DNA of 64,000 nucleotides from an uncultured Candidatus Cloacimonadota bacterium (GTDB taxonomy: Bacteria > Cloacimonadota > Cloacimonadia > Cloacimonadales > TCS61): the NCBI GenBank assembly GCA_964604155.1, contig CAZRXY010000101.1, positions 307 to 64,306 on the forward strand, written 5' to 3'. Both the position numbers and the translations under genes were made by a program. The notes under the pieces were generated by a model. It was given only the letters and a program-made list of their open reading frames with translations, was not told the DNA's origin and did not search any database. Each line of letters opens with the position of its first letter. Within the stretch, counting starts at the first letter, position 1. Positions 1-64,000 of this stretch are shown in pieces.

Positions 1-1899
1 TTATTAATTGTAATTTTCATAATCCCGTTGCTGCTTTTCAGTCAGTTTTTGGAGGAAGGCTTTGAAAGTGGTGATTTATCATCCTACGATTGGGAATTAT
101 CAGGAAGTGCATATTGGTTTGTAACAGGTAGTTTCCCTTTCAGTGGAGATTATTGTGCCCGAGGTGGTACCTTGAATCACAATCAGAGTACTACAATCGA
201 GATCACACTTGACTTTCCAAATTCCGGCATACTATCTTTCGCCTGGAAAGTGAGCAGTGAGCTGAATTATGACTTTTTAAGGTTCTATCTGGATGATGAG
301 CAAATGGCACAAATATCGGGAACGGTTGCCTGGACACAGGTGGCATATGAACTGTCGGCAGGGATTCATAATCTGCGCTGGAGCTATGTGAAAGATTACA
401 GTGTATCATCCGGGAATGATACGGGTTGGATAGACGACGTCAATTTTTTTATTCTGGAGCCGAGTTATGATTATGATTTGGAAATTGTCAATCTGGTTGG
501 TCCTGAATATTTAACCGGTGGCAGTGAGTATAACTATGAGGTAACGGTTCGTAACAATGGCAGTTATAATTTTACTGGTTACTCTGTGAGTCTTGTAAAC
601 GGTGAAGGAATGGAATATGATTCGGAGACGATATACTGGATGCTGCCTCCGGGAGAAGAGCGTATTGTGGAACTGACAATAGACCTGGAAGAGGCTTGCC
701 CCGATACAGTGAAAGCGCTTTATGGCTATGGTTGTTTAGTTAATGACGAAAATCCTGAAAATGATTATAGTGGAAAACTTGATATCCACCAGGCTGGGGC
801 AGATTATCACTTTGCCCATATTGGCGGGGCAGAAACTTATACTAACCTGATCCCGGTAAATTTTCTTCGCAAAGCGAGTATATATCAGACAATCTATTTT
901 GCTGATGAGCTGCAGCAAACAGGTGCTATCAGGAGTATAGATTTATTCAATGATTTTGCCAATCCTGTTTTTGTAACGAACCTGCGAATCTGGATTGGAG
1001 AAACTGAATGCAGCACATTACATGACGGCTGGATAGGTGCAGATAGCCTGCAACTGGTTTTTGACAACGAATATGAATTTTCAGCGGGGTCAAATTTGAT
1101 CAATATTACCCTTGAAAACCTTTTTGAATACAATGGCGGTAATCTGGTGATGATGATAGAAAAGGCTTATGAAGATGAATTAAATAGCTGGCAATCAAAT
1201 TTCAGATACAGCGAGATCATGGGAGAAGAAGCAGGTAGAACCAGATTTAATTACAGTGACTTGGGAAATTTTGACCCCACGAATCTGCAAAGTGGAATTT
1301 TATGTGACTGGGTGGCAAATACTGTGTTTACCATCTCCCCGGTTCCCTATGGGCATCTTGCGGGTATTATCTATAACGAAATGCAGCTTCCTTTAAGTGG
1401 AGCCCAGATAAGTATATCTGATTACAACTGGACGGGAGAAAGTGACAGTCTTGGTTGCTTTTTGATAGAGCGGATTGATATTGGCACATATACAATGGTT
1501 GTGGAGATGGAAGGCTACGAGATATACGAAGCTGAGATAGAGATAATATCAGGAGAATTAACTGAGGTTGAGGTTATAATGCAGGAAGCTTCCGGCATAA
1601 TTAATGAGGAGATTGTCTGTCATCGGGCTGCAATTGGAAAGATTTATCCTAATCCCTTTTATCCTGGTAAAAATCGCAGCAATCTGAAAATAGATTTAGA
1701 ACTAAATACGGCAGATTTACCTGCTAAACTTGGTATTTATGATATCAAGGGAAGAAAAATTGCCGAAAGAGTAATTAGCAAAGCAGGATCGGTTAGCTGG
1801 GATGCATTATCCGGCTCTTCTGCTTCCGGCATATATCTATTTAAACTGACAACTGCAAACGGGCAATCTGATAGTTCCCGACTTTTACTGGTTAAATAG
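1..1899 (+). CDS. Secreted multidomain T9SS cargo protein, 5' end cut by window edge
   Basis: Frame 1 is open from base 1 with no stop before the TTG at 28, so the gene begins upstream. The C-terminus (KIYPNPFYPGKNRSNLKIDLEL..LGIYDIKGRKI..SGIYLFKLTT..LLLVK) fits the Por/T9SS type-A sorting-domain pattern. DLEIVNLVGPEYL..YEVTVRNNG looks CARDB-like. GHLAGIIYNE..ISISD..GTYTMVVEMEGYE looks carboxypeptidase-regulatory-like. Confidence 0.7.
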   Translation, partial: LLIVIFIIPLLLFSQFLEEGFESGDLSSYDWELSGSAYWFVTGSFPFSGDYCARGGTLNHNQSTTIEITLDFPNSGILSFAWKVSSELNYDFLRFYLDDEQMAQISGTVAWTQVAYELSAGIHNLRWSYVKDYSVSSGNDTGWIDDVNFFILEPSYDYDLEIVNLVGPEYLTGGSEYNYEVTVRNNGSYNFTGYSVSLVNGEGMEYDSETIYWMLPPGEERIVELTIDLEEACPDTVKALYGYGCLVNDENPENDYSGKLDIHQAGADYHFAHIGGAETYTNLIPVNFLRKASIYQTIYFADELQQTGAIRSIDLFNDFANPVFVTNLRIWIGETECSTLHDGWIGADSLQLVFDNEYEFSAGSNLINITLENLFEYNGGNLVMMIEKAYEDELNSWQSNFRYSEIMGEEAGRTRFNYSDLGNFDPTNLQSGILCDWVANTVFTISPVPYGHLAGIIYNEMQLPLSGAQISISDYNWTGESDSLGCFLIERIDIGTYTMVVEMEGYEIYEAEIEIISGELTEVEVIMQEASGIINEEIVCHRAAIGKIYPNPFYPGKNRSNLKIDLELNTADLPAKLGIYDIKGRKIAERVISKAGSVSWDALSGSSASGIYLFKLTTANGQSDSSRLLLVK

Positions 1900-1912
1900 G
1901 GCAGGGGGAAAA

Positions 1913-4900
1913 ATGAAAAAACTGATGATAATTTTATTGATGACTTTTTTAGCCGGCAGCCTGCTGGGCTGGGTAGTAGAAACCGGCACACTTGAAGATT
2001 TTGTGTATGGCACTGATGAGAATCTGGAATATGATAACTGGCTTTCACACGTAGTTGAGAGGGTAGCCAGTCCAAATTATAATCTGTATGCACCTTACGA
2101 CCGGCAGACTACCGGATTTGGCAGCTACACTGTGCCCAATACTGATCAGCTTTATGCCTTTTATTCTATCACCGAGTTACTTAATAATCAGCAGTACGAT
2201 CTCGCAGATAACATGCTGCAAAGTACGGGCTTACCTTTCACTCTGGTGGAATTTAATGATACTGTGAGCGGCAACATTTATTGGATAATCAGAGAAAACC
2301 TGAATATGAATTATATAGATGACAACGGCACGCCGGATTGGGATGGCGATGATGAAGTGGGCTCTTTTGACTACGGCTGGGGGCTTTATATTTTTAATCC
2401 TGCGGCAGAATATCCCGTAATTATCACTTCCCCGCATAACACCGATGATTTTTTTACTCTGCCTGTTTCTTTGAAGCTCTTTCGGGAAACAAATGCTTAT
2501 GCCCTTATGGCAAGCGGGGTAGGCAGAGAAGTGCTCTATAATACCAGCTATGGTTATTATTCCAATTCTTTCAGCCTTTGCGACCCTACTCGTCAGGAAG
2601 ATACGGTTTTTAACAAAGTGTATCAGGCAAGCTGTGATTATCTGCGGATTATCCATGATCATCGGGAGCTTAGTATTCAAATACATTCCTATGACTGGAA
2701 CAGGCACCTCTGGTATGCAAGCAACCAGATTTCTGCCGGCTGGGGTAAGAATAATCCGGGCATCCCGATCAGAGATTATTCTGATTACGGAATGGACATT
2801 ATCAACCAGGGTGACGAGTGGATGCTTCCTGCTAACAGCGTGGGTATTCATCCCGCAGTGCATCTGAATGATTACTATTCTGTGAATTGCAGCAATTACC
2901 CTTTTATGTATTCGAATCAGGATACCACTTTTGCAGTAAATACTGAAGTAGATCTGGTGGGGTATCGCTATAACAGACAAATGGTTTATACTTGCAGCGG
3001 CTGGAACGATAATCTCACCTACGGCCCGTTTTTTCATATTGAAATGGATGAATTACCCAATTGCTACCCGCAGACCGAAGCTAATTACTGGTGGTTCTAC
3101 GGTTATGATCCCATCACTGAGCGTTTTGATTATGATCATCTGTTTGACCGTGCTCTTGCTTTCAATACACCTTGGATAGAAGACCTTGCAGCAGTGATAC
3201 CTGCCATTTTTGAATATGATGACGGAGAAATCCCTACATCATGCTCTCCATTGCAAATTGTGAGCCAGAATTATGATCGCGTGGAACTTAGCTGGGAAAA
3301 AACAAACTGCTATGATTATAAAACTTACGAAATTCTATATTCAGAAGAGCCTGTCGCTAATGGGAATTATGAAATTTGGGACAACAGCAACGATAGCAAT
3401 ATGAATAATTCTGCCCGAACATATACAGTGATCACCGGGCTAAATCAGAATACAGAATACTTTTTTCAGATGCGTGTTTTGGATGCCAACGATAATTATT
3501 CTGAGCTTTCCAATGAGGTATCCTGTCTTACGGGAACCGCCAGATTACGCTACGAGAAAGCAGTAGCCAGAGACAGTACGGTACATTTCTCTTTTAATGC
3601 CTACAGACAAGATCAGAATGCCGGATTCCTCATCTACCGCAAAGCCGAACACGAAAATGAATATTTTCTTAGAGACAGTTGGCAGACAAATCCCAATCTG
3701 ATAGCCCTGAATGGTGTGAATAATTACACCTACAATTGGACAGACACGCTGGTGACAAACTGGGTGGAATATGCCTACATAGCAGCCAGCACGGATTCTA
3801 CCGGTAATGAATACTGGCATAATTATCCCAGTAGAGCTACACCATTTGATATATACACGCTGTTATTTACGCATGAAGGCGGGGAAATAACCGATGAAAT
3901 CTGGTTTGGCTCAAATCCCAATGCCTCGAGTGGCTGGGATGCTGATTATGATATTGATCAGGATGAAAGCCCCTCAGGTGACTATGTATTTGCGGAATTT
4001 TATGAAGAAGACTGGGATTATCATGGAAGCATGATTCAGCAGATAGAAGGTGGATATGATTTTGATATAGAACTAAGAAGCTGGGTCTTCCGTGTGACTT
4101 CTAATCAATCTAACGATGAGATCACTATTCAGGCTTTGGGTCAATTTCTGAGAGATGGGCGCAAACTTTATATCATTGATCAGCTCTCGGGACAGATAGT
4201 TAATCTTCTGGAAGGTGATTATACTTATTTAAACAGCAGTGGGTCCTGGAGATATTTCACGCTTTACTGGGGAAATATTCTGCCGGATGTGGTTTTTACT
4301 AATCCTGCCGGATATATTTATCAGGTAGGCGAAACTGCATCATTTAGCTGGAATATCGCCAGAAATTATCTATTGCAGAATTTTAATATCTACATCGTCT
4401 CACCCACAGAATCAATACTGATAGGTGAGAATTTGCCACCCTTTTTTAATCAGATTAATTGGACAGTGCCCGATGGACTTCTACTGGAGGATGCCCGTAT
4501 CGTTATAGATGTTTTGATGATAGATGGCGACAGACGGCAATATACTTCAGGTTTCACATTTGGTTGCGTGCCATCCACCTTTGCTCTGGCATATCCGGCA
4601 GGATATCGTCTGGCGGCAAATCCTTTCATGGGTATCAGCAGCATACAGGAGCTTCTGGATGATGCCGATCTTTATATCCTGCAGAATGGTGAATATAACC
4701 AGGATATAGCCTACTTCTATGGACGGGGCTATTTTCTGGACAGCTATTTTGGCTCAGTTAATTTAGTGGAAGCAGGCATTCAGTCCGGCAATGATCAATT
4801 TAATTTACAAAGTGGCTGGAACATTGTGCCAAACCCGCATCTTACCGGTATAAAGCGCGATGACATCATTATAATTACTCCTGCCCTGGAAATGACCTTT

Positions 4901-5833
4901 GCCGAAGCGGTGCAATATGACCTGGTGGAAAGCGTGATCTATAATTATGATCAGGGCTGGCACGAAACTGATTATGTATATCCTACAGAAGCTTTTTTAT
5001 TGTATTGCTATTCAGATGAGCTACAGGTAAAATTTGTGCCTTATAACAGTAATCATAACTGGCTGATCAGGGAAGCTTATGATCTTAAGGTAAAACTAAC
5101 GGCAAGCCAGAACACCGGAGTGGCAGACGATCTCATGCTGGCTCTAAATATTGCGGCATCTGATGGTTATGATAAACTCTATGATCTGGCAGAACCCTGC
5201 AATACTCCCGGGACGGATAATCTGAATTTTTATACTATCATGGATTCCGCGATGGCGGAGCTTAGCAAGTACAATCAAGACACAAAAGCAGTATATGATC
5301 TATTTAGTGAGAGGCGGGACTGGAATTTTGGCATCTCCTGTGACCAGCTTATGCCGGTGAATATCTCTCTTTCAAACAGCGAATTGCCGGAAGATGTGGT
5401 AGTGATCATCACAATTGATGGAATAGAACATGACTTAAGCAGGCAGGGTGATCTAATGCTGGAGCCGGATGATCACAATATCGAGGGAATTCTCAGTTTC
5501 GTTCCTGTCTGGATGTCTGAAGATCATAACGACGTGATCTCGGTAATCGGGCTGATAAATTATCCAAACCCCTTCTACTACGGCAATTCTCGCTCTCAAG
5601 GTATCAAAGTATCATTTAATCTTCCCAGCAGTGAAAAAGTAAATTTGAGTGTTTATAACATCAAAGGACAAAAAGTAGCAGAACTGGCGAATGATGTATT
5701 TGAAGCGGGAAAACACTCGATAGATTGGTACCTTACGGATACTGGGAATCGTTCGGTAGCATCCGGTGTATATTTCACCAGGCTTGATACAGGCAAAATC
5801 CAGAAATTCAGCAAACTGGTTATAATCAAATAA
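1913..5833 (+). CDS. Very large (1306 aa) secreted T9SS cargo protein with an FN3-like domain; N-terminal ~430 aa unassigned
   Basis: N-terminal signal peptide MKKLMIILLMTFLAGSLLG. FN3-like segment: LQIVSQNYDRVELSWEKT..YEILYSEE..YTVITGLNQNTEYFFQMRVLDANDNYSELSNEV. T9SS tail: INYPNPFYYGNSRSQGIKVSFNL..LSVYNIKGQKVAEL..SGVYFTRLDTG..KLVIIK. Confidence 0.7.
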   Translation: MKKLMIILLMTFLAGSLLGWVVETGTLEDFVYGTDENLEYDNWLSHVVERVASPNYNLYAPYDRQTTGFGSYTVPNTDQLYAFYSITELLNNQQYDLADNMLQSTGLPFTLVEFNDTVSGNIYWIIRENLNMNYIDDNGTPDWDGDDEVGSFDYGWGLYIFNPAAEYPVIITSPHNTDDFFTLPVSLKLFRETNAYALMASGVGREVLYNTSYGYYSNSFSLCDPTRQEDTVFNKVYQASCDYLRIIHDHRELSIQIHSYDWNRHLWYASNQISAGWGKNNPGIPIRDYSDYGMDIINQGDEWMLPANSVGIHPAVHLNDYYSVNCSNYPFMYSNQDTTFAVNTEVDLVGYRYNRQMVYTCSGWNDNLTYGPFFHIEMDELPNCYPQTEANYWWFYGYDPITERFDYDHLFDRALAFNTPWIEDLAAVIPAIFEYDDGEIPTSCSPLQIVSQNYDRVELSWEKTNCYDYKTYEILYSEEPVANGNYEIWDNSNDSNMNNSARTYTVITGLNQNTEYFFQMRVLDANDNYSELSNEVSCLTGTARLRYEKAVARDSTVHFSFNAYRQDQNAGFLIYRKAEHENEYFLRDSWQTNPNLIALNGVNNYTYNWTDTLVTNWVEYAYIAASTDSTGNEYWHNYPSRATPFDIYTLLFTHEGGEITDEIWFGSNPNASSGWDADYDIDQDESPSGDYVFAEFYEEDWDYHGSMIQQIEGGYDFDIELRSWVFRVTSNQSNDEITIQALGQFLRDGRKLYIIDQLSGQIVNLLEGDYTYLNSSGSWRYFTLYWGNILPDVVFTNPAGYIYQVGETASFSWNIARNYLLQNFNIYIVSPTESILIGENLPPFFNQINWTVPDGLLLEDARIVIDVLMIDGDRRQYTSGFTFGCVPSTFALAYPAGYRLAANPFMGISSIQELLDDADLYILQNGEYNQDIAYFYGRGYFLDSYFGSVNLVEAGIQSGNDQFNLQSGWNIVPNPHLTGIKRDDIIIITPALEMTFAEAVQYDLVESVIYNYDQGWHETDYVYPTEAFLLYCYSDELQVKFVPYNSNHNWLIREAYDLKVKLTASQNTGVADDLMLALNIAASDGYDKLYDLAEPCNTPGTDNLNFYTIMDSAMAELSKYNQDTKAVYDLFSERRDWNFGISCDQLMPVNISLSNSELPEDVVVIITIDGIEHDLSRQGDLMLEPDDHNIEGILSFVPVWMSEDHNDVISVIGLINYPNPFYYGNSRSQGIKVSFNLPSSEKVNLSVYNIKGQKVAELANDVFEAGKHSIDWYLTDTGNRSVASGVYFTRLDTGKIQKFSKLVIIK

Positions 5834-5852
5834 TATGTTTCTGTTATCCAAG

Positions 5853-5882
5853 AAAAACGCCGGATATTTTCCGGCGTTTTTT
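5853..5882. terminator. Bidirectional rho-independent terminator between convergent genes
   Basis: aaaaaCGCCGGAtatttTCCGGCGtttttt. GC-rich stem 5858-5864 / 5870-5876 with a 5-nt loop, an A-run on the left and a T-run on the right. It serves the + gene ending at 5833 and the - gene ending at 5960. Confidence 0.85.
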
Positions 5883-5959
5883 ATTATATTCTCTCGTCTT
5901 TGAGCCAGCAGGGCTCATATGAGTATCTTTTGAAAACACACTCTATGAAAATTGAGCAA

Positions 5960-7066
5960 TTAAATACCGGATAAATTATACTTGGAAATATAGTCGTCTC
6001 TTAATTGATCAATTGATATCAGATTTCCATCACGTATTATATACCAGAATTTCCAGCCATTATTTGCCTGTTTACCGATCAGTTTTGCACTAAGACTGTG
6101 AATTGAACCTGATAGTGAATTATTAGTAATAAGAGTACCCGAAGCCAATACAGTGGCGGAGAAATTTTTATCTTTAGAATAGATTTGTTCTCCAATATTG
6201 ATCATACCATCTTCGATTAATGAACCGATAGGCACTCGGGGAGGTTTGATATCATCCACTTGGCATAAGTGTCTATTATCAATAGGCTTAATGGAATCTA
6301 TTCTTTTTTCTGCTTCTTCGATATAGAGTTCTTCTTTTTCTATACCTATATAATTCCTGTTCAGTAATTTTGCCGCAGCAGCAGTGGTACCGCTACCCAT
6401 AAACGGATCAAGAATCAGGTCTCCGATATTTGAGCTTGAGAGGATTACTCTGTTAAGCAGTTCTAAGGGTTTCTGGGTCGAATGCACCTTTTTCCCATCT
6501 TTTTTTAACCTTTCTTTGCCCGAACAGATAGGCAGATACCAGTCACTTCTCATCTGCAAATCATCGTTGAAAGTTTTCATAGATTTGTAATGGAAAGTGT
6601 AATTTGATTTTTTTGATTTTGCTGCCCAGATCAATGTTTCGTGAGCGTTATTGAATCTGGTTCCCTTGAAATTAGGCATCGGATTGCTTTTTATCCAGAT
6701 TATATCATTTAATATCCAAAAGCCAATATCCTGAATAATCGATCCGATACGGAAAATGTTATGATAACTGCCAATCACCCAGATTGTACCATTTTCCTTT
6801 AGAACACGATGGCATTCCCGCAGCCATTGAGTGGAAAAATTATCATACATCTTAAATGAAGAAAATTTATCCCACTTATCATTTACGCTATTGACAAGTG
6901 ATTGATTTGGGCGATATAAATCATTATCAAGCTGAAGACTATAAGGAGGATCAGCAAAGATCATATCTATTGAGTTATCGGGCAAAAATTTAAGCTTTTC
7001 CAGACAATCACCATGGATTATGGAATTAACAAGTTTTGCATCAACCTCATTACAACTACTTTTCAT
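5960..7066 (-). CDS. CcrM / M.HinfI-family (beta-class) N6-adenine DNA methyltransferase with CcrM-type C-terminal domain
   Basis: Catalytic motif IFADPPYSL and AdoMet motif ILDPFMGSGTTAAAAK, in beta-class order. Long collinear matches to my memory of Caulobacter CcrM: WVIGSYHNIFR, GFWILNDIIW.KSNPMPNFKGTRF.NAHETLIWA, QMRSDW..P.C.G.ER.K, H.TQKP..LL.RVILS, PRVP.G..IE, LSGSIH, NGW..W. Confidence 0.85.
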   Translation of the reverse strand: MKSSCNEVDAKLVNSIIHGDCLEKLKFLPDNSIDMIFADPPYSLQLDNDLYRPNQSLVNSVNDKWDKFSSFKMYDNFSTQWLRECHRVLKENGTIWVIGSYHNIFRIGSIIQDIGFWILNDIIWIKSNPMPNFKGTRFNNAHETLIWAAKSKKSNYTFHYKSMKTFNDDLQMRSDWYLPICSGKERLKKDGKKVHSTQKPLELLNRVILSSSNIGDLILDPFMGSGTTAAAAKLLNRNYIGIEKEELYIEEAEKRIDSIKPIDNRHLCQVDDIKPPRVPIGSLIEDGMINIGEQIYSKDKNFSATVLASGTLITNNSLSGSIHSLSAKLIGKQANNGWKFWYIIRDGNLISIDQLRDDYISKYNLSGI

Positions 7067-7113
7067 TTTCTCTTCACTCTCTTTCTTGCCGAAATAATTC
7101 AGATAGCAAAAAC

Positions 7114-8871
7114 TTATTCCTGCACTGGGAAGATATCTATGATATCATTCACATAGCGTAAAATCAAGGCTGCATCATAGACATCGATCACACTATTGCC
7201 ATCTACGTCTGCGGCGGTGAATTGCCAGGTTTCCCAGCCCGTTACCAGTTGAACTACATATTGCAGAACCAGTGAGGCATCATAAGCCTCTACCGCTCCA
7301 TTACCATCAATATCACCATACATAAGCATAAAATCAAGGTCATGAAATCCCAGATTGGTAAAAGTATCCTGAGGGAACTGAAGCCAGTCCTCAGCATCAT
7401 AACCGGTGCTTGCCTGCATAATTGAGCTTTGGCGAACCAGGGTCATATCTTTACCCCAGTCGCTTGATGAATTTACCACTCCCACCAAATCCACCATACT
7501 GCCTTCAAAATACAGTGCAACTGCATCATTCCCATTAAAAGTGAGGCACTGGCTGTTAATTGCAAAATCCACAAAATCTTCGTCCGTGAGGTCATTTACG
7601 CCATTATTGTCGTAACATACCACAAAAACATCCCAGGGAGAAATAATGCCTGATAATAAAAGCTCATTACCAAAACTGCCGCTGCCATTTGTCTGCTTCC
7701 TCAAACTCCAGCCGGAAAGGTCTAATGATTGCGGTGAGCCATTAAATATTTCCAGAGCTTTATGATAGCCGCTACCTTCCACATATTCCGAAATGATGAC
7801 AAAATCTCCTCCAGTTATCTCTTCCATCAAGGTAAATTCGCTCTCACTTTCATCCCAGACTTCTCCGTCCGGTGAGCTTATCCTGAGGCGATACTGCTCA
7901 CTTTCTGCATAGCTGCTTCCCAGTGCCCATAAAAAAATGCCGTCATCCATCTCATTCTCAGCAATGATAAATTCCTCATCATTCAGCAATAACGTTATAT
8001 CTACGAGATCATAGTATTCCTGAGATGTCCAGGTGATCTCATACTGCTGGCCAAAATACCAGATTTCACCTCCATTGGGAGTAATCAGATTTAACTGAGA
8101 ATTTCCGCTCTCATAATACCAGATGCGCTCTATGAGTGAATCATCGATCACAAAGGGATTGGGTTTGTTTTGCTGGTATGCTGCAATTGCCCAGGTGCGG
8201 CTGGTTTCTGCTTCATCGGCAGGGTCTTGCAAATGCCACTGATATAGCACATCCATCTGATTATCCATAAAGGAATTAATAATATTGTCATAATACATGG
8301 CATAAAAATAGAACATAGACCTGGCGATATTTCCCTTGGCATCTTCGCGGGGCTCCCACTGATGATCACCATCATTTTCTTTTTCTGAATATTCATCGAT
8401 ATTGGTGGCAGGAATCTGATTCATTACCTCATTTAAGCGATACCAGACATCCGTATTTACATCCGGTATTTCATTGAAAGGAGAATTTGAGCGTGACGAA
8501 TTGACATTACTTTTGCAGGGATACAGGTGGTGCATATCACTGCGTTGCGGTTCCTGATCTGCACCATAACTCTGGGGCCAGGTATGCTCACAATCTATAC
8601 CCATCTGATATGCCTGAGTGGAAGGATCCTGCTCGGGGTCTATAGTTATTGTGAACCCGGAATAAATGCAGGATACTTGATTACCCGGCTGTAAATCTAT
8701 CTCGCCATACAAAATATCTCTTGCCAGATCATAGCCCAGAGTCACAGGGGTCTTATAATTATCCAATAAAAAATCCCAAAGCTGATCTTCATATATTCCA
8801 GGAGCAATTATCTCTGCTGAGGAAAACGCAACTATCAGCAGGATAAATATTAATGCACTATATCTCTTCAT
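7114..8871 (-). CDS. Secreted Endonuclease-I family nuclease fused to a lamin-tail (LTD) domain and a C-terminal type-I dockerin
   Basis: Signal peptide MKRYSALIFILLIVAFSSA. Endonuclease-I motifs CEHTWPQSYG and DMHHLYPCKSNVNSSRSNSPF. LTD-like FVIISEYVEGSGYHKALEIFNGS..LDLSGWSL. Duplicated dockerin Ca-binding repeats GDIDGNGAVEAYDASLVLQYVV and ADVDGNSVIDVYDAALILRYV. Confidence 0.8.
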   Translation of the reverse strand: MKRYSALIFILLIVAFSSAEIIAPGIYEDQLWDFLLDNYKTPVTLGYDLARDILYGEIDLQPGNQVSCIYSGFTITIDPEQDPSTQAYQMGIDCEHTWPQSYGADQEPQRSDMHHLYPCKSNVNSSRSNSPFNEIPDVNTDVWYRLNEVMNQIPATNIDEYSEKENDGDHQWEPREDAKGNIARSMFYFYAMYYDNIINSFMDNQMDVLYQWHLQDPADEAETSRTWAIAAYQQNKPNPFVIDDSLIERIWYYESGNSQLNLITPNGGEIWYFGQQYEITWTSQEYYDLVDITLLLNDEEFIIAENEMDDGIFLWALGSSYAESEQYRLRISSPDGEVWDESESEFTLMEEITGGDFVIISEYVEGSGYHKALEIFNGSPQSLDLSGWSLRKQTNGSGSFGNELLLSGIISPWDVFVVCYDNNGVNDLTDEDFVDFAINSQCLTFNGNDAVALYFEGSMVDLVGVVNSSSDWGKDMTLVRQSSIMQASTGYDAEDWLQFPQDTFTNLGFHDLDFMLMYGDIDGNGAVEAYDASLVLQYVVQLVTGWETWQFTAADVDGNSVIDVYDAALILRYVNDIIDIFPVQE

Positions 8872-8893
8872 AATTCACCTCTTTTTTTATAAA

Positions 8894-8918
8894 ATCTGCA
8901 ATGAACTTATCTGCAATG
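8894..8918. repeat. Direct repeat ATCTGCAATG x2 (15-bp period) just upstream of the nuclease gene start
   Basis: Read directly: ATCTGCAATG at 8894-8903 and again at 8909-8918, which is 23-47 nt upstream of the start codon at 8871 (minus strand). Confidence 0.5.
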
Positions 8919-9049
8919 GTCAATCAAGTCAAGTAAATTATGGGAATCCTTAATTTATAAGTGCTGGATAGCAGAATATCTGAACAAATTATTTGACGTG
9001 AACACTTAGCCTCACAAATCTGCCCGGTAAAAGAAATTTTGGAGGAAAC

Positions 9050-10384
9050 ATGGCTCAAAAAGTTATGATTTTCGGTGCCGGGCTGGTATCAAAGCCTATG
9101 GTGGACTACCTGGCATCACAGGGTGTGGAAATTACCATAGGCAATCGTCACCTGGCTAAGGCAGAAAAGCTGGCAAAGCTGCACCCAAACGCAAAGGCGG
9201 TGGAAGTAGATGCCTCCGATGAGGAATTAATGAGTAAGCTGGTGGCAGATCATGATCTCAGCGTTAGCTTGCTGCCTGCTCAAAATCACCCCATTGTCGC
9301 AAAACACTGCATAAAACACAAAAAAAATATGGTAACTACTTCCTATGTAAGCCCTGAGATGGCGGAGCTTCATGCACAGGCAAAAGAGGCTGATATCTTG
9401 ATTCTGAACGAAATTGGAGTTGATCCCGGCATAGACCATATGAGTGCCATGAAGATTTTTGATGAAGTTAAAGATAAGGGTGGAAAAATCGTAAGCTTTA
9501 TGAGCTATTGCGGAGGACTGCCTGCTCTTCAACATAACAATAATCCCATGGGTTATAAATTTTCCTGGGCTCCAAAAGGAGTACTTATAGCTGCAGGTAA
9601 TAATGCCCAATATCTGCGTGACGGCGAAGTAGTCAAAATTCCGGGTTCCCAGTTATTCGGTCATTACTGGTTGGTGGACGTCCCGGGCGTAGGCACCTAC
9701 GAAGCTTATCCAAACCGTGATTCCCTGAGCTATATAGATACTTATGGTCTTGGTGGTATCAGCACTATCTACCGTGGCACTTTTCGCAATGTGAGCCATT
9801 GTGAAACCTGGTTTGCCCTTTCCCAACTGGGTTTTTTCGATAAAAATGGTGAAATCTATAACACAGAAAATATGAGCGTCTCCGAATTTATTAAAACTAA
9901 AATGATGGGACTAAAAGAAACCGCCTGCCTGAGATGCGAAATAGCCAAAAAGCTAAATCTTAATGATGCCAGTGTGGTTCTGAAAAAATTTGGCTGGCTG
10001 GGGTTCTTTGATGATAACTATCAGGTGCCCTGCGATAAAGGTGCAGCTATAGACGTGCTCACAGCCATTATGCTGGAGAAAATGAGTTATGAACCGGGTG
10101 AACTTGATCTGCTTCTAATGCACCACGAATTTATTGCAGAATATCCTGAAGGAAAGCAGCGTATCACTTCTACTATGATTGATCATGGTATCCCTGGTGG
10201 TGACACTTCCATGGCTCGTACGGTTTCTTTGCCTGCTGCTATCGCAGTTAAAATGATCCTCGATGGCAAAATCAATCTTAAAGGCGTGCAGAGGCCAATA
10301 GACCGAAAGGTTTATCTGCCGGTTCTGGCTGAACTGGAAAAGATGAATATCAAACTCGTAGAAAGGTTTTTTAGTTTTTTTTAA
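9050..10384 (+). CDS. Saccharopine dehydrogenase (saccharopine reductase-like, NAD(P)-binding)
   Basis: SD ggagg 6 nt upstream of the ATG. Rossmann N-terminus KVMIFGAGLVSKPMVDYL. The central NEIGVDPGIDHM motif and the 444-aa length are typical of the saccharopine dehydrogenase family. Confidence 0.8.
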   Translation: MAQKVMIFGAGLVSKPMVDYLASQGVEITIGNRHLAKAEKLAKLHPNAKAVEVDASDEELMSKLVADHDLSVSLLPAQNHPIVAKHCIKHKKNMVTTSYVSPEMAELHAQAKEADILILNEIGVDPGIDHMSAMKIFDEVKDKGGKIVSFMSYCGGLPALQHNNNPMGYKFSWAPKGVLIAAGNNAQYLRDGEVVKIPGSQLFGHYWLVDVPGVGTYEAYPNRDSLSYIDTYGLGGISTIYRGTFRNVSHCETWFALSQLGFFDKNGEIYNTENMSVSEFIKTKMMGLKETACLRCEIAKKLNLNDASVVLKKFGWLGFFDDNYQVPCDKGAAIDVLTAIMLEKMSYEPGELDLLLMHHEFIAEYPEGKQRITSTMIDHGIPGGDTSMARTVSLPAAIAVKMILDGKINLKGVQRPIDRKVYLPVLAELEKMNIKLVERFFSFF

Positions 10385-10400
10385 ATTGAGTTATATGGCA

Positions 10401-10425
10401 AAGAGCCTCTTCTGAGGCTTTTTGC
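10401..10425 (+). terminator. Rho-independent terminator after saccharopine dehydrogenase
   Basis: aaagAGCCTCttctGAGGCTttttgcctttt. 6-bp stem with a 4-nt loop, followed by a T-run. Confidence 0.6.
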
Positions 10426-10470
10426 CTTTTCAAATAAGAAATCAGTTGGATATCTTTACAGGGAGTAACG

Positions 10471-11124
10471 ATGCTAATACTAAGGACAATAATTCATTTA
10501 GCCTGCGTGATCATAGCAGGAAGAAGATACAGACTCGAGTATAACAGCAGCCTGGGTTTTATAGCCGGCTTTCTGGCTGGGCCTATTGGTATTTTTATCG
10601 TCTATGTTACTCCAAATTTCCTTGCTAATATTAGTTTTTCACATGAAATGGACAGTTATAGAAATTCTCCTATATCTGATCCCACTATACTTAAATACAC
10701 AAATACTTATGGTGAGAATAAAAAAAATGTGAAGTTACATTATCGCCCCACCGCCTCCGGCTTTATTGCCAGCCGCCAATACATGCCCGTCACAGATGGA
10801 TGTTTTGCTACTTTTCTTATGGGCTCTATATTATATGGCTTTCAGTTGTTTTTCCCAATAGTTTTCGCTTCTGTGGTCGAGCCTGTTTCCAGTGGCTTAA
10901 TGCTGGAAAGAAGCCTGGCATTTCTGGTTTTCTTTATCCCGTTTTTAATGTGTATATTTAATTATCGAACTATGAAAATCTGTCCCCGTTGCGGGCATAA
11001 TCACCAGGTAACAGGCAGCTTTGAAACCTTTATGGGTACGGTGATAGATTTTGATCCAAATGAAACCGGCTGCCGGGAATGCGATTATCTGCCATCGAGA
11101 GATAGAGATATTAGCATTACCTGA
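10471..11124 (+). CDS. Hypothetical multi-pass membrane protein with C-terminal 4-Cys zinc-ribbon
   Basis: Several hydrophobic helices (GFIAGFLAGPIGIFIVYV, FLMGSILYGFQLFFPIVFA, LAFLVFFIPFLMCIF). C-terminal CPRCGH..(33 aa)..CRECDY. No family recognised. Confidence 0.45.
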   Translation: MLILRTIIHLACVIIAGRRYRLEYNSSLGFIAGFLAGPIGIFIVYVTPNFLANISFSHEMDSYRNSPISDPTILKYTNTYGENKKNVKLHYRPTASGFIASRQYMPVTDGCFATFLMGSILYGFQLFFPIVFASVVEPVSSGLMLERSLAFLVFFIPFLMCIFNYRTMKICPRCGHNHQVTGSFETFMGTVIDFDPNETGCRECDYLPSRDRDISIT

Positions 11125-11530
11125 GCCGCATTTCCCTGCTTCATCTATTTACGTGTCCTGAAGGTTTTTTACTCATCTCCTTTTCCGGCACTCTTTAGCT
11201 ATATTTCTTTGTAAAATCACCCGCTCGAGGTTTATCTCTTCAGAATCCATTTTTTTAACTAATGCTTAGTTACTCAATTAGTACTGGCAGAGATACTGGG
11301 TAATGCACGTTGTTTCCTAATCCACGAATTTCACCCCCTGCAGAATGATCTATGAACCAGGCAAAAAAAATGCGGAAGTATGCCAGATGCACGAAATAAT
11401 TGACAATAAATTGCGGGTGTAGAAAAAAAAGTGCGAAGGTGGGAGATTTAGATAATGAAGATAAGAATAAAATATTCCGGATGTAGAATTTTAACTCGTA
11501 ATTACTTGGTGATGCCGGTGGATATACGTT

Positions 11531-12964
11531 ATGCTGTTTAATTCAATTTCCTATCTGGTATTTTTCCCTTTAGTAGTATTTTTATACTATTCAATAGGGG
11601 CGAACAGGCGTTGGATACTTTTATTAACAGCGAGTTATATCTTTTACATGTGCTGGCGAGTGGAATATGTTTTATTGATCATGATATCCACTCTGGTGGA
11701 TTATATCGTGGCGCTAAGGATGGAAAAAACAGACGCATCAGAAAAACGTAAATGTTATCTTGCATTAAGTATATTCACGAATCTGGGATTACTTTTCATT
11801 TTTAAGTATTATAATTTTTTTGGCAGCAGCCTAAATGCTATACTGGGTATCACAGGGGCAGCAGGTTTGATGCCGGAATATAAGGTGTTATTACCGATAG
11901 GCATTTCTTTTTACACTTTTCAGACACTAAGTTACACAATTGATGTATATAAGGGCAGACAAAAGGCAGAGCGGCATCTGGGGATATTTGCAGTATATGT
12001 GTCATTTTTTCCTCAGCTAGTAGCCGGTCCAATAGAGCGATCAGGTAATTTGATTCCTCAGATTCATAAATTTCATGAATTCAGATATCGTAATGTGAGT
12101 GATGGGCTTAAGCTAATGATGTGGGGGTTTTTCAAGAAGCTGGTAATAGCGGATCGAGCGGCTCTTATGGTAAATACAATCTATAATAATCCTGCTGAAT
12201 ATGAGGGATTTCCTTTATTGCTTGCCACTTATCTATTTGCCTTTCAAATTTACTGTGATTTTTCTGCTTATAGTGACATAGCTCGAGGTTCAGCAAGAGT
12301 GATGGGAATAAATTTGATGGAAAATTTTTCTCAGCCATATTTATCGCACAATATCCGGGAGTTCTGGCAACGCTGGCATATTTCACTTTCAAGCTGGTTT
12401 AGAGATTATCTCTATATACCATTGGGGGGGAACAGAGTAAAATCCTGCCGATATTATCTGAATATAGGTGTAGTATTTTTTCTGAGTGGATTGTGGCATG
12501 GAGCAAATTTCACTTTTTTAGTCTGGGGATTGCTGCATGGAGTTTATTATATGATCACCCAGTTCATCGGAAAATTGCAGATACGGAAGATTGATGAACT
12601 CAAGAAAAACAGACTGGTGAGGATTATAGAGATTTTATTTACCTTCCACCTGGTTTGTTTTGGCTGGATATTCTTTAGATCAAGAAATTTGGGAGAGGCT
12701 TTTTATATAGTAACCCATTTATTTAAGAATCTAAAGATTTTGTGGCACGACGGCTGGGGTCTCTCCAGCCTGAATATGCTTTTATTGATCATTTCGCTGA
12801 TAATTATGGTCCTTATTCAGGACATATTGGGTAAAGAAAAAGTTAGAGAATATTTAGCAAATCGCACCTTAATGTTCAGGAATGCTGTCTATGCAGGATT
12901 TATATTTTTTATCTTAAGTATGGGGATATTAACAGATTATGAATTTATCTACTTCCAGTTCTAA
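11531..12964 (+). CDS. MBOAT-family membrane O-acyltransferase (AlgI/DltB/PatA-like)
   Basis: Polytopic protein of 477 aa. Conserved MBOAT histidine region FWQRWHISLSSWFRDYLYIPLGGNR and later LWHGANFTFLVWGLLHG. Confidence 0.85.
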   Translation: MLFNSISYLVFFPLVVFLYYSIGANRRWILLLTASYIFYMCWRVEYVLLIMISTLVDYIVALRMEKTDASEKRKCYLALSIFTNLGLLFIFKYYNFFGSSLNAILGITGAAGLMPEYKVLLPIGISFYTFQTLSYTIDVYKGRQKAERHLGIFAVYVSFFPQLVAGPIERSGNLIPQIHKFHEFRYRNVSDGLKLMMWGFFKKLVIADRAALMVNTIYNNPAEYEGFPLLLATYLFAFQIYCDFSAYSDIARGSARVMGINLMENFSQPYLSHNIREFWQRWHISLSSWFRDYLYIPLGGNRVKSCRYYLNIGVVFFLSGLWHGANFTFLVWGLLHGVYYMITQFIGKLQIRKIDELKKNRLVRIIEILFTFHLVCFGWIFFRSRNLGEAFYIVTHLFKNLKILWHDGWGLSSLNMLLLIISLIIMVLIQDILGKEKVREYLANRTLMFRNAVYAGFIFFILSMGILTDYEFIYFQF

Positions 12965-13952
12965 GGAGGCAAGACTTTTTGAAAGGAATCTAGGAAAATT
13001 CCTTTTATTTTTCCTGCTGACAGCAATTCTTTTAAGTTCTCTAAACTGGTTTACAATCATAAAAACCTTAAAAAACAGTAGTCATTTTGTGCTTCCGGTT
13101 GCAACAGATACCGTTATTTTGGGCGATTCATATACGATGACTGGATTAGACCCAGGTTTCAGAGCCAATACTTTGAATGGAGCTATGAGGGCAGAGCTGA
13201 TTCCATTCACTTATCATAAAATGAAATTTATTTGTGAGCATAATCCACAGGTGAAAAATTTGGTGATCTCATTGAGTTACCACAGTCTGACGATGAATAA
13301 GGAAAAGACCCTGAAGTCACCGGAAACAGTGAGATATTACTGTGATACATACTTTGCTTTATATGATACACAATTAAAGCGTATTGCTTTTACAATGGAT
13401 TCTTCCTATTATGTTTCCTGGCTCAAATACAGTCTGGGATTTCCAATTGAACTCAGCAAGAATATTGGCATCTATCTGCGGATTATATCAGGATTTAATC
13501 ACTATAAAAACTATTCGTTTTGGGGGGGATATCAGACTTTGGCGGCACCAGAGAGCGGTTCTTCTGTAAAAGAGAGGATTTTTGAGCATTACTACAAATT
13601 TGGAGAAGAGATTGAGATGTCAAATATTATGATTGACTATTTTGAAGTAATAATAAAATATTGCAACGCAAAGGGTATAAGGCTTTTTGTGATAACTCCA
13701 CCGGTGCAGCCCGCCTATGAAGAGCAGGTGCCGGAAGGATATAAACAGGGATTGCGTGAGATAGTGGGAGTGATGAAAAAGAAATACAGTAATTTATTTT
13801 ATTTTGATTATGGTAAGCTGATATTTGATGAGAGTGAATGGCGAGACGCTGATCACTTGAATTCGCGTGGCTCGGAGAGGTTCAGTCAACTATTTTTCAT
13901 AGAGATGAATAAAATTATAGAAGGAGAGTCATATGACCATAGAATTCCGTAA
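12939..13952 (+). CDS. SGNH/DltD-like partner of the MBOAT acyltransferase (membrane anchored)
   Basis: Overlaps the MBOAT stop by 26 nt. N-terminal TM FLLFFLLTAILLSSL. SGNH block-I-like VILGDSYTMTGL and block-V-like DADHLNSRGSERFS. The pairing matches AlgI/AlgJ, DltB/DltD and PatA/PatB. Confidence 0.55.
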   Translation: MNLSTSSSKEARLFERNLGKFLLFFLLTAILLSSLNWFTIIKTLKNSSHFVLPVATDTVILGDSYTMTGLDPGFRANTLNGAMRAELIPFTYHKMKFICEHNPQVKNLVISLSYHSLTMNKEKTLKSPETVRYYCDTYFALYDTQLKRIAFTMDSSYYVSWLKYSLGFPIELSKNIGIYLRIISGFNHYKNYSFWGGYQTLAAPESGSSVKERIFEHYYKFGEEIEMSNIMIDYFEVIIKYCNAKGIRLFVITPPVQPAYEEQVPEGYKQGLREIVGVMKKKYSNLFYFDYGKLIFDESEWRDADHLNSRGSERFSQLFFIEMNKIIEGESYDHRIP

Positions 13953-14276
13953 AGAAGGCAGAATTGGGGTTATCAAGATAATCGGCAGGCTTGATGCCTC
14001 AAATGCGCGTGAATTGAAGGATAATTTTGTGAAATATCTTGAAGAGACTATATATTTCATCATGGATTTCTCGGAATTAGAATTCATAGACAGTACTGGT
14101 CTGGGTGCCGTAATCAGTGCATTCAAGCATGCTTCCGAAGTTGATGGAGATGTATATATAGCAAATCTTCAGCCTAAATAAGAATGGTGTTTGATATCAC
14201 TCGCGCATATCGGATTTTTGATGTGTATGAGGACGTTGATACAGCTTTGGAGGCGATGCAGGATAACAAGAAATAG
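13933..14276 (+). pseudogene. STAS-domain anti-sigma-factor antagonist (SpoIIAA/RsbV-like) interrupted by a 1-nt frameshift
   Basis: Frame 1 gives 82 aa with IDSTGLGAVISAF and ends ..ANLQPK-TAA at 14179-14181. Frame 3 continues from 14178 as IRMVFDITRAYRIFDVYEDVDTALEAMQDNKK-TAG (stop 14274-14276), the expected STAS C-terminus. One extra A in cctAAAtaag would restore a ~113-aa protein. Confidence 0.7.
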
Positions 14277-14290
14277 AGTATTACAGCTTA

Positions 14291-15751
14291 ATGAAATGCT
14301 TAATATACGCCTCACCCGGTCAGACAAGCTGGGTAACGGATTTTTTTCTTGGGATCAATCCTTTTTTTATAAAGATCCTCAATAAGCCTTTACTGGAATA
14401 CTACATAGATTTTTGTGTGCTTCTGGGAGTCACTCAGGTGAGAGTGATCAATAACGTAAGCGGTTCTGATCTGGAAAAATATTTTGGAGATGGGACTCAA
14501 TGGGGCATCAATCTCAGTTATGGCTTTGCCAAGCCGGATGACCGCTTAGAGGATGTGCTATTAAAAAACCGCAGATTTTGCCAGGGCAACTTATTCATTG
14601 TCTCTGGGTATCAATTCATAAGATATAACAAAAATTATCAATATAACTCCTGTTTTCAAGGTGGAGATGGGCTATGCCTGCGGGAAGGTGAAAACAGTCT
14701 ATATTTCTTATCGGAAGTTGATGATATCCGAATGGTGGATTTGGTGGGAATTGAGGAGAAGGAGTGTTCTAAGCTGGGGATTCTGGCGATTGATTCTATT
14801 AGCTCTTATTATGCACTAAATATGAGCATAATAGAAAAATACCGCAATAATTATGTGCTCCCGGGTTATAATAATGAGGATGGAGCTTATCTGGGAAAAA
14901 ACATTATTGACAAAAAAAGCACAGAGTACATAAAGCCAATTGTCTTGGGGGACAGTGTTCAGATTCAAATGAATACAGTAATAGGACCTAATGTGATACT
15001 GGGGGATAATGTGATAATAGATCACTCTACTCAGTTGAGGAATTGCATAGTGTATGATAATTCCTACATAGGCAGTGATCTGGAGATAGAAAAAAAAATA
15101 GTTTTTAAAAAGAGATTAATAGAGCCGGTGAGTGGGGAAATGATGCAGATAGTTGATAGTTTTCTGGTTTCCGATATTCGCAGTAATATGATAGAAAACT
15201 CACTTATGAAAGTGATCAATGGTGTAATTACGGTTATATTAATAGCACTAACTACTTTGCCATATATGATTTTTTTTTCACTTTGCAAGATATTTGGGAT
15301 GCGAACCGATCGCGAGAATTATTTTGTAGATCAGGAGGGAAAGAGCAAGGAATTTCCTACATTTCATCTATCGGGTTACAATATTTTCAAGAAAATTTTT
15401 TTCCGTTTTTCACTAGATTTTTATCCTTTTTATTTCAGAGTTCTAAATAGTGATTTGCTTTTGACAGGTAATCATCTTCTAAAAAGGGAAGCTGGAGGCG
15501 TCAAGCAATTGCACCAATTACCGGTTTATTACCCGGGAGTTTACAATTATCCAGGTAGTATGCTTCATAATCAGAATCACGAGAATTATATCAATGACGA
15601 GCTGGAATATATCCACCTGCGAGGCTTCCTTTTTGATCTTAAATTGATCATTAATACCTGGATTAGCAGGTTATTCAGTGATTGGAATTCCATAGCAGAG
15701 TTTCTGGGTGAGCAGATAAAATCAAATGATAAAGCAGGTGAAGATGGATGA
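14291..15751 (+). CDS. Fusion protein: degenerate nucleotidyltransferase-like + left-handed beta-helix (hexapeptide) + degenerate bacterial sugar-transferase (phosphoglycosyltransferase)-like domain
   Basis: The N-terminus MKCLIYASPGQ..FFIKILNKPLLEYYI follows NTP-transferase topology but lacks GGxGTRL. Hexapeptide repeats: VIGPNVILGDNVIIDHSTQLRNCIVYDNSYIGSDLEI. The C-terminal part aligns by eye to Bac_transf: TM VITVILIALTTLPYMIFFSL, FRFSLDFYPFYFRVLNSDLLLTGNHLL versus SLDELPQLxNVLxGDMSLVGPRP, and ELEYIHLRGFLFDLKLIINTW versus DxxYIxNWSLxLDLKIL. Confidence 0.55.
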   Translation: MKCLIYASPGQTSWVTDFFLGINPFFIKILNKPLLEYYIDFCVLLGVTQVRVINNVSGSDLEKYFGDGTQWGINLSYGFAKPDDRLEDVLLKNRRFCQGNLFIVSGYQFIRYNKNYQYNSCFQGGDGLCLREGENSLYFLSEVDDIRMVDLVGIEEKECSKLGILAIDSISSYYALNMSIIEKYRNNYVLPGYNNEDGAYLGKNIIDKKSTEYIKPIVLGDSVQIQMNTVIGPNVILGDNVIIDHSTQLRNCIVYDNSYIGSDLEIEKKIVFKKRLIEPVSGEMMQIVDSFLVSDIRSNMIENSLMKVINGVITVILIALTTLPYMIFFSLCKIFGMRTDRENYFVDQEGKSKEFPTFHLSGYNIFKKIFFRFSLDFYPFYFRVLNSDLLLTGNHLLKREAGGVKQLHQLPVYYPGVYNYPGSMLHNQNHENYINDELEYIHLRGFLFDLKLIINTWISRLFSDWNSIAEFLGEQIKSNDKAGEDG

Positions 15752-17756
15752 AAGCTTTATTCCTATAGAAGATAGCACAGCGAATTCTTTATTCAAGTTT
15801 GATAAGCGAATTCTTCTTATCACGCTAAAGCGTAAGATAATATTCATCATGGTGGTTTCATTTATGACCTTTATGCTGTTTGGCGTTTATGCAAAAATTA
15901 ATAAGCAGGAAAAGTGGATTGCCACTGCCATGCTTGTGAAATATGATAAGCAGATGACATCTAACCGCGATATACCGTATTTGTATCAGGATATGACTTC
16001 AAATACATTGATGGAATCCTTTTACCGCAGAATTAACCTCATTGAGATGGTGGATTCTCTGGGTTTGCAAGTTGGGGTAGAAAAACTTCATGGCTCTTTA
16101 TGGATTAAGCGGGGTAATAGAGCAAACACCTATCAGGTTAGTGCTCAGCATTTTAATCGCGAACTGGCTGTGGATATGGCAAACACCTATGCCAGGATAT
16201 TTATAAAAAACTACAATCAGATAATAAATGAGCCGGCAAAAAAAACCTTTGAGTACTACAGGCAGCAGGTTAAACAGTCTGACCAGGAATTGCAGGAAGT
16301 ATTAAAAGATATCAGACAATTTCAGAGAGATTATAATATTACTTCCATAGAAACCGAGGTAAATCGGAAGAATCTGCTATTAAGCGATATAGAATTGAAT
16401 ATTATGGAAGCTCAGGTGGAAATGAGTAATCTGGAAGCAAGAATTGCCGATATTGATGAAATACTGCCTCTGTATCCTGATAGAAATGTGCCCACCGGAT
16501 TCACTGTGGATATGCCTATTGACACAAGAATTCATTTAAAAGAAAAAGAGATTGATCAACAATTAAAGATATACACGCCTGAGAATCCCAGAATAAAGAA
16601 ACTATATAACGAGCTCAGCCAGCTTAAAGAAGAAAAAAAAGAGTGGGATAAAGGTAATATAGTGCCATCCACGGTACATTACGGTAATGATCCGGTTCTT
16701 CTGAATCTTAAAACACAGCGAAGTAATTATGCCAATTCTCTTTCAGGTATGCGTCAAAATATTCTCAGATACCAGGAGCAGGTGGAAGAAATTCGCAATT
16801 CCATCAGATACCTCAGTTCCTTAAGTGATGAATTTCAGATCCTTAAAAATCGTGAGGACAGCATCAGGCGGCGGCGTGAAAGCTCTGAAGACAGAATGGT
16901 GGAAGCCAAGGTAGCCTTCGATTCTAATGTGAGCGATTTTGAGATCATAGATGAAGCATTCCCACCAAGATTCCCTGAAGCCACGCGGACAAAAATGATC
17001 GCTCTCGTAGGTGGGCTTATGGCATTCATAGGTCTTACTATTTATTATCTGTTACGCGAATTTTTAGATGACACTATTAAATCTGACTTTGATTTTGATA
17101 AAACTTTTAACATTAAATTGCTGGGAGAAATACCAAATAAAGATTCCTTTGCCCTGGAAATTTACTGGTCACAAGTGCAGATTGTTTTTGGACAGATAAA
17201 TGCTATTCTGCGAGGCAAACGGCAATCCTTTATAGCAGTTGGTAATGACCGCTCCGGAACCGGGAAAAGCTTTTTCATCAGGGAGGTACACGATCTGTAT
17301 ATGTCCCGTAATAGAAAAGTGCTCTGGATTGAAACAATTGACGATTCGGATAAAGAAATTGAGCCATATATCATCAATGAAACATTGTATAACGATACAG
17401 AATTTGATCCGCAGAAGAACATCTATGAGCTTTCCAAAGACCAGTTTAAATGCTATTTTCTGCGTGATGAGGATTCATTTGTTCAAGTTCTGGAAAAATC
17501 CAGCTTAGTGGAGTTTTTAGGCAAACTAAAGGATTTTGATGTTATTATCTGGGAACTGTTTGAAGTGCCTTACAATATGCAATTATTCACCACGATTGCT
17601 TCTGTTTCCGATATTCTTATTATGGTCGCCCGTTTTAGATATTCAAACAGAGAAAATTTCTCAACAATTATAGAATTTTTAAAAGATAACCTGGACATTG
17701 AAGTAACAGGAGTATTAAATGATATTCAAAAGCCATATTTTCAATCAAGCTTCTAA
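15726..17756 (+). CDS. Polysaccharide co-polymerase (Wzz/GumC-type) with C-terminal P-loop domain (Wzc-like, deviant motifs)
   Basis: Two TM segments (IIFIMVVSFMTFMLFGVY and MIALVGGLMAFIGLTIYYL) flank a long coiled-coil periplasmic region. C-terminal Walker-A-like DRSGTGKSFF. The start could be the internal ATG (MDESF) at 15744. Confidence 0.65.
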   Translation: MIKQVKMDESFIPIEDSTANSLFKFDKRILLITLKRKIIFIMVVSFMTFMLFGVYAKINKQEKWIATAMLVKYDKQMTSNRDIPYLYQDMTSNTLMESFYRRINLIEMVDSLGLQVGVEKLHGSLWIKRGNRANTYQVSAQHFNRELAVDMANTYARIFIKNYNQIINEPAKKTFEYYRQQVKQSDQELQEVLKDIRQFQRDYNITSIETEVNRKNLLLSDIELNIMEAQVEMSNLEARIADIDEILPLYPDRNVPTGFTVDMPIDTRIHLKEKEIDQQLKIYTPENPRIKKLYNELSQLKEEKKEWDKGNIVPSTVHYGNDPVLLNLKTQRSNYANSLSGMRQNILRYQEQVEEIRNSIRYLSSLSDEFQILKNREDSIRRRRESSEDRMVEAKVAFDSNVSDFEIIDEAFPPRFPEATRTKMIALVGGLMAFIGLTIYYLLREFLDDTIKSDFDFDKTFNIKLLGEIPNKDSFALEIYWSQVQIVFGQINAILRGKRQSFIAVGNDRSGTGKSFFIREVHDLYMSRNRKVLWIETIDDSDKEIEPYIINETLYNDTEFDPQKNIYELSKDQFKCYFLRDEDSFVQVLEKSSLVEFLGKLKDFDVIIWELFEVPYNMQLFTTIASVSDILIMVARFRYSNRENFSTIIEFLKDNLDIEVTGVLNDIQKPYFQSSF

Positions 17757-17760
17757 TTCA

Positions 17761-18813
17761 ATGAAATTTTTGATTATTAGCCTAATAATCATGATCAGCA
17801 TATCAGGATGCAGCGCTCCTGAGCTCAAAGATGCAACGCGGGAAGCCTTGCCCCAGTATCTGGAAGAACTAAAGATCGAGCAAACAGAAGAAGAAACCCG
17901 TTATGCTACCCTGGTGGAACTGCAAAATCTTGAGCTCCCTACTTACACAATAGGCTCTGGTAATGAGTTTGATATAAAAGTATATGCTTATGGAGAGGAA
18001 GAACCAGAATATACTACCACAGATGCCATAGTGAAATCTGACGGTAAGATCAGTATTAATTACCTTGATCAAGATGTTTATGTTCTGGGTATGACTATGG
18101 ATGAAGCCAGGAATGAGATCAGAAGGCATATTACGGGTATTCTGGAACCCAAAGTCTCTATGAATCCCAAAAAATTGCAGAGCTCTTTTGTGACTATTAT
18201 GGGTCAGACGGAGCTGCCCGGAAACTACCAGATTAATGCCGGTATGCGGATACTTGATGCTTTAGCAGAAGCCAGAGGCTTCAGAACAGGGCTGGTGAAA
18301 GGTACAGACAAGGAACTGGCAGACCTTTCGGGAAGTTTTATTGTGCGAGATAACAAAGTGCTACCGGTTGATTTTCTGGAATTAGTGAGAAAAGGTAACC
18401 AATTGCACAATATTCCGCTTCAGGATGGAGACTATATATTTATTTCATCACTGGCGAATCAGGAGCTCTATATTCTGGGTGAAATCCTAAATCCAAATGC
18501 TTATCTGTATAAAGAAAATCTCACACTTATTCAATTGATCACTTTTGCCGGAGGTTTCACTAATAATGCTCATAAAAAGGCTTATTTGATCCGTGGTACT
18601 TTGTCTCACCCACGAGTTTTTATCATAGACACAAACGCAATCTTGAGAGGAAATGCTACTGATTTGATATTGAAACCCAATGATATTGTGTATATCCCTC
18701 GTACTATGCTGGGAGATTGGAACCAGGTTATTTCTCAATTACTTCCCTCTCTTCAGGCTATCCAGTCAGGATTTGTTGTAAATACAATAATTAATGATAT
18801 GATGAACAAGTAA
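17761..18813 (+). CDS. Outer-membrane polysaccharide export lipoprotein (Wza/OPX family: Poly_export + SLBB)
   Basis: Lipoprotein signal MKFLIISLIIMISISGC starts at the ATG at 17761; the ORF-track start at 17719 overlaps the upstream gene. Poly_export-like YTIGSGNEFDIKVY and SLBB-like LQDGDYIFI and LKPNDIVYIP. Confidence 0.75.
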   Translation: MKFLIISLIIMISISGCSAPELKDATREALPQYLEELKIEQTEEETRYATLVELQNLELPTYTIGSGNEFDIKVYAYGEEEPEYTTTDAIVKSDGKISINYLDQDVYVLGMTMDEARNEIRRHITGILEPKVSMNPKKLQSSFVTIMGQTELPGNYQINAGMRILDALAEARGFRTGLVKGTDKELADLSGSFIVRDNKVLPVDFLELVRKGNQLHNIPLQDGDYIFISSLANQELYILGEILNPNAYLYKENLTLIQLITFAGGFTNNAHKKAYLIRGTLSHPRVFIIDTNAILRGNATDLILKPNDIVYIPRTMLGDWNQVISQLLPSLQAIQSGFVVNTIINDMMNK

Positions 18814-18836
18814 TTCGTTTATTGGTATGCCCGAGA

Positions 18837-20225
18837 ATGAAATATTTTATCTTCTTTCTTGCCCTGTTTATTGGCGTACCAATTGGCACGATATTAGTCC
18901 GCTCAAACAAAAGAGCAGAAAAGTTAGTTTATTTTCTCTATCTGTTTCTCACTACAGAGGAGATAACGGTAAATTTTATTTCCCGAGAGTTCTACCGTGG
19001 CACTTCAAGAGGATTCGAAGTAGGAATAGTTGATTTAATCGGGATCATATTATACAGTCTCATACTATTTCGGGCAAAAAAAAATCCGCCCCGCCATGTG
19101 CCTCCCGGAGCTCCTATCTATTTTATCCTTTTTGCCTTTTGTCTTATATCTATTACAAATTCTGCCCCAGGTTATGTGATCCATTCTTTTTTTGAAATAT
19201 GGAAGATGGTGAGGATGTATATCTATTTCTGGGTTAATTATAATAATATAATCACCTATGCCCATTATGATTCTATCATATACAGCATAAGAGCGATAAT
19301 CATTTATATCAGCTATCATGTGATCCGGCAAAAATATTTTTTTGGGATTTGGCAGGCCAGAGGACCTTTTCCTCACCAGAATTCTTTAGTGATGTATATG
19401 ATTGTTTTTAATTCCATGGTACTTTCCTATATCTTGAATAAAAAAAAGAAAATCCAATTGTTCTGGTGGGTCATCACGTTCTCCCTCGGCAGCCTCTGTA
19501 TCGTTTCCACCTTTTCCCGAGCAGGTATTGTCTGCTTTGTCCTTTCCTGCATGGTGATTGTGATGCTTTCTTTTGCCGGCGGGGTGAGTCCACGCAAAAT
19601 CGGAGTTACTATTTTAATCATGTTCATAGGGTTACTGGGGGCAGTTCGATCAATGGATTCTATTGTTCTTCGTTTTGAAACAGCCCCTGAAGCGTCTTCC
19701 AATGTGAGAAAAATGCTCGCAGTGGCTGCGGTTAAAATGGCTAATGACAGAACTTTTGGTATTGGCTTGAATAATTTTGGCTTGAAAATCAATCCGCCTT
19801 ATAATTACTCCAGTCATATTGAAGGAGTAACAGACGAGACCAGAGGCGGGCTGGTGGAGACCATATACTTGAGTTTTGCCGCCGAAACCGGCTGGCACAA
19901 CATGGTGGTATATCTAATTCTCATTTTTTATTTCTTTTTTAAGAATATGAATAATTTTGTAAAACATCGAAGGTCAGACTATATTTGGGTGCCCATCGGT
20001 CTGGCTGGAGGTCTTATGGGTATCTATCTGGAATCCGCCCTGGAATGGGTGTTGAAGCAGTCAAATAATTTCTATCAGCTTATGCTTTGCTTTGCAATTA
20101 TCGCCAGTATGGACAGGATGTATAAAAATAAGCAGAGATTAAAATGGCTGCAGTGGAAAAAGAAATTAAAAGCTTTCAGGAAAATTGAAAGGGAGAAGGG
20201 CAAAATCACTGTCCACCACTATTAA
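18837..20225 (+). CDS. O-antigen polymerase/ligase-family (Wzy-like) polytopic membrane protein
   Basis: About 10 hydrophobic helices. Wzy_C-like STFSRAGIVCFVLSCMVIVML followed by a large loop. In-frame ATG at 18837 (MKYFIFFLALF) preferred over the TTG at 18822. Confidence 0.65.
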   Translation: MKYFIFFLALFIGVPIGTILVRSNKRAEKLVYFLYLFLTTEEITVNFISREFYRGTSRGFEVGIVDLIGIILYSLILFRAKKNPPRHVPPGAPIYFILFAFCLISITNSAPGYVIHSFFEIWKMVRMYIYFWVNYNNIITYAHYDSIIYSIRAIIIYISYHVIRQKYFFGIWQARGPFPHQNSLVMYMIVFNSMVLSYILNKKKKIQLFWWVITFSLGSLCIVSTFSRAGIVCFVLSCMVIVMLSFAGGVSPRKIGVTILIMFIGLLGAVRSMDSIVLRFETAPEASSNVRKMLAVAAVKMANDRTFGIGLNNFGLKINPPYNYSSHIEGVTDETRGGLVETIYLSFAAETGWHNMVVYLILIFYFFFKNMNNFVKHRRSDYIWVPIGLAGGLMGIYLESALEWVLKQSNNFYQLMLCFAIIASMDRMYKNKQRLKWLQWKKKLKAFRKIEREKGKITVHHY

Positions 20226-20227
20226 TT

Positions 20228-21409
20228 ATGAAAAACAGATTTTTTAAACTAATTGCAGAGAATCCACTCTGTTTATTTGAGATTGTGTTTTATAATCTCA
20301 AAACACTTCTTCTAAAACTCTCCGGTAAAAAAACTATAGTCTATAATATTCAAATGGATTATTTTTATAATACCTTTGAATCTATCTATATGGAATTATT
20401 AAAGGATAAGAGAATAGTTGTTTTTTTTTCCTATTATGAAGGATTGCAAAAACTGTATAACTATTTAATAACGATCATACCCCCCAAAAGACTTGTCTCA
20501 AGCAAAATATCGCCCTTTGTGTATTTTGATATGTTCATAACTGCAGAAATAAATGGACCCGATTTCCCAGTTTCATTTTTCCCAACCCACAAAATCCAAC
20601 TATATCATGGCATAGGAGTGGCACCGCTCCATAAAAAAAGCAGCGTACTCTCCAATTTTAATACTCATTTTGCCCTCGGAAAGCAACTTGTAGAATTTAT
20701 TGAAACTTTGCCAAACAAAAAAAAAGGTCAAAATGAATATGATGAGGTCGGCTTTCCAAAACTTGATGCTATATGTAATCCTGACCCTGTGGCTGAAAGA
20801 AAACTAAAAAATTTGTACAATATCACAAACCAGTTCGTCATAATTTATGCCCCGCATTGGAACCCAAATGGTTCGCTGCATGTTCTTTCTCTTGATATGA
20901 TAGCTAATCTCACTGAATTGGAAAATGTGATCATCCTGATTAAAGTCCATAATTTTCTCTATACGCGTTTTAAAGAAGAAAGATGGCAGGAAAAGCTTGA
21001 GCAATTCGCTAATGTTTATGAAAACGTGTTTTATGTTACCAGACCAAACACACAGGAGATATTTCCACTGGGTGATTTATTGATCACAGATGCTTTAACT
21101 ACCGCCGGCTTTGAATTTTCATTAACACTGAAACCGGTTTTTGCTTTCAGCAGCCCGGGATGGTTCAAAGAAAACCCGCATTGTGCTGTGGAAAGAGAGA
21201 TTGTGAATACATCAATTTGTTTCTCAAACGCCGATGAAGTCTATGAATATACCAGACAGCTTGTGGCAGGAGAACCCGAAATGATAGATAAGATCAAAGT
21301 ACAAAAGAAGAAGCAAAAAGAATTGATAGAAAAATTCCTTTTTAATCCAGGCACAGCTACGCAGGCGGCTGTTAAAGTAATTTACAGGGAGCTTAATCTT
21401 GAAAAATAG
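20228..21409 (+). CDS. TagB/TagF-family CDP-glycerol/ribitol phosphotransferase-like enzyme (copy 1)
   Basis: VIIYAPHWNP (compare ILYAPTWR), ILIKVHNF, GDLLITDALTTAGFEF (compare DxLITDYSSxxFDF). Length of 393 aa matches TagB-size enzymes. Confidence 0.6.
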   Translation: MKNRFFKLIAENPLCLFEIVFYNLKTLLLKLSGKKTIVYNIQMDYFYNTFESIYMELLKDKRIVVFFSYYEGLQKLYNYLITIIPPKRLVSSKISPFVYFDMFITAEINGPDFPVSFFPTHKIQLYHGIGVAPLHKKSSVLSNFNTHFALGKQLVEFIETLPNKKKGQNEYDEVGFPKLDAICNPDPVAERKLKNLYNITNQFVIIYAPHWNPNGSLHVLSLDMIANLTELENVIILIKVHNFLYTRFKEERWQEKLEQFANVYENVFYVTRPNTQEIFPLGDLLITDALTTAGFEFSLTLKPVFAFSSPGWFKENPHCAVEREIVNTSICFSNADEVYEYTRQLVAGEPEMIDKIKVQKKKQKELIEKFLFNPGTATQAAVKVIYRELNLEK

Positions 21410-22586
21410 ATTTATCAGATATATTATATCCCGGCCATCAAATTGCTTTGAGATTATATTCTGGAATTGCAAAATTATCCTATTGAAGTTACAAAGAAAA
21501 AAGATTATAGTCTTCAATATCCAGACTGATTATTTCTATAATATCTTTGAACCCGTATATCTGGCTCTATTACAAAATCCAAAAATCCAGGTATTCTTTG
21601 CAGTCCTGGATAGAGATATATCCCTGAAAAAATTCCTGCGGGATTTTTTGCCCCCAAACCGAATTATTCCAAGTACTCTTTCCCCTTTCATATGTTTTGA
21701 TCTTTTTATCACTGCAGATATCAATGGTCCCGATTTGCCTTCGTCCATATTCCATACTCCCAAGATTCAGATGTATCATGGAGTTGGCGTTTATCCTCTT
21801 TACCACAAAAAGAAAATCCTCTCTCATTTCAATATCCATTTCGCAATAGGTCCACAATTTGTGGAATTTGTCAAAACTCTGCCACATAATAAAAAAAATC
21901 AAAATAATTGCGAACTGATTGGCTATCCAAAACTGGATGCCCTTTTTGAACCCAGTGATGAGCACACTAAAAAACTCAGGAAATTGTATGATATTGGTAA
22001 TAATTTCGTGATTCTTTACACCCCGCATTGGAATCCTTATGGTTCTCTACATCTGCTTAAACTTGATATGTTAGAGGAACTGGCAAAATTAGAAAATGTG
22101 AAAATCCTTATCAAAGTCCATCATTTTCTCTTTACAAAGTACGAAGATGAAAAATGGGAAACCAAGCTGCAGGATATTGCCGCAAAACACGAGAACGTCA
22201 TCTATGTTACCAGGCCAAACACCCAGGAGATATTTCCGCTGGGAGACATGCTGATCACTGATACCGGCACTACCGCAGCTTTTGAATTTTCCGTCACAAA
22301 AAAACCGGTCTTTGTGTTTTATAACCAGGAATGGTTTGAGAATAACCAAAATACAGAAGTGGAAAGAACCATCACCCAAACTGCCATAAATTTCACTACA
22401 ACAGATGAAATCCTCGATTATGTGATAAAACTTATGAATAATGACAGTGAATTCGGTAAAGAAATCTCTCTTCAGAAGGAAAAACAGGAGCAGATGATAA
22501 AAAAATTTCTCTATAATCCAGGATGTGCTACGATTGCTGCTCTCGATGTCATAAAAAAAATACTCAGGATTTATGATGGAAGATAA
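21399..22586 (+). CDS. TagB/TagF-family phosphotransferase-like enzyme (copy 2, tandem paralog)
   Basis: Collinear with copy 1 over its full length: MKNRF.., NIQxDYFYN, FITAxINGPD, KIQxYHGxGV, YxPHWNPxGSLH, ILIKVH, YVTRPNTQEIFPLGDxLITD. The start overlaps the copy-1 stop by 11 nt. Confidence 0.6.
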   Translation: MKNRFIRYIISRPSNCFEIIFWNCKIILLKLQRKKIIVFNIQTDYFYNIFEPVYLALLQNPKIQVFFAVLDRDISLKKFLRDFLPPNRIIPSTLSPFICFDLFITADINGPDLPSSIFHTPKIQMYHGVGVYPLYHKKKILSHFNIHFAIGPQFVEFVKTLPHNKKNQNNCELIGYPKLDALFEPSDEHTKKLRKLYDIGNNFVILYTPHWNPYGSLHLLKLDMLEELAKLENVKILIKVHHFLFTKYEDEKWETKLQDIAAKHENVIYVTRPNTQEIFPLGDMLITDTGTTAAFEFSVTKKPVFVFYNQEWFENNQNTEVERTITQTAINFTTTDEILDYVIKLMNNDSEFGKEISLQKEKQEQMIKKFLYNPGCATIAALDVIKKILRIYDGR

Positions 22587-24138
22587 TATTAAAAAGCTCA
22601 TTTTCTGGAATACTTCAGCAAATTATGCGCTAACTATCACGCGATTCTTCACTCAGATCATTCTTACCCGTATCCTCTTTCTCAATCTTGGCGAGCTTTC
22701 TTATGGCTTCTGGGCTCTTATCTGGTCTATCTTCGGATATAGCCTCCTGCTCGATTTCGGCTTTGGCACCTCTGTCCAAAAATACTCGGCTGAAGTGACT
22801 GTAACAAGTGATTATGAGAAATATAATCGTCAAGTATCCACCGTGATAACTTCCTATGCCATTATGTCCTTTGTTATTATCTCTGCCACGCTCATCATGG
22901 CGCAATTTATTTCAAAATTGTTTATCTTCCCCGAAGGTACGGATATAGTTTATTATCAAAGGGTTTTTATCTTTTTTGGCATCGGTTCTGCTCTCACTTT
23001 CCCTACAGGCGCCTTCACGGAAATTCTGCGAGGCATTAATAGGATCTATCTTCGCAACCTGATTAGTTTTATCGTCCTCTGGCTTAATTTTGCCGGTATC
23101 CTTATCATTTTCCACTTCGGTTACGGGCTACTGGAACTGGCTATTTTTTCTGTCATTATCAATCTTATTAAAAACCTTTCCATGGCTGCCACCTGTTTTA
23201 AGTTTCTGCCTAAGTTAAGAATTCTGCCTAAATTCTTTCAGCTCGGGATGCTCAGAGAAGTCGTTAGCTTCAGTATATTTGCCTATCTGATTATGTTTGC
23301 CAATATCATTATCTTCAAAACGGATCAGATCGTTCTCGGTGTAATGCTCGGTATCACAGCAGTTTCTATATATCAAGTCTCATCTCGTGCTGCTAACCTG
23401 CTGCTCCAATTCACTCACCAATTCCAGGAAACTCTCACCCCAGTTGCCGCTGCTCTGCATAAAGATGGCCAGCATGGCAGGCTGCGCCGCATCTTATTTA
23501 ATTCAAACCGCATTATTGCCATCGCTTCCACACTCCTCTTCATAATTCTCACTGCTCTCATAAAACCCGTACTCCTTATCTGGCTCGATATAGACCCCTC
23601 AAACCCAAAATTCGCTGATTCTTATAACGATATTATCCACATTGCCTATATTATGAATGTTTCTATCTATCTCTTACTGGTTTTCCGCAGCGGCTCTTCC
23701 AAGGTGCTGCTGATGACGGGCTCTCACAAATTCCTCTCCTATGTAGCCATCGCAGAGAGCATTATGAATATTGGATTTTCGGTTTTATTTATTAAATTGA
23801 TCGGGGTGGTCGGTGTTGCCATTGGGACGCTTATCCCTAATGTTATCCTCGGACTATTTGTTATATTCCCCAAAGCTGCTCGTTATAGCCAGGTTTCCAT
23901 TGCAAAAACAATCTTCAAAATCTATCTCCCGCTTGCTTTAGTATGCCTGCCTCCGCTTATATTTGTAAGCTATATTAATTTCAAAATTCCACTTTTAGAA
24001 TGGCACTTCTTTACCCTGGTCTGGGTTTCAGCTCTCATCACGCTGCTATATCTTATCTCTGCCTGGTTCCTCATGCTTTCTGCCGGAGAACGGGATAAAA
24101 CTATTCAATTCATCCGTAAATTTCTTCCCGCCAGATGA
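22573..24138 (+). CDS. Wzx-type polysaccharide flippase (MOP superfamily)
   Basis: 521 aa with ~12-14 TM helices, located in a polysaccharide locus. The N-terminus ANYALTITRFFTQIILTRIL is typical of polysaccharide biosynthesis (PST) proteins. Confidence 0.7.
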   Translation: MMEDNIKKLIFWNTSANYALTITRFFTQIILTRILFLNLGELSYGFWALIWSIFGYSLLLDFGFGTSVQKYSAEVTVTSDYEKYNRQVSTVITSYAIMSFVIISATLIMAQFISKLFIFPEGTDIVYYQRVFIFFGIGSALTFPTGAFTEILRGINRIYLRNLISFIVLWLNFAGILIIFHFGYGLLELAIFSVIINLIKNLSMAATCFKFLPKLRILPKFFQLGMLREVVSFSIFAYLIMFANIIIFKTDQIVLGVMLGITAVSIYQVSSRAANLLLQFTHQFQETLTPVAAALHKDGQHGRLRRILFNSNRIIAIASTLLFIILTALIKPVLLIWLDIDPSNPKFADSYNDIIHIAYIMNVSIYLLLVFRSGSSKVLLMTGSHKFLSYVAIAESIMNIGFSVLFIKLIGVVGVAIGTLIPNVILGLFVIFPKAARYSQVSIAKTIFKIYLPLALVCLPPLIFVSYINFKIPLLEWHFFTLVWVSALITLLYLISAWFLMLSAGERDKTIQFIRKFLPAR

Positions 24139-24716
24139 TGCAGGCAGCAATATTTCTTGACCGTGATGGTGTGATCAATCCCGATCCGGGTTACATTAAT
24201 AATCCTGCTGCTCTAAACCTGTACCCCTTCACTGCCCAGGCTGTAAGAAATTTTAATTGCCTTGGCTATAAAGTTATAGTGGTTACAAATCAAAGCGGCA
24301 TTGCCAGAGGTCTGGTCACAATAGATCAGATGAACGCTATTCACCAGAAACTTATTGATGATCTGGCTGCCCAAAAGGCGATCATTGATAAAATATATTT
24401 TTCTCCTTACCACATTGATGGATATGTGCCGCCCTATAATATCAATCACGAAGACCGCAAACCCGATATCGGCATGTTCAAAAAAGCCTGCCGGGATTTT
24501 GCTCTTGACCCCTCAACCTCATTTATGATTGGTGACCGCAGGTCTGATATGATCTTTGCCCACATGGCAAATCTTACCAGTATCCTGGTTTTGACGGGAG
24601 ATGGGAAAAAAGACCTTCTTAGTGAAGGATTGCTTGATTCGGAATTTGCCCCGGATTATGCCGCGCAAGACCTGCTGGCAGCAAGCTTCCTCATTAAAAT
24701 GCTGGTTAAGGATTGA
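24135..24716 (+). CDS. HAD-IIIA phosphatase, GmhB (D,D-heptose 1,7-bisphosphate phosphatase)-like
   Basis: HAD motifs AIFLDRDGVIN, VVTNQSG, DRKPDIGM and MIGDRRSDM. The Cys-rich zinc loop of classical GmhB is not evident. Confidence 0.75.
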   Translation: MMQAAIFLDRDGVINPDPGYINNPAALNLYPFTAQAVRNFNCLGYKVIVVTNQSGIARGLVTIDQMNAIHQKLIDDLAAQKAIIDKIYFSPYHIDGYVPPYNINHEDRKPDIGMFKKACRDFALDPSTSFMIGDRRSDMIFAHMANLTSILVLTGDGKKDLLSEGLLDSEFAPDYAAQDLLAASFLIKMLVKD

Positions 24717-24717
24717 T

Positions 24718-25614
24718 ATGAAAAATAGAATTTGGCTGGTGATGGTCTTTTTCAGTATTATCGCAGGCTGCGGTAGAAACAGCATTCTGGATAATCATGA
24801 TGATGAACCGAATATCAACGAGCTTAGTTTTGGTACAGATGAAACTCTGGAAATCGTTACCTGGAATATCCAGAATTTCCCTAAAGCCGGTAACGAAACA
24901 GTTACTCTTGTAGTGGATTTTATTGAGCAGCTTGATGCAGATATCATCTGCCTGCAGGAAATTGAAGATAATGCCAAATTTATCTTGCTGAACAACGAAC
25001 TACCCGGGTGGGACGGCTTTAGAACAGATAGTGCTGCCTATAGCATCAATCTCGCTTTGCTATATAAAAACACCTCCGATTTTCAGCTTCTATCTATCCG
25101 CGAGCTTTTCACAGATGACTGGTACGCTTTTCCAAGACCACCACTGCAAATCGAATTTCTCTGGAATAATGAGATATTTTTTGTTATAAATAATCACCTG
25201 AAAGCAAGTGGTGGTGAAGAAAATGAAGAACGCAGAAGACTCGCCTGCCTCGCTTTGGCAGATTATGTGATCTCCACCTTACCGCAAAACAACGTGATCA
25301 TAGCGGGAGACCTTAATGATCTGATCATTGATCCTCCGGCAAATAATGTATTTCAAGTATTCTTGCAGCAACCGGATGATTTCCTCTTTGCCGATTATGA
25401 TATTGCCTATGGACCGCCTGATCAGTGGTCATGGAATAATGGCGCTTCTCATCTTGACCATATTATAATCAGTAACGAATTATTCTCAGAATTCTCAAAT
25501 CCCGGCTCTCTGATAAAAACTATCAGAATAGATGAATTTATGCCCGGGGGCTGGAATGATTATGATGAATTGATCTCAGACCACCGTCCCGTTGCACTGA
25601 GGCTCGAATTCTAA
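24718..25614 (+). CDS. Endonuclease/exonuclease/phosphatase (EEP) family lipoprotein
   Basis: Lipoprotein signal MKNRIWLVMVFFSIIAGC at the ATG at 24718; the ORF-track start at 24601 overlaps the HAD gene. EEP motifs LEIVTWNIQNF, DIICLQEI, IIAGDLND and SDHRPV. Confidence 0.8.
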   Translation: MKNRIWLVMVFFSIIAGCGRNSILDNHDDEPNINELSFGTDETLEIVTWNIQNFPKAGNETVTLVVDFIEQLDADIICLQEIEDNAKFILLNNELPGWDGFRTDSAAYSINLALLYKNTSDFQLLSIRELFTDDWYAFPRPPLQIEFLWNNEIFFVINNHLKASGGEENEERRRLACLALADYVISTLPQNNVIIAGDLNDLIIDPPANNVFQVFLQQPDDFLFADYDIAYGPPDQWSWNNGASHLDHIIISNELFSEFSNPGSLIKTIRIDEFMPGGWNDYDELISDHRPVALRLEF

Positions 25615-26027
25615 TGCTGTCCCGGATATATAAATTAATTTTCTGTTCTATTCATCTGCCTCAAAATATCTTAATCAGTCTTTTCTTTATGCTCACTATC
25701 CTGAATATTCTCGATGCCGTTTCCACCTGGAAAGTCGTAAAGATTGGCAATAATAAAAATGAGAAAAATCCCCTCGCCAGAATGCTTTTTAACCTCATTG
25801 GTCCAATCCCTGCGATGATTATACTCAAAGGAATTGCCATTCTCATTATTGCCTATATTATGCTCAATTTCAAAAAATTTAAACCGGAAGTAGATACATT
25901 CATGATTATCCTCAATCTTATCTATCTCTGGATTGTTATCCACAATTTTCATGTGCTAAAACGAATGAACTGCTATCTAAGGTCGGATTATAATGGAAAA
26001 TATCAGAAAAGATCATATTCTGGCTGA
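25614..26027 (+). CDS. Small 4-TM membrane protein of unknown function
   Basis: The start overlaps the previous stop (taATG). Hydrophobic helices and an ILDAVSTWKVV..NEKNPLARML motif. Family not firmly recognised. Confidence 0.45.
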   Translation: MLSRIYKLIFCSIHLPQNILISLFFMLTILNILDAVSTWKVVKIGNNKNEKNPLARMLFNLIGPIPAMIILKGIAILIIAYIMLNFKKFKPEVDTFMIILNLIYLWIVIHNFHVLKRMNCYLRSDYNGKYQKRSYSG

Positions 26028-27348
26028 CGATAATATCGGCAGACTTCACTGGAAATTAGCTGTTCCAGCTATGGTGGGTATGTTCGTGATGGCACTATAT
26101 AACCTGGTGGACACAATCTTTGTCGGCAGGTTTGTAGGCACAAATGCAATAGCAGGACTTTCGGTATCTTTCCCTATGCAGATGATCGTGATGGGTTTTG
26201 GTATTATGAATGGTATTGGTGCTTCTGCACTGATATCTATCAGTTTAGGCGAGGGTAATCGTGATAAAGCCAATAAGATTTTCCATAATGCCCTGCTTCT
26301 AACCGTGATATATGGATTAGCTTTTACTATTGGCATCCAGGTATTCTTAGACAAAATTATTGTACTGTTTGGTGCCAGCCCGGATGTGCTGCCGCTTGCC
26401 CGTGATTATCTGCGGATCATCATGCTGGGATCTACCTTCCAGATTGCTGCCATGACAGGTAATAATATCATTCGTTCCGAGGGGCAGGCAAAAATTGCCA
26501 TGATCTCAATGGCTGGCGGGGCAGGGCTTAATATTATTCTGGACGCAATCTTTATTATTATACTAAAAATGGGCGTGCCGGGAGTAGCGTTGGGAACGGT
26601 TATCGCCCAGATTTTTCAAACCGTATATCAGTACTTATATTTTAAGAGTCCCAAAAGCTCATTATTATACAAATTGCAAATAAATGAATTTAATTTTAGC
26701 ATAGTAAAAAAAATCAGTAGAATAGGTATTGCCTCATTTTTCCGCAATATCTCCGGTTCGTTGATGATGATAATTTTCAATAATGTGCTGCGTTTTCACG
26801 GTGGTGGACTGGCTCTTGCTGCGGCAGGCGTTATTTTCCGCTTTCTGCATTTCACCTTTATGCCCGTTGTAGGTATTTCTCAGGGAATGCAGCCTATAGT
26901 AGGTTTCAATTTTGGTGCCAGGAAACCTCACAAGGTTATGCAGGCTCTCAAAATAGCGTCTATACGTGCTTCAATGATCTCGATCGCTTCATTTATCTTC
27001 GTGATGCTCTTTCCCCGCTTGATTGTGAGCATTTTCACTACAGATGAGGAATTAATAGAGATGGCATCCAAAGCCATTCGCCTGATGTTTGCCGGCACTT
27101 TTGTGATTGGCTTTCAGGTTGTGGGAGCCACTTTTTTCCAGGCTGTTAATAAGGCTTTGCCCTCATTTATTTTATCTATCAGCAGGCAATTGCTTTTTTT
27201 AATCCCCCTGCTCCTGATACTGCCTCATTATTTTGGGCTCTATGGTGCCTGGATATCTCATCCCGTCTCGGATTATCTCTCCGTGATCATCACCTCATTA
27301 TTCCTCTGGAAAGAGGTAAAAAGTTTCAGGGCAGAATCAGCGAACTAA
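25993..27348 (+). CDS. MATE-family efflux transporter
   Basis: 451 aa with 12 TM helices. The N-terminus LHWKLAVPAMVGMFVMALYNLVDTIFVGRFVG is typical of MatE repeats. Confidence 0.85.
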   Translation: MENIRKDHILADDNIGRLHWKLAVPAMVGMFVMALYNLVDTIFVGRFVGTNAIAGLSVSFPMQMIVMGFGIMNGIGASALISISLGEGNRDKANKIFHNALLLTVIYGLAFTIGIQVFLDKIIVLFGASPDVLPLARDYLRIIMLGSTFQIAAMTGNNIIRSEGQAKIAMISMAGGAGLNIILDAIFIIILKMGVPGVALGTVIAQIFQTVYQYLYFKSPKSSLLYKLQINEFNFSIVKKISRIGIASFFRNISGSLMMIIFNNVLRFHGGGLALAAAGVIFRFLHFTFMPVVGISQGMQPIVGFNFGARKPHKVMQALKIASIRASMISIASFIFVMLFPRLIVSIFTTDEELIEMASKAIRLMFAGTFVIGFQVVGATFFQAVNKALPSFILSISRQLLFLIPLLLILPHYFGLYGAWISHPVSDYLSVIITSLFLWKEVKSFRAESAN

Positions 27349-27402
27349 TGTTTTGCAAATTTTTGTGGCAATATTAAATTTTTAGTATATTGGAGGATAT
27401 AG

Positions 27403-30400
27403 ATGATAAATGAAAAAATATATGTAACCAGGATTGAAAGGTTCAAAGACGAGTTGTCGGCATTGATGTTCACAGATAAAATGCCACTTATAGCAGAATA
27501 TATCTATGATAGTGATTATCCAATTCCATACACAAAGGATATGGAAAATCAAAAATTAAAAAAAATAGAGGGTGAGGCAGGTAAATCCTGGCAGTTTGAA
27601 CACATTAAGATTGGCGAGGAGTGGGGCAAAACCTGGGGTAGTGGCTGGTTTCGGTTTACCGGAAAGGTGCCCCCAGCCTGGAAAGGCAGGGAAGTAGGGG
27701 TGATGCTTGATCTGGAATCCGAAGGCTGTATATTCAAAAATGGCACACCCTGGCAGGGTATCACCAATACTATCCACTGGAATACTACCTCAGCCAAACG
27801 CCTTGCCTTACTGCACTCAAAAGCAAAAGGCAATGAACCCGTATTCCTGCTGGTGGAAGCAGGAGCTAATGGTCTTTTTGGGGCTGGGCAGGAATTCTAC
27901 CGCTTCAAACAGGCAGAATTATGCCTCATCGATAGAAAGGTATGGCAATTGTATTATGATCTGGAAGTGATAGCCTCGCTTATTGCCAGCCTGCCGGAAG
28001 ATTCGCCACGCCGCAAGAAACTGATCCATACCACTAATCTGGCGATTAATAGTTATAATGATGGAAAGGGAATATCTAAATCACTGGAACTCACCGCCAC
28101 TCTTCTGGCAAAACCTGCAAACGCCAGCTCAATGAAGGCATTCGGTATTGGGCATGCTCATCTTGATCTGGGCTGGCTCTGGCCAGTCCGTGAAACCCGC
28201 CGCAAAGCGGGCCGCACCTTTGCTACTGCCCTAAGGATGATGGAAGAATATGAGGAATATAAGTTCGGAGCTTCTCAGCCTCAGTTATATGAATGGGTAA
28301 AAGAGGATTATCCCAAGCTTTATGAAGAAATTAAAGCTAGAATTGCCGAAGGAAGATGGGAATGCCAGGGTGCTATGTGGGTGGAGCCTGATATGAATCT
28401 CAGTGGGGGAGAAGCACTGATCCGTCAGATCATGTTTGGCAGGAATTTCTGGAAATCTGAATTTGGTCTGGATATTGATAACCTCTGGCTGCCTGACGTG
28501 TTTGGCTATTCCGCCGCCCTGCCCCAGATACTAAAAAAATCCGGCGTGAATTACTTTATGACGCAGAAAATATCCTGGAATGATACAAATAAATTCCCGC
28601 ACCACACCTTTTACTGGCAGGGTATTGACGGCTCAAAAATTGCCACCCATTTTTTGCCCACTAATGATTACAATTGCTCAAATCTGCCTAAACAGCTTAT
28701 TGAAGCAGAAAAACGCTTTACCCAAAGCGATATTGCCGAAGAATTTCTTAATCTCTATGGAATCGGCGATGGTGGCGGAGGTCCCGGAAGAATTCACATA
28801 GAATTGGCTAAAAGACAGAAGAACACAGAGGGCTCGCCACGCTTTGTCTTCGCCGCTGCTGCTGATTTCTTTGTGAAATTGGGGAAAATTCCCGATCACC
28901 TGCTGCCCGTCTGGAAAGGAGAACTCTATCTGGAGCTGCATCGCGGGACATATACCACTCAGGCAATGATGAAAAAGTATAACAGACAATTGGAGCTTGC
29001 TTTGCGTGATGTGGAATTTCTGGCTGCAATTTCACAGAATATTGATAAAGATACTATTGACCGTATCTGGAAACATACACTACTAAACCAGTTTCATGAT
29101 ATCCTGCCGGGCTCTTCTATCAAAAAAGTTTATGAAGATGCTCACGCTCTCAGCGAACAAAATCTGCTGCTGCTTGATCTTATGCAAAAAGACTTGCTGA
29201 ATAGCATCAATGAAACCGCCCGGAAAGAAATAGATTACCACTATATGGTCTATAACACCTTAAGCTGGCAAAGAAAAGAGATTATTAGTCTCGAATTGCC
29301 GGATGCCGATGAAAACTGGCTTGCCAGTGATACGCTGGGTAATACTCTTCCCGCTAAGGTGAGCCAGAACCTGATGCTGGTAGAAATCGTTGTGCCTTCT
29401 ATGGGATATACCACTATTAAACTGCAGAAAACTGATATAATCACCAAAAATTCCCGCAAAATAAAAGTAACCCAAAATCTTCTGGAAAATGATCTGCTGC
29501 GAGTGGAATTTGCCGAAGATGGAACAATTACCAGTATTTTTGATAAAGAATTGCAGCACGAAATGTTGCTCGATGCCGCTAACCTGATACTGATGTATGA
29601 AGATAAACCTAACGACTGGGGTGCCTGGGATATAAATCATTATTACCGTCAAACCCAGCCGGAACAGGCAAAACTCACCGCTATCCGCACTATTGAGCAT
29701 GATTACCTCTGGGCTGCCTTATGGCTGGATTACGAAATCGGAAATTCTACTATCAGTCAGATGATTAGCCTGAAAAATAATTCACGCCTGATTGAGTGCT
29801 GGACGATTGTGAACTGGCAGGAAAAAAACAAGATGCTGCGGGTACGGGCTGTGCCGGATATTAAAAGCGATTATGCCACTTTTGAAATTCAATACGGCAA
29901 TATAAGACGCTCTACTAATGATAATACCACCTGGGAACAATCCAGATTTGAAGTATGCGGACACCGCTATGCCGATCTCAGCCAGTCTAATTGCGGTTTT
30001 GCTATCCTGAATGACTGCAAATACGGGCACTACGTAAAAGATAACGTGATGGAGCTCACGTTATTGCGCAGCCCCCAGTATCCTGATAATACCGCTGATA
30101 TCGGCGAACATACTTTCCGCTATGCCTGGCTGCCTCATACCGGAAACCTCGTTAATTCACAGGTCCTGCAATCTGCACATGAATTTAATAGCGAATTGAT
30201 TATCCAAAAAATAGCTGCCTTACCAGTAGATCGCGAAAAATCCTATTTCTCTCTCGCAGGAAATAATGTTAAAATTGAGACGATAAAACCAGCGGAAGAT
30301 GGCAATGGTATCATCCTGAGATTATATGAATATTATGGAACGCACACCGAAGTGAAGCTGAAGGCTGCTCATAAATGGTCAAAATTCATCGAAACAGACC

Positions 30401-30510
30401 TTATGGAAAATGATCTGCACCTGCTCAGCAAAAATGCTCACGCCACCAGATTGTCTATTGAACCCTATGAAATAAGAACTTTCAGGATTATCCAGTCTAT
30501 GATTGATTAA
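27403..30510 (+). CDS. GH38 alpha-mannosidase
   Basis: SD ggagg upstream. GH38 core: GIGHAHLDLGWLWP, WVEPDMNLSGGEALIRQ, LWLPDVFGYSAALPQILKKSGVNYFMTQKISWN, LELHRGTYTTQA and NQFHDILPGSSI. Confidence 0.9.
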   Translation: MINEKIYVTRIERFKDELSALMFTDKMPLIAEYIYDSDYPIPYTKDMENQKLKKIEGEAGKSWQFEHIKIGEEWGKTWGSGWFRFTGKVPPAWKGREVGVMLDLESEGCIFKNGTPWQGITNTIHWNTTSAKRLALLHSKAKGNEPVFLLVEAGANGLFGAGQEFYRFKQAELCLIDRKVWQLYYDLEVIASLIASLPEDSPRRKKLIHTTNLAINSYNDGKGISKSLELTATLLAKPANASSMKAFGIGHAHLDLGWLWPVRETRRKAGRTFATALRMMEEYEEYKFGASQPQLYEWVKEDYPKLYEEIKARIAEGRWECQGAMWVEPDMNLSGGEALIRQIMFGRNFWKSEFGLDIDNLWLPDVFGYSAALPQILKKSGVNYFMTQKISWNDTNKFPHHTFYWQGIDGSKIATHFLPTNDYNCSNLPKQLIEAEKRFTQSDIAEEFLNLYGIGDGGGGPGRIHIELAKRQKNTEGSPRFVFAAAADFFVKLGKIPDHLLPVWKGELYLELHRGTYTTQAMMKKYNRQLELALRDVEFLAAISQNIDKDTIDRIWKHTLLNQFHDILPGSSIKKVYEDAHALSEQNLLLLDLMQKDLLNSINETARKEIDYHYMVYNTLSWQRKEIISLELPDADENWLASDTLGNTLPAKVSQNLMLVEIVVPSMGYTTIKLQKTDIITKNSRKIKVTQNLLENDLLRVEFAEDGTITSIFDKELQHEMLLDAANLILMYEDKPNDWGAWDINHYYRQTQPEQAKLTAIRTIEHDYLWAALWLDYEIGNSTISQMISLKNNSRLIECWTIVNWQEKNKMLRVRAVPDIKSDYATFEIQYGNIRRSTNDNTTWEQSRFEVCGHRYADLSQSNCGFAILNDCKYGHYVKDNVMELTLLRSPQYPDNTADIGEHTFRYAWLPHTGNLVNSQVLQSAHEFNSELIIQKIAALPVDREKSYFSLAGNNVKIETIKPAEDGNGIILRLYEYYGTHTEVKLKAAHKWSKFIETDLMENDLHLLSKNAHATRLSIEPYEIRTFRIIQSMID

Positions 30511-32362
30511 GAGCTTCTATTTTTTCGCGGAAAACTGCATCTGTGGGATCAAGTCTGCCAGCTTCCAGATAGCTTTCACGGGCTTTTACTTTATTGCCAA
30601 GCTCTTTATATACGTCACCCAGAAGAATAAATTCCTCATAATTATTCTTATTGGTTTCAATGCACCTGGTCTCCAAAACCTGAGCCGCTTCCTGATACTT
30701 TTTCTGAGCACTAAGAATATTGGCGAATAGAAAATTAAGTTTCCAGGCAGGATGAGTCCTTATCACTTCCTTTACCTTCTGCTCTGCTACTGCATAATTG
30801 CCCGCATTATATTCCTGCTGTATATAGTATTCATAGGCTGTGATAATCTCCGGCTTATACCTTACTACATTTTCATATTCAAAATAAGCCGTAAATGTAT
30901 CATTTTTCTGAATAGCCAGAGACGCCAGCAGATAATAGGATACTGCCAGATCAGGATACAGACTCTTGATCAATTCAAATTTATGCCTGGCTTCATCATT
31001 TTTTCCTGAATCAAATAATCCTAAGCCCTCTTCAAAAGGTGCTCTGTCAGAATTGCTGAGATTTATGATATACTCATCATTGAAAAGGATAAGTAATTCC
31101 AGACCACGCAGCAAATGAGAATCTGTGCATTTATACATGGCAGAATTCATATCTTGCCAGAAATCCTGATACTGCTCAGTAAGCAGATTATTTATACCTC
31201 GGTATATCATGTAATATGGTTCTGGCTCATTTTCCTGTAAATTCTCTAACCTCACCATTACCGTTTCATCAAAAACGAAATTCTTATGGAAAATATTATA
31301 CTTCACCAATTCAAGCAATTCACCAAAAGCTGCCGTGAAACCAAATTCCTGAATCTTCTTGTAATATCGACTGTTTTTTGATAATATGCCGATATCCAAG
31401 GACGCTTCAGACATATTCAGGACGTTTTCTTCGTCCAGTAAGATCTGAGTTAATGCCCCTATAAAACTATGAAATTTCAATGACCTGTAATCCATCTGGA
31501 TAAAATCTGATTGTACCTGCTTAAGATACTGAGCGTATTTATTCTGATACAATTCCTCAAGCTCAGTGCCGGCTTGGGCTAATGTGATCTGCACCGTGCT
31601 GTCTATGGCAGCAGCATAACCGCTGAACAATGTTTCACACTCATTGCAGAAGCTCAAAAGACTATCTATTGCCACCAGATTATCGCGGGTTATCTTACCC
31701 GTTAATTGTAGTTTTAGGAAATCAAGATCAGAACTTATTCTCTTTACCTGTTGCTCGGTGCAGCCGGATAGCTCCTTAATAGCAGAATCATAAAAACTAA
31801 GCGACCTCACCTCCTTCGCAGTTGTCAAAAACGGCTCCAGATGACGGTAGCAGCCTACGTAGTCAAGCTTGTTGATTGCAGACCTGCCCAGCTCATATTT
31901 CTCATGGTACTCGTGATACTCGCGGCGGAATCGCTCGTCTAAGCGAATCTTATCGGAGACAAAATCTCCAGCCTTGACCTGGAATTCTTCGTCAAGACTG
32001 AGTTCGGATTTTAAAAAATGAAAAAGCATACTCTGAGTCTTGTCACTGGCATCCTTGCGATAATCGATGCTCTCTACCGAGATTTCCTTCTCGTTCTGGA
32101 TTATTTTAAGCTCTTTCAGCAAATCCACATCTTTGGATATAAATTCATCTCGGGTGAGAGGCTCAGCCAATAGAAAAATGCGGGGACTGGCTAATTGACC
32201 GCTGTAATCTATATCTTCTGCCTCACCTTTAGCATCAGCAAGGCTTATTCGCATTTCACGCGCAGGTGATAATAAACTTTTTTCCACATACTGCATCTTA
32301 AATGAAAATCCCCAGCAGGACAGTATTATAAATACCAAACTTAAACTAAATAAAATCTTCAT
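30497..32362 (-). CDS. Secreted TPR-repeat protein
   Basis: Signal sequence MKILFSLSLVFIILSCWG starts at the ATG at 32362, preceded by ggaggg; the ORF track begins at a GTG at 32380. The C-terminal third holds TPR-like repeats (AVSYYLLASLAIQKND, YEEFILLGDVYKELGNKVKARESYLEAGRLDP). The 3' end overlaps the mannosidase stop by 14 nt. Confidence 0.65.
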   Translation of the reverse strand: MKILFSLSLVFIILSCWGFSFKMQYVEKSLLSPAREMRISLADAKGEAEDIDYSGQLASPRIFLLAEPLTRDEFISKDVDLLKELKIIQNEKEISVESIDYRKDASDKTQSMLFHFLKSELSLDEEFQVKAGDFVSDKIRLDERFRREYHEYHEKYELGRSAINKLDYVGCYRHLEPFLTTAKEVRSLSFYDSAIKELSGCTEQQVKRISSDLDFLKLQLTGKITRDNLVAIDSLLSFCNECETLFSGYAAAIDSTVQITLAQAGTELEELYQNKYAQYLKQVQSDFIQMDYRSLKFHSFIGALTQILLDEENVLNMSEASLDIGILSKNSRYYKKIQEFGFTAAFGELLELVKYNIFHKNFVFDETVMVRLENLQENEPEPYYMIYRGINNLLTEQYQDFWQDMNSAMYKCTDSHLLRGLELLILFNDEYIINLSNSDRAPFEEGLGLFDSGKNDEARHKFELIKSLYPDLAVSYYLLASLAIQKNDTFTAYFEYENVVRYKPEIITAYEYYIQQEYNAGNYAVAEQKVKEVIRTHPAWKLNFLFANILSAQKKYQEAAQVLETRCIETNKNNYEEFILLGDVYKELGNKVKARESYLEAGRLDPTDAVFREKIEALNQS

Positions 32363-32762
32363 GCTTCCCTCCATTGTCACTTAATGCTCCAACTGCTCTA
32401 AACGCCATTTTTTGTCAATATATCTTTCATTTCCTGAAAAAACTGGCATACCCCCGAAATTTATTTGTAAGTTTGGAATATTGAACTTGTGAAGTTATTG
32501 GTCGTCACCATTGCGATCGAGCTTGCTGTCTCTATGATTGACCAAGTTTTATCCCCTTCCATTTTCCATTACTATATCCTGCCTTCTAATATCTGGGTGT
32601 CAATATACAATGGTTGAATTTGACAACAACTATTATCTCACTTAATATAAACCATTTAACAATACCAATAATTATAAAACCAGGGGGATGCCAAATCTTT
32701 CATTTCTGAAAGCAATAAAAAGTCTTTTAGCAAATCTTCGCTCGAGAATTATCAAGCCGGAG

Positions 32763-32808
32763 CAACAAAGATCAATCAAACGAAAAAATATTAGATTGAT
32801 CTTTGTTG
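32763..32808. repeat. Perfect 15-bp inverted repeat with 16-nt spacer
   Basis: CAACAAAGATCAATC-aaacgaaaaaatatta-GATTGATCTTTGTTG, read directly. It lies 77 nt downstream of the IspD/TarI stop on the minus strand. There is no U-run on either strand. Confidence 0.8.
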
Positions 32809-32884
32809 TTCAGAGGTATAGGTGCTGAGAATATATTTATCAATTTCTGTTTATCTGGCAAGTATGATAAAAGGGGGTTTTTGA

Positions 32885-33556
32885 TTATTTGAGGAGAAAT
32901 TTTGCAGTAATAAGGTCTTGGGTGGTGGTGATTTTCTGGTTAGTGTCCTGGCAGATGTGAATATATACAGGTATCTGGAAATATTCGAGTATTGAGCTGT
33001 CATCGGTGAATTCGTAATCGATATTTTCAGCCATCAGGTGATATTTATAGATGAGCTTATAGTCAAAGACCTGGGGGGTGTGAGCGTTGTAGAGTGAGTG
33101 TCGAGGTATGGTTTCCATGATTTTATGATCAAGTACGCGTTTTATGGTGAATCGAACGGGGCTGCAGGGGATTACAGCATTGTATAATTTTGCCAGGTCT
33201 ATGAGTCTGGAGATGAGATTTTCTTCCAAAAATGGTCTCACGGCGTCATGAATGAGCACAAGGCGTGTATCTGCGGGGCAGATTTTGATGCCGTTAAGGG
33301 CAGAAATCTGACGGGTTTTCCCTCCGGCGGTGATAGTGATATCATTACCGGGGAAGTGCATTTTACAGATATTGTGCATTTGGCAAATATCCTCAGGATG
33401 CGAGACGATGATCACTTTATCAATCCGGGGATGTGAGCAGAATTTTGCCAGAGTATATGCTATTATTGGCTTGCCATTGATATCAATGAATTGTTTTTTT
33501 TCTTTGCTTTGCATCCTTGTGCCGGAGCCGCCTGCCATGATCAGGGCAACATTCAT
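32885..33556 (-). CDS. IspD/TarI-family cytidylyltransferase (MEP or ribitol-5-phosphate cytidylyltransferase)
   Basis: N-terminus VALIMAGGSGTRMQSKEKKQFIDINGKPIIAYTL (GGxGxRM..KQ(F/Y)L..G.P). Length 223 aa. IspD cannot be distinguished from TarI by eye. Confidence 0.8.
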   Translation of the reverse strand: MNVALIMAGGSGTRMQSKEKKQFIDINGKPIIAYTLAKFCSHPRIDKVIIVSHPEDICQMHNICKMHFPGNDITITAGGKTRQISALNGIKICPADTRLVLIHDAVRPFLEENLISRLIDLAKLYNAVIPCSPVRFTIKRVLDHKIMETIPRHSLYNAHTPQVFDYKLIYKYHLMAENIDYEFTDDSSILEYFQIPVYIHICQDTNQKITTTQDLITAKFLLK

Positions 33557-33746
33557 AAGATTCCCCTTTTATTTTTAGAGAAGACTTTCCCTACTTATAC
33601 GAGATAAAGTCAATTAAAATTATCTGTGGGTCTCAGAATTGTGAGGAGGCATTTGCAATTTTGTATATTCAATAAATTGCTTTACATAAATTGAATAGAA
33701 TTATGAATAGGTATCAGTGGTAATTCCAGATAGCCGGAGGTAGAAT

Positions 33747-35327
33747 TTGGAAAAAGTAGGTATCTCAATTTTATATGTCGAGGATGAGGACTATATTCGC
33801 AGTAATATGGTGAGGAGTTTGGAGCGAAGAGTGAAGAAGATATATTCTGCAGCGAATGGTTTGGAGGGTTTGGAATCTTTTAAGCGATATGAGCCGGATT
33901 TAGTGATCACAGACATCAAGATGCCGGTATTAAATGGTTTAGAGATGATCAAGAAGATTCGCAAGCTCAAGGAAGATACCAAATTTATCATGCTCTCTGC
34001 TCATAGCGACACGTCATCACTACTGGAGGCGATCGAGATAGGAGTACAGGGTTACATTTTAAAACCATTCCAGACGCAGAAGCTATTTAAGCTGATCGAG
34101 GAGCAGGCAGATATAATAATCTTAGACAAAAAGGTGATTGAGCAATCGAAAAAGATCAATGAGCTTTATAATGCTTTGATCATAGATTTAGAGACGGCAG
34201 GTAGTGTTCAATCTTACCTTTTGCCTGATTATCTGATCGTGGAGCGGGATTTATTTTTTTCATCCACCTATGTGCCCTCTTCCAAGATAGGTGGTGATTT
34301 GTATGACATAATCAAGATATCTGAGACAGAATATATCAGTTATATAGGTGATATATCTGGCCATGGCGTGAAGGCAGCTTTATTAATGACGGCAGTGAAG
34401 ACAACGATCACGCGGATAATAGAGGATGAGAAGCTTCACGAGCCGCATCTGATATTAAACAGGCTAAGCACAATTCTCACGCGGGAATTATTCAGCAGTG
34501 ATTATATGACAATGCTTTTATGCTATATAAATTGTGAAAAGAATTACATAAAGATATTAAATGCGGGGCATCCACCTCTGATACTGTATCACAATAAGAA
34601 AAAGACAATCACAACGCTGGTTCAGGAGGGCTCCATCCCAATTGGCTGGGTGCCTAATTATCTATATACTCCAGATGAAGAATTAAAGATGCGTTTTGAC
34701 AGCAATCAGACCTTGCTCTTATACACAGACGGTCTATTCGAATGTGAAAACGCGCCGGGAGAGGAACTGGGATTGCATGGATTGAAGGAATTTATCGAAG
34801 AAACCACCAATAATTACCCCTTGGTCTTATTACCTGTCATGATCCGTGACACGTTGAAGAAGAATAATTATGATATCAGCGGAGATGATTTTACTTTAGT
34901 GGCATTGCGCCGGATACCGGAGCAGCGAAAAGCAAGAGAAGCAGACTGTTTTTCCGGAGATCTCAAATCTGAATCATCCTTAATATTGCAGCGTCTTTTG
35001 GCATACGTGGAGCAAGAAATTGATGATGAAGCTTTCCGTAAAGAAATCTCCAGCTTAAATACAGGCTGGCTCAAGGATCTGATGGATTTGGAAATTTATC
35101 TGCCGGAAAAGGAAGTGCGTTATCTGGCAGAAATAAAAAAACCGAGTAAGAATAGTGTGATAGTATCAATCTGGATAAAAACCATAAATTTAGCGAAAGG
35201 TACAAGATTGGTGCTTAAAGAGCAGGAAAGTAGTTTGCCTTCTTTAGAAAATATCACGCTGGATATCCAATATACATCTTACGATGGATTTGTGGAGATA
35301 CAGCTTAATTTCGCCGGCAATAAATAG
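33747..35327 (+). CDS. Response-regulator receiver + PP2C/SpoIIE-type serine phosphatase (RsbU/RsbY-like) + unassigned ~130-aa C-terminal domain
   Basis: TTG start preceded by ggagg. REC: ILYVEDED..DLVITDIKMPVLNG..MLSAH. PP2C: IGGDLYDII, GDISGHGVKAALLMT, LLLYTDGLFE and GDDFTLVALRR. The last ~130 aa show no motif I recognise. Confidence 0.85.
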   Translation: MEKVGISILYVEDEDYIRSNMVRSLERRVKKIYSAANGLEGLESFKRYEPDLVITDIKMPVLNGLEMIKKIRKLKEDTKFIMLSAHSDTSSLLEAIEIGVQGYILKPFQTQKLFKLIEEQADIIILDKKVIEQSKKINELYNALIIDLETAGSVQSYLLPDYLIVERDLFFSSTYVPSSKIGGDLYDIIKISETEYISYIGDISGHGVKAALLMTAVKTTITRIIEDEKLHEPHLILNRLSTILTRELFSSDYMTMLLCYINCEKNYIKILNAGHPPLILYHNKKKTITTLVQEGSIPIGWVPNYLYTPDEELKMRFDSNQTLLLYTDGLFECENAPGEELGLHGLKEFIEETTNNYPLVLLPVMIRDTLKKNNYDISGDDFTLVALRRIPEQRKAREADCFSGDLKSESSLILQRLLAYVEQEIDDEAFRKEISSLNTGWLKDLMDLEIYLPEKEVRYLAEIKKPSKNSVIVSIWIKTINLAKGTRLVLKEQESSLPSLENITLDIQYTSYDGFVEIQLNFAGNK

Positions 35328-35339
35328 TATGGGGTTTAT

Positions 35340-35678
35340 ATGGAAATAGGGCAAAGCTTCATAGATGATGTGATGGTGATCAATATATTCGGTGAATTAT
35401 ACAGTGACCAGGCAGGTTCTTTGGAATACAGCCTGATCGACCTGATAAAGCAGAAAGATAAAGCCGTATTGAATTTAGAGGGACTGGAATACATAGACAG
35501 TTCCGGTTTGGGAGTATTGATCAAGATTTTGGATCAGATGAAAGAGCGTGGGGGAAAATTACTGATCTGCTGCGCCAGCGGGAAAGTGATGAAAGTATTT
35601 GAAATCACCAAATTTGAAAAATTCGCGACAATTTATGAAAGTCTGGACGAAGCATTAGAAGTACTAAGGGAAAAGTGA
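35340..35678 (+). CDS. STAS-domain anti-sigma-factor antagonist (RsbV/SpoIIAA-like)
   Basis: 112 aa. LNLEGLEYIDSSGLGVLIKIL contains the conserved phosphorylatable Ser context DSSGLG. C-terminal FEITKFEKFATIYESLDEAL. Confidence 0.85.
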   Translation: MEIGQSFIDDVMVINIFGELYSDQAGSLEYSLIDLIKQKDKAVLNLEGLEYIDSSGLGVLIKILDQMKERGGKLLICCASGKVMKVFEITKFEKFATIYESLDEALEVLREK

Positions 35679-36856
35679 TGCCAGAAAATTCTGATAAAGA
35701 CAGCGAAATACTATTTGCTCCGGAAGAGGAAAACATTGCCGGACTGGAAGATATGGAGGCTCAGGCAACGGGTAAAAAGTATGTGGTACGTACATCGGCA
35801 GAGCCTTCATTATGGAAGATACTGGTTGTGGATGACGAAGAGGACGTGCATACGATCACCAGGATGCTGTTTGAGGATGTGAAATATCAAAATAAGCCGG
35901 TGGAGATTCTGGATGCCTATAGTGGGGCTGAAGCCCGGAAAATATTAGCAGAAGATTCGGAAATAGCACTTGTTTTTCTGGATGTGGTGATGGAGAGTAG
36001 TAAAGCAGGCTTGGAAGTAGTGCGTTATCTGCGTGAAACACTGGGTAATAAAGCCACGCGTCTGATATTGCGTACGGGGCAGCCGGGGGAGGCACCCGAG
36101 AGCAGAATAATAATGGCATATGAGATCGATGACTACAAATTAAAAACCGAGCTTACGGCACAGAAGATGCTGACGAGTTTGATAGGGGGGTTGCGGTCAT
36201 ATGCAGCACTTCGCAATTTGGAATACGAAAACCAGCTTCGCAGAGAGGTGGAATATGAGCTAAAGACCGCCTATGAAACTCTGGACAAGGTATTTGAGCA
36301 GACAGTGAGCAGTCTATCTTCCACAATAGAATTACGCGATGCCTATACGGCGGGTCATGCCCGGCATGTGGGTAAACTGGCGCAGGAGATTGCTCGGCGG
36401 ATGGGTCTTAGTGAAGAGATTTGTAAGATGCTAAAGCTGGCAGGCTATCTGCATGATATTGGCAAGATAAAGATACCCTTGGAATTATTGAGCAAAGAGG
36501 GAGGACTATTAGAAGAAGACTGGGAAATGATCAAGCAGCATCCGGTAACCGGGTATGAATTATTGCAGCCAATAGATTTTCCCTGGCCCCTGGCAAGAGT
36601 AGTGCTTGAGCATCACGAAAGATATAACGGGAAGGGCTATCCTGGTGGTAAACAACATGCGGAATTGCTATTGGAATCTCAGATTTTGGCAGTGGCAGAT
36701 GTGGTAGAATCTATGATGCTGGCACGTCCCTATCGAATAGCATTAGGTAAGAAACTGGCTCGAGAGGAAATCCGGAAAAATATGGGTGTGTTGTATCACC
36801 CTGAGGTGGCAAAAATTTGCCTGGAGATTGTAAATGAGAATTATGAATTTGAGTAA
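35675..36856 (+). CDS. Response-regulator receiver + HD-GYP domain protein (c-di-GMP phosphodiesterase, RpfG-like)
   Basis: The start GTGATG overlaps the STAS stop TGA. REC: KILVVDDEED..LVFLDVVM. HD-GYP: GHARHV, YLHDIGKIKIP and HHERYNGKGYPGG. Confidence 0.85.
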   Translation: MMPENSDKDSEILFAPEEENIAGLEDMEAQATGKKYVVRTSAEPSLWKILVVDDEEDVHTITRMLFEDVKYQNKPVEILDAYSGAEARKILAEDSEIALVFLDVVMESSKAGLEVVRYLRETLGNKATRLILRTGQPGEAPESRIIMAYEIDDYKLKTELTAQKMLTSLIGGLRSYAALRNLEYENQLRREVEYELKTAYETLDKVFEQTVSSLSSTIELRDAYTAGHARHVGKLAQEIARRMGLSEEICKMLKLAGYLHDIGKIKIPLELLSKEGGLLEEDWEMIKQHPVTGYELLQPIDFPWPLARVVLEHHERYNGKGYPGGKQHAELLLESQILAVADVVESMMLARPYRIALGKKLAREEIRKNMGVLYHPEVAKICLEIVNENYEFE

Positions 36857-37397
36857 GAAAAAAAAATCGTTGATACTCGCAGTATCATTATCTGTATTGC
36901 TGTTATTAACAGGTTGCTCTGCCCTGCTTTATTACCGCTGGAAAAGTTTTGAAATTGAGGATTTGGGAATAGAGCTGAAGGTGCCATCTGAGCCGCGTCA
37001 TTTTCGCATGGCAGCAGGGACAACTCAGGGAATAGCAGAATTTGAGCAGTGGACAATTACAGATGTAAAAAGCAGTTATCAATTCTATATTGTGAGTGGG
37101 GATCATGAATATGAGGAGATAGATTTATTTATGCAGGCGGAAGTATTAAATGCGGCACCACGTCCGGCTGTAGGATTTATGGTGAAGGCAATAGAAACCG
37201 GAAGCAGGCGATTTGTGCAGGGTGAATTACTGGTTGAAGAACAAAGCTGGTTGCAGGAAGATCGAAGGAGTAGAGCCATTAGCCGAACTTATGTATTGCC
37301 CGGAAAAATTCTCCAATTGATCTGCGTGTTTCCGTCAGAAGAAACTGATCGGGCTTCAGTATCTTATTTCTTTGATTCCTTCAAGCAGAAGGATTAG
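36834..37397 (+). CDS. Hypothetical lipoprotein
   Basis: Overlaps the HD-GYP gene end by 23 nt. Lipobox LLLLTGCSAL. No family recognised. Confidence 0.5.
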   Translation: MRIMNLSKKKKSLILAVSLSVLLLLTGCSALLYYRWKSFEIEDLGIELKVPSEPRHFRMAAGTTQGIAEFEQWTITDVKSSYQFYIVSGDHEYEEIDLFMQAEVLNAAPRPAVGFMVKAIETGSRRFVQGELLVEEQSWLQEDRRSRAISRTYVLPGKILQLICVFPSEETDRASVSYFFDSFKQKD

Positions 37398-37415
37398 GTA
37401 AATAATCCGGGAAAA

Positions 37416-37820
37416 ATGATAAAAGGGTTAATTATGAATAGAACTATGTTATTTATGCTGGTAATCGGAGTATTGATTTTTGCCGGCTGCCGCGAGACAG
37501 ATGAAAATCGGGAGTACTATCTTAGAGGCTTGCGTGCAGAGCAGAATATGCAATATGAAGATGCTATCACTCATTATGCCAAGGCACTCACCTTTGATCT
37601 TCAGGATGAATTAACCTGGCATGCCAAGGGCAGGTGTCATCTGTTACTGGCGATGTCCAGTTATTTTCTATTTGAAGAAAGTGAGAATCGAAATTTGCAG
37701 ATCGAAGGTAACCTAAGCAAAGCGGGAGATTGTTTTCGCCGGGCTGAGCAATGGGGCTACACTACCTCAATAAAGACGGATACTCTGTTCATCAAGCTTC
37801 AGGAAAAGTTCAGCAATTGA
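37416..37820 (+). CDS. Small lipoprotein with TPR-like helix pairs
   Basis: Lipobox LIFAGCRE. YYLRGLRAEQNMQYEDAITHYAKALTFD resembles one TPR unit. Confidence 0.45.
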   Translation: MIKGLIMNRTMLFMLVIGVLIFAGCRETDENREYYLRGLRAEQNMQYEDAITHYAKALTFDLQDELTWHAKGRCHLLLAMSSYFLFEESENRNLQIEGNLSKAGDCFRRAEQWGYTTSIKTDTLFIKLQEKFSN

Positions 37821-37863
37821 AGATAAAAATTCCAGCAAAGGAATTCTCAGGGAAGAAATTCTT

Positions 37864-38370
37864 ATGATTCATTTATACACGGGTAACGGCAAGGGAAAGA
37901 CCACCAGTGCAATGGGGCTTATTTTACGTGCGCTGGGGCATAAAAAGCAGGTATGCCTGATCCAGTTTATGAAAGGGGACTGGCAATATGGAGAGATACA
38001 GAGCCTTCAGAAACTGGAGGGAATTGATATCTTTAAATATGGCACAACGGAATTTGTGGATGCAAAATCCCCGGGCAAAATAGATATCAGTGAAGCAGCA
38101 GCCGGCTGGCGGAAAGCTGTGGAAGTGATCAAATCCGGGAGATATCAATTAGTGGTTCTTGATGAGATAAATGTAGCCGTGTATATGGGGCTTCTAAATT
38201 TATCGGAACAACTGGATTTAATGGGAATGGCTGCAGATTGTGAACTGGTGATGACTGGCAGATATGCGGCATTAGAAGTGATAGAACGGGCGGACCTGGT
38301 TACTGAGATGCGGCAGATAAAGCATTATTATGATAAGGGGATAACCAGTCGCGAAGGCATAGAATATTAA
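37864..38370 (+). CDS. cobO: Cob(I)yrinic acid a,c-diamide / cob(I)alamin adenosyltransferase (CobA/CobO/BtuR family)
   Basis: IHLYTGNGKGKTTSAMGLILRALGH..VCLIQFMKG, VVLDEINVA and KHYYDKGITSREGIEY are characteristic of the family. Confidence 0.85.
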   Translation: MIHLYTGNGKGKTTSAMGLILRALGHKKQVCLIQFMKGDWQYGEIQSLQKLEGIDIFKYGTTEFVDAKSPGKIDISEAAAGWRKAVEVIKSGRYQLVVLDEINVAVYMGLLNLSEQLDLMGMAADCELVMTGRYAALEVIERADLVTEMRQIKHYYDKGITSREGIEY

Positions 38371-39398
38371 TGCTCGCTCAGAGATTTATCCAGCGGCACC
38401 TGCATAATATCACACCAGTCTCACTTCTGCTGTACCCCTTTTCATTAATCTGGGGATTGATACAAAAGGTTCGCCGTACGTGGTGGCGTTATCATCCGGG
38501 TGAGAGAGCAGAAGTAAGGGTGATATCTGTGGGCAATATCACAGCGGGAGGCAGTGGGAAAACCCCATTTACAATATATCTGGCAGAATATCTACGGGCA
38601 AAAGGCAAACGGATTGCAGTTTCTCACAGGGGGTATAAAGGAGATTATGAGAATGAGGCGAGGATCATAAGCACACGGGAAGTGATTTTGCCGGAAGCTG
38701 CCAGTGCAGGAGATGAAGCCCGGCTTCTGGCAGAGAGTCTGCAGGGTATTCCGGTGTGTACCGGTAAAAAACGGGTACGGGCGATAGAGCTCTTAATGAA
38801 GTGCTATCCCGATCTGGAGATTGTTATTCTGGATGACAGCTATCAGCATTTCAAGGTGGTGCATGATATAGATATTGTGATTTTTAAATTACCAGCCCCC
38901 ATAGGCAACGGGTTTTTGCATCCTGCCGGTATTTTGCGAGAGCCGCTGTCTGCTTTGAAGGACGCAGATTTGATTATAATTAACGGCAGAGGTGAGATAC
39001 CGGATTTTTTGCACAAGTATCACGATAAAATCTGTCAGGGCGAATATGTGCTGGAAGATTTTTTTCTGAATGGCGCGGAAGTGATTAAGCTAAGCACCCT
39101 GCAATCAGCGAAAATTGGTTTGATTTCAGGCATAGCTAATCCTGCGGGACTGGAAGACACACTCAGCAGTCTGGGGTTTATCTGGGAATTTCATTGTAAA
39201 TTTCCCGATCACTACCATTATAAGCGAAAGCAGGACGTATCGGCTATAGAAAAGGAGATTGCTATCCATCAGGTAGAATATCTGGTGACTACTGAAAAGG
39301 ATTATACAAAGCTGAAAGATATGAAGATATCTATACCCGTAGCTGTGATAAAGATAAGATTTAACCTTGTTAGCGGGAGATTATCGGATATTGTGTGA
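38370..39398 (+). CDS. lpxK: Tetraacyldisaccharide 4'-kinase (lipid A biosynthesis)
   Basis: P-loop VISVGNITAGGSGKTP, SHRGYKG and ILDDSYQH. The start overlaps the cobO stop (taATG). Confidence 0.85.
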   Translation: MLAQRFIQRHLHNITPVSLLLYPFSLIWGLIQKVRRTWWRYHPGERAEVRVISVGNITAGGSGKTPFTIYLAEYLRAKGKRIAVSHRGYKGDYENEARIISTREVILPEAASAGDEARLLAESLQGIPVCTGKKRVRAIELLMKCYPDLEIVILDDSYQHFKVVHDIDIVIFKLPAPIGNGFLHPAGILREPLSALKDADLIIINGRGEIPDFLHKYHDKICQGEYVLEDFFLNGAEVIKLSTLQSAKIGLISGIANPAGLEDTLSSLGFIWEFHCKFPDHYHYKRKQDVSAIEKEIAIHQVEYLVTTEKDYTKLKDMKISIPVAVIKIRFNLVSGRLSDIV

Positions 39399-39429
39399 TA
39401 TATCATCGGTTAGAAGCTTATCGGAAAAT

Positions 39430-42141
39430 TTAGTGGGCTTCAAACCAGTTTGAGCCACTCTCGATTTCAATTTTTAGCGGAACGATGCCTTGGAATTCCT
39501 GAGGCAATGCAGATTCCATAACTTCTTTGATCAATTTTTTGGCATCGTCAAGAGCTTCATCTTTTATCTCAAAAACCAGCTCATCATGAACCTGGATCAG
39601 CATTTTGATATCAGGTTTATCCGCCAGCAATTTATGAAGTCTGTTCATGGCAATTTTGATGATGTCGGCAGCGCTGCCCTGCACGGGCATATTAACGGCG
39701 ATTCTTTGAGCAGCCTCCCTGAATTGACGATTTTTACTGACAATATCAGGAAGATCAAGCTTTCTGCCCAGTATTGTCTCAACGTAACCTTTTTGGGCGG
39801 CAGTTTCCAGGTGATCATCTATAAATTTACGCACGCTGGGGAAGTTCTGAAAATAGTCGTCGATAAATTTTTGTGCTTCCTTGCGAGAGATAGAGAGTTC
39901 ATTTGAGATGCGAAAGGCACCCATACCGTAGAGCAAGCCAAAATTGATCACTTTGGCATAACGCCTCTGGTCTTTGGTAACTTCGCCTTCCGGTATTTTA
40001 TAGATAAGGCTGGCGGTTTTCCTGTGAATATCTTTATCAGCTTTAAAGGTATTGATCAGAGTTTCATCTTTGGTAAGAATAGCAAAAACACGTAATTCTA
40101 TCTGGGAATAATCTGCAGAAACTATAGACCAGCCATCGTATTGGGGACAAAAAGCCTTGCGTACTTCTTTGCCGAGTTTTGTACGGATAGGAATATTCTG
40201 CAGATTAGGATTGGACGAGGAGAGCCTGCCAGTGGAGGCAATAGTCTGATTAAAAGATGAGTGTATTCTGCCGGTGCGGGGATTAATGAGGACGGGCAGG
40301 GCATCTATATATGTGCTCAGAAGCTTATTTAAGAGGCGGTAATCCAGAACAAGCCGGGCAATTTCATGATCGGGTGCCAGTTTTTCCAGCACACTTTGAT
40401 CGGTAGAATAGCCGGTTTTAGTCTTTTTTACCGGAGGGATATTTAGTTTTTCAAAGAGGATATTTCCGAGTTGCTGGGTGGAATTAAGATTAAATTGCAC
40501 TCCGGCGATATTATATATATCAATATTAATCTTTCCAATGGTTTGCTGCACCTGCTTAGAGAGTTTTCGCAGGAAAGATTTATCAAGGAATACACCCTGG
40601 CGTTCCATTTCTGCTAAGGTAAAAATGAGAGGGGTTTCCACTTCATAAAGCAGTTCTATCAAGCCGTTTTTTGCTAATTCACTATTTAAATAATCATAGA
40701 GCCTGCAGGTGATCCAGGCATCCTCTGCCGAGTATCGGCAGGCAGAAGCGGTATTCACCAGATCAAAGGTGATCTGTTTTTTCCCTTTACCTATAAGGTC
40801 GCTGATAGGTATCATAGTGTGATTATAATATTTCTTGGCACAGTGATCAAGGCTGTGCCTTTCTGTGGGTTGCAGCAGATAATCTGCGATCATGGTGTCA
40901 AATACGGAATTATCGAGTTGCCAGCCGGCTTCAGTGAGCACCAGATAGTCATACTTATAGTTATGAGCAATCAGTAATTTTCCCTTAAGAGCTTTTTGCA
41001 ATTCGTTTTTCACCAGATCGTGATTAAGATTGTCAGCCATTTGGTGTGCGAGAGGCAGATAGTATGCCTTATCAGTAGCATAGCAGAGAGAAATCCCAAC
41101 CAGTTCTGCCAGAAGCGGGTCAGTTGAGGTGGTTTCTGTATCAATTGCCAGATATTCAGCGTTTTTAAAATCAGACAGTAATTGATAAAAATCTGCTGTA
41201 TTATCGATTAAAATAGCAGAAAACGGTGCTTTTTCGCCGTTATTATCCTCCTCCTCATCTATGAAACTAAAAATATCCTGTTCTTCCTGAGGCTTTATTC
41301 TATTGATCAGTGTCCGCAATTCGTATTTTCCCAGAAGTTTGATAGTATTTTGAAGATTAGCGGCAGAAAATTTCAGATTGTTTAATTCAATATCAAGAGG
41401 CAGGTCACGAACAATTTCTGCGAGTCTACGGGAGAGATAAGCCTCGTTTTTATGCTCTGCGAGCTTCTTTTGGGTGCTCGCGGAGCTGATATCTGCAAGA
41501 TGCTTATAGATATTATCCAGGCTGCCATAATCATTTAGTAATTTCTCAGCGCCCTTGGGGCCCAGCCCTTTCACGCCCGGGATATTATCCGCACTGTCTC
41601 CACAGATAGCCAGGTAATCTATAAATTGCTCAGGAGTGATGCCATACTTCTCTATCACTTTATCGCGGTCGGTCACAATTTCCTTTTTGGGATCATAAAG
41701 TACTACGCTGTCATCCACGATCTGACAGAAATCTTTGTCACCGGTTACTATCACTATATCAAGAATATTTTTAAATTTCAGGGCAGCGGAGACTAATACG
41801 TCATCAGCCTCAAATCCGGGTATACTGATTTCATGTACACCAGCCAGCTCAAAGAACTGCCTGATAGGCTCAAGCTGATCTATCATTTCCGGCGGAGCAG
41901 GGGGGCGGTTCAATTTATAATTTTCATCCAGATCATGCCGGAAGGTTTTCTCCTTCTGGTCAAAGGAAATTAGAAGATATTCGGGATTATAACGTTGAAT
42001 AAATGAGAGGAACATGTTATAAGTGCCGAACATTGCGCTGGTATTTATCCCTTTTGTGGTATAGAGCGGATTGCGGATGAAGGCATAATATGCTCTATAA
42101 ATCAAAGCAGTGCCGTCTAAGAGAAAAAGCTTTTTCTTCAT
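39430..42141 (-). CDS. polA: DNA polymerase I
   Basis: 903 aa. 5'-nuclease N-terminus LFLLDGTALIYRAYYA..TGDKDFCQ. 3'-5' exo region IDTETTSTDP. Polymerase motifs DYSQIELRV, RRYAKVINFGLLYGMG and QVHDELVFE. Confidence 0.95.
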   Translation of the reverse strand: MKKKLFLLDGTALIYRAYYAFIRNPLYTTKGINTSAMFGTYNMFLSFIQRYNPEYLLISFDQKEKTFRHDLDENYKLNRPPAPPEMIDQLEPIRQFFELAGVHEISIPGFEADDVLVSAALKFKNILDIVIVTGDKDFCQIVDDSVVLYDPKKEIVTDRDKVIEKYGITPEQFIDYLAICGDSADNIPGVKGLGPKGAEKLLNDYGSLDNIYKHLADISSASTQKKLAEHKNEAYLSRRLAEIVRDLPLDIELNNLKFSAANLQNTIKLLGKYELRTLINRIKPQEEQDIFSFIDEEEDNNGEKAPFSAILIDNTADFYQLLSDFKNAEYLAIDTETTSTDPLLAELVGISLCYATDKAYYLPLAHQMADNLNHDLVKNELQKALKGKLLIAHNYKYDYLVLTEAGWQLDNSVFDTMIADYLLQPTERHSLDHCAKKYYNHTMIPISDLIGKGKKQITFDLVNTASACRYSAEDAWITCRLYDYLNSELAKNGLIELLYEVETPLIFTLAEMERQGVFLDKSFLRKLSKQVQQTIGKINIDIYNIAGVQFNLNSTQQLGNILFEKLNIPPVKKTKTGYSTDQSVLEKLAPDHEIARLVLDYRLLNKLLSTYIDALPVLINPRTGRIHSSFNQTIASTGRLSSSNPNLQNIPIRTKLGKEVRKAFCPQYDGWSIVSADYSQIELRVFAILTKDETLINTFKADKDIHRKTASLIYKIPEGEVTKDQRRYAKVINFGLLYGMGAFRISNELSISRKEAQKFIDDYFQNFPSVRKFIDDHLETAAQKGYVETILGRKLDLPDIVSKNRQFREAAQRIAVNMPVQGSAADIIKIAMNRLHKLLADKPDIKMLIQVHDELVFEIKDEALDDAKKLIKEVMESALPQEFQGIVPLKIEIESGSNWFEAH

Positions 42142-42240
42142 TATTGCTCCTTGACATTTGCTGCTTATCTTTAATTAGTTTTCATTTCTGTAAAGGAAAA
42201 ATCTTTTTTTCTTTACTTCCACAGCGGGTAATAAGATTCT

Positions 42241-43341
42241 TTGATCATGTTAATATTGATGGCAGGTATAATAATATCAGGGATATGTGCCCTGAAAACC
42301 GGCAGTGAGATATCGCTGGAAAATACGATCTCTCAGATGATTGTGATAGGATTTCATGGTGATGATCTGTCAAAAAATCCTGAATTCAAATCGGATTTAT
42401 GCCAGTATGGTGTGGGCGGAGTGATTTTATATAATCGCGATTCTCAACCTGAGAAGAGCAATATCACCTCGAAGGAACAGGTTCTCCACCTCACAGGGCA
42501 GATCCGGGCTTCTCGCAGCCTGCCGCCTTTGATAGCGGTGGATCAGGAGGGTGGTGACGTTGCCAGGCTTAAAGAAAAACATGGTTTCCAGACTATTATG
42601 TCTGCCCGTGAAATTGGCAGGCTTGATAATGAAGCTGAGTCTTTTCTCTGGGCGGAAGCTATTGCAAGTGATCTTTGTTCTGCAGGCATTGATCTTAATC
42701 TTGCTCCGGTTGTTGATCTTAGTATTAATCCGCAATCACCGGGTCTGGGTAAATCCGGCAGGTGCTTTTCTGATGATCCCTCGGTAGTAACGCAGCAGAC
42801 GAAAATCTTTTGCACGGTAATGAATTCGCACTGGATACACTGCTGCCTGAAACATTTTCCCGGGCACGGATCAGCGGTTACAGACAGTCACTTTTCTACC
42901 TCGGATATCACAGCTACCTGGAGGGATAAGGAACTATTACCCTATAAAGCGATGATAGCAGTGGGATATAGCGATCTCATCATGGTAAGCCACGTGCAAA
43001 ATGGATTTTTAGATAACGAACACCCGGCATCGCTTAGCAAAAAAGTGGTAGATGGTCTGCTGCGGGAAAGATTAGGCTGGCAGGGTGTGGTTATTACAGA
43101 TGATCTGCAAATGAAGGCTGTCAGCATCAAATATTCATTAAAGGAGCGGATAAGGCTGGCTATTCTGGCGGGTAATGATCTGCTACTTTTTGGAAATAGC
43201 GGTTTCAGCGAAAATATTGGTATCAGGCAAATTGTGGAAATCATAAAAAACCTGCTAACTGAAGGACAAATTTCCATTTCCTCTATCTGGCGTTCCCTTG
43301 AAAGAATACGGAGATTGAAAGCCAAATTTATTGACAACTGA
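42241..43341 (+). CDS. nagZ: GH3 beta-N-acetylhexosaminidase (NagZ-like)
   Basis: AVDQEGGDVARL, NLAPVVDL, KHFPGHG and VITDDLQMKA. The start codon is uncertain (TTG 42241 or ATG 42247). Confidence 0.8.
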   Translation: MIMLILMAGIIISGICALKTGSEISLENTISQMIVIGFHGDDLSKNPEFKSDLCQYGVGGVILYNRDSQPEKSNITSKEQVLHLTGQIRASRSLPPLIAVDQEGGDVARLKEKHGFQTIMSAREIGRLDNEAESFLWAEAIASDLCSAGIDLNLAPVVDLSINPQSPGLGKSGRCFSDDPSVVTQQTKIFCTVMNSHWIHCCLKHFPGHGSAVTDSHFSTSDITATWRDKELLPYKAMIAVGYSDLIMVSHVQNGFLDNEHPASLSKKVVDGLLRERLGWQGVVITDDLQMKAVSIKYSLKERIRLAILAGNDLLLFGNSGFSENIGIRQIVEIIKNLLTEGQISISSIWRSLERIRRLKAKFIDN

Positions 43342-43378
43342 CGGGCATACATCGTTTTTTACTGTCGAGAGAGGTAAT

Positions 43379-44311
43379 ATGTCAAAGAAAAGAGATTTTT
43401 ATCCATATTTATATCTTTTACCAGCGCTGCTGATCGTAGTAGTGTTTAGGCTGCTACCCATTGTGCTTTCATTTCTGGTGAGCTTTTTTGAATGGGATAT
43501 TAATGGAGCTGGAGATTTTATCGGGTTCAAGAATTATACCCGTCTTCTAACCGATGGCGGGTTTTGGCAATCCATGCTCAATACTTTCTATCTGGTAATC
43601 TTTGTCGTCCCGCTTAGCTTGTTTCTCTCTCTGATCTTTGCCAATTTCTTAAATAGTATCACAAAACTGCGAACCTTTTTCAGAACGGTTTATTATATTC
43701 CCACCGTAACATCCATGGTGGCAGTATCTATTGTCTGGAAAATAATTTTTAATCAGCAGAATGGATTAATGAACTATTTACTAAGTTTTGCAGGGATAGC
43801 TCCATTGGGCTGGCTGGCAGAGAGCCGGGGAATATTCCAATTGATATTTGGTGAAGGATTGCCTGCCTGGGCAGGAGGACCCTCGCTGGCTCTTTTTTCT
43901 ATAATTATACTGACAGTATGGAAGGGCCTGGGATATAATACAATAATCTATCTGGCAGGATTACAGAATATTCCGGAGACTTATTATGAGGCAGCATCTA
44001 TAGATGGAGCCAGCAAATTCACCAAATTCTTTAAGATCACTTTGCCGCTGGTTTCGCCTACTTCTTTTTATGTGCTCATGATGACTACAATCACCACCTT
44101 CCAGGTGTTCTCACAAATTTATCTGATGACAGGACCTCCGGTGGGTGGACCTCTTGGAACCACTAAAGTGATCGTATATTACCTCTTTGAGCAAGGTTTT
44201 GGTGAAAGCCAGAATCTCAGCTATGCCAGTGCAATAGCTCTGGTAGTATTCTTCATTATTCTCAGCCTCACGCTGTTTCAGCGGCGACTGGAAAAAAAGG
44301 TTCATTATTAA
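43379..44311 (+). CDS. Carbohydrate ABC transporter permease (MalF/UgpA-like)
   Basis: ATG at 43379 (MSKKRDFYPYLYLLPALL) preferred over the ORF-track start at 43331. EAA loop YEAASIDGASKFTKFFKITLPL. Confidence 0.85.
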   Translation: MSKKRDFYPYLYLLPALLIVVVFRLLPIVLSFLVSFFEWDINGAGDFIGFKNYTRLLTDGGFWQSMLNTFYLVIFVVPLSLFLSLIFANFLNSITKLRTFFRTVYYIPTVTSMVAVSIVWKIIFNQQNGLMNYLLSFAGIAPLGWLAESRGIFQLIFGEGLPAWAGGPSLALFSIIILTVWKGLGYNTIIYLAGLQNIPETYYEAASIDGASKFTKFFKITLPLVSPTSFYVLMMTTITTFQVFSQIYLMTGPPVGGPLGTTKVIVYYLFEQGFGESQNLSYASAIALVVFFIILSLTLFQRRLEKKVHY

Positions 44312-44323
44312 TTTGGGGTATAA

Positions 44324-45310
44324 ATGAAAGATAAAAAATTATTTACTTACCTGATTCTCTCGCTCTGCGGCATTTTTCTGATCATGCCTTTTGCCTGGAT
44401 GCTGTCAACCTCTCTGAAATCGCAAACAGAGATTAATAAAGGTAATAATGGCTTTATTCCCTATGTAGAGGCACATTATCTTGATACAGAAGCAGTAGAT
44501 GAACCGCTTAGATGCAAAATCCTGAAACCCGCCGATAATGACAGCCTCTGGGTGAATGTGTTTAGTGAAGACGGGGCTATCATTAGTTCTTACCTCAAAG
44601 TTGCTGCCTCTCAGGTAACTTATAAAAAAAGTATTAAATTCTTATTCTCAAACTTTCTGGAAGCCTGGAACAAAGTGCCATTCGGCAGATACTTTCTTAA
44701 TACTATTATTGTGAGCGGTTCCTGTGTTTTAGGTGTGATTTTTACGGGCTGTCTCGCTGCTTACGCCTTTGCTCGTATGAAATTCTGGGGAAAAGAATTA
44801 ATATTCTATCTCTTTATCTCGATGATGATGGTGCCGCAGCCGGTTTATATTATCCCTTCCTATATTCTGCTTCATAATCTCGGCTGGCTGGATACCTATT
44901 ATGCCCTCATTGTTCCCTGGCTGGCAAATATTTTCACAATATTTCTGCTCAGGCAGCAATTTAAATCACTGCCTCAAGAACTTTTCGATGCCGCCTCCAT
45001 CGATGGCTGCAGCAGATTTTCTGCCTTGTGGTATATTGTGCTGCCATTATCGAAAGGCGTTATCGCTACGGCAGCAATTTTTGCCTTTATCGGTTCATGG
45101 AACAGCTTTATGTGGCCGCTTGTAATGATAGACAGACCAGAGCTGAGAGTTCTCCAGGTGGGGCTTTCTTACTTCTCAGCAGAAGCCAGTTCACAAACTG
45201 CCCTGCTTATGGCTGCCTCCACTTTTAGTATCCTGCCACTTGTGCTGCTCTTCCTGGTTGCTCAAAAACAAATAATGGCATCATTTGTCTCCAGCGGGTT
45301 AAAAGGATAA
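44324..45310 (+). CDS. Carbohydrate ABC transporter permease (MalG/UgpE-like) with enlarged first periplasmic loop
   Basis: EAA loop LFDAASIDGCSRFSALWYIVLPL. About 80 aa lie between TM1 and TM2. Confidence 0.85.
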   Translation: MKDKKLFTYLILSLCGIFLIMPFAWMLSTSLKSQTEINKGNNGFIPYVEAHYLDTEAVDEPLRCKILKPADNDSLWVNVFSEDGAIISSYLKVAASQVTYKKSIKFLFSNFLEAWNKVPFGRYFLNTIIVSGSCVLGVIFTGCLAAYAFARMKFWGKELIFYLFISMMMVPQPVYIIPSYILLHNLGWLDTYYALIVPWLANIFTIFLLRQQFKSLPQELFDAASIDGCSRFSALWYIVLPLSKGVIATAAIFAFIGSWNSFMWPLVMIDRPELRVLQVGLSYFSAEASSQTALLMAASTFSILPLVLLFLVAQKQIMASFVSSGLKG

Positions 45311-45370
45311 TTTTCTTGACTTTTTTGCCTCTTATGGATTTATAAATCACAAAAATGATGGATTGAGATT

Positions 45371-45775
45371 ATGATAAATATCAGTTATATAAAATATTTT
45401 GTTTGCCTCCTGGTTCTGGTGGCGGCTACTGGGGTGCTTTGCCATGAACCCACAGATATGGATGTTAAATACAGCGCCATTAGCGGAAATCTTACAATAA
45501 CGATATATCATAAAGTGAATTCTACTTCGATCCATTATATAAACCTAATTGAGATTTACCTGAACAGAAAGGGTATAGAGATGCAAGACAAGCTGATCAT
45601 ATCACAAAAATTCTTCAGCCAGCCCATTAGAAATGAACAAAGGGCTCATTATCTTATAAAAGACCTGAATCCCGGGGATGTTATAAAAATAAATGCCTAT
45701 TGTAACCTGTTCGGGCAGATAGAAAAAACCCTGCAAATCAGTGACGAAAACTGGCAGGAAGATACTGAATACTAA
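45371..45775 (+). CDS. Exported superoxide-reductase (desulfoferrodoxin/neelaredoxin)-fold protein with altered metal-ligand set
   Basis: N-terminal hydrophobic signal/anchor YFVCLLVLVAATGVL. Collinear by eye with SOR center II: CHEP versus KHVP, YHKVNSTSIHYINLIEIYL versus PHP..EHHIRYIELYF, and LNPGDVIKINAYCNLFG versus LKPGD...EYCNLHG. Confidence 0.5.
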   Translation: MINISYIKYFVCLLVLVAATGVLCHEPTDMDVKYSAISGNLTITIYHKVNSTSIHYINLIEIYLNRKGIEMQDKLIISQKFFSQPIRNEQRAHYLIKDLNPGDVIKINAYCNLFGQIEKTLQISDENWQEDTEY

Positions 45776-45897
45776 TCAACCCGCTCCAAATTTATCACTA
45801 TTCATAAAAACTTTTTATTGTGAAAATGAACTTTGTTTACAGTTATGTACCTTTAGTGAACTGTCTATTTCGTTTACTGGTCTGTCACTGTGTTGTC

Positions 45898-45938
45898 ATA
45901 AAAAAGGGTGGACCTGCCTGAGGGAGGTAGGCAGGTCC
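45898..45938 (-). terminator. Rho-independent terminator (minus strand)
   Basis: Minus strand reads GGACCTGCCT-acctccctc-AGGCAGGTCC-accc-TTTTTTat. 10-bp stem at 45910-45919 / 45929-45938 and a T6 tract. It sits ~400 nt downstream of the ECF-like gene stop. Confidence 0.75.
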
Positions 45939-46342
45939 TTGGGTGTATGAGGAGGGGTTTTTAAAAAAAACTATTTATAATTGCCGCAGCTTTGGCATTG
46001 CTGATCTGGCTGCAGCCCTTTATGTCCTTTACACTAAGTGCTAATTTCAGTTCCCCGCTGATTACTGAAGAACTTTGCCGGCAGGCTGATCTTAAGTCCG
46101 CTGTCAACAAAGCTAACACTTTTTACTTCCACACTATTCTTTATCTATATACTAATGCACATAGTGTTCCACACTGATAAATATCTATATTTTTTATGAA
46201 ATATTATTTACCAGACAGAGATATTCTGCAAACAATGCGATATCAGGCATTAATAACAATCTAAATAGTAATTAATTAACAGTTATAAAAGAAAAGTATG
46301 TTGTAAGGTAATTGTATAAAAAAAGGGAGTTGCAGAGATCAA

Positions 46343-47350
46343 TCAGATTTCAATCAGGGTATGTTTTGTTTTATCGATGATCTCTAATATTTCTTCTTTG
46401 CTCAAGAGCAGTTCACCATTATGTTTTCTTAGTTTCAACCTTCTGATGTTGTCATCAACTTCTTCGCGGCTGATTTTCACAATTTTTTTACAGAATTTAA
46501 AATCGGAGACGATTCTGATTCTTTTCCAGTCTGCGAGCTGGATATCAATAGAAATCACGTAAGGTACATTGTTTTCCAGCAAGTATATTGCATTAAGCCT
46601 GTATAGTCCGGGATTTAGGAATGATAATTCATAGCTGTGAACTTTATGTACAATTCTGGCAGTTTTTAGACTGTCTAAATGTTTGTCGGAATCCAAATAT
46701 TTACCGACTTCCCTGAAATCCTGAGTTTCCAGTGATTGCTTTAGTTTCTCAATTAAGTACATGATATTTCGATTCAATTTTGTGCCTGGTACCTTACAGA
46801 TGATCTTAAAATTTCCGGTAAATTTTATATAAAGAATAATTTCCTGCCTGATATTATAGAGCTTTGGGATAATGCTGTCTTCGGACAGATTATAGATTTC
46901 AGCCAGATATCCTGCATCTTTTTCCTGAACATAATAATCTCTTGCCAGCTCACGATCCGATTCACAGAAAATCTCAGGAGGTATCTCACTGATGATTTTT
47001 TCCAGATTAGGGTGGTCAATCAGGTCAGGATAATTTTCTGCCTCGCTAACTGCACCGATAAGCTGCAAAAACTCGGTATCACTTTTTAACCTATCGAGCA
47101 TCTGTAGCGAAAAGTTCCGTGCTACCTGATAAACCCATTTATCTGGTTTCTCCACCCGCTCTTTCCAGAGAAATAATTTAATAGTGGTTAATTGAGCTAT
47201 CTCCTGGGCAATATGAGACTTATGGCAGAAATGCTCACCGATAGTGAGTGCCTTCTGGTAATAATGTGAATAAAAACTATCCTCAGAAAATTTATTTTGC
47301 CAAGCCTCGCTCAAAATAACTCCTTTTAATATCTCTTTTGGGATGATCAA
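46343..47350 (-). CDS. ECF-like sigma-70 family protein with ~160-aa C-terminal extension
   Basis: Region-2-like: IAQEIAQLTTIKLFLW..PDKWVYQVARNFSLQMLDRLK. Region-4-like: ISEIPPEIFCESDRELARDYYVQEKDAGYLAEIYNLSEDSIIPKLYNIRQEI. The remaining C-terminal half is unassigned. The start is uncertain: TTG at 47350, or TTG at 47314, which is preceded by aaaggag. Confidence 0.5.
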   Translation of the reverse strand: MIIPKEILKGVILSEAWQNKFSEDSFYSHYYQKALTIGEHFCHKSHIAQEIAQLTTIKLFLWKERVEKPDKWVYQVARNFSLQMLDRLKSDTEFLQLIGAVSEAENYPDLIDHPNLEKIISEIPPEIFCESDRELARDYYVQEKDAGYLAEIYNLSEDSIIPKLYNIRQEIILYIKFTGNFKIICKVPGTKLNRNIMYLIEKLKQSLETQDFREVGKYLDSDKHLDSLKTARIVHKVHSYELSFLNPGLYRLNAIYLLENNVPYVISIDIQLADWKRIRIVSDFKFCKKIVKISREEVDDNIRRLKLRKHNGELLLSKEEILEIIDKTKHTLIEI

Positions 47351-47462
47351 TTAAACCCGGCACCCCTAAGACACCTTGATAGTGAAACCTCTCTGTAAAC
47401 GAAGATATTGTCAAGATTAAAGTTATAGCTGCGGTTTCCTATCCAGGGAGTAAAATAAACCA

Positions 47463-47485
47463 AGATCGCCGATCTATTAATAGAT
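47463..47485. promoter_or_regulatory. Two overlapping perfect palindromes upstream of the ECF-like gene (candidate operator)
   Basis: AGATCGcCGATCT (47463-47475) and ATCTATTAATAGAT (47472-47485), read directly. They lie ~115-170 nt upstream of the candidate start codons. Confidence 0.3.
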
Positions 47486-48102
47486 AAAATCTTAAAGAGC
47501 TTATTTTGCCACTATGGTATAATTTTATTTACATAGTGTGCATATTTGATTAGCTCCATTGTTACAAATTCTTAAAAAGAGGTGCATGAGGATTAGTTAT
47601 TCATTACGCATCACGAATTTTCTAATTAAGAGTCCTCTAATCAGCACCATTTTGAACAAGCTCCGAACTCAGTAACCACTCCACATTCCCTGTCCGCTAT
47701 ATTTTCTTCTCTGATTCCATTATTAACTCCTTTCTTTTTTTAAGAATCCACTTTTTCAAGGACGCGGTATACTTATCACTTCTTACTCCCCACATAACAC
47801 GCAGAAATACAACATGTTACACTATACAAACAAAGAGTGGCACTAAAGTGACACCGTATATGATTTATATATATAGTTTTAAACTGTGTCTGCCACACTT
47901 TTTCCTTTTTTCTGAAATATATTTACACCTTTTTGATTTTTTTGTAACTCATTCATCCAATCCAGGCAAATCAACTTGATTAATTATTCTCATAAACTGT
48001 ACCAGTTTAAAATGCAGACTTCACTCCGTATTTCTTACTAGGATAGATGATAGCTCGGTGGTAATAATAGAGTTACACAGGCAGCACCGGGCAAATGTAT
48101 TA

Positions 48103-48867
48103 TCAATAGAAGAGATTCAGATACGATCCCAATAACCAATCACCAAACAGTGTGTGAATGAATGCTCCAGTGATGAGAAATGGGCCAAAAGGAATTTCTC
48201 GGCTTCTATCTTTTCCTGAAATGATCACGATAGAAAGAGCAATGGCTGCGGCGATAAATATGGTGAACAGCACCCCATAAACGCCCAGGAAGGCACCAAT
48301 AGTGGCAATAAACTTGATATCCCCCCCTCCCATAGCTTCTCTGTTTAGCGAGTGGCTCACAGCTAAGGCAAGCAGGTAGAAGAAAAGAAAACCGGCACCT
48401 GCACCGGCAAGTGCTGGGAAAATATTTATATCTGAGGATTTTGCCAGAGCAAAAGCCAGACCGATGATCAATAGCGGGAGCGAGAGTTTATCGGGGATAA
48501 TCTGATGATGCAGATCAATAAAGAAAATGATAATAGAGAAACTGAAGAACACGAGATATTTGGCAAATACGATATTGAATTCATTTCCGAATCTCCAGAA
48601 AAGCAGCAGCCAGATAAGAGGTGTGATCAATTCCACCAGAAAGTAATTGAGTTCCATTTTTTCCCCACAATATTTGCATTTACCTTGCAGCAAGATATAG
48701 CTGATTATAGGAATATTATGGTAAGATTTTATATAGGCATGGCATTGTGGGCATTGCGATCTGGGTGTAATGAGTGAGAGCTTTCTGGGAAGCCTCCAGA
48801 TGCAGACATTAAAGAAGCTGCCAAAAGCAGCCCCGGTGATAAAGATAAAGAAATAGATAAGTGCCAT
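48103..48867 (-). CDS. pilD: Prepilin peptidase / N-methyltransferase (A24 family)
   Basis: Zinc-binding CPQCHAYIKSYHNIPIISYILLQGKCKYCGE. Catalytic Asp contexts IIFFIDLHHQIIPD and GGGDIKF. Confidence 0.9.
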   Translation of the reverse strand: MALIYFFIFITGAAFGSFFNVCIWRLPRKLSLITPRSQCPQCHAYIKSYHNIPIISYILLQGKCKYCGEKMELNYFLVELITPLIWLLLFWRFGNEFNIVFAKYLVFFSFSIIIFFIDLHHQIIPDKLSLPLLIIGLAFALAKSSDINIFPALAGAGAGFLFFYLLALAVSHSLNREAMGGGDIKFIATIGAFLGVYGVLFTIFIAAAIALSIVIISGKDRSREIPFGPFLITGAFIHTLFGDWLLGSYLNLFY

Positions 48868-48893
48868 AATAACCTCTTATTTTATAGATAATA

Positions 48894-48920
48894 AAAGGCT
48901 CGGGTCAAGAAGACCCGAGC
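48894..48920 (-). terminator. Hairpin with short U-tract between pilC and pilD (intra-operon terminator/attenuator candidate)
   Basis: Minus strand reads GCTCGGGTC-ttctt-GACCCGAGC-c-TTTTatt. 9-bp stem at 48898-48906 / 48912-48920. Confidence 0.45.
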
Positions 48921-48951
48921 ATTAAAGAGTACTGCCAGAATTTCGCAGGGG

Positions 48952-50205
48952 CTATTTTGCACCAGAAGAGATGGCAAGTCCAAGATTGAAAATTGGCAGA
49001 TAAATAATAATAACTATAGTGCCGACTACAGCAGCCATAAGCACAATTAGAAGTGGTTCTATGAGTGATGAAAGTCTATCGATCACAGAATCCACGAGTT
49101 TTTCATAGAACTCAGCAGCTTTAGCAAGAAGCCTGTCCATGTCACCGGTTTCTTCACCGGTAGCCACGAGCTGCAGGAGCGTAGGAGGAAATACACCGGT
49201 TCTTTTGAGTGCTCCAGCTACCGTGTACCCCTCTTTAACAAGGTCACGTGCTTCGGCAACTGCTTTTTCCACAACTGCATTTTGTACTACATCCTGAGAA
49301 AGCTCCAGCGTGTCCATTATAGGCACACCGGCAGTCATCAAGATGCTGAAAGTCCTGGAAAATTTACTGAGAATAGAATTCTTCAGCATACCACCGAGTA
49401 CTGGAATATGCAATATCATTCTATCTATTATATATCTTCCGCGATCGCTAAGATAGATGAGGAAGACCGCCATAACCAGAGTAAGAATTATGAGGAAGAA
49501 ATAAAAGAGGTTTGCCCCGATCCAGTCAGCAACGTAAATTGCAATTTGAGTAGGTACAGGCAAATCTGCATTAAAATCTTCATATACTCTGGCAAACATG
49601 GGTATAATGAAATAGAATAGAATAAATGTTACCAGTATGAGGAAGAGAAGTATAAAAATCGGGTAGGTGAGAGCTGAAGTAACTTTTCTTTTGGTGTCTT
49701 CCAGTTTTTCCAGATACACGGCAAGTTCATCGAGCACTGTATGCAGCGTACCAGAGACTTCACCCGCTTTCACGAGAGAAACATACAGAGGATTAAAAAT
49801 ACCCGGGTGTTCTTCGAGCGCCTCTGAAAGGCTAAAACCCTTTTTGATGTCATTAGCAATTTTAACGAGCACTTTTCGGAATTTGTTATTCTTCTCGCTC
49901 TTTTCCAGATTGCTGATGGATTTTTCTATTGTAAGACCTGCTGAGAACATCGTAGCCATCTGTCTGGTGAAGAAAACAAGGGTCTTTAAGCCTACACCGG
50001 TACGCCATTTATAAATTTGCAACATCAATTTGTCAAATAGAGACATCTTTCCCCTGAAGGAACCTTCGGCAGCAGACTTCACTGTGATGACAGTATTGCC
50101 TTCAGCCGTCAATTTATCAACGGCTTCATCCAGTGAATTTGCCTTGATGATACCTTCGGAGCGAGCCCCTTTGACATCCTTAATAATATATTGAAAAGCA
50201 GCCAT
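48952..50205 (-). CDS. pilC: Type IV pilus platform protein (GspF/PilC family)
   Basis: 417 aa with duplicated T2SSF repeats (FTRQMATMFSAGLTI and FSRTFSILMTAGVPI) and 3 TM helices. Confidence 0.9.
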   Translation of the reverse strand: MAAFQYIIKDVKGARSEGIIKANSLDEAVDKLTAEGNTVITVKSAAEGSFRGKMSLFDKLMLQIYKWRTGVGLKTLVFFTRQMATMFSAGLTIEKSISNLEKSEKNNKFRKVLVKIANDIKKGFSLSEALEEHPGIFNPLYVSLVKAGEVSGTLHTVLDELAVYLEKLEDTKRKVTSALTYPIFILLFLILVTFILFYFIIPMFARVYEDFNADLPVPTQIAIYVADWIGANLFYFFLIILTLVMAVFLIYLSDRGRYIIDRMILHIPVLGGMLKNSILSKFSRTFSILMTAGVPIMDTLELSQDVVQNAVVEKAVAEARDLVKEGYTVAGALKRTGVFPPTLLQLVATGEETGDMDRLLAKAAEFYEKLVDSVIDRLSSLIEPLLIVLMAAVVGTIVIIIYLPIFNLGLAISSGAK

Positions 50206-50238
50206 ATATTTTCCTTCTGCCTGATTACAAGCGCTACA

Positions 50239-51945
50239 CTATTCCACGACGGTAAATTTGATCACTTCGTTGATGGAAGTGTGTCCATCTTTCATTTTTA
50301 GGATGGCACTATCATGCAAAGAAAGCATGCCATTTTCAAGAGCAGCGTCGCGGATAAGGTCTTGATTAGCACCATTAAAAATGAGATGTCTGATCTTTGG
50401 AGTAACTTCGAGCATCTCAAATATTCCGGTTCTACCTGAATAACCGGTATTATCACAATGGACGCATCCAGTACCTTTCTTGAAATTAATTTTATCAGCA
50501 TCTTCTCTGGTCATCCCGATGTCTGCAATTTCCTGATCTGTGGGCTTATAATCCGCTCCACAATGAGGACAAATCCTTCTCACCAGTCTCTGTGCCATCA
50601 CAAGATTGAGAGAACTGGCAACGAGATAGGGCGGGATGCCAATATCGATTAAACGAGTAACGGTAGAGGGAGCATCATTAGCATGCAAAGTGGTGAATAC
50701 AAGGTGTCCCGTAAGCGAGAATTTGATGGCAATATCTGCAGTCTCGTGATCACGAATCTCACCTATGAGCACAATATCAGGGTCCTGACGAAGTACAGAC
50801 CGCAGCGCTCTGCCAAAGGTGAGACCAATCTTTTCATTAGCCTCAATCTGACAGATGCCATCAAGCCTGTATTCCACGGGGTCTTCGACGGTTACGATAT
50901 TGTTCTCAATATCCATGATCTCTTTAAGGGCAGCATGTAAAGTAGTAGATTTTCCGCTACCGGTAGGACCTGAAACTATATTAATCCCATAAGGTCTTCT
51001 GATCCATTTTTTAAACATATCCAAGTTATCTGAGGTGAAGCCAAGAGTAGTGAGCGTGAAGCCAAATTCGCCTTTATCCAAAAGACGCATAACTACCTTT
51101 TCACCAACAACAGTAGGCGTGATAGACACTCGAACATCTACGCTTTTAACTGCAGTTTTAAGAGAAATATGACCATCCTGTGGCAATCTTCTTTCTGCAA
51201 TATTCAGTTTCGACATCACCTTAACAATAGATACAAGTCCCGGGTGCATATGAATGGGAGGAGACATTACTTCACGCAGAGCTCCATCTATACGGAATCT
51301 CACGCGAGTATTTTTACTCAGAGGCTCGATATGAATATCGGTGCAACCAGATTTTATGGCTTCGGTGATAATGAGATTGATCAATTTTACAACCGGTGCA
51401 TCTTCATCACCTTTTGCATCTATACTGATCTCATTTTCGTCCTCATCTACAGCAACGAATTCAAAATTACCAACGGCATCCTCAACCTGTGAAGAAGTCC
51501 TGATTGATTTATAGTACCTTTCCAGGGTATCAGTAAGCACACTGTCGCCGATTAAAAGTGGAGTGATCGGCAGATCAATGATCTTTTTTAAACTGTCCAG
51601 AATACCAATATTTTCAGGATCGGTCATTGCCACAAGAACACTCGTTTCCGTTTTCTTAATGGCAATACACCTGTTTTCCACAGCAAAGGGTTCCGGTATA
51701 ATTTTTACGACAGACACATCGAGGCCGAGGAGGTCATCCTCAGCCACCAATGCGATATCAAGCTGCTGCTGCAAAGCTTTTAGCAGGTTCTTTTCTGATA
51801 AATAACCGAGCTTTACCAAGGTCTCCCCGATCTTTAGTCTGAAATTGTTTTGCTTCACCAGCGCTTCTTTCACCTGATCTTCAGTGACGAAGCCCAAATG
51901 AACCAGGATCTCACCTAAACGGGCAAATTGGGGATTAAATGACAT
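50239..51945 (-). CDS. pilB: Type IV pilus assembly ATPase (GspE/PilB family)
   Basis: N-terminal T2SSE_N-like LGEILVHLGFVTEDQVKEAL. Walker A SGPTGSGKSTTL. Asp/His boxes. Tetracysteine CPHC..CVHC. Confidence 0.9.
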   Translation of the reverse strand: MSFNPQFARLGEILVHLGFVTEDQVKEALVKQNNFRLKIGETLVKLGYLSEKNLLKALQQQLDIALVAEDDLLGLDVSVVKIIPEPFAVENRCIAIKKTETSVLVAMTDPENIGILDSLKKIIDLPITPLLIGDSVLTDTLERYYKSIRTSSQVEDAVGNFEFVAVDEDENEISIDAKGDEDAPVVKLINLIITEAIKSGCTDIHIEPLSKNTRVRFRIDGALREVMSPPIHMHPGLVSIVKVMSKLNIAERRLPQDGHISLKTAVKSVDVRVSITPTVVGEKVVMRLLDKGEFGFTLTTLGFTSDNLDMFKKWIRRPYGINIVSGPTGSGKSTTLHAALKEIMDIENNIVTVEDPVEYRLDGICQIEANEKIGLTFGRALRSVLRQDPDIVLIGEIRDHETADIAIKFSLTGHLVFTTLHANDAPSTVTRLIDIGIPPYLVASSLNLVMAQRLVRRICPHCGADYKPTDQEIADIGMTREDADKINFKKGTGCVHCDNTGYSGRTGIFEMLEVTPKIRHLIFNGANQDLIRDAALENGMLSLHDSAILKMKDGHTSINEVIKFTVVE

Positions 51946-51959
51946 TTATGCAGCTCCTC

Positions 51960-54452
51960 TTAGTCTGTGTATCTAAACAAGGTTATCGTCTGATTTACAG
52001 ATGTATTTGTTCCAAATATATTCGCTGTTATTGCAGCAGAAGTCATTCCCGGAGGTGCCGGAACCGGCGGCAGACATTCATATTTATGGAATACTACCCA
52101 CTTATAAAGCCTGCCAAGATGATTTTCATACCAGCCAGTGTAGCCGTCGTGAGGATCTCCATCAAGATTAAGCCCATCCCAATCGTATGCTTGAAGCACT
52201 ACAGGATCGGTTATATCAGATTCCAGAGGATGAATATCTAAATCAGTGGGCTCGCCCAGCGACGATGTAAAGAGTATTCTCTGGTTATTAACAGGATTTC
52301 CCTGACCATCATGGACAGTTACACGACACTGGGTGAGCTTATCTTCCATATCACCTTCGATAATCCAGTCGAGATGGGCAGGTACGCAAACCATGGTGAG
52401 CTGTCCCATCTGAAGCGGGAGCAGCAGGTCTCCTTCAAAGGTGATTTCAGAACCTACATCTACCTTGACATGGACTTTTTCATTAGTATATGAACCATCA
52501 TAGAGCAGGTATGAATAAGCAGTTCCTTCCAGGGTGTCGCCATTAGCATTCTCATTACCCACAAAGGCATTAGCTGCTACGATAGATGCATATTGAGGGA
52601 CTGGATCAAGATAGAAATATGCTGCAGTACCATTGCCAACGGGGTTACCTTGATCATCAGTGATCAGGGCAGCTATCTGCACTCTCCACATACCACCACC
52701 CATATCGTCTCCACTGTCGTATCCGCCAATAGTAAATTCACAATTGCTGGGAGGTCCGGCTTGAACGATGATATTTGGCTTGGAAGCCGAGATCACAGTA
52801 CCTTGCAGGTTCTTGCACCAGGCTCTAATCTTAATAATCCCCGAATCTGAACCGCTGTTTACTGAAACAACCGCCACTCCATTGGAAGCAACTGTACTAG
52901 TGGAATCTGAGAGATTATAGACAACATTATTTATATTGCTGCCCGTGTTCCAATTTCCTTCAGGTCTCACCTGGAATTTAAACCAGACTTCCACCGGTGA
53001 ATCTATCATGTTCCCATTCATATCAAACAGGTTAACGGCTAATTCTGCCGATTCTATACCACCTGTACCTTGAACGTCTATTGAAATCTGCTGCTGATTA
53101 ACAAACTGGATAGAATTGACGTCGTCAGATATTACTGTGATAGCAGTGGTAGCTGCCGCAGAATCCACTACTGCGCTGATCTGAGCAACTCCTGCCTGTA
53201 TTCCAGCAGAATAAGTGGCTACCGCTATTCCACCTTCAGCGAGAGGAACAGGGCTCATAATACTGCCAAGATCACTAGTGAAGCTCACCACATAGTCACT
53301 TCTGACGGGATTGCCAAAACTGTCTCGCACGTAAGCCCATACATAAAGGTCTTCCGAACTGTTAACCGGGATGACGCTTTGAGGTTCATTATCCGCATTT
53401 CTGGGGATAAGTGTCATCTGAGTAGGCCTTCCAGCCAGGTAAGTGAGCTCCTGAGAATCAGACATCATGTTTCCATTGCCATCACTATCTATTATAGCAG
53501 TAACCGTTCCGGTTCCCGCCTGGGTGCCGGCATTGAGAAATGCTCTGGCAGAACCATTAGATGTTGAAGATGTTACGGATTTTCCCAGATATGTCTGATC
53601 AGACTGGCTAACCTGGAAAAAGCCTAATTGAGTCTCAAAAGTTATTTGTGTACCGTTAGGTACAGGACCTGTTACATTTGCTGCGGACGCTTCAATTGTC
53701 CGCACCTTATTTATTGTGATATCATTGCTCACCACATCCAGTTCGAGACTTGTGACCACTGGCTGCGGAGCGATAACCACAGAGATAGTGGTATCTGTAA
53801 CGCCTACGAAGGCATCTATAGAAGCTGTGCCGATGATACCTGCATCCCAGAATGTGCTTTTGGCAATACCACTGGAATCTGTAGGAACACGCGTGATAAT
53901 ATTGCCAATATCAGCTCTGAAATATACATCTTCATTAGTAGCTGCAAAGCCATCCTGATCCTTTACTCTCACTTCAATTATACTTGATGTGATTCCATTA
54001 TCGAGATATATAAGACCCGGAGAAGCACTAATTCTATCTATTTTTAGATGAGGATTAGATTTTATTTCTACGGAATCTACTAATACCTGGGATGAACTGC
54101 TACCCTCGACAGTTGCAGTGATATGAGCCATACCTACGCGTCCATCATCATTAAAATGGGTGGCAGCTACGCCAGATTCATTCGTGTATACTTTGCCCTG
54201 GATGTATCCCAAATCTGCTTGAAATGATACTGGAATCCCAGTTGCAGGATAACCCTCATTATCTTCAACAGTCACTCGGACTTCTGAATTTGTGGTTAAA
54301 TTTTGATCTGCATATAGTGATCTGGGGTTGATGACCATTGAGGTGATCTCATAATTGATGGTATCACCTTTCCTGGTATCACAGCCAGTAAAAAGCAGAA
54401 TTGCCGGGATAATTACAGCAAAAAGTATTACCCTTGCTTTCTTGAACTTCAT
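51960..54452 (-). CDS. 830-aa lipoprotein built of repeated bacterial Ig-like (Big_1/invasin-like) domains, encoded inside the pilus operon
   Basis: Lipobox ILLFTGCD. At least six ~95-aa repeats share the pattern ..S.V.V.V.D..G.P......V.F.ADLG.I......T...G.A...F......G.A.I.A.V (for example EVRVTVEDNEGYPATGIPVSFQADLGYI and IIEVRVKDQDGFAATNEDVYFRADIGNI). It lies 3 nt after the pilQ stop and 14 nt before the pilB start. Confidence 0.7.
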   Translation of the reverse strand: MKFKKARVILFAVIIPAILLFTGCDTRKGDTINYEITSMVINPRSLYADQNLTTNSEVRVTVEDNEGYPATGIPVSFQADLGYIQGKVYTNESGVAATHFNDDGRVGMAHITATVEGSSSSQVLVDSVEIKSNPHLKIDRISASPGLIYLDNGITSSIIEVRVKDQDGFAATNEDVYFRADIGNIITRVPTDSSGIAKSTFWDAGIIGTASIDAFVGVTDTTISVVIAPQPVVTSLELDVVSNDITINKVRTIEASAANVTGPVPNGTQITFETQLGFFQVSQSDQTYLGKSVTSSTSNGSARAFLNAGTQAGTGTVTAIIDSDGNGNMMSDSQELTYLAGRPTQMTLIPRNADNEPQSVIPVNSSEDLYVWAYVRDSFGNPVRSDYVVSFTSDLGSIMSPVPLAEGGIAVATYSAGIQAGVAQISAVVDSAAATTAITVISDDVNSIQFVNQQQISIDVQGTGGIESAELAVNLFDMNGNMIDSPVEVWFKFQVRPEGNWNTGSNINNVVYNLSDSTSTVASNGVAVVSVNSGSDSGIIKIRAWCKNLQGTVISASKPNIIVQAGPPSNCEFTIGGYDSGDDMGGGMWRVQIAALITDDQGNPVGNGTAAYFYLDPVPQYASIVAANAFVGNENANGDTLEGTAYSYLLYDGSYTNEKVHVKVDVGSEITFEGDLLLPLQMGQLTMVCVPAHLDWIIEGDMEDKLTQCRVTVHDGQGNPVNNQRILFTSSLGEPTDLDIHPLESDITDPVVLQAYDWDGLNLDGDPHDGYTGWYENHLGRLYKWVVFHKYECLPPVPAPPGMTSAAITANIFGTNTSVNQTITLFRYTD

Positions 54453-54455
54453 TAT

Positions 54456-55847
54456 TTACTCCTCTTCGTTTTCTTCAATCAAAATCCGCTTGTCGAGTCT
54501 CTCATCAGTTATCCTGATTTTGTATTCTTCGTTGATATCAACAATTCTGGGAGTAACTTCTATGATCAAATCTGTTTTTTCCATCGAGATATTCTTATGC
54601 CGGAAAAGTCCTCCGATAAAAGGAATGTCGCTCAGGAAGGGGAGATTGCTGTTTGTTGTGATAATATTTGTGGAAAGCAATCCGCCGACAACTATTCTCT
54701 GACCATTTGGCACAGTAACTGTAGAAGTAATTTTTCTTACTTTGGTGCGGGGAATTCTGCCCTGCACAAGTTCGGTTACTGAGCTCACTTCCGGTTCGAT
54801 GATTGTGGTAATCTGATTATCACGATTCACTGTAGGACGAACTCGTAACATGATTCCCACTTCTTCACGCTCAACCTGAATCTCATCATCCTCATCACGG
54901 ACTACATAAGGCACTATCTCACCTATATGGATATAACCCTCTTCTCCGTTCAATGAAGTGATGTGCGTGTCTGTGAGCAATTCCGCAGCATTATTCTCCA
55001 ATAGAAAATCCAAGGTGATATCAAATGCTGTCAACTGACGCGAGAAATGACCGATGTCATTAAAACCATCAAGTTTCTGGAAATATTGATCATCAGGAAC
55101 TACGTTAAGGTCTTGCAGATCACCATGAGGTGACGAACCTGTATCATCCGTATAGCCATAAGGCAGTCCAATTCCCTTGGAATTAGTGGGATCCTCTGCT
55201 ATTATCGTTGTGAGACGGTTAAGCCTCTGCCAGTCGATACCATACTTCTCTGCTTCGGTAACATGCACTTCAATCAATCTGGCGCGGATTTCGATCTGTT
55301 TTTGAGGAACATCTATTTCCTCTATTTTTTTGATAATTTCGGCATAGGTCTCAGGATTTGCCCTAATTACAAGTGCATTCTGACCCTCTATTTCTGAAAA
55401 CATTCCAGGCATAGATTTCATTGCGTCAACTATCTTCGTTGCATCTACATAATTGAGGTGAACTACATAAGTGCGTTCCCCTATCTCTTCATCAATCTTC
55501 TGTTTATCGCCAACGATAAACGTTTTCTCTCCTATCAGTCTGTATGAAAGACCGACAGATTTAACTACCAGGGAAAGTGCCTGCTCAATCGGGACATCCT
55601 TGAGATGGATAGTGATTTTCTTGTCTGCAGCACTATCACCTTCTTTTTCATCAGTCGCCATGGCGAGAACGATATTGCAATCACTCATCTGTGCCATGGT
55701 CGCAATAATGTTGGAAACCTTTCCATCCGTTGCATCAAGGCTGATTTTGTTATCCAGAAGGTTAGCTGCCATCAGGGAAAAAGACCCCGTAAGCAATATA
55801 ACTATTATGCAAAAAGATAACGATGCTTTAATGTTGAACGATTTCAT
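54456..55847 (-). CDS. pilQ: Type IV pilus secretin
   Basis: Signal peptide. C-terminal secretin domain VTVPNGQRIVVGGL..SNLPFLSDIPFIGGLFRHKN..EKTDLIIEVTPRIV. Confidence 0.85.
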   Translation of the reverse strand: MKSFNIKASLSFCIIVILLTGSFSLMAANLLDNKISLDATDGKVSNIIATMAQMSDCNIVLAMATDEKEGDSAADKKITIHLKDVPIEQALSLVVKSVGLSYRLIGEKTFIVGDKQKIDEEIGERTYVVHLNYVDATKIVDAMKSMPGMFSEIEGQNALVIRANPETYAEIIKKIEEIDVPQKQIEIRARLIEVHVTEAEKYGIDWQRLNRLTTIIAEDPTNSKGIGLPYGYTDDTGSSPHGDLQDLNVVPDDQYFQKLDGFNDIGHFSRQLTAFDITLDFLLENNAAELLTDTHITSLNGEEGYIHIGEIVPYVVRDEDDEIQVEREEVGIMLRVRPTVNRDNQITTIIEPEVSSVTELVQGRIPRTKVRKITSTVTVPNGQRIVVGGLLSTNIITTNSNLPFLSDIPFIGGLFRHKNISMEKTDLIIEVTPRIVDINEEYKIRITDERLDKRILIEENEEE

Positions 55848-55868
55848 TTATACTCCTTTGATACTTTA

Positions 55869-56444
55869 TTACCAATTGTATTCTCTAACTGATTTGGCTT
55901 TGCTATCAGTTTTAAGTTGTGCCGGTTTGGGGGGGATTTCACTAAGCTCCATATCATATTGATTGCCTTTATAAGTGTAACTGATCATACCAGGCTGAAT
56001 GTCATTTATGGTGCCTCGGGCTCCAGCCGAAAAGTCTCCACCCAGATCAAACATATCTCCAATCCCATAGAGCGTTGTCATACCTTTATAGCTGATAGCA
56101 GCCTTCTTCTCTCCAATCTCCGGAATGATAGTCATTTCAAGCCGAATTAAACTCTCCACTTCTTCACGCCATTGCATTTCGAGGTCTTTCTGGGTCTTCA
56201 CGATCAGATTCTGCTCAAGAGGATCCTTTTCTACTGTGAAATAAAAATTCTTCCTATCTCTGATCGAAGAATCTATCTCCTGAATCTGACTCAGCAATCT
56301 CTCACTTAATGCCATCTTTTTATAAATGGATTCTTCCGGGACTTCCTGTACCTTTTTATACAAAGACGAAGCCTTGATACCATAAGCTAATAGCAAGATC
56401 ACCACAAGGATAATTACAAAGTCTTTTAAATATTTCTGTTCCAC
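55869..56444 (-). CDS. Hypothetical membrane-anchored protein in the PilP position
   Basis: Called from synteny only (between pilO and pilQ). It has an N-terminal TM (FVIILVVILLLAYGI) rather than a lipobox. No motif recognised. Confidence 0.35.
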   Translation of the reverse strand: MEQKYLKDFVIILVVILLLAYGIKASSLYKKVQEVPEESIYKKMALSERLLSQIQEIDSSIRDRKNFYFTVEKDPLEQNLIVKTQKDLEMQWREEVESLIRLEMTIIPEIGEKKAAISYKGMTTLYGIGDMFDLGGDFSAGARGTINDIQPGMISYTYKGNQYDMELSEIPPKPAQLKTDSKAKSVREYNW

Positions 56445-56445
56445 T

Positions 56446-57003
56446 TTATACCTCCTTTATGATCTTGAATGTAGAGAGATCTATAGCCACTTTGTAGCGA
56501 GTCTCACTAACGGTATCAATAACTTCGGATTTGCCTCTGGCTGCATAAGGTACCACATCAAGAGTCTTTACCTTTATGATATAGTCCAACGCTTCCAGAT
56601 CTGTAAGAAATTTACCCAGTTGCACGTATGTACAGTTTAGCTCCATCGTATATAGATGCTCCAAAAGGTCTCCGCCTATTGAAGATACATTTTTATGAGA
56701 AAAAGAGTGAATGGCAAATTTATACTTATCTGCCATATCGTGAATTTCCTTGGTAAATGTACCAATTTCGTCAACATCAAATCGTCTCTCGGTTGTTATG
56801 CTGCCAAGTATCACTCTGGAAACCTGACGCAATTGCTCATTGAGCACTTTTGCACTATTCAATTTTTCCTGTTCAACTTTAATTCTTTCGTCATACCGGT
56901 CTATACGAGACATTTTTTGAGAGATTATCTGGGAGCTGAAATGGAAAAACAGTATCGTTACCAATATCATAACTGAAAGTAAAATTAGGTATTGCTGTCT
57001 CAT
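56446..57003 (-). CDS. pilO: Pilus alignment-complex protein PilO-like
   Basis: N-terminal TM followed by a coiled coil, 185 aa. The start overlaps the pilN stop by 4 nt. Assigned from the pilMNO synteny. Confidence 0.65.
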   Translation of the reverse strand: MRQQYLILLSVMILVTILFFHFSSQIISQKMSRIDRYDERIKVEQEKLNSAKVLNEQLRQVSRVILGSITTERRFDVDEIGTFTKEIHDMADKYKFAIHSFSHKNVSSIGGDLLEHLYTMELNCTYVQLGKFLTDLEALDYIIKVKTLDVVPYAARGKSEVIDTVSETRYKVAIDLSTFKIIKEV

Positions 57004-57596
57004 CTTCCTCTCCTTGTTGATATTCTCCCGCCTCTAGTGGTGCAATCTATCTGAAATCTTATGATCTCAACATCTTTCTCAAAATCACGTAATGACCTGA
57101 CGAAGTAGATATCCTCAAAATCTACACTGATCTGTTCGTTGTTCTTTAGGTTATTAATAAATTCATTGATCAGATCAAATTCTTTCTCATCTCTGTCTAA
57201 GCGGGTGATGCCGTAAATGCTCAGTACATCGCTTTTAAATGAGAAATTGGTTATTGCGATCTTATCGCTGGTTTTTTCTGATAATGCTACGAGTTTCTTT
57301 GACCAGAAAATGCGGTCTGTGCTGATTTCGGCAATATTGGTCAAATCCTTGGAAGACAGATATTGATCGTTTTCCTGATAGGACTTGATTTCCTGTGTGA
57401 TATTGCTCAAGAGGCTGCGGCGATTCTGAACTTTTTGCTCAAGTACACCATTATAATAAAGCACAAAACCATAAATAATGGCTGTGAGTATTACAAAAGC
57501 AAGAGCTGTTGTCCGAAAGGCTCTTTTCTGTTTAAGAACTGCCTGCTTGAGTTCGCCGTATTTGTTTAAGTTAATTTTAAAATATAACTGATTCAT
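57000..57596 (-). CDS. pilN: Pilus alignment-complex protein PilN-like
   Basis: N-terminal INLNKY (compare the INLLP motif that binds PilM), then a TM (ALAFVILTAIIYGFVLY) and a coiled coil. Confidence 0.7.
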   Translation of the reverse strand: MNQLYFKINLNKYGELKQAVLKQKRAFRTTALAFVILTAIIYGFVLYYNGVLEQKVQNRRSLLSNITQEIKSYQENDQYLSSKDLTNIAEISTDRIFWSKKLVALSEKTSDKIAITNFSFKSDVLSIYGITRLDRDEKEFDLINEFINNLKNNEQISVDFEDIYFVRSLRDFEKDVEIIRFQIDCTTRGGRISTRRGR

Positions 57597-57606
57597 AGAT
57601 TCTCCT

Positions 57607-58689
57607 CTATTCTGGTCTCAAAGCCAGGCCCAGTGCCAGTGCCAGCTGAGGATCGTTTGCATCATCAAATTTCTCTATACCTTCTATATCTGCCATAGGA
57701 TTGAATATTTCTGTGGGGATATTCAATTGCTCTGCAAGATATTCTGGTAAGCCAATTAGCTTCGCCGTCCCGCCTACTAAAAGGATTTTGCGGAAATCAC
57801 TATCCCCTGCTTCCTTCACATAGAATCTTAGCGAACGCTTTACTTCCATTGCAATCTGTTCGATGGCGGTCTTTTCTGTGATATCCAAAGCCAGAAGGGA
57901 ATCTCCGGTCACCTTCTTTTTGTGGGCATCCACTCCGAATTCCATCTTCATCTTTTCTGCTTCTTCAAATGAACACTTATGCAGCTTTGCCAAATCCTTA
58001 GAATAATGGTAGCCACCCCAACTGATATCGCGGGTAAAAAACTTTGCCCTTTTGCTGAATACTACCATATTCGTCTTGTATGCTCCCAGATTCAGCAGCA
58101 CATATACGCCGTCATCTGTCCCGGAAGTTAATGCAAAACTGTTTGCCACTGCCAAAGCCTCCAAATCAACAACATTTGGTTGAAGACCCCCAGAACTTAA
58201 AATCTGGGTGTGCTCTTTCAGCAAAGACTTGGTGGTGGAAGCTAAAAGGATATTCATATTATTCGTCTTTTCTTCCACACTTAATACCTGATAATCAAGA
58301 ACCATCTCTGATCCACTGATTGGCAGATGCTTTTTTGCTTCAAAGAACAGGGCTGATTCAAGCTCCTCATCCGGCAGAAATATTGTCTTGATCTGCTTTA
58401 TGCTGGTGTTGTCTCCTCCTACAGAGGTTACCAGATGACTCACTTTCTTGGGATTGATCTTCAGGTTGCGAAGCATCCCGGTTAAAACCGGAGCATACCT
58501 GTCTGACATAAGGTCTGACTGGTTATGCTCCAATCCTTCCGGTATAGTTGACCTGACGGCATAATTCATCAGTTTAAATCCCTCATGAACCCGCTTAAGG
58601 TGAACCAGCTTAATGCTGTGTGTACCTATATCAAGCCCTATTGACTCTTTAAACTTCTTCTGTTTTTTCTTCTTTGCCATATATCTCAC
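57607..58689 (-). CDS. pilM: Actin-like pilus assembly ATPase PilM
   Basis: IGLDIGTHSIKLV, LLNLGAYKTNMVVF and LLVGGTAKLIGLPEYL, which fit the ASKHA/PilM pattern. Confidence 0.85.
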   Translation of the reverse strand: MRYMAKKKKQKKFKESIGLDIGTHSIKLVHLKRVHEGFKLMNYAVRSTIPEGLEHNQSDLMSDRYAPVLTGMLRNLKINPKKVSHLVTSVGGDNTSIKQIKTIFLPDEELESALFFEAKKHLPISGSEMVLDYQVLSVEEKTNNMNILLASTTKSLLKEHTQILSSGGLQPNVVDLEALAVANSFALTSGTDDGVYVLLNLGAYKTNMVVFSKRAKFFTRDISWGGYHYSKDLAKLHKCSFEEAEKMKMEFGVDAHKKKVTGDSLLALDITEKTAIEQIAMEVKRSLRFYVKEAGDSDFRKILLVGGTAKLIGLPEYLAEQLNIPTEIFNPMADIEGIEKFDDANDPQLALALGLALRPE

Positions 58690-58747
58690 CTGTTTATAAA
58701 ATTAAATTTCATTATTACTCTCTCGGGCATCTTTGGTGCCGCCGATA

Positions 58748-60673
58748 TTAATGCCTGGGTGGTACCTTCATTGTCCAGCCAGATGAACTGTAGAGCAGAC
58801 TTGTGCTGCCCATACCTTCGTAAACCTGGGGATAATGTGGTGGTAACATCCCATAATCTATTCTGTCGTCCCAGTGATAATCCTTGTCATAACCAGTAGA
58901 ACCGTGCGTCCCATCGTATAACCACTCTTCTATATTCCACTCTTGACCACCCGGCGGGTGATTAAGCGGATCAGTGCCAGACCTGTGGATATAACCACGT
59001 CTATACTGCTGGATTCCACCAAACATGTGTATTATTCCCCGCTCTCCTACTATTGTCGTTTGGCTTTCTGGCCATACAGGATTATACCAGGGCCAGTCTG
59101 TTCCATAAGGCGGAACCAGGGGATTTGAATAATTCGAGCTTTCGTAGGGGTAACCACAGGCAGGATAACCTGGAGCCGGGGCATTACCATGCATCTGAAA
59201 ACCAGGGTCTAAGTTCCAGTAGGGGCTGGGGGGGAAGATGAATTTGTGAAAATCAGGATACTCCACATCCCATTGGGTGCCATTAGGCATAAAGATTGTA
59301 AATGGAGGGGTGGAACCATGAGGATGCTGATAGGCAAAAGAAAAAATGCCTTCATAATGAGTATTAAGATTACCATATACCTCTAAGTCGCCTTTGCCTA
59401 TCGCTGCATAACAGCCATAAAGATAAATGCTGCTGCAATTTGGAGACATCACTTCATTGGATACCGGATCCCTGTGCTTGTATTGAATATAGATTCTTTC
59501 TTCGGACACTAAGCCAAACATATCCTGGCAGAGACCTTCATCAGGCGGGTCTCCGGGAGCTATACTTTGATAGGTGATATCACCTGTGATGTATATCGTG
59601 TCTGCACAGCCCCAGGTCATCTTCCCGCTAATATTACCCTCTATCCATAATTGACAATGGACAAATACAGAATTATTCTGGACGTTCAGGCTGAATGAAT
59701 TATCGTCCCAATCATATTTCTTGACATCAATCACATTAGTCCAGATGGAATCGCCCACTGGAAAGTTTGGATGTTCGGGATCAGGGAAAGAATTATAAAC
59801 CGTGAAGGTATCACGCTCTGTGATGATATCTGCATACCTGCATGTAGCCGTGTTCCCGTCAATCTGGACGTAGAGGATATCACGATCCAATGAAGTGTCA
59901 AGAGTGTAACCATGTGCTCTGATATCAATGGCTTTGCCTGCAGAAATATTGATGTAGGCAGAATTCTCGATGTAGCCTCCGCGGAATATGTCGTCCATGG
60001 GCGCAGAATTTACTGCCGGTTGACCGGTTGCATAATTCATGATCCTACCGTTAGTAGTAACCAGTGCATTAAAGGTGGGCCAGCCATTATTGTTGCCACC
60101 ACCAGCTTGCTGGATCCAGATATCGTCATTGCTGTGGACTGGGCCATTCAAAACGTCCGGTCCCCAGAATTTTACTCTATCATCGCCGGTATATTCATCA
60201 TTTTCTGATGATTCCCACATCGTGAAATACTGATATTGTGCCAGACTCCTTCCTGAGAGTACGCTTTCGGCATATCTTTTGACTGGTGATTTGTAAGTAT
60301 TAGCTCCAACCTGGAATGCCCGGCCCCGTTTTACCGTGATGAGTGTAGGACCTATCCGGTTCTTGCCATCACTGATAACCGGCTGGTTATCTATCCTGTA
60401 GGTTGTCACCCTGTTATTACTGGATATCTCTATGTCATAATCACTATTGGGAAAGATATTAGGGGCATCCTGCATGATAATTGCGGTTCTTAGCTGCTCA
60501 GAGCGCAAAAAAGTCTCCGCCTGAAGAACATCGTTGGCATATTGTACCTGCATATTATCGAATCTTACTATTCCCATTAGCGAGATCGAAGAAATCACCG
60601 AAATCAAGATTACCACAGCAGCAGTACTCATCAGCATGATCGCACCCTTTTCACTTAATAAGAGCTTTTTCAT
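58748..60673 (-). CDS. 641-aa PilX_N-type pilin-like protein with large Trp/Tyr/Pro/His-rich C-terminal domain (candidate pilus-tip factor)
   Basis: The N-terminus LSEKGAIMLMSTAAVVILISVISSISLMGIV matches the PilX N-terminal pattern (..RGAALxxxLxxLxxL). The rest is unassigned. It occupies the position where pilX/pilY1 usually sit. Confidence 0.55.
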   Translation of the reverse strand: MKKLLLSEKGAIMLMSTAAVVILISVISSISLMGIVRFDNMQVQYANDVLQAETFLRSEQLRTAIIMQDAPNIFPNSDYDIEISSNNRVTTYRIDNQPVISDGKNRIGPTLITVKRGRAFQVGANTYKSPVKRYAESVLSGRSLAQYQYFTMWESSENDEYTGDDRVKFWGPDVLNGPVHSNDDIWIQQAGGGNNNGWPTFNALVTTNGRIMNYATGQPAVNSAPMDDIFRGGYIENSAYINISAGKAIDIRAHGYTLDTSLDRDILYVQIDGNTATCRYADIITERDTFTVYNSFPDPEHPNFPVGDSIWTNVIDVKKYDWDDNSFSLNVQNNSVFVHCQLWIEGNISGKMTWGCADTIYITGDITYQSIAPGDPPDEGLCQDMFGLVSEERIYIQYKHRDPVSNEVMSPNCSSIYLYGCYAAIGKGDLEVYGNLNTHYEGIFSFAYQHPHGSTPPFTIFMPNGTQWDVEYPDFHKFIFPPSPYWNLDPGFQMHGNAPAPGYPACGYPYESSNYSNPLVPPYGTDWPWYNPVWPESQTTIVGERGIIHMFGGIQQYRRGYIHRSGTDPLNHPPGGQEWNIEEWLYDGTHGSTGYDKDYHWDDRIDYGMLPPHYPQVYEGMGSTSLLYSSSGWTMKVPPRH

Positions 60674-60687
60674 TTTTCCTCCTGCTG

Positions 60688-61368
60688 CTATGAAGACACG
60701 GAAGTAGGAGTGTTGCCAATAAACACCTTAGTCTGATACTTTATCGTTCTGGTGTTCATCCGTATATCACTCTCGACCGTCTGTCCATTTCTGCGTTCGC
60801 GAAAGCGAACCTGTGCTTCCAGGTTTATTCTCAGTAACCGGACGTTTCCATCCGAATCAACTTTCAGTGGGGAGAAAGCCGTACCGGGATTTGTTATTCG
60901 ATATTTAAGTTGCCCGTCTATACGGGTATTACTCTCAGGGAATATCGGGATATCGCGGGAATTGGTGAGAGCTGAGGAAAACATGGCTGCCCCATAATTT
61001 CCACGCAATTTTAAAGTCCCTCCCGAATCCAGAGTCAATACTGACTCTATTGGATAAGCAGGAGAACTATCCACCTTCATCCTGATGGAATTGCCGCCCT
61101 CACTCAATATTACCTGGTTTGCGGATAATAAACCGCTCAGGGATTGATTGTTCGTGTTCACTCCTCGCTGCACATAGCCATACCGGACAGTCTCTATTGC
61201 CTGAAACAAATCGTCCTGGAGCTTAGTGTATTCATGAATGTCCTGATAGGCATAGATGAAATTGATTACTGACATCGTCATCACTATCATCACTATCACA
61301 CCAAGCGGTAGAGCGGCTATCAGATCAGGGAGAAGTATCCCTTTTTCATTATGTAGTTTATTGAACAT
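60688..61368 (-). CDS. Minor pilin-like protein (PilW-position) with non-canonical prepilin N-terminus
   Basis: NEKG|ILLPDLIAALPLGVIVMIVM: Gly, then a hydrophobic helix, with Pro at +4 and Asp at +5 instead of Glu. Overlaps the upstream gene by 11 nt. Confidence 0.5.
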   Translation of the reverse strand: MFNKLHNEKGILLPDLIAALPLGVIVMIVMTMSVINFIYAYQDIHEYTKLQDDLFQAIETVRYGYVQRGVNTNNQSLSGLLSANQVILSEGGNSIRMKVDSSPAYPIESVLTLDSGGTLKLRGNYGAAMFSSALTNSRDIPIFPESNTRIDGQLKYRITNPGTAFSPLKVDSDGNVRLLRINLEAQVRFRERRNGQTVESDIRMNTRTIKYQTKVFIGNTPTSVSS

Positions 61369-61849
61369 CTACACCACTCCTTTTCCAGTAATAATCCTCA
61401 CGCAAATAAACGCTGTGAGTTTTGTTCTGAGCTGATCCAAGATTCGCCGAAGGCTTCTCCTGCCAACTCACCGTCACTCGGGCTTCATCCCTGAAGGTAC
61501 TCAGTAAACTCGGTACCGAATAGGGATTACCTCCGGTTGATCCCGTAACTGTCACTGTAGCTAATATGCTGCGCCCCTTATTGTCGTCTAATACTAAGAC
61601 CTCTGTAAAATGATTGATAGAAGGGCGGCTATAAGAACCCATATTGCGATTGTTATACTTGATCTCTTCTATATAACCCTGCCCCAGAAGCAAAGCTGCA
61701 CGCGTGTGATAATTCACATCTGCCTGAGCTTTAGCATATTCTATGGACATGAACAATCCTAATAAAGCTATTGATACTATAAGCGTCACCGCTAATACGT
61801 GAATCAATCCGAAACCAGACTCATTACGTATATCTACTATTTTATTCAT
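61358..61849 (-). CDS. Minor pilin-like protein (PilV-like) with His at position +5
   Basis: NESG|FGLIHVLAVTLIVSIALLGLF resembles PilV (G|FSxIEVLVAxxxxxxGLLG), but Glu+5 is His (codon at 61799-61801). The start overlaps the pilT stop (TAATG). Confidence 0.55.
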   Translation of the reverse strand: MNKIVDIRNESGFGLIHVLAVTLIVSIALLGLFMSIEYAKAQADVNYHTRAALLLGQGYIEEIKYNNRNMGSYSRPSINHFTEVLVLDDNKGRSILATVTVTGSTGGNPYSVPSLLSTFRDEARVTVSWQEKPSANLGSAQNKTHSVYLREDYYWKRSGVDVQ

Positions 61850-62904
61850 TAGAAACCTACGCCGGTTGCAAACATTTTGGGATTATCGGCAACCTGTTCC
61901 GCTACGGTCCTATCGATCAAACCATTCATTACATGATTATATAATGACTGATCAACGGTTTGCATACCTTCCTTGGTTCCACTCTGGATCACCGAAGGTA
62001 TCTGGTAAGTTTTTTCTTCACGAATAAGATTCCGTACGGCAGCATTAGCGATCATTATCTCTAATGCCGGTATACGACCATCTATATCCTTACGAGGTAA
62101 AAGTGTCTGCGCCACCACTGCCTGCAGAGATTCCGATAGCATGGAGCGTACCTGTCCCTGCTGCTCCTTGGGGAACATGTCTATGATCCTGTCGATAGAC
62201 TTGGTGGCACTGGATGTGTGAAGCGTGGCTAAAACAAGGTGACCGGTCTCTGCGGCTGTCAATGCCAGAGACACCGTCTCCAAATCTCGCATCTCGCCCA
62301 CAAGGATCACATCCGGATCCTCTCGTAAAGCAGAACGCAATGCTGCCGTAAATGACCACGTGTCGTGTCCTAATTCCCGCTGGTTCACCAGCGAATTCTT
62401 ACTCACATGAACAAACTCGATCGGGTCTTCTATAGAAATGATATGACACTGCTTCTTCTCGTTGATGTGATCTATCATAGTCGCCAGTGTTGTCGATTTA
62501 CCACTTCCGGTGGGACCCGTTACCAGAATCAAACCCTTTTGTCGTAACGCAAGCCTTGATAAAATCTCCGGTAAATGGAGCTCGTCAAAACTCTTGATCT
62601 CATTTGGGATTACTCGAAAAGCACATGCCCGTCCATTAACCTGATGAAAGGCATTTACACGAAATCGAGTTTCATCATCCAGTTTGGTGGAAAAATCAAA
62701 TTCCAGCCGTTCCAGAAAAAGCGTCTTCTGACTTTCATTCATCGTTGAAAATATCAGATTATCTATCTCTTCCTGGGTCATTACTGGCAGATTCAGCTTC
62801 TTCATCCAACCATAGACTCGCACCATCGGTACCGAGCCCGCACTGATATGAAGGTCAGACGCTCCGGCATCTGCCGTAAATTGTAGTAATTCCCGTATGG
62901 TCAA
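61849..62904 (-). CDS. pilT: Twitching-motility retraction ATPase
   Basis: 351 aa. ASDLHISAGSVPMVR, Walker A GPTGSGKSTTLA, ALREDPDVILVGEMRD and LVLATLHT. Confidence 0.9.
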   Translation of the reverse strand: MTIRELLQFTADAGASDLHISAGSVPMVRVYGWMKKLNLPVMTQEEIDNLIFSTMNESQKTLFLERLEFDFSTKLDDETRFRVNAFHQVNGRACAFRVIPNEIKSFDELHLPEILSRLALRQKGLILVTGPTGSGKSTTLATMIDHINEKKQCHIISIEDPIEFVHVSKNSLVNQRELGHDTWSFTAALRSALREDPDVILVGEMRDLETVSLALTAAETGHLVLATLHTSSATKSIDRIIDMFPKEQQGQVRSMLSESLQAVVAQTLLPRKDIDGRIPALEIMIANAAVRNLIREEKTYQIPSVIQSGTKEGMQTVDQSLYNHVMNGLIDRTVAEQVADNPKMFATGVGF

Positions 62905-62917
62905 AGCTTGCCTCCGA

Positions 62918-63343
62918 TTAATCGATGTTTTCTTGTTCAGTTTCCTGATCTATGCCGTAGCCATGATACAATGCATCATTCACATCATACCAAACCTGCT
63001 TGCCTTCGCCCGCAGGAAAATCACTGGTCGATGTGGCAACGTATCTGGTCGGGGGGTTACCGATAACCTCAAATTCCCAATTCTTCTCTGTAGCATTACC
63101 TAATTTCGCGTCTATTAATGCATCTTCTACTGTGTAACCCTCGGTGGTGCCATAGGTCTGATACTGGACGCGAAAGGCGCTACGAATCGCTGCGATAGCA
63201 CTTTGAGCTTCGGTTGCTCTTGCCTTGTTTACATAACTCATGTAAATCGGCACTGCGATTGCGGCAAGGATAGCTATAATTACTACCACTACCAGCAACT
63301 CAATCAAACTAAACCCTTTTTGGTTTTTGAACTTCATCAACAT
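62918..63343 (-). CDS. pilA: Major type IVa pilin
   Basis: SD aggagg upstream. Canonical class-III signal KFKNQKG|FSLIELLVVVVIIAILAAIAVPIY. 141 aa. Confidence 0.9.
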   Translation of the reverse strand: MLMKFKNQKGFSLIELLVVVVIIAILAAIAVPIYMSYVNKARATEAQSAIAAIRSAFRVQYQTYGTTEGYTVEDALIDAKLGNATEKNWEFEVIGNPPTRYVATSTSDFPAGEGKQVWYDVNDALYHGYGIDQETEQENID

Positions 63344-63402
63344 TCTTCCTCCTTATTGATGATCATTTTTTCCTTCTTTTTTTGATATATGTTTCCTTCT
63401 AA

Positions 63403-63419
63403 AGCAGATTATGTTCCAG
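63403..63419 (-). promoter_or_regulatory. Candidate sigma-54 (-24/-12) promoter upstream of pilA
   Basis: Minus strand reads CTGGAACataatCTGCTt. The GG and GC elements have consensus spacing (TGGCAC-N5-TTGC), ~60 nt upstream of the pilA ATG. Match is 5/6 and 3/4. Confidence 0.3.
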
Positions 63420-63747
63420 TTTGCGAAATTCTTGCTTTTTTTTGACACAATTTTACTGCGATGGCTAATCCCTTCTTTCCCGTCTCTTAATTCAATAAAA
63501 AACTTATGCATTTCCTATCTCCTGATGCCATCCTTGATTTTCACGAAAAACTTGTCAAGAAAAATTTACCTTATGTCCTTATTCCCTGACCAAGCTCTCA
63601 CCAAAGATGACTTATACAAACTAGCTTAGTACGCCTTTTTCTGTCTATCATTTTTTTTTCTGCTGCATGTTTTGTTTACAGCCTGTAAATAATTTGAACA
63701 GCCCCGCTCGAAAACGAGGCTGTCTCTTATATTTCAGCCTTTCTATC

Positions 63748-64000
63748 CTATTTCATCAATATCATTTTCTTCGTTGTGGTATAATCGCCATTCCTGAACT
63801 TATAGAAATAAATTCCACTGCTCACTTGACGACCGGAGAAATCTGTGCCCTGCCATTTAATCTGATGATCACCCGCAGAAAGATTATGTGCCATAATGGT
63901 TTCCACTAATTGACCGCGGACATTATAAATCGTGATTTCCACAGCACCCGTCTCCGCTAAGGTGAATAAAATATCTGTCTCAGGATTAAAGGGATTGGGA
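63748..64000 (-). CDS. C-terminal end of another T9SS cargo protein (gene continues beyond the right window edge)
   Basis: The minus-strand frame is open to base 64000: ..NPFNPETDILFTLAETGAVEITIYNVRGQLVETI..SSGIYFYKFRNGDYTTTKKMILMK-stop. This fits the T9SS type-A sorting-domain pattern. Confidence 0.75.
   Translation of the reverse strand, partial: PNPFNPETDILFTLAETGAVEITIYNVRGQLVETIMAHNLSAGDHQIKWQGTDFSGRQVSSGIYFYKFRNGDYTTTKKMILMK

What the first reader, a model, noticed from the sequence alone, without database searches (positions are those of the whole stretch)
33747..37820. Kinase-less partner-switching operon wired directly to an HD-GYP c-di-GMP phosphodiesterase
Seen: five co-directional, tightly packed genes.
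- REC-PP2C phosphatase, with all SpoIIE-type motifs intact.
- STAS protein 12 nt downstream, with the DSSGLG phospho-serine context.
- REC-HD-GYP, whose GTGATG start overlaps the STAS stop, implying translational coupling.
- Two lipoproteins; the first overlaps the HD-GYP gene end.
No RsbW/SpoIIAB-type HATPase switch kinase and no sigma factor gene is adjacent.

Established: partner switching normally needs a phosphatase, a STAS protein and a kinase/anti-sigma. Pseudomonas SiaABCD shows that such modules can control a diguanylate cyclase instead of a sigma factor.

Inference: here the STAS protein may gate c-di-GMP degradation (the HD-GYP) rather than a sigma factor. Two receiver domains would supply inputs and the envelope lipoproteins would act as sensors or outputs. 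I do not know of this arrangement having been described. A complete type IV pilus operon lies 11 kb away and is a plausible c-di-GMP-responsive output.
Basis: partly seen in the sequence, partly recalled or inferred. Interest (0 to 1): 0.7.

Follow-up and report, generated by a model that had tools for sequence, protein, structure and literature searches.

The report
Partner-switch operon with dead fused kinase
A signalling operon in an uncultured Cloacimonadota bacterium does contain the five genes described, but the "missing" switch kinase is present as a catalytically dead kinase-shaped domain fused to the phosphatase, and the neighbouring c-di-GMP-degrading enzyme looks like an optional add-on rather than the switch's essential target.

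Summary
All five genes, their domains, motifs and junctions are confirmed (33747-37820, + strand). The last ~140 aa of the REC-PP2C protein match no family by sequence. Modelled with only its own orthologues, this tail folds like RsbW/SpoIIAB/UsfX anti-sigma kinases; these are the six best PDB matches. The N, G1 and G2 ATP-binding motifs are replaced or deleted. The tail is still under purifying selection (dN/dS about 0.25, against 0.04-0.05 for REC and PP2C).

So the protein is an HsbR/CrsR-type three-domain response regulator with a kinase-negative third domain. It is paired with an HsbA-like STAS protein whose phospho-serine is invariant.

Intact-kinase paralogues with no STAS neighbour occur in MAGs of related species. 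They are candidate trans-kinases.

The REC-HD-GYP gene is ancestral to this operon and translationally coupled to STAS in 8 of 11 orthologous loci. It is cleanly absent in the other 3, where the rest of the module shows the same purifying selection. STAS/HD-GYP adjacency was not found outside this clade, and no fusions were seen.

Verdict: a new variant of a known kind. Direct STAS gating of the HD-GYP is possible (about 0.3) but cannot be the module's sole function.

The parts
33557..33746 (+). Divergent intergenic region between ispD (-) and the operon; presumed promoter region. Shine-Dalgarno GGAGG at 33736-33740.
   Evidence: Sequence read. The sigma-70 consensus scan is not above shuffles. 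No Rfam family was found in the whole window at gathering threshold.
33747..35327 (+). HsbR/CrsR-type three-domain response regulator, 526 aa: REC (aa 8-117; D13, D56, K106), PP2C/SpoIIE (aa 194-389; GGDLYD 182-187, GDISGHG 201-207, TDGLFE 327-332, GDDFTLV 379-385) and a kinase-negative RsbW-like C-terminal domain.
   Evidence: Pfam; invariant residues; motif coordinates; 11 orthologues at 55-66% identity.
34902..35324 (+). C-terminal domain (aa 386-526): RsbW/SpoIIAB/UsfX-like fold without ATP-binding motifs (pseudokinase, docking or anti-sigma-like domain). The former N-box helix is at aa 437-449 (LNTGWLKDLMDLE), the former G1 at aa 473-479 (VSIWIKT), and the G2/ATP-lid segment is deleted.
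   Evidence: No Pfam or HMM hit. hhalign against intact tails gives E 0.029 in a consistent register. Alignment to intact relatives. AF2 with a degenerate-only MSA gives pLDDT 74.7 and pTM 0.71. Foldseek top 6 are 8ih8 UsfX, 6m37 RsbW and 1th8/1tid SpoIIAB. dN/dS about 0.25.
35340..35678 (+). STAS anti-sigma-factor-antagonist-type protein, 112 aa; phospho-acceptor Ser54 lies in DSSGLG (nt 35496-35513).
   Evidence: Pfam STAS E 3.5e-22 and TIGR00377 77.9 bits, above its cut-off. The D-S-x-G-L-G serine is invariant in 11 of 11 orthologues.
35675..36856 (+). REC-HD-GYP c-di-GMP phosphodiesterase-type response regulator (392/393 aa). Features: N-terminal ILFAPE motif (aa 12-17, nt 35708-35725), REC (VVDDEED 51-57, FLDVVM 101-106), HDIGK 260-264, HHERYNGKGYP 313-323. 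Start overlaps the STAS stop (TGATG).
   Evidence: Pfam HD_5, HD and Response_reg. NF053512 partial match, 139.8 bits, below its cut-off of 400. Motifs invariant in 8 of 8 orthologues. LFAPE is present in 15 of 18 orthologues and 0 of 102 other HD-GYP hits. The gene is absent from 3 of 11 orthologous operons.
36834..37397 (+). Lipoprotein 1 (187 aa), lipobox LLTGC with Cys28. It overlaps the HD-GYP 3' end by 23 nt. Function unknown; clade-restricted.
   Evidence: No Pfam or NCBIfam hit. Conserved in 11 of 11 orthologous loci with an invariant Cys. The homologue search returned only near-identical proteins. The single-sequence AF2 model is unusable, pLDDT 44.8.
37416..37820 (+). Lipoprotein 2 (134 aa), lipobox FAGC with Cys25; a small helical protein with a faint TPR-like signal.
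   Evidence: TPR_1 and TPR_2 score below their cut-offs. Conserved in 11 of 11 loci with an invariant Cys.
37864..39398 (+). cobA/btuR (37864-38370) and lpxK (38370-39398). These are co-directional housekeeping genes that are syntenic in the orthologous loci long enough to show them. They are context, possibly co-transcribed, and not claimed as part of the signalling module.
   Evidence: Pfam and NCBIfam; synteny.

Best explanation
The locus encodes a clade-specific derivative of the HsbR/HsbA (CrsR/CrsA) type of partner switch.

**Shown**
- Gene 1 is a response regulator with REC, an intact PP2C phosphatase, and a third domain that has the RsbW/SpoIIAB/UsfX fold.
- That third domain lacks the N, G1 and G2 ATP-binding motifs, yet it is kept under purifying selection.
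- Gene 2 is a STAS protein with an invariant phospho-acceptor serine.
- Gene 3, a REC-HD-GYP response regulator, is translationally coupled to gene 2 in most relatives but absent in some.

**Inferred mechanism**
1. An unlinked histidine kinase or Hpt protein phosphorylates the REC domain and so sets PP2C activity. This is how HptB acts on HsbR and RsfS acts on RsfR.
2. The STAS serine is phosphorylated in trans by one of the kinase-intact REC/PAS-PP2C-HATPase_c_2 paralogues. This would parallel RsbW2 acting on RsfB in Mycobacterium smegmatis.
3. The cis PP2C removes that phosphate.
4. Dephospho-STAS docks on the kinase-negative third domain, as RsfB docks on UsfX/RsbW1 and CrsA docks on CrsR domain 3. 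This displaces or engages a client.

**Client and role of the HD-GYP**
- The core (phosphatase, pseudokinase, STAS) stays under selection where the HD-GYP is missing. Its primary client is therefore probably encoded elsewhere. Candidates are a sigma factor or anti-sigma factor, or glycan/envelope machinery.
- The HD-GYP regulator is best read as an accessory branch. It is co-expressed and controlled by its own REC domain, so c-di-GMP hydrolysis is tied to the same operon.
- It may additionally be a secondary binding partner of STAS (about 0.3).

**Step probabilities**
- HsbR-like protein with a pseudokinase domain: about 0.85.
- Phosphorylation of STAS by a kinase in trans: about 0.6.
- HD-GYP is not the sole or primary target: about 0.65.
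For: **Architecture and third domain**
- Domain calls and catalytic residues are confirmed.
- Homologues of about 540 aa carry REC + SpoIIE + PF13581 in the same order.
- The tail aligns in register with the intact domains, but the N-box E/N, the G1 DxG and the G2 segment are replaced or deleted.
- An AF2 model built from degenerate orthologues only (pLDDT 74.7) has UsfX-RsfB, RsbW-RsbV and SpoIIAB-SpoIIAA complexes as its six best PDB matches (E 3e-5 to 2e-3, TM 0.51-0.64).
- Tail dN/dS is 0.25, against 0.04-0.05 for REC and PP2C.

**STAS and candidate trans-kinases**
- The STAS serine is invariant in 11 of 11 orthologues.
- Kinase-intact paralogues with no STAS within 2 genes occur in the MAGs that hold orthologous operons: L026 with L002, L032 with L001, and L022 with L003.

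**HD-GYP is dispensable and the link is clade-specific**
- The HD-GYP gene is absent from 3 of 11 orthologous operons, with no remnant.
- The tree places those absences as 1-2 secondary losses.
- The HD-GYP-less pair P0002/P0003 has dN/dS of 0.09, 0.04 and 0.26.
- Outside the clade, the nearest REC-HD-GYP follows a 7TMR-DISM histidine kinase, not a STAS gene.

**Precedents**
- HsbR and CrsR domain organisation, and multi-partner HsbA (PMC6482189; bioRxiv 10.1101/2024.11.25.625174).
- Kinase-negative RsbW1, the separate kinase RsbW2, and the REC-PP2C phosphatase RsfR (PMC7693655; PMC10950880).
Against: - Sequence alone does not establish that the tail is homologous to HATPase_c_2. hhalign gives E 0.029 with probability under 2%, and a profile search of PDB sequences finds nothing. 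The case rests on one medium-confidence AF2 model plus alignment register and family context.
- No kinase, histidine kinase, Hpt or sigma partner has been identified for this genome. The whole genome could not be scanned.
- The HD-GYP-less genomes might encode the HD-GYP elsewhere.
- The rooting that makes HD-GYP ancestral rests on a neighbour-joining tree with no support values.
- Tight STAS-to-HD-GYP translational coupling, and the HD-GYP sitting in the operon position that rsbW or spoIIAB normally holds, fit a direct interaction at least as well as an accessory role.
- Synteny among these relatives also includes ispD, cobA, lpxK and polA, so conserved gene order is not informative here.
Confidence: 0.5

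Rival explanations
1. The STAS protein's main job is to bind the adjacent REC-HD-GYP protein and gate it, so that the phosphatase/STAS pair controls c-di-GMP degradation directly. The pseudokinase domain would act only as a competing sink for STAS.
For: - The STAS stop and HD-GYP start overlap or lie at most 4 nt apart in all 8 loci that have the gene.
- The HD-GYP sits where rsbW or spoIIAB sits in canonical operons (my recollection of those operons).
- An N-terminal [IL]LFAPE motif is found only in the operon-linked HD-GYP clade: 15 of 18 orthologues and 0 of 102 other hits.
- Precedents exist: HsbA binds the cyclases HsbD and CfcR (bioRxiv 10.1101/2024.11.25.625174; PMC6482189), and SiaC binds SiaD (PMC8457831).
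Against: - Three of 11 orthologous operons lack the HD-GYP gene cleanly.
- Those loci keep the STAS serine; for P0002 and P0003 the PP2C catalytic residues are also shown invariant.
- In the HD-GYP-less pair compared (P0002/P0003), all three domains of the regulator remain under purifying selection.
- The adjacency was not seen outside the clade, and there are no STAS/HD-GYP fusions in the top 120 homologues.
- No interaction prediction could be run.
Confidence: 0.2
2. This is an anti-sigma reading. The kinase-negative C-terminal domain sequesters an unlinked sigma factor, as CrsR and HsbR domain 3 bind RpoS and as UsfX/RsbW1 bind SigF. Dephospho-STAS releases that sigma factor. The HD-GYP is only a co-transcribed second response regulator.
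For: - The best structural match is UsfX in complex with its antagonist RsfB.
- RsbW1, the UsfX orthologue, is a kinase-negative anti-sigma factor (PMC7693655).
- CrsR and HsbR third domains bind RpoS (PMC6482189).
- The core survives loss of the HD-GYP.
Against: - No group-3 sigma factor was found in the 64 kb window or in about 13 kb of extra flank.
- The only sigma-like ORF (46343-47350) is a sub-threshold ECF-like protein on the opposite strand.
- The sigma-binding surface could not be evaluated.
- The domain evolves fast (21-31% identity among orthologues), which is unusual for a surface that must hold a conserved sigma factor.
Confidence: 0.15
3. This is a SypE/SypA-like reading. The switch controls exopolysaccharide or envelope glycan production, and STAS proteins act on glycosyltransferase or export machinery rather than on transcription or c-di-GMP.
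For: - 33 of 36 kinase-intact ~540-aa family members (with a downstream gene in view) are followed directly by a same-strand GT2 or GT4 glycosyltransferase gene. The background is 95 GT-like ORFs out of 788. The set includes MAGs labelled Victivallales, UBP4 and Aminicenantes.
- A second STAS gene lies inside the window's EPS cluster at 13933-14181.
- The operon is flanked by two lipoproteins and lpxK.
- SypE/SypA in Vibrio fischeri is a known polysaccharide-controlling partner switch (my recollection; not checked in a paper here).
Against: - The window's own regulator is not followed by a glycosyltransferase gene.
- The EPS-cluster STAS is split by an apparent frameshift.
- The glycosyltransferase adjacency concerns paralogues, and many of those loci share ancestry.
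- There is no evidence for any STAS-glycosyltransferase contact.
Confidence: 0.1
4. The C-terminal tail is a decaying remnant with no function, and the five genes are neighbours only by descent.
For: - The tail has no sequence-detectable family.
- It is only 21-31% identical among orthologues.
- ispD, cobA, lpxK and polA are equally syntenic.
Against: - The reading frame is open in all 12 orthologues.
- dN/dS is 0.12-0.32 in pairs where dS is not saturated.
- Hydrophobic and aromatic core positions are invariant, and the AF2 fold is confident.
- Gene overlaps or short gaps join PP2C, STAS, HD-GYP and LIPO1.
Confidence: 0.05

Closest known systems
HsbR-HsbA (Pseudomonas aeruginosa and P. putida) and CrsR-CrsA (Shewanella oneidensis) partner switches
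   Same: - The regulator has the same three domains in the same order: REC, PP2C, then a GHKL-fold kinase/anti-sigma domain.
- It is paired with a neighbouring single-domain STAS protein that has a phospho-serine in the DSxGLG context.
- HsbA also binds c-di-GMP enzymes, including HsbD and the REC-GGDEF protein CfcR (PMC6482189; bioRxiv 10.1101/2024.11.25.625174).
   Different: - The third domain here lacks the N, G1 and G2 motifs, so it cannot be the STAS kinase.
- The linked c-di-GMP enzyme is an HD-GYP phosphodiesterase, not a cyclase.
- No Hpt gene and no flagellar context are present.
- The phylum is Cloacimonadota, whereas CrsR-CrsA homologues are described as widespread in proteobacteria (PMC6482189).
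Mycobacterial SigF partner-switching system (UsfX/RsbW1, RsbW2, RsfB, RsfR)
   Same: - RsbW-type roles are divided. There is a kinase-negative docking/anti-sigma protein (RsbW1/UsfX, the best structural match here), a separate kinase (RsbW2) and a REC-PP2C phosphatase (RsfR) acting on a STAS protein (PMC7693655; PMC10950880).
   Different: - Here the kinase-negative domain is fused to the REC-PP2C protein.
- The trans-kinase is only inferred.
- No sigF-like gene is linked.
- An HD-GYP gene follows the STAS gene.
SiaABCD (Pseudomonas aeruginosa)
   Same: A phosphatase, a kinase and a small switch protein control a c-di-GMP enzyme by direct binding (PMC8457831).
   Different: - By my recollection, SiaC is not a PF01740 STAS protein and SiaB is not an RsbW-type kinase.
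- The target there is the cyclase SiaD.
- This locus has none of those families apart from PP2C.
RpfG-family REC-(DUF3369)-HD-GYP phosphodiesterases
   Same: Gene 3 shares the REC and HD-GYP domains and all HD and GYP motifs. It is 33-58% identical over partial alignments to the hits annotated as this family by JGI.
   Different: - It lacks the DUF3369 middle domain.
- It has a clade-specific N-terminal LFAPE tail.
- It sits after a STAS gene, whereas its nearest full-length non-orthologue (P0173) sits after a histidine kinase.
Rv1364c (Mycobacterium tuberculosis), a fused RsbU-RsbW multidomain protein (PDB 3ke6)
   Same: A PP2C domain and an RsbW-like domain are fused in one chain. It was recovered as a weaker structural match (rank 40, TM 0.44).
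   Different: By my recollection, Rv1364c has a PAS sensor rather than REC and also carries its own STAS domain.

Membership tests
HsbR/CrsR-type three-domain response regulator | N-terminal receiver domain with a phospho-acceptor Asp | tested here: met
   Pfam Response_reg E 4e-27. D13, D56 and K106 are invariant.
HsbR/CrsR-type three-domain response regulator | Central PP2C/SpoIIE phosphatase domain with metal-binding aspartates | tested here: met
   Pfam SpoIIE E 4e-35. D184, D202, D328, D380 and D381 are invariant.
HsbR/CrsR-type three-domain response regulator | C-terminal GHKL/HATPase_c_2 (RsbW-like) fold | tested here: met
   Met by structure only: Foldseek top 6 are UsfX, RsbW and SpoIIAB at prob 1.0 and TM 0.51-0.64, on a model with pLDDT 74.7. 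Not detectable by sequence.
HsbR/CrsR-type three-domain response regulator | Kinase motifs (N, G1 and G2 boxes) that allow phosphorylation of the STAS partner | tested here: not met
   In alignment A1, the N-box E/N positions align to G and K, the G1 D and G align to I and T, and the G2 segment is deleted. The same holds in all close orthologues.
HsbR/CrsR-type three-domain response regulator | Adjacent STAS antagonist with a conserved phospho-serine | tested here: met
   A STAS gene lies 12 nt downstream. The D-S-x-G-L-G serine is invariant in 11 of 11 orthologues.
HsbR/CrsR-type three-domain response regulator | Third domain binds a sigma factor (RpoS) and the STAS protein | not testable with these tools
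   Needs binding assays or multimer prediction.
Canonical RsbU-RsbV-RsbW-sigma partner-switching module | Free-standing RsbW/SpoIIAB kinase/anti-sigma gene and a cognate sigma gene in the operon | tested here: not met
   The HATPase_c_2 HMM hits nothing in the window. Pfam on window ORFs and the flanks finds no sigma-70 group-3 gene.
HD-GYP c-di-GMP phosphodiesterase (RpfG family) | HD metal-binding motif and the HHExxDGxGYP signature | tested here: met
   HDIGK at aa 260-264 and HHERYNGKGYP at aa 313-323 (N in place of D; orthologues have N or D). Both are invariant in 8 of 8 orthologues. Pfam HD_5 E 7e-33.
HD-GYP c-di-GMP phosphodiesterase (RpfG family) | c-di-GMP hydrolysis activity | not testable with these tools
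   Needs an enzyme assay. By my recollection, some HD-GYP proteins are inactive or act on other nucleotides.
SiaABCD | SiaB-type kinase, SiaC-type switch protein and a GGDEF cyclase target | tested here: not met
   Pfam shows a canonical PF01740 STAS, no GGDEF domain and no additional kinase gene.
Bacterial lipoproteins (LIPO1, LIPO2) | Signal peptide followed by a lipobox L-x-x-C with invariant Cys | tested here: met
   LLTGC (Cys28) and FAGC (Cys25). Both Cys are invariant in 11 orthologues. No dedicated signal-peptide predictor was available.

The most novel reading that the evidence does not exclude
The STAS protein physically gates the REC-HD-GYP phosphodiesterase, perhaps through the clade-specific N-terminal LFAPE tail. 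The fused pseudokinase domain competes for STAS. This would be the first partner switch whose output is c-di-GMP degradation, and the first natural HsbR-type regulator with a pseudokinase acting as a phosphorylation-independent STAS sink. The MshEN-bearing PilB of the nearby type IV pilus cluster would be a downstream c-di-GMP reader.
Probability: 0.25. Interest if true: 0.65.

Novelty: new variant of a known kind. Interest (0 to 1): 0.42.

Why it matters
- **The apparent gap is explained.** A partner switch that seemed to lack its kinase is a known architecture (HsbR/CrsR) in which the kinase domain has become a conserved, non-catalytic module.
- **A natural test case.** It allows the docking or anti-sigma role of RsbW-type domains to be separated from their kinase role. 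This is the same division of labour that mycobacteria achieve with separate RsbW paralogues.
- **Extension of the STAS/c-di-GMP theme.** If the HD-GYP link is direct, STAS control of c-di-GMP enzymes would extend from cyclases (HsbD, CfcR, SiaD) to a phosphodiesterase. This would be in an uncultured phylum where signalling is essentially unstudied.
- **A lead for the wider family.** REC-PP2C-kinase paralogues are strongly associated with glycosyltransferase genes across several phyla. This points to a polysaccharide-control role that could be tested.

Tried and rejected
1. **Sequence detection of the tail.** Pfam and NCBIfam, a custom HATPase_c_2 HMM, hhalign (E 0.029, not significant) and a profile search of PDB sequences (nothing relevant) all failed. 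Only structure prediction resolved the domain.
3. **LIPO1 fold.**
   - The homologue search returned only near-identical proteins.
   - The single-sequence model was unusable, with pLDDT 44.8.
   - No inference is drawn about the lipoproteins.
4. **Metagenome scan with the HD-GYP protein.** It gave only 6 partial, non-orthologous loci with no STAS or PP2C nearby.
5. **Promoter and terminator scan.** Counts were at the shuffle level, so operon boundaries are inferred from gene spacing alone.
6. **Rfam scan of the whole window.** No riboswitch or other family reached the gathering threshold.
7. **Remnants of the HD-GYP gene in HD-GYP-less loci.** None were found by tblastn or blastn-short.
8. 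**Literature search for a STAS/HD-GYP partner switch.** None was found.
9. **Rejected: decaying-tail reading.** dN/dS and the confident fold argue against it.
10. **Rejected: conserved synteny as evidence of a functional link.** Unrelated housekeeping neighbours are just as conserved.
11. **Not attempted: STAS/HD-GYP complex prediction.** The tool returns no inter-chain confidence or coordinates and refuses chimeric sequences.

Full report
**Observation**

The five co-directional ORFs are present as described.

- **Gene 1** (33747-35327, TTG start, GGAGG 6 nt upstream) has Response_reg at aa 8-117 and SpoIIE at aa 194-389. REC D13, D56 and K106 and the PP2C metal-binding aspartates are invariant across 21 homologues.
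- **Gene 2** (35340-35678) starts 12 nt downstream. It is a canonical STAS protein (PF01740 E 3.5e-22; TIGR00377 above its cut-off) with DSSGLG at aa 53-58.
- **Gene 3** (35675/35678-36856) is REC + HD_5/HD, with HDIGK and HHERYNGKGYP. Its start overlaps the STAS stop as TGATG.
- **Genes 4 and 5.** LIPO1 (36834-37397) overlaps the gene 3 end by 23 nt, and LIPO2 (37416-37820) follows. Both have a lipobox cysteine that is invariant in 11 orthologues.
- **Flanks.** ispD lies upstream on the minus strand. cobA, lpxK and polA lie downstream.

**Source**

The closest relatives are uncultured Cloacimonadota, including "Candidatus Stygibacter frigidus".

**The overlooked domain**

- Pfam leaves aa 390-526 of gene 1 unannotated.
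- More distant homologues of about the same length (~540 aa) carry REC + SpoIIE + PF13581 (HATPase_c_2), the RsbW-type kinase domain.
- In alignment A1 the intact relatives show the N box (E...NN..HG), G1 (D.G..W) and G2 (SG.G..I). The window protein and its 11 close orthologues align in register, but the N-box Glu and Asn positions hold G and K, the G1 D and G positions hold I and T, and the G2/lid segment is deleted.
- Sequence methods cannot prove homology:
  - hhalign gives E 0.029 at very low probability.
  - A custom HMM that finds my recalled SpoIIAB and RsbW sequences at 1e-13 does not hit the tail.
  - A profile search of PDB sequences finds nothing relevant.
- I therefore predicted the tail's structure with an MSA of the degenerate orthologues only, to avoid bias from intact kinases (A2).
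  - The model has pLDDT 74.7 and pTM 0.71. Its element order is beta, three helices, two strands, a disordered loop, then two strands.
  - Its six best PDB matches are all RsbW-type anti-sigma factors solved with their STAS antagonists: UsfX-RsfB 8ih8, RsbW-RsbV 6m37, and SpoIIAB-SpoIIAA 1th8 and 1tid (E 3e-5 to 2e-3, prob 1.0, TM 0.51-0.64). The next hits are unrelated folds with TM about 0.3.
- The tail evolves fast, at 21-31% identity among orthologues against 55-66% for the whole protein. It is nevertheless under purifying selection. For the least saturated pair (P0007/P0008), dN/dS is 0.04 for REC, 0.05 for PP2C and 0.25 for the tail.
- I conclude that it is a kinase-negative RsbW-like domain kept for a non-catalytic role.

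**What this makes the system**

- REC + PP2C + a kinase/anti-sigma domain next to a STAS gene is the HsbR-HsbA / CrsR-CrsA architecture (PMC6482189; bioRxiv 10.1101/2024.11.25.625174).
- A kinase-negative RsbW homologue working with a separate kinase and a REC-PP2C phosphatase is documented in Mycobacterium smegmatis: RsbW1 (UsfX-like), RsbW2 and RsfR acting on RsfB (PMC7693655; PMC10950880).
- Here the PP2C catalytic residues and the STAS serine are invariant. A phospho-STAS substrate is therefore expected, and its kinase must act in trans.
- Candidates exist. Among 79 related genomic loci, 65 kinase-intact PP2C-HATPase_c_2 paralogues have no STAS gene within two genes. Such paralogues occur in the same MAGs as three orthologous operons: L026 with L002, L032 with L001, and L022 with L003.
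- No kinase, histidine kinase, Hpt or group-3 sigma gene lies in the 64 kb window or in the extra flank of the source contig.

**Is the HD-GYP the target?**

*Orthologous operons.*
- Eight carry the HD-GYP between STAS and LIPO1, always overlapping or within 4 nt of the STAS stop. These are the window and the loci of P0005, P0006, P0007, P0008, P0010, P0011 and P0012.
- Three lack it cleanly, with STAS followed directly by LIPO1 and LIPO2 and no remnant. These are the loci of P0002, P0003 and P0009; the P0002 arrangement is seen in two assemblies.
- A neighbour-joining tree rooted with paralogues places the HD-GYP in both the basal and crown branches. The absences are therefore 1-2 secondary losses (no support values).
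- In the HD-GYP-less pair P0002/P0003, dN/dS is 0.09, 0.04 and 0.26, and the STAS serine is kept. The core module stays functional without a cis HD-GYP.

*Outside the clade.*
- The nearest full-length REC-HD-GYP (P0173, 39% identity) follows a 7TMR-DISM histidine kinase.
- Six metagenomic relatives have no STAS or PP2C neighbour.
- None of the 120 best HD-GYP homologues is fused to STAS, PP2C or HATPase_c_2.
- Conserved order among the orthologues is uninformative, because ispD, cobA, lpxK and polA are equally conserved.

*In favour of a link.*
- The translational coupling is tight.
- The HD-GYP occupies the operon position of rsbW.
- An N-terminal [IL]LFAPE motif is present in 15 of 18 orthologues and in none of 102 other hits.
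- HsbA binds the cyclases HsbD and CfcR, and SiaC binds SiaD.

*Assessment.* I put direct STAS-HD-GYP regulation at about 0.3 as a secondary function and about 0.2 as the main one.

**Most likely mechanism (inferred)**

1. An unlinked phosphorelay sets the state of the REC domain and hence PP2C activity.
2. A paralogous kinase phosphorylates STAS Ser54, and the cis PP2C reverses this.
3. Dephospho-STAS docks on the kinase-negative third domain and exchanges it with a client encoded elsewhere.
4. The REC-HD-GYP is a co-expressed accessory branch, and possibly a second STAS partner, that couples c-di-GMP hydrolysis to the same unit.

**Wider context found along the way**

- 33 of 36 kinase-intact ~540-aa family members are directly followed by a same-strand GT2 or GT4 glycosyltransferase gene. 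The set includes MAGs labelled Victivallales, UBP4 and Aminicenantes.
- The window holds a second STAS gene inside an exopolysaccharide cluster. It is split by an apparent 1-nt deletion in an A-run.
- Together these suggest a SypE/SypA-like polysaccharide role for the family. I keep this as a lower-probability rival for the identity of the client.
- The pilus cluster is real. Its PilB carries a complete 53-residue MshEN c-di-GMP-binding module, with the same residue numbering as Vibrio cholerae MshE (PMC5013675). The pilus is therefore a plausible c-di-GMP reader, but nothing ties it to this particular HD-GYP.

**Verdict**

- This is a new variant of a known kind: an HsbR/CrsR-type partner switch with a pseudokinase third domain and an optional HD-GYP partner gene.
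- I found no paper describing a partner switch that controls an HD-GYP.

Noticed in passing
window 13933-14181 (+), continuing at 14183-14275 in another frame: A second STAS gene (DSTGLG serine present) lies inside an exopolysaccharide cluster: MBOAT 11531-12964, chain-length determinant 15726-17756, Wza 17719-18813, Wzy 18822-20225, two Glyphos_transf genes, and a flippase 22573-24138. It is split by an apparent 1-nt deletion in an A-run (cct aaa taa gaa tgg). Adding one A restores a full ~112-aa STAS protein (...LQPKIRMVFDITRAYRIFDVY...). A similarly truncated call (79 aa) appears in a Logan assembly. This could be a homopolymer error, a pseudogene or a real frameshift. The arrangement recalls SypA in the Vibrio syp locus.
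   Followed up: partly
L012, L013, L019, L028, L034, L038, L041-L046, L048, L049, L052, L054, L057, L059-L067, L069, L073-L078 (gene after the match at about 7001-8200): Kinase-intact REC-PP2C-HATPase_c_2 proteins of about 540 aa are almost always (33 of 36) followed directly by a same-strand GT2 or GT4 glycosyltransferase gene, or a fused GT2-GT4 gene. This holds across Cloacimonadota and in MAGs labelled Victivallales, UBP4 and Aminicenantes, usually with no STAS gene nearby. I did not check the literature for a prior description of this association.
   Followed up: partly
window 50239-51945 (-), PilB aa 9-61: The pilus extension ATPase carries a complete MshEN c-di-GMP-binding module. Motif 1 is RLGEILVHLGFVTEDQVKEALVKQ (R9-Q32), followed by a 5-residue spacer, then motif 2, KIGETLVKLGYLSEKNLLKALQQQ (K38-Q61). 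The residue numbers match Vibrio cholerae MshE (PMC5013675).
   Followed up: yes
window 46343-47350 (-): This 335-aa ORF has a divergent ECF-sigma-like N-terminal half (aa 24-171). TIGR02985 scores 27 bits against a cut-off of 126, and Pfam Sigma70_r2 scores 19.3 against 24. An unannotated ~165-aa C-terminal extension follows. It is the only sigma-like ORF in the window.
   Followed up: partly
window 35708-35725 (HD-GYP aa 12-17): An invariant [IL]LFAPE motif sits in an otherwise variable, acidic N-terminal tail ahead of the receiver domain. It is found only in the operon-linked HD-GYP clade and is a candidate short docking motif.
   Followed up: partly
L015, L021, L023 (proteins P0044, P0047, P0050, P0069): A second paralogous group of REC-PP2C proteins (546-571 aa) also has a C-terminal tail with no detectable kinase motifs and no STAS neighbour. 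It sits after a conserved block of six genes. The kinase domain may have degenerated more than once in this phylum.
   Followed up: no
window 28-8871: The left end of the window encodes two large Por_Secre_tail (T9SS cargo) proteins, an N6/N4 DNA methyltransferase with a RAMA domain, and a secreted Endonuclease_1-LTD-dockerin protein. These come from precomputed Pfam on an identical contig.
   Followed up: no
L092 3033-4544 (P0009): The database gene call for this HD-GYP-less orthologue (503 aa) starts inside the receiver domain and omits the acidic-pocket residues. This is either a mis-called start or an N-terminally truncated receiver.
   Followed up: no

Follow-up and report, generated by a model that had tools for sequence, protein, structure and literature searches.

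An 830-aa lipoprotein composed of Ig-like domains, named IGLP here, is encoded between the pilQ and pilB genes of an uncultured Candidatus Cloacimonadota bacterium. The most likely reading is a surface adhesin linked to the pilus machine through either its export or its function. More specifically, IGLP is read here, with somewhat less than even confidence, as a stalk-and-head surface protein specific to the type IVa pilus system of the Cloacimonadota, which would be exported through the PilQ secretin, remain tethered by its lipid and carry an adhesive head. Type IV pilus operons are well charted, yet this large and position-conserved gene is annotated only as 'hypothetical protein', and no IGLP-like protein was found in the literature searched. 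Cloacimonadota, which have not been cultured, occur in large numbers in anaerobic digesters and in anoxic waters. Whether IGLP is displayed on the surface or serves as a partner of the secretin, it bears on the attachment of these bacteria to particles or syntrophic partners.

Position of the IGLP gene in the pilus operon

The window, that is, the whole stretch of 64,000 nt of DNA analysed, carries the IGLP gene on the minus strand (51960..54452) as an open reading frame starting from an ATG. The stop codon of pilQ (TAA, 54456-54458) is separated by 3 nt from the start codon of IGLP (54450-54452), and the stop codon of IGLP (51960-51962) by 14 nt from the pilB start (ATG, 51943-51945), with a GAGGAG Shine-Dalgarno sequence upstream of both the IGLP and the pilB starts. 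The spacing and the common strand given in the original prediction are confirmed by these coordinates. Co-transcription of pilQ, IGLP and pilB, which it had also assumed, is supported by the short gaps, the Shine-Dalgarno sequences and the lack of space for a terminator between the three genes. Placement in the midst of the machine genes and translational-coupling-like spacing are equally expected of a stoichiometric machine subunit and count against surface display.

All the genes of the surrounding operon described here lie on the minus strand. The pilQ gene (54456..55847) encodes a short secretin of 463 aa, with the Pfam domains STN, one Secretin_N and Secretin (3.7e-37), no AMIN domain in Pfam and an acidic C-terminal tail of roughly 25 residues beyond the secretin domain; its NCBIfam scores for GspD (176 bits) and PilQ (163 bits) are both under cut-off. 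Beyond IGLP lie the genes for the PilB/GspE-type assembly ATPase PilB (50239..51945; T2SSE 2.3e-128, TIGR02538 596 bits), the platform protein PilC (48952..50205; T2SSF 1.6e-59) and the prepilin peptidase PilD (48103..48867; A24_N_bact and Peptidase_A24). On the other side of pilQ, a 191-aa protein with a membrane anchor, not a lipoprotein, is encoded in the PilP/GspC position (55869..56444); its synteny is conserved, the window copy has no Pfam match and its orthologs show weak T2SSC or TcpS matches. The genes pilO (56446-57003; PilO 9e-4, weak), pilN (57000-57596; PilN 7e-4, weak) and pilM (57607-58689; PilM_2 6e-46) are followed by that of b641 (58748..60673), a 641-aa protein with no Pfam, NCBIfam or PDB match, which is syntenic in relatives and is transcribed after two minor-pilin-like genes of 226 aa (60688-61368) and 163 aa (61358-61849). 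Both of the latter products have an N-terminal hydrophobic pilin-like segment and the smaller a weak PilV match (18 bits); b641 itself may belong to the pilus tip or be a large protein of the minor-pilin type, and is a candidate partner of the IGLP head. The retraction ATPase PilT (351 aa, 61849-62904; T2SSE 1.9e-49, of PilT size) and the major pilin (62918-63343; N_methyl 1.5e-10, with similar GspG and PilA scores) complete the set. The presence of PilT, PilM, PilN and PilO makes the machine a type IVa pilus system. Neither a GspN/AsmA-like gene nor a TPR pilotin was seen among the operon genes.

A member of the IGLP family occupies the slot from pilQ to pilB at 16/16 species-level genome loci, and a Big_1 lipoprotein gene directly follows pilQ at all of the loci (3/3) found via PilQ alone. 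The association with the pilus genes extends to two distant lineages (L021 and L022), in which PilB is only about 53-54% identical to that of the window; PilQ, present in L022 and not in L021, is 35% identical. Where only a 27-aa remnant of pilB is left, the IGLP gene still adjoins pilQ. Absence from related operons, or loss of synteny in them, had been named at the outset as the mark of a passenger insertion; such an insertion is ruled out because the position is kept at all the loci examined, including the lineage with 35% PilQ identity.

This strict and deep synteny with pilQ, the 3-nt spacing and the survival of the arrangement where the adjoining pilB is lost also suit a reading that we regard as unlikely while giving it some weight, in which IGLP belongs to the secretin complex as a structural accessory. 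It could be a periplasmic tether or collar, anchored by its lipid in either the inner or the outer membrane and docked by its head on the machine, or else a collar or conduit outside the cell that sits atop PilQ and takes the pilus through a capsule or surface layer. PilQ is short, with STN and one N-domain only and no AMIN domain, so another component may provide reach or anchoring. In L022 a Wza-like polysaccharide-export gene lies between pilQ and the IGLP gene, which favours the same reading, and there is a precedent in Deinococcus radiodurans, whose secretin complex has a 15-mer belt made of an Ig-like (IPT/TIG) lipoprotein and a cap made of another lipoprotein (PMC10828601). If IGLP were such a partner of a minimal secretin, it would represent a new class of secretin accessory protein.

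Lipoprotein signal and candidate sorting motif

The N-terminus of IGLP, MKFKKARVILFAVIIPAILLFTG followed by the Cys, has a positively charged n-region and a hydrophobic h-region ahead of the lipobox L-F-T-G-C (residues 20-24), after which comes Asp. As read from the sequence, residues 1-24 (54381..54452, minus strand) form a lipoprotein signal peptide, and together with the open reading frame bear out the 830-aa LFTGCD lipoprotein first described. The lipobox is conserved among the operon-linked homologs of the Cloacimonadota, and the few non-lipidated variants are located outside pilus operons.

The lipidated Cys is directly followed by the remainder of C-D-T-R (54372..54383, minus strand), which in the family takes the form C-D-x-R and is a candidate sorting signal. 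Asp at +2 and Arg at +4 are present in 19/20 distinct family members, and C-D-x-R in 0/6 other lipoprotein candidates of the same DNA. Lipoproteins displayed by type II secretion systems (T2SS) carry specific motifs right after the Cys, which are GGG or ND(N/D) in Acinetobacter; in PulA, Asp at P2' is required for escape from the Lol pathway (PMC12802150). The Asp at +2 of IGLP is the same as that of PulA and marks a candidate sorting motif only. To our knowledge, Asp at +2 is established as a lipoprotein sorting signal in some Proteobacteria only, which weighs against the display route proposed below; by the E. coli rule, it keeps a lipoprotein in the inner membrane.

A lipoprotein gene immediately after a secretin gene could also encode a pilotin of a new kind, which as a lipoprotein of the outer membrane would escort PilQ monomers there and stabilise the multimer. 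The acidic tail of PilQ could serve it as an S-domain, and the operon lacks a TPR pilotin. Such a role is very improbable. All pilotins known to us are small TPR or alpha/beta proteins, unlike the all-beta, 830-aa rod of variable length that IGLP is predicted to be; its size, its fold and the absence of TPR in Pfam exclude a PilF/PilW/Tgl- or GspS/AspS-type pilotin fold. Asp at +2 avoids Lol in the best-studied systems, which is the opposite of what a pilotin needs, and paralogs and tandem amplification of the stalk would make no sense for a chaperone. In addition, a candidate TPR lipoprotein is encoded elsewhere in the window (30497-32380).

The sorting motif also bears on the proposal that IGLP is an independent surface adhesin using another export route, such as an FCB-type surface-lipoprotein pathway, and resides in the operon for the co-regulation of long-range pilus and short-range adhesion, with no physical or secretory link to the machine. 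Bacteroidota, likewise members of the FCB group, need no secretin to flip lipoproteins to their surface, and their export signal (LES) is C-X-K-(D/E)2 or SDDDD directly after the Cys (PMC5080379). Within the IGLP family, a start resembling it (C-S-E-D-D), a point in favour of this proposal, is found only in the distant L022 ortholog; C-D-x-R is unlike it, which counts against this proposal and against the PilQ route alike, and the window protein, which starts C-D-T-R-K-G-D, is not an LES-signal lipoprotein of the Bacteroidota type. The adhesin-like architecture throughout, the paralogs outside the operon core and the head-only relatives elsewhere agree with an independent adhesin. Co-regulation alone, however, rarely fixes one slot after pilQ across lineages that share only 35% PilQ identity, and the conservation of the last head domain within genomes and its divergence between lineages (see below) favour an endogenous over an environmental partner. 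The proposal appears decidedly improbable.

Stalk, head and their variation

The AlphaFold2 model of the full protein is all-beta, with seven Ig-like beta-sandwiches (pLDDT 85.5). Membership in Big_1 (PF02369) and Invasin_D3 (PF09134) was defined by an HMM score above the curated gathering cut-off, and the domain search proposed in the original prediction matched whole IGLP to both (Invasin_D3 94 bits, cut-off 33, 8.4e-27; Big_1 81.6 bits, cut-off 34.9, 4.4e-23). In the per-domain searches, Big_1/Invasin_D3 matches define a stalk of four Ig-like domains (53127..54362, minus strand), of which D1 (54057-54362; 8e-11, 42.8 and 41.2 bits) and D4 (53127-53432; 5e-8, 33.9 bits) pass the cut-off, and D2 (53766-54056; 2e-6) and the weakly matching D3 (53433-53765; 0.014) fall under it as single domains. 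The conserved C-terminal head (51963..53126, minus strand; pLDDT 90.1, pTM 0.70) is modelled as three beta-sandwiches with a short helical insert. D5 (52758-53126) has a weak match to another Ig family, Glyco_hydro2_C5, and D6 (52416-52757) and D7 (51963-52415) are Ig-like in the model with nothing significant in Pfam. The best three-domain fold matches of the head are FdeC (4e9l) and InvD (5ldy), and 317 clusters (50% identity) match it at E<=1e-30. The earlier count of at least six Big_1/invasin-like repeats therefore holds for Ig-like domains, seven of which are modelled, but not for Big_1, which is recognisable in only about four. A lipid anchor, a Big_1/Invasin_D3 stalk and a conserved head, as predicted from sequence and model, form a layout characteristic of surface adhesins.

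Pfam searches of the whole protein and of its single domains revealed neither a peptidoglycan-binding domain nor one known to bind secretins, which counts against a secretin accessory. A Por_Secre_tail, the C-terminal domain of type IX secretion, was also absent, even from D7 alone at E<=1, and IGLP was rejected as a type IX cargo. Two other proteins in the window carry this domain; judged by it, the organism exports other large surface proteins by type IX secretion, a route that IGLP would not share.

The top Foldseek matches of the full model are strings of MG domains from alpha-2-macroglobulin and complement, accompanied by a weak Pfam match to MG4 (22.6 bits). IGLP might on this account be an inner-membrane-anchored periplasmic Ig/MG-domain protein like bacterial alpha-2-macroglobulin, which would keep guard over the periplasm close to the open secretin and be retained in that membrane by Asp at +2 under the E. 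coli rule. This is barely credible, as the MG4 score is below the cut-off of 24.7 bits and the Foldseek matches, with TM-scores of at most 0.2, are merely generic Ig strings. Amplification of the stalk to 1572 aa fits it poorly, and the absence of a thioester CxEQ, a bait region and an A2M domain (sequence, Pfam) argues strongly against it.

The orthologs differ in the number of stalk domains, which ranges between 1 and about 12 (486-1572 aa, roughly 4 to 50 nm if extended), and the stalk can be substituted by FN3-like domains. In the ortholog of Stygibacter frigidus (L007) it contains 8.0 tandem 312-bp Big_1 repeats of 88% identity; the window gene has no tandem repeat at the DNA level. Variable-length tandem stalks with high DNA identity characterise the class of periscope surface proteins, in which Invasin_D3 stalks also occur (PMC9704523), and the S. 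frigidus repeats would be a hallmark of that class. Such a range of lengths is hard to reconcile with a fixed-length periplasmic spacer, and the recent 8-fold amplification in one species and the replaceability by FN3-like domains likewise ill fit the fixed architecture of a secretin accessory. Within the clade to which the window belongs, lengths are stable (830-833 aa), and IGLP evolves no faster than other envelope parts (overall identity 76-78% where PilN/PilO have 78-79%); these two observations and the lack of a distinct lectin-like tip domain count against surface display.

The three-domain head is present in every operon-linked Cloacimonadota ortholog not cut by a contig end. Paralogs occur directly after pilD, and head-only, non-lipidated relatives form tandem arrays far from the pilus genes, an arrangement not expected of a secretin accessory. 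In the paralog heads, synonymous sites are saturated (pS 0.6-0.8) against an amino-acid identity of 66-89%, which indicates purifying selection on the head. In L001 and L002 the operon copy and the paralogs are of similar length (816-831 aa) though their domain sets differ, a point in favour of the secretin-accessory reading. D7 is the best-conserved head domain within one genome and the most divergent between lineages, which suggests a lineage-specific endogenous partner, as a secretin accessory would also have. In a mirror-tree comparison of 8 taxa, a weak test in which shared fast evolution is possible, the divergence of D7 tracked that of b641 (partial Spearman 0.86-0.94, Mantel p 0.0004-0.002); that of PilQ was not tracked (partial r 0.14, p 0.28), contrary to what a secretin accessory would lead one to expect.

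Taken together, the variable stalk, C-D-x-R after the Cys and the post-pilD paralogs, whose head is under purifying selection, favour a stalk-and-head protein displayed at the surface over a fixed component of the machine. Among the three functions originally suggested, the operon-encoded adhesin is the best fit (variable stalk, tandem amplification, paralogs, invasin/FdeC-like fold) and the new pilotin class the least supported (no TPR or pilotin fold, large and variable size, Asp after the Cys), with the secretin stalk or spacer between them.

Proposed display route and comparison with known systems

We infer for IGLP a surface location, export via PilQ, an adhesive function and docking of D7 to a pilus-tip protein. 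IGLP would be made along with PilQ and PilB from a single transcript and, after Sec export, be lipidated on Cys24, whereupon the conserved C-D-x-R may divert it from the default lipoprotein sorting route. The pilus machine would then carry it over the outer membrane via the PilQ secretin, in parallel to PulA and InvL in type II secretion and TcpF and CofJ in type IVb pili. Held at the surface by its lipid, the protein would project the head D5-D7 on a Big_1 rod of lineage-specific length and could thus provide short-range adhesion complementing pilus-mediated attachment. In Acinetobacter and Klebsiella a GspN/AsmA-like helper is required for lipoprotein display by the T2SS, and we know of no lipoprotein cargo of type IVa pili; these points, with no such helper gene seen in the operon, count against the route. 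If IGLP is exported via PilQ, the display of lipoproteins, which is emerging as a T2SS function and is still poorly understood, would reach as far as type IVa pili and the FCB superphylum, with C-D-x-R as a simple sequence motif and candidate sorting signal. A bolder version, to which we give little credence at present, has the type IVa pilus double as a lipoprotein display system, in which IGLP and its paralogs dock via D7 on a b641 tip complex, are pushed through PilQ during extension and stay lipid-tethered. A type IVa pilus would then have, in IGLP, its first operon-encoded cargo and its first lipoprotein cargo, and the family would be a phylum-wide accessory gene class marked by the C-D-x-R sorting motif.

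Known partners of the type IVa secretin (PilF/PilW/Tgl pilotins, PilP and TsaP) share with IGLP the genetic or physical neighbourhood of PilQ, and PilP and the pilotins are also lipoproteins. Their folds are TPR, HR domain and LysM with FlgT-like, in contrast to the Ig rod of IGLP. PilP is an HR beta-sandwich that binds the N0 domain of PilQ and is encoded between pilO and pilQ; in the window this slot is filled by the separate 191-aa gene and the IGLP gene lies after pilQ, so IGLP is not PilP. It is not TsaP either, having no LysM or FlgT match in Pfam. GspP (DR_1364) and GspT (DR_0940) of D. radiodurans are, like IGLP, lipoproteins from a non-proteobacterial phylum, one of them Ig-like, and are integral to an unusual secretin complex; they differ in being single-domain proteins of 155-208 aa that form a ring or cap with no stalk-and-head, and DR_0940 does not share an operon with the secretin gene DR_0774 (PMC10828601).

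Inverse autotransporters (type Ve; intimin, invasin, FdeC and InvD) resemble IGLP in their Big_1/Invasin_D3 rod, variable repeat number and projecting C-terminal functional end. In IGLP the Ig domains directly follow the 24-residue signal, a lipid anchor takes the place of the N-terminal outer-membrane beta-barrel and LysM, both absent in Pfam, and no C-type-lectin-like tip is seen in Pfam or in the AlphaFold2 head; it is thus not an inverse autotransporter.

InvL of Acinetobacter baumannii is an invasin-like Ig-domain lipoprotein without a beta-barrel, whose surface exposure needs the T2SS secretin (PMC9245377). Like IGLP, it combines an N-terminal lipobox in place of a barrel, invasin-type Ig domains, a secretin-based type IV filament machine and a distinct short post-Cys motif (PMC9245377, PMC12802150), the last being GGG or ND(N/D) in the InvL system and C-D-x-R in IGLP. 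Compared by its description, InvL is smaller (492 aa) and has three Ig domains and a lectin-like cap, whereas IGLP has seven Ig-like domains and no cap. The InvL gene lies outside the secretion operon and its machine is a true T2SS needing GspN; the IGLP gene lies inside a pilus operon with PilT and PilMNO and no GspN-like gene. PulA, the pullulanase of Klebsiella, is also a lipoprotein with Asp directly after the acylated Cys and a gene linked to secretion genes. It is a large folded protein that passes the secretin and is lipid-tethered on the surface, the same route as is proposed for IGLP, but it is a proteobacterial enzyme and not an Ig rod, and pulA is divergently transcribed beside its operon whereas the IGLP gene is embedded between the secretin and ATPase genes.

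TcpF of Vibrio cholerae and CofJ of ETEC are operon-encoded, are exported via the type IVb pilus secretin, for which they bind to the minor pilin at the tip, and act in colonisation (PMC10120004, PMC6048534, PMC9565799). They share with IGLP a place within a type IV pilus operon and possibly a tip partner, as the divergence of the IGLP head tracks the putative tip protein b641 (weak evidence); in contrast to IGLP, they are soluble, unlipidated and free of Ig arrays, and belong to type IVb systems of enteric Proteobacteria. By analogy, the closest precedents of IGLP are InvL and PulA as T2SS-displayed lipoproteins, and TcpF and CofJ as operon-encoded type IVb cargo.

The IGLP gene, its product and its operon

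The Ig-repeat lipoprotein gene of the original prediction is real: an open reading frame with an ATG start at 51960..54452 of the minus strand encodes a protein of 830 aa (hereafter referred to as IGLP). The N-terminus read from the translation, MKFKKARVILFAVIIPAILLFTG-C-DTRK, constitutes a textbook lipoprotein signal in which a basic n-region and a hydrophobic core precede the lipobox L-F-T-G-C. The short gaps described earlier were also found, with 3 nt separating the pilQ stop from the IGLP start and 14 nt separating the IGLP stop from the pilB start; GAGGAG lies ahead of each start codon, so that a promoter or a terminator would have no space there. The last codons of pilQ double as the Shine-Dalgarno sequence of the IGLP gene. 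A consensus promoter scan yielded 42 sites against 41.4 expected in shuffled sequence, an absence of excess that is uninformative on an internal promoter.

The minus-strand order of the genes is pilin, pilT, two minor-pilin-like genes, a gene for a 641-aa protein of unknown family (b641), pilM, pilN, pilO, a gene in the PilP position, pilQ, IGLP, pilB, pilC and pilD. The product of pilQ (54456..55847, minus strand), a secretin of 463 aa, combines STN and one Secretin_N with the Secretin domain, while pilB (50239..51945, minus strand) encodes a PilB/GspE-type ATPase. The presence of PilT and PilMNO assigns the operon, as judged from gene content, to a type IVa-like pilus system, the pilin, secretin and ATPase of the window scoring about as well as type II secretion equivalents as they do as pilus components. 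PilQ carries past its secretin domain (residues about 438-463; 54456-54530, minus strand) a conserved acidic tail with the consensus ...DERLExxLIxExxxE, which could be an S-domain-like docking segment. Between pilC and pilD (48898-48920, minus strand) lies a strong terminator-like hairpin of 9 pairs (7 G-C) followed by CTTTTATT, which may make pilD partially independent of the rest of the operon. A 621-627-aa protein encoded about 20 kb away from the pilus operon (30497-32380, minus strand), which has TPR repeats at its C-terminus and possibly a lipobox (I-L-S-C), could be a candidate PilF/Tgl-type pilotin. Two large secreted proteins of 623 and 1306 aa (28-1899 and 1913-5833, plus strand) show weak matches to Por_Secre_tail, the type IX C-terminal sorting domain (22.2 and 25.7 bits, both under the 27-bit cut-off), and a type IX system probably serves other surface proteins in this organism.

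Pfam searches with IGLP identified Invasin_D3 (94 bits) and Big_1 (81.6 bits). The AlphaFold2 model of the full protein, built on a 23-sequence alignment, is all-beta (pLDDT 85.5, pTM 0.38) and consists of seven Ig-like sandwiches, four forming a stalk (D1, residues 34-131; D2, 136-228; D3, 233-339; D4, 345-441) and three a C-terminal head (D5, 445-564; D6, 570-677; D7, 684-827). The at least six Big_1 repeats proposed earlier are thus borne out as to the Ig fold and overstated as to the family, Big_1/Invasin_D3 being detected by single-domain Pfam scans in D1, D2 and D4 and weakly in D3; D5 weakly resembles another Ig family, and D6 and D7 gave no significant match. The head modelled alone (pLDDT 90.1, pTM 0.70) suggests a fairly rigid unit. 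Among multi-domain structures, the head is best matched by two adhesins of the inverse-autotransporter type, FdeC (TM 0.39/0.47) and InvD (TM 0.37/0.42), the remaining structural matches of the head and the full model being generic Ig strings; in Foldseek, the full-length model matched nothing but generic Ig/MG strings (TM-scores <=0.2), and a sequence search of the PDB gave no match. The sequence, Pfam and single-domain scans revealed no beta-barrel, LysM, lectin, TPR, thioester or type IX sorting domain in IGLP. An identity as type IX cargo is ruled out by the lack of the C-terminal sorting domain. A pilotin is very improbable, as both the fold and the defining motifs fail to agree with it, and a periplasmic protein of the alpha-2-macroglobulin type, which fails on the same two counts, is barely credible, such an identity being rejected for its want of thioester and A2M domains.

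Conserved position and the motif after the lipid-modified Cys

A protein search with IGLP identified 53 homologs, labelled Cloacimonadota/Cloacimonetes wherever named (75% identity in Stygibacter australis) and extending at 29% identity to Zixibacteria-like sequences, which lie outside pilus operons. A one-genome-per-species scan seeded with the IGLP alignment yielded 16 loci, and the order pilM-pilN-pilO-PilP-like-pilQ-IGLP-pilB-pilC-pilD was observed in all of those having flanking DNA. Since this set was seeded with IGLP, the loci of three PilQ homologs picked irrespective of IGLP were also examined, and a Big_1 lipoprotein gene (707, 486 and 1203 aa) was present immediately 3' of pilQ in all three. 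In two loci of one Cloacimonadota lineage (L020 and L026) the pilQ-IGLP pair is intact and pilB is cut to a remnant, only its first 27 codons following the IGLP gene before unrelated genes begin (L020:9141-13418, L026:5209-5289); either the operon was rearranged or pilB moved elsewhere. In two distant loci (L021 and L022), with PilB about 53-54% identical to that of the window, a family member lies directly 5' of pilB. PilQ is present in L022 only (35% identical to the window PilQ), and a gene for a 548-aa Wza-like polysaccharide-export protein (Poly_export and SLBB; L022:5269-6915) separates pilQ from the IGLP gene there. Two source genomes (L009 and L012) carry the label Armatimonadota; their pilus proteins are as similar to those of the window as the proteins of Cloacimonadota genomes are (PilQ 62-63%, PilB 76% identity), and the label is likely due to mis-binning or mislabelling.

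As an IGLP-family gene is found beside pilQ or pilB in near and distant loci alike, the gene is kept in position in related pilus operons, and the passenger insertion that the original prediction had set against its own reading is ruled out. This rigid position, as well as the minimal PilQ, would be accounted for if IGLP were a structural accessory of the secretin, a role with a precedent in the Deinococcus secretin, which has a belt of Ig-like lipoprotein and a cap (PMC10828601). The depth of the synteny does not fit an independent adhesin merely co-regulated with pili, although the architecture of IGLP does. The view that IGLP evolves much faster than the machine is only partly true, its rate exceeding those of PilQ, PilB and PilC and being similar to those of PilN, PilO and PilD.

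Of 20 distinct members of the family, 19 start their mature sequence with C-D-x-R; the window's six remaining lipoprotein candidates, a small sample, start with C-S, C-G, C-R, C-E or C-W. Two positions invariant amid a variable region, in proteins whose overall identity is about 40%, argue that the motif has a function. Lol avoidance in E. coli-type systems is conferred by Asp at +2. This residue is also needed to hold PulA available for type II secretion, and Acinetobacter lipoproteins displayed by type II secretion have their own post-Cys motifs (PMC12802150). The Bacteroidota surface-lipoprotein export signal (PMC5080379) does not match C-D-x-R and was rejected for IGLP; the distant L022 ortholog starts with C-S-E-D-D, resembling that signal.

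Variable stalk, conserved head and a candidate partner

Mapping of the seven domains across the orthologs revealed a constant core, made up of the lipobox, one or more spacer domains and D5-D6-D7, with a differing number of Big_1 domains between lipobox and head, from one in the shortest ortholog (Tenebribacter davisii, 486 aa) to about twelve in the longest (Stygibacter frigidus, 1572 aa). In the latter gene, Tandem Repeats Finder identified 8.0 copies (L007:1246-3729), at 88% DNA identity, of a 312-bp unit corresponding to exactly one Big_1 domain, which indicates recent amplification of the stalk; no DNA-level repeats were found in the window gene. FN3-like domains replace Big_1 in some relatives. 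Searched against 1.84 billion proteins, a profile of the head alone matched 1974 representatives at E<=0.001, of which 317 remained at E<=1e-30; the head lies nearly always at the extreme C-terminus, and a D5-like domain recurs within giant proteins of 2000-6900 aa. One array of three tandem ~400-aa genes (L027:4787-8406) encodes head-only relatives with ordinary signal peptides, non-lipidated; it lies on a 3.9-Mb contig, remote from pilus genes, and adjoins a gene whose product carries a type IX sorting domain. From the occurrence of head-only genes apart from pilus genes it follows that the head serves more generally as an extracytoplasmic module, and that the link to the pilus is a feature of the lipoprotein subfamily. 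A structural accessory of the secretin fits poorly with such relatives elsewhere and with a stalk of one to about twelve domains, and is considered doubtful.

One or two IGLP paralogs are located directly 3' of pilD in several genomes (L001:8001-13098; L002:8001-10478; L005:12458-14485; L021:7001-9562), with an extra N-terminal Big_1 instead of D4 and the head kept. The window has none; this slot is occupied by a 335-aa ORF with a TTG start (46343-47350, minus strand) and a weak Sigma70_r2 match (19 bits), which may encode a divergent sigma or regulatory protein. Between operon copy and paralog of the same genome, D5/D6 are 43-53% and D7 66-70% identical, whereas between lineages D7 is the least conserved domain of the orthologs (26-43%), below D5/D6. 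For the distant L021 pair, identity is 76-89% over the C-terminal half and 40-50% over the stalk. Synonymous sites are saturated in all comparisons (pS 0.6-0.8), so that purifying selection, and not recent gene conversion, accounts for the head similarity of the paralogs. A head constant inside a genome yet divergent across lineages suggests a lineage-specific endogenous partner. The conservation of D7 inside genomes does not fit an independent adhesin either, and that explanation is regarded as unlikely.

A mirror-tree style test was performed on 8 taxa by partial rank correlation, controlled for PilB, PilC and PilM distances. The divergence of D7 tracks that of b641 (r 0.86-0.94, permutation p 0.0004-0.002), which is only a hint, the 8 taxa being few and non-independent and fast-evolving proteins being able to share residual signal; no tracking was observed in these taxa with PilQ (r 0.14, p 0.28) or the PilP-like protein (r 0.16). 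The protein b641 (58748-60673, minus strand) has a pilin-like hydrophobic N-terminus, is conserved behind the two minor-pilin-like genes and has no match in Pfam, NCBIfam or PDB; it probably represents a large protein of the tip or minor-pilin type.

Proposed surface display and comparison with known systems

Published work on Cloacimonadota refers to type IV pilus genes and not to the IGLP gene, and full-text searches of the literature on pili, secretins, Ig-like domains and lipoproteins yielded no account of an IGLP-like operon member. Source databases name the protein, where they do, 'hypothetical protein' or 'invasin domain 3-containing protein'. IGLP can be classed as an invasin-like lipoprotein that is linked to a type IV filament machine; were either the accessory or the tip-cargo reading true, it would be a pilus component of a categorically new kind.

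The lipid anchor, variable rod, conserved distal head, amplification, paralogs and invasin/FdeC-like fold give IGLP the look of a surface stalk protein, and the 'periscope' class explicitly covers Invasin_D3 stalks of 2-47 repeats (PMC9704523). On the strength of this architecture and of the precedents below, the reading tentatively favoured, with confidence a little under even, is that of a surface-displayed adhesin-like lipoprotein whose export is assisted by the PilQ machine; we infer its location, route and ligand. C-D-x-R would divert IGLP from default sorting, and D7 would act as the docking element. The barrel-less InvL of Acinetobacter, likewise an invasin-like Ig-domain lipoprotein, reaches the surface only via the type II secretin (PMC9245377), and TcpF and CofJ, cargo of type IV pili encoded within pilus operons, attach to the tip minor pilin and leave via the secretin (PMC10120004, PMC6048534, PMC9565799).
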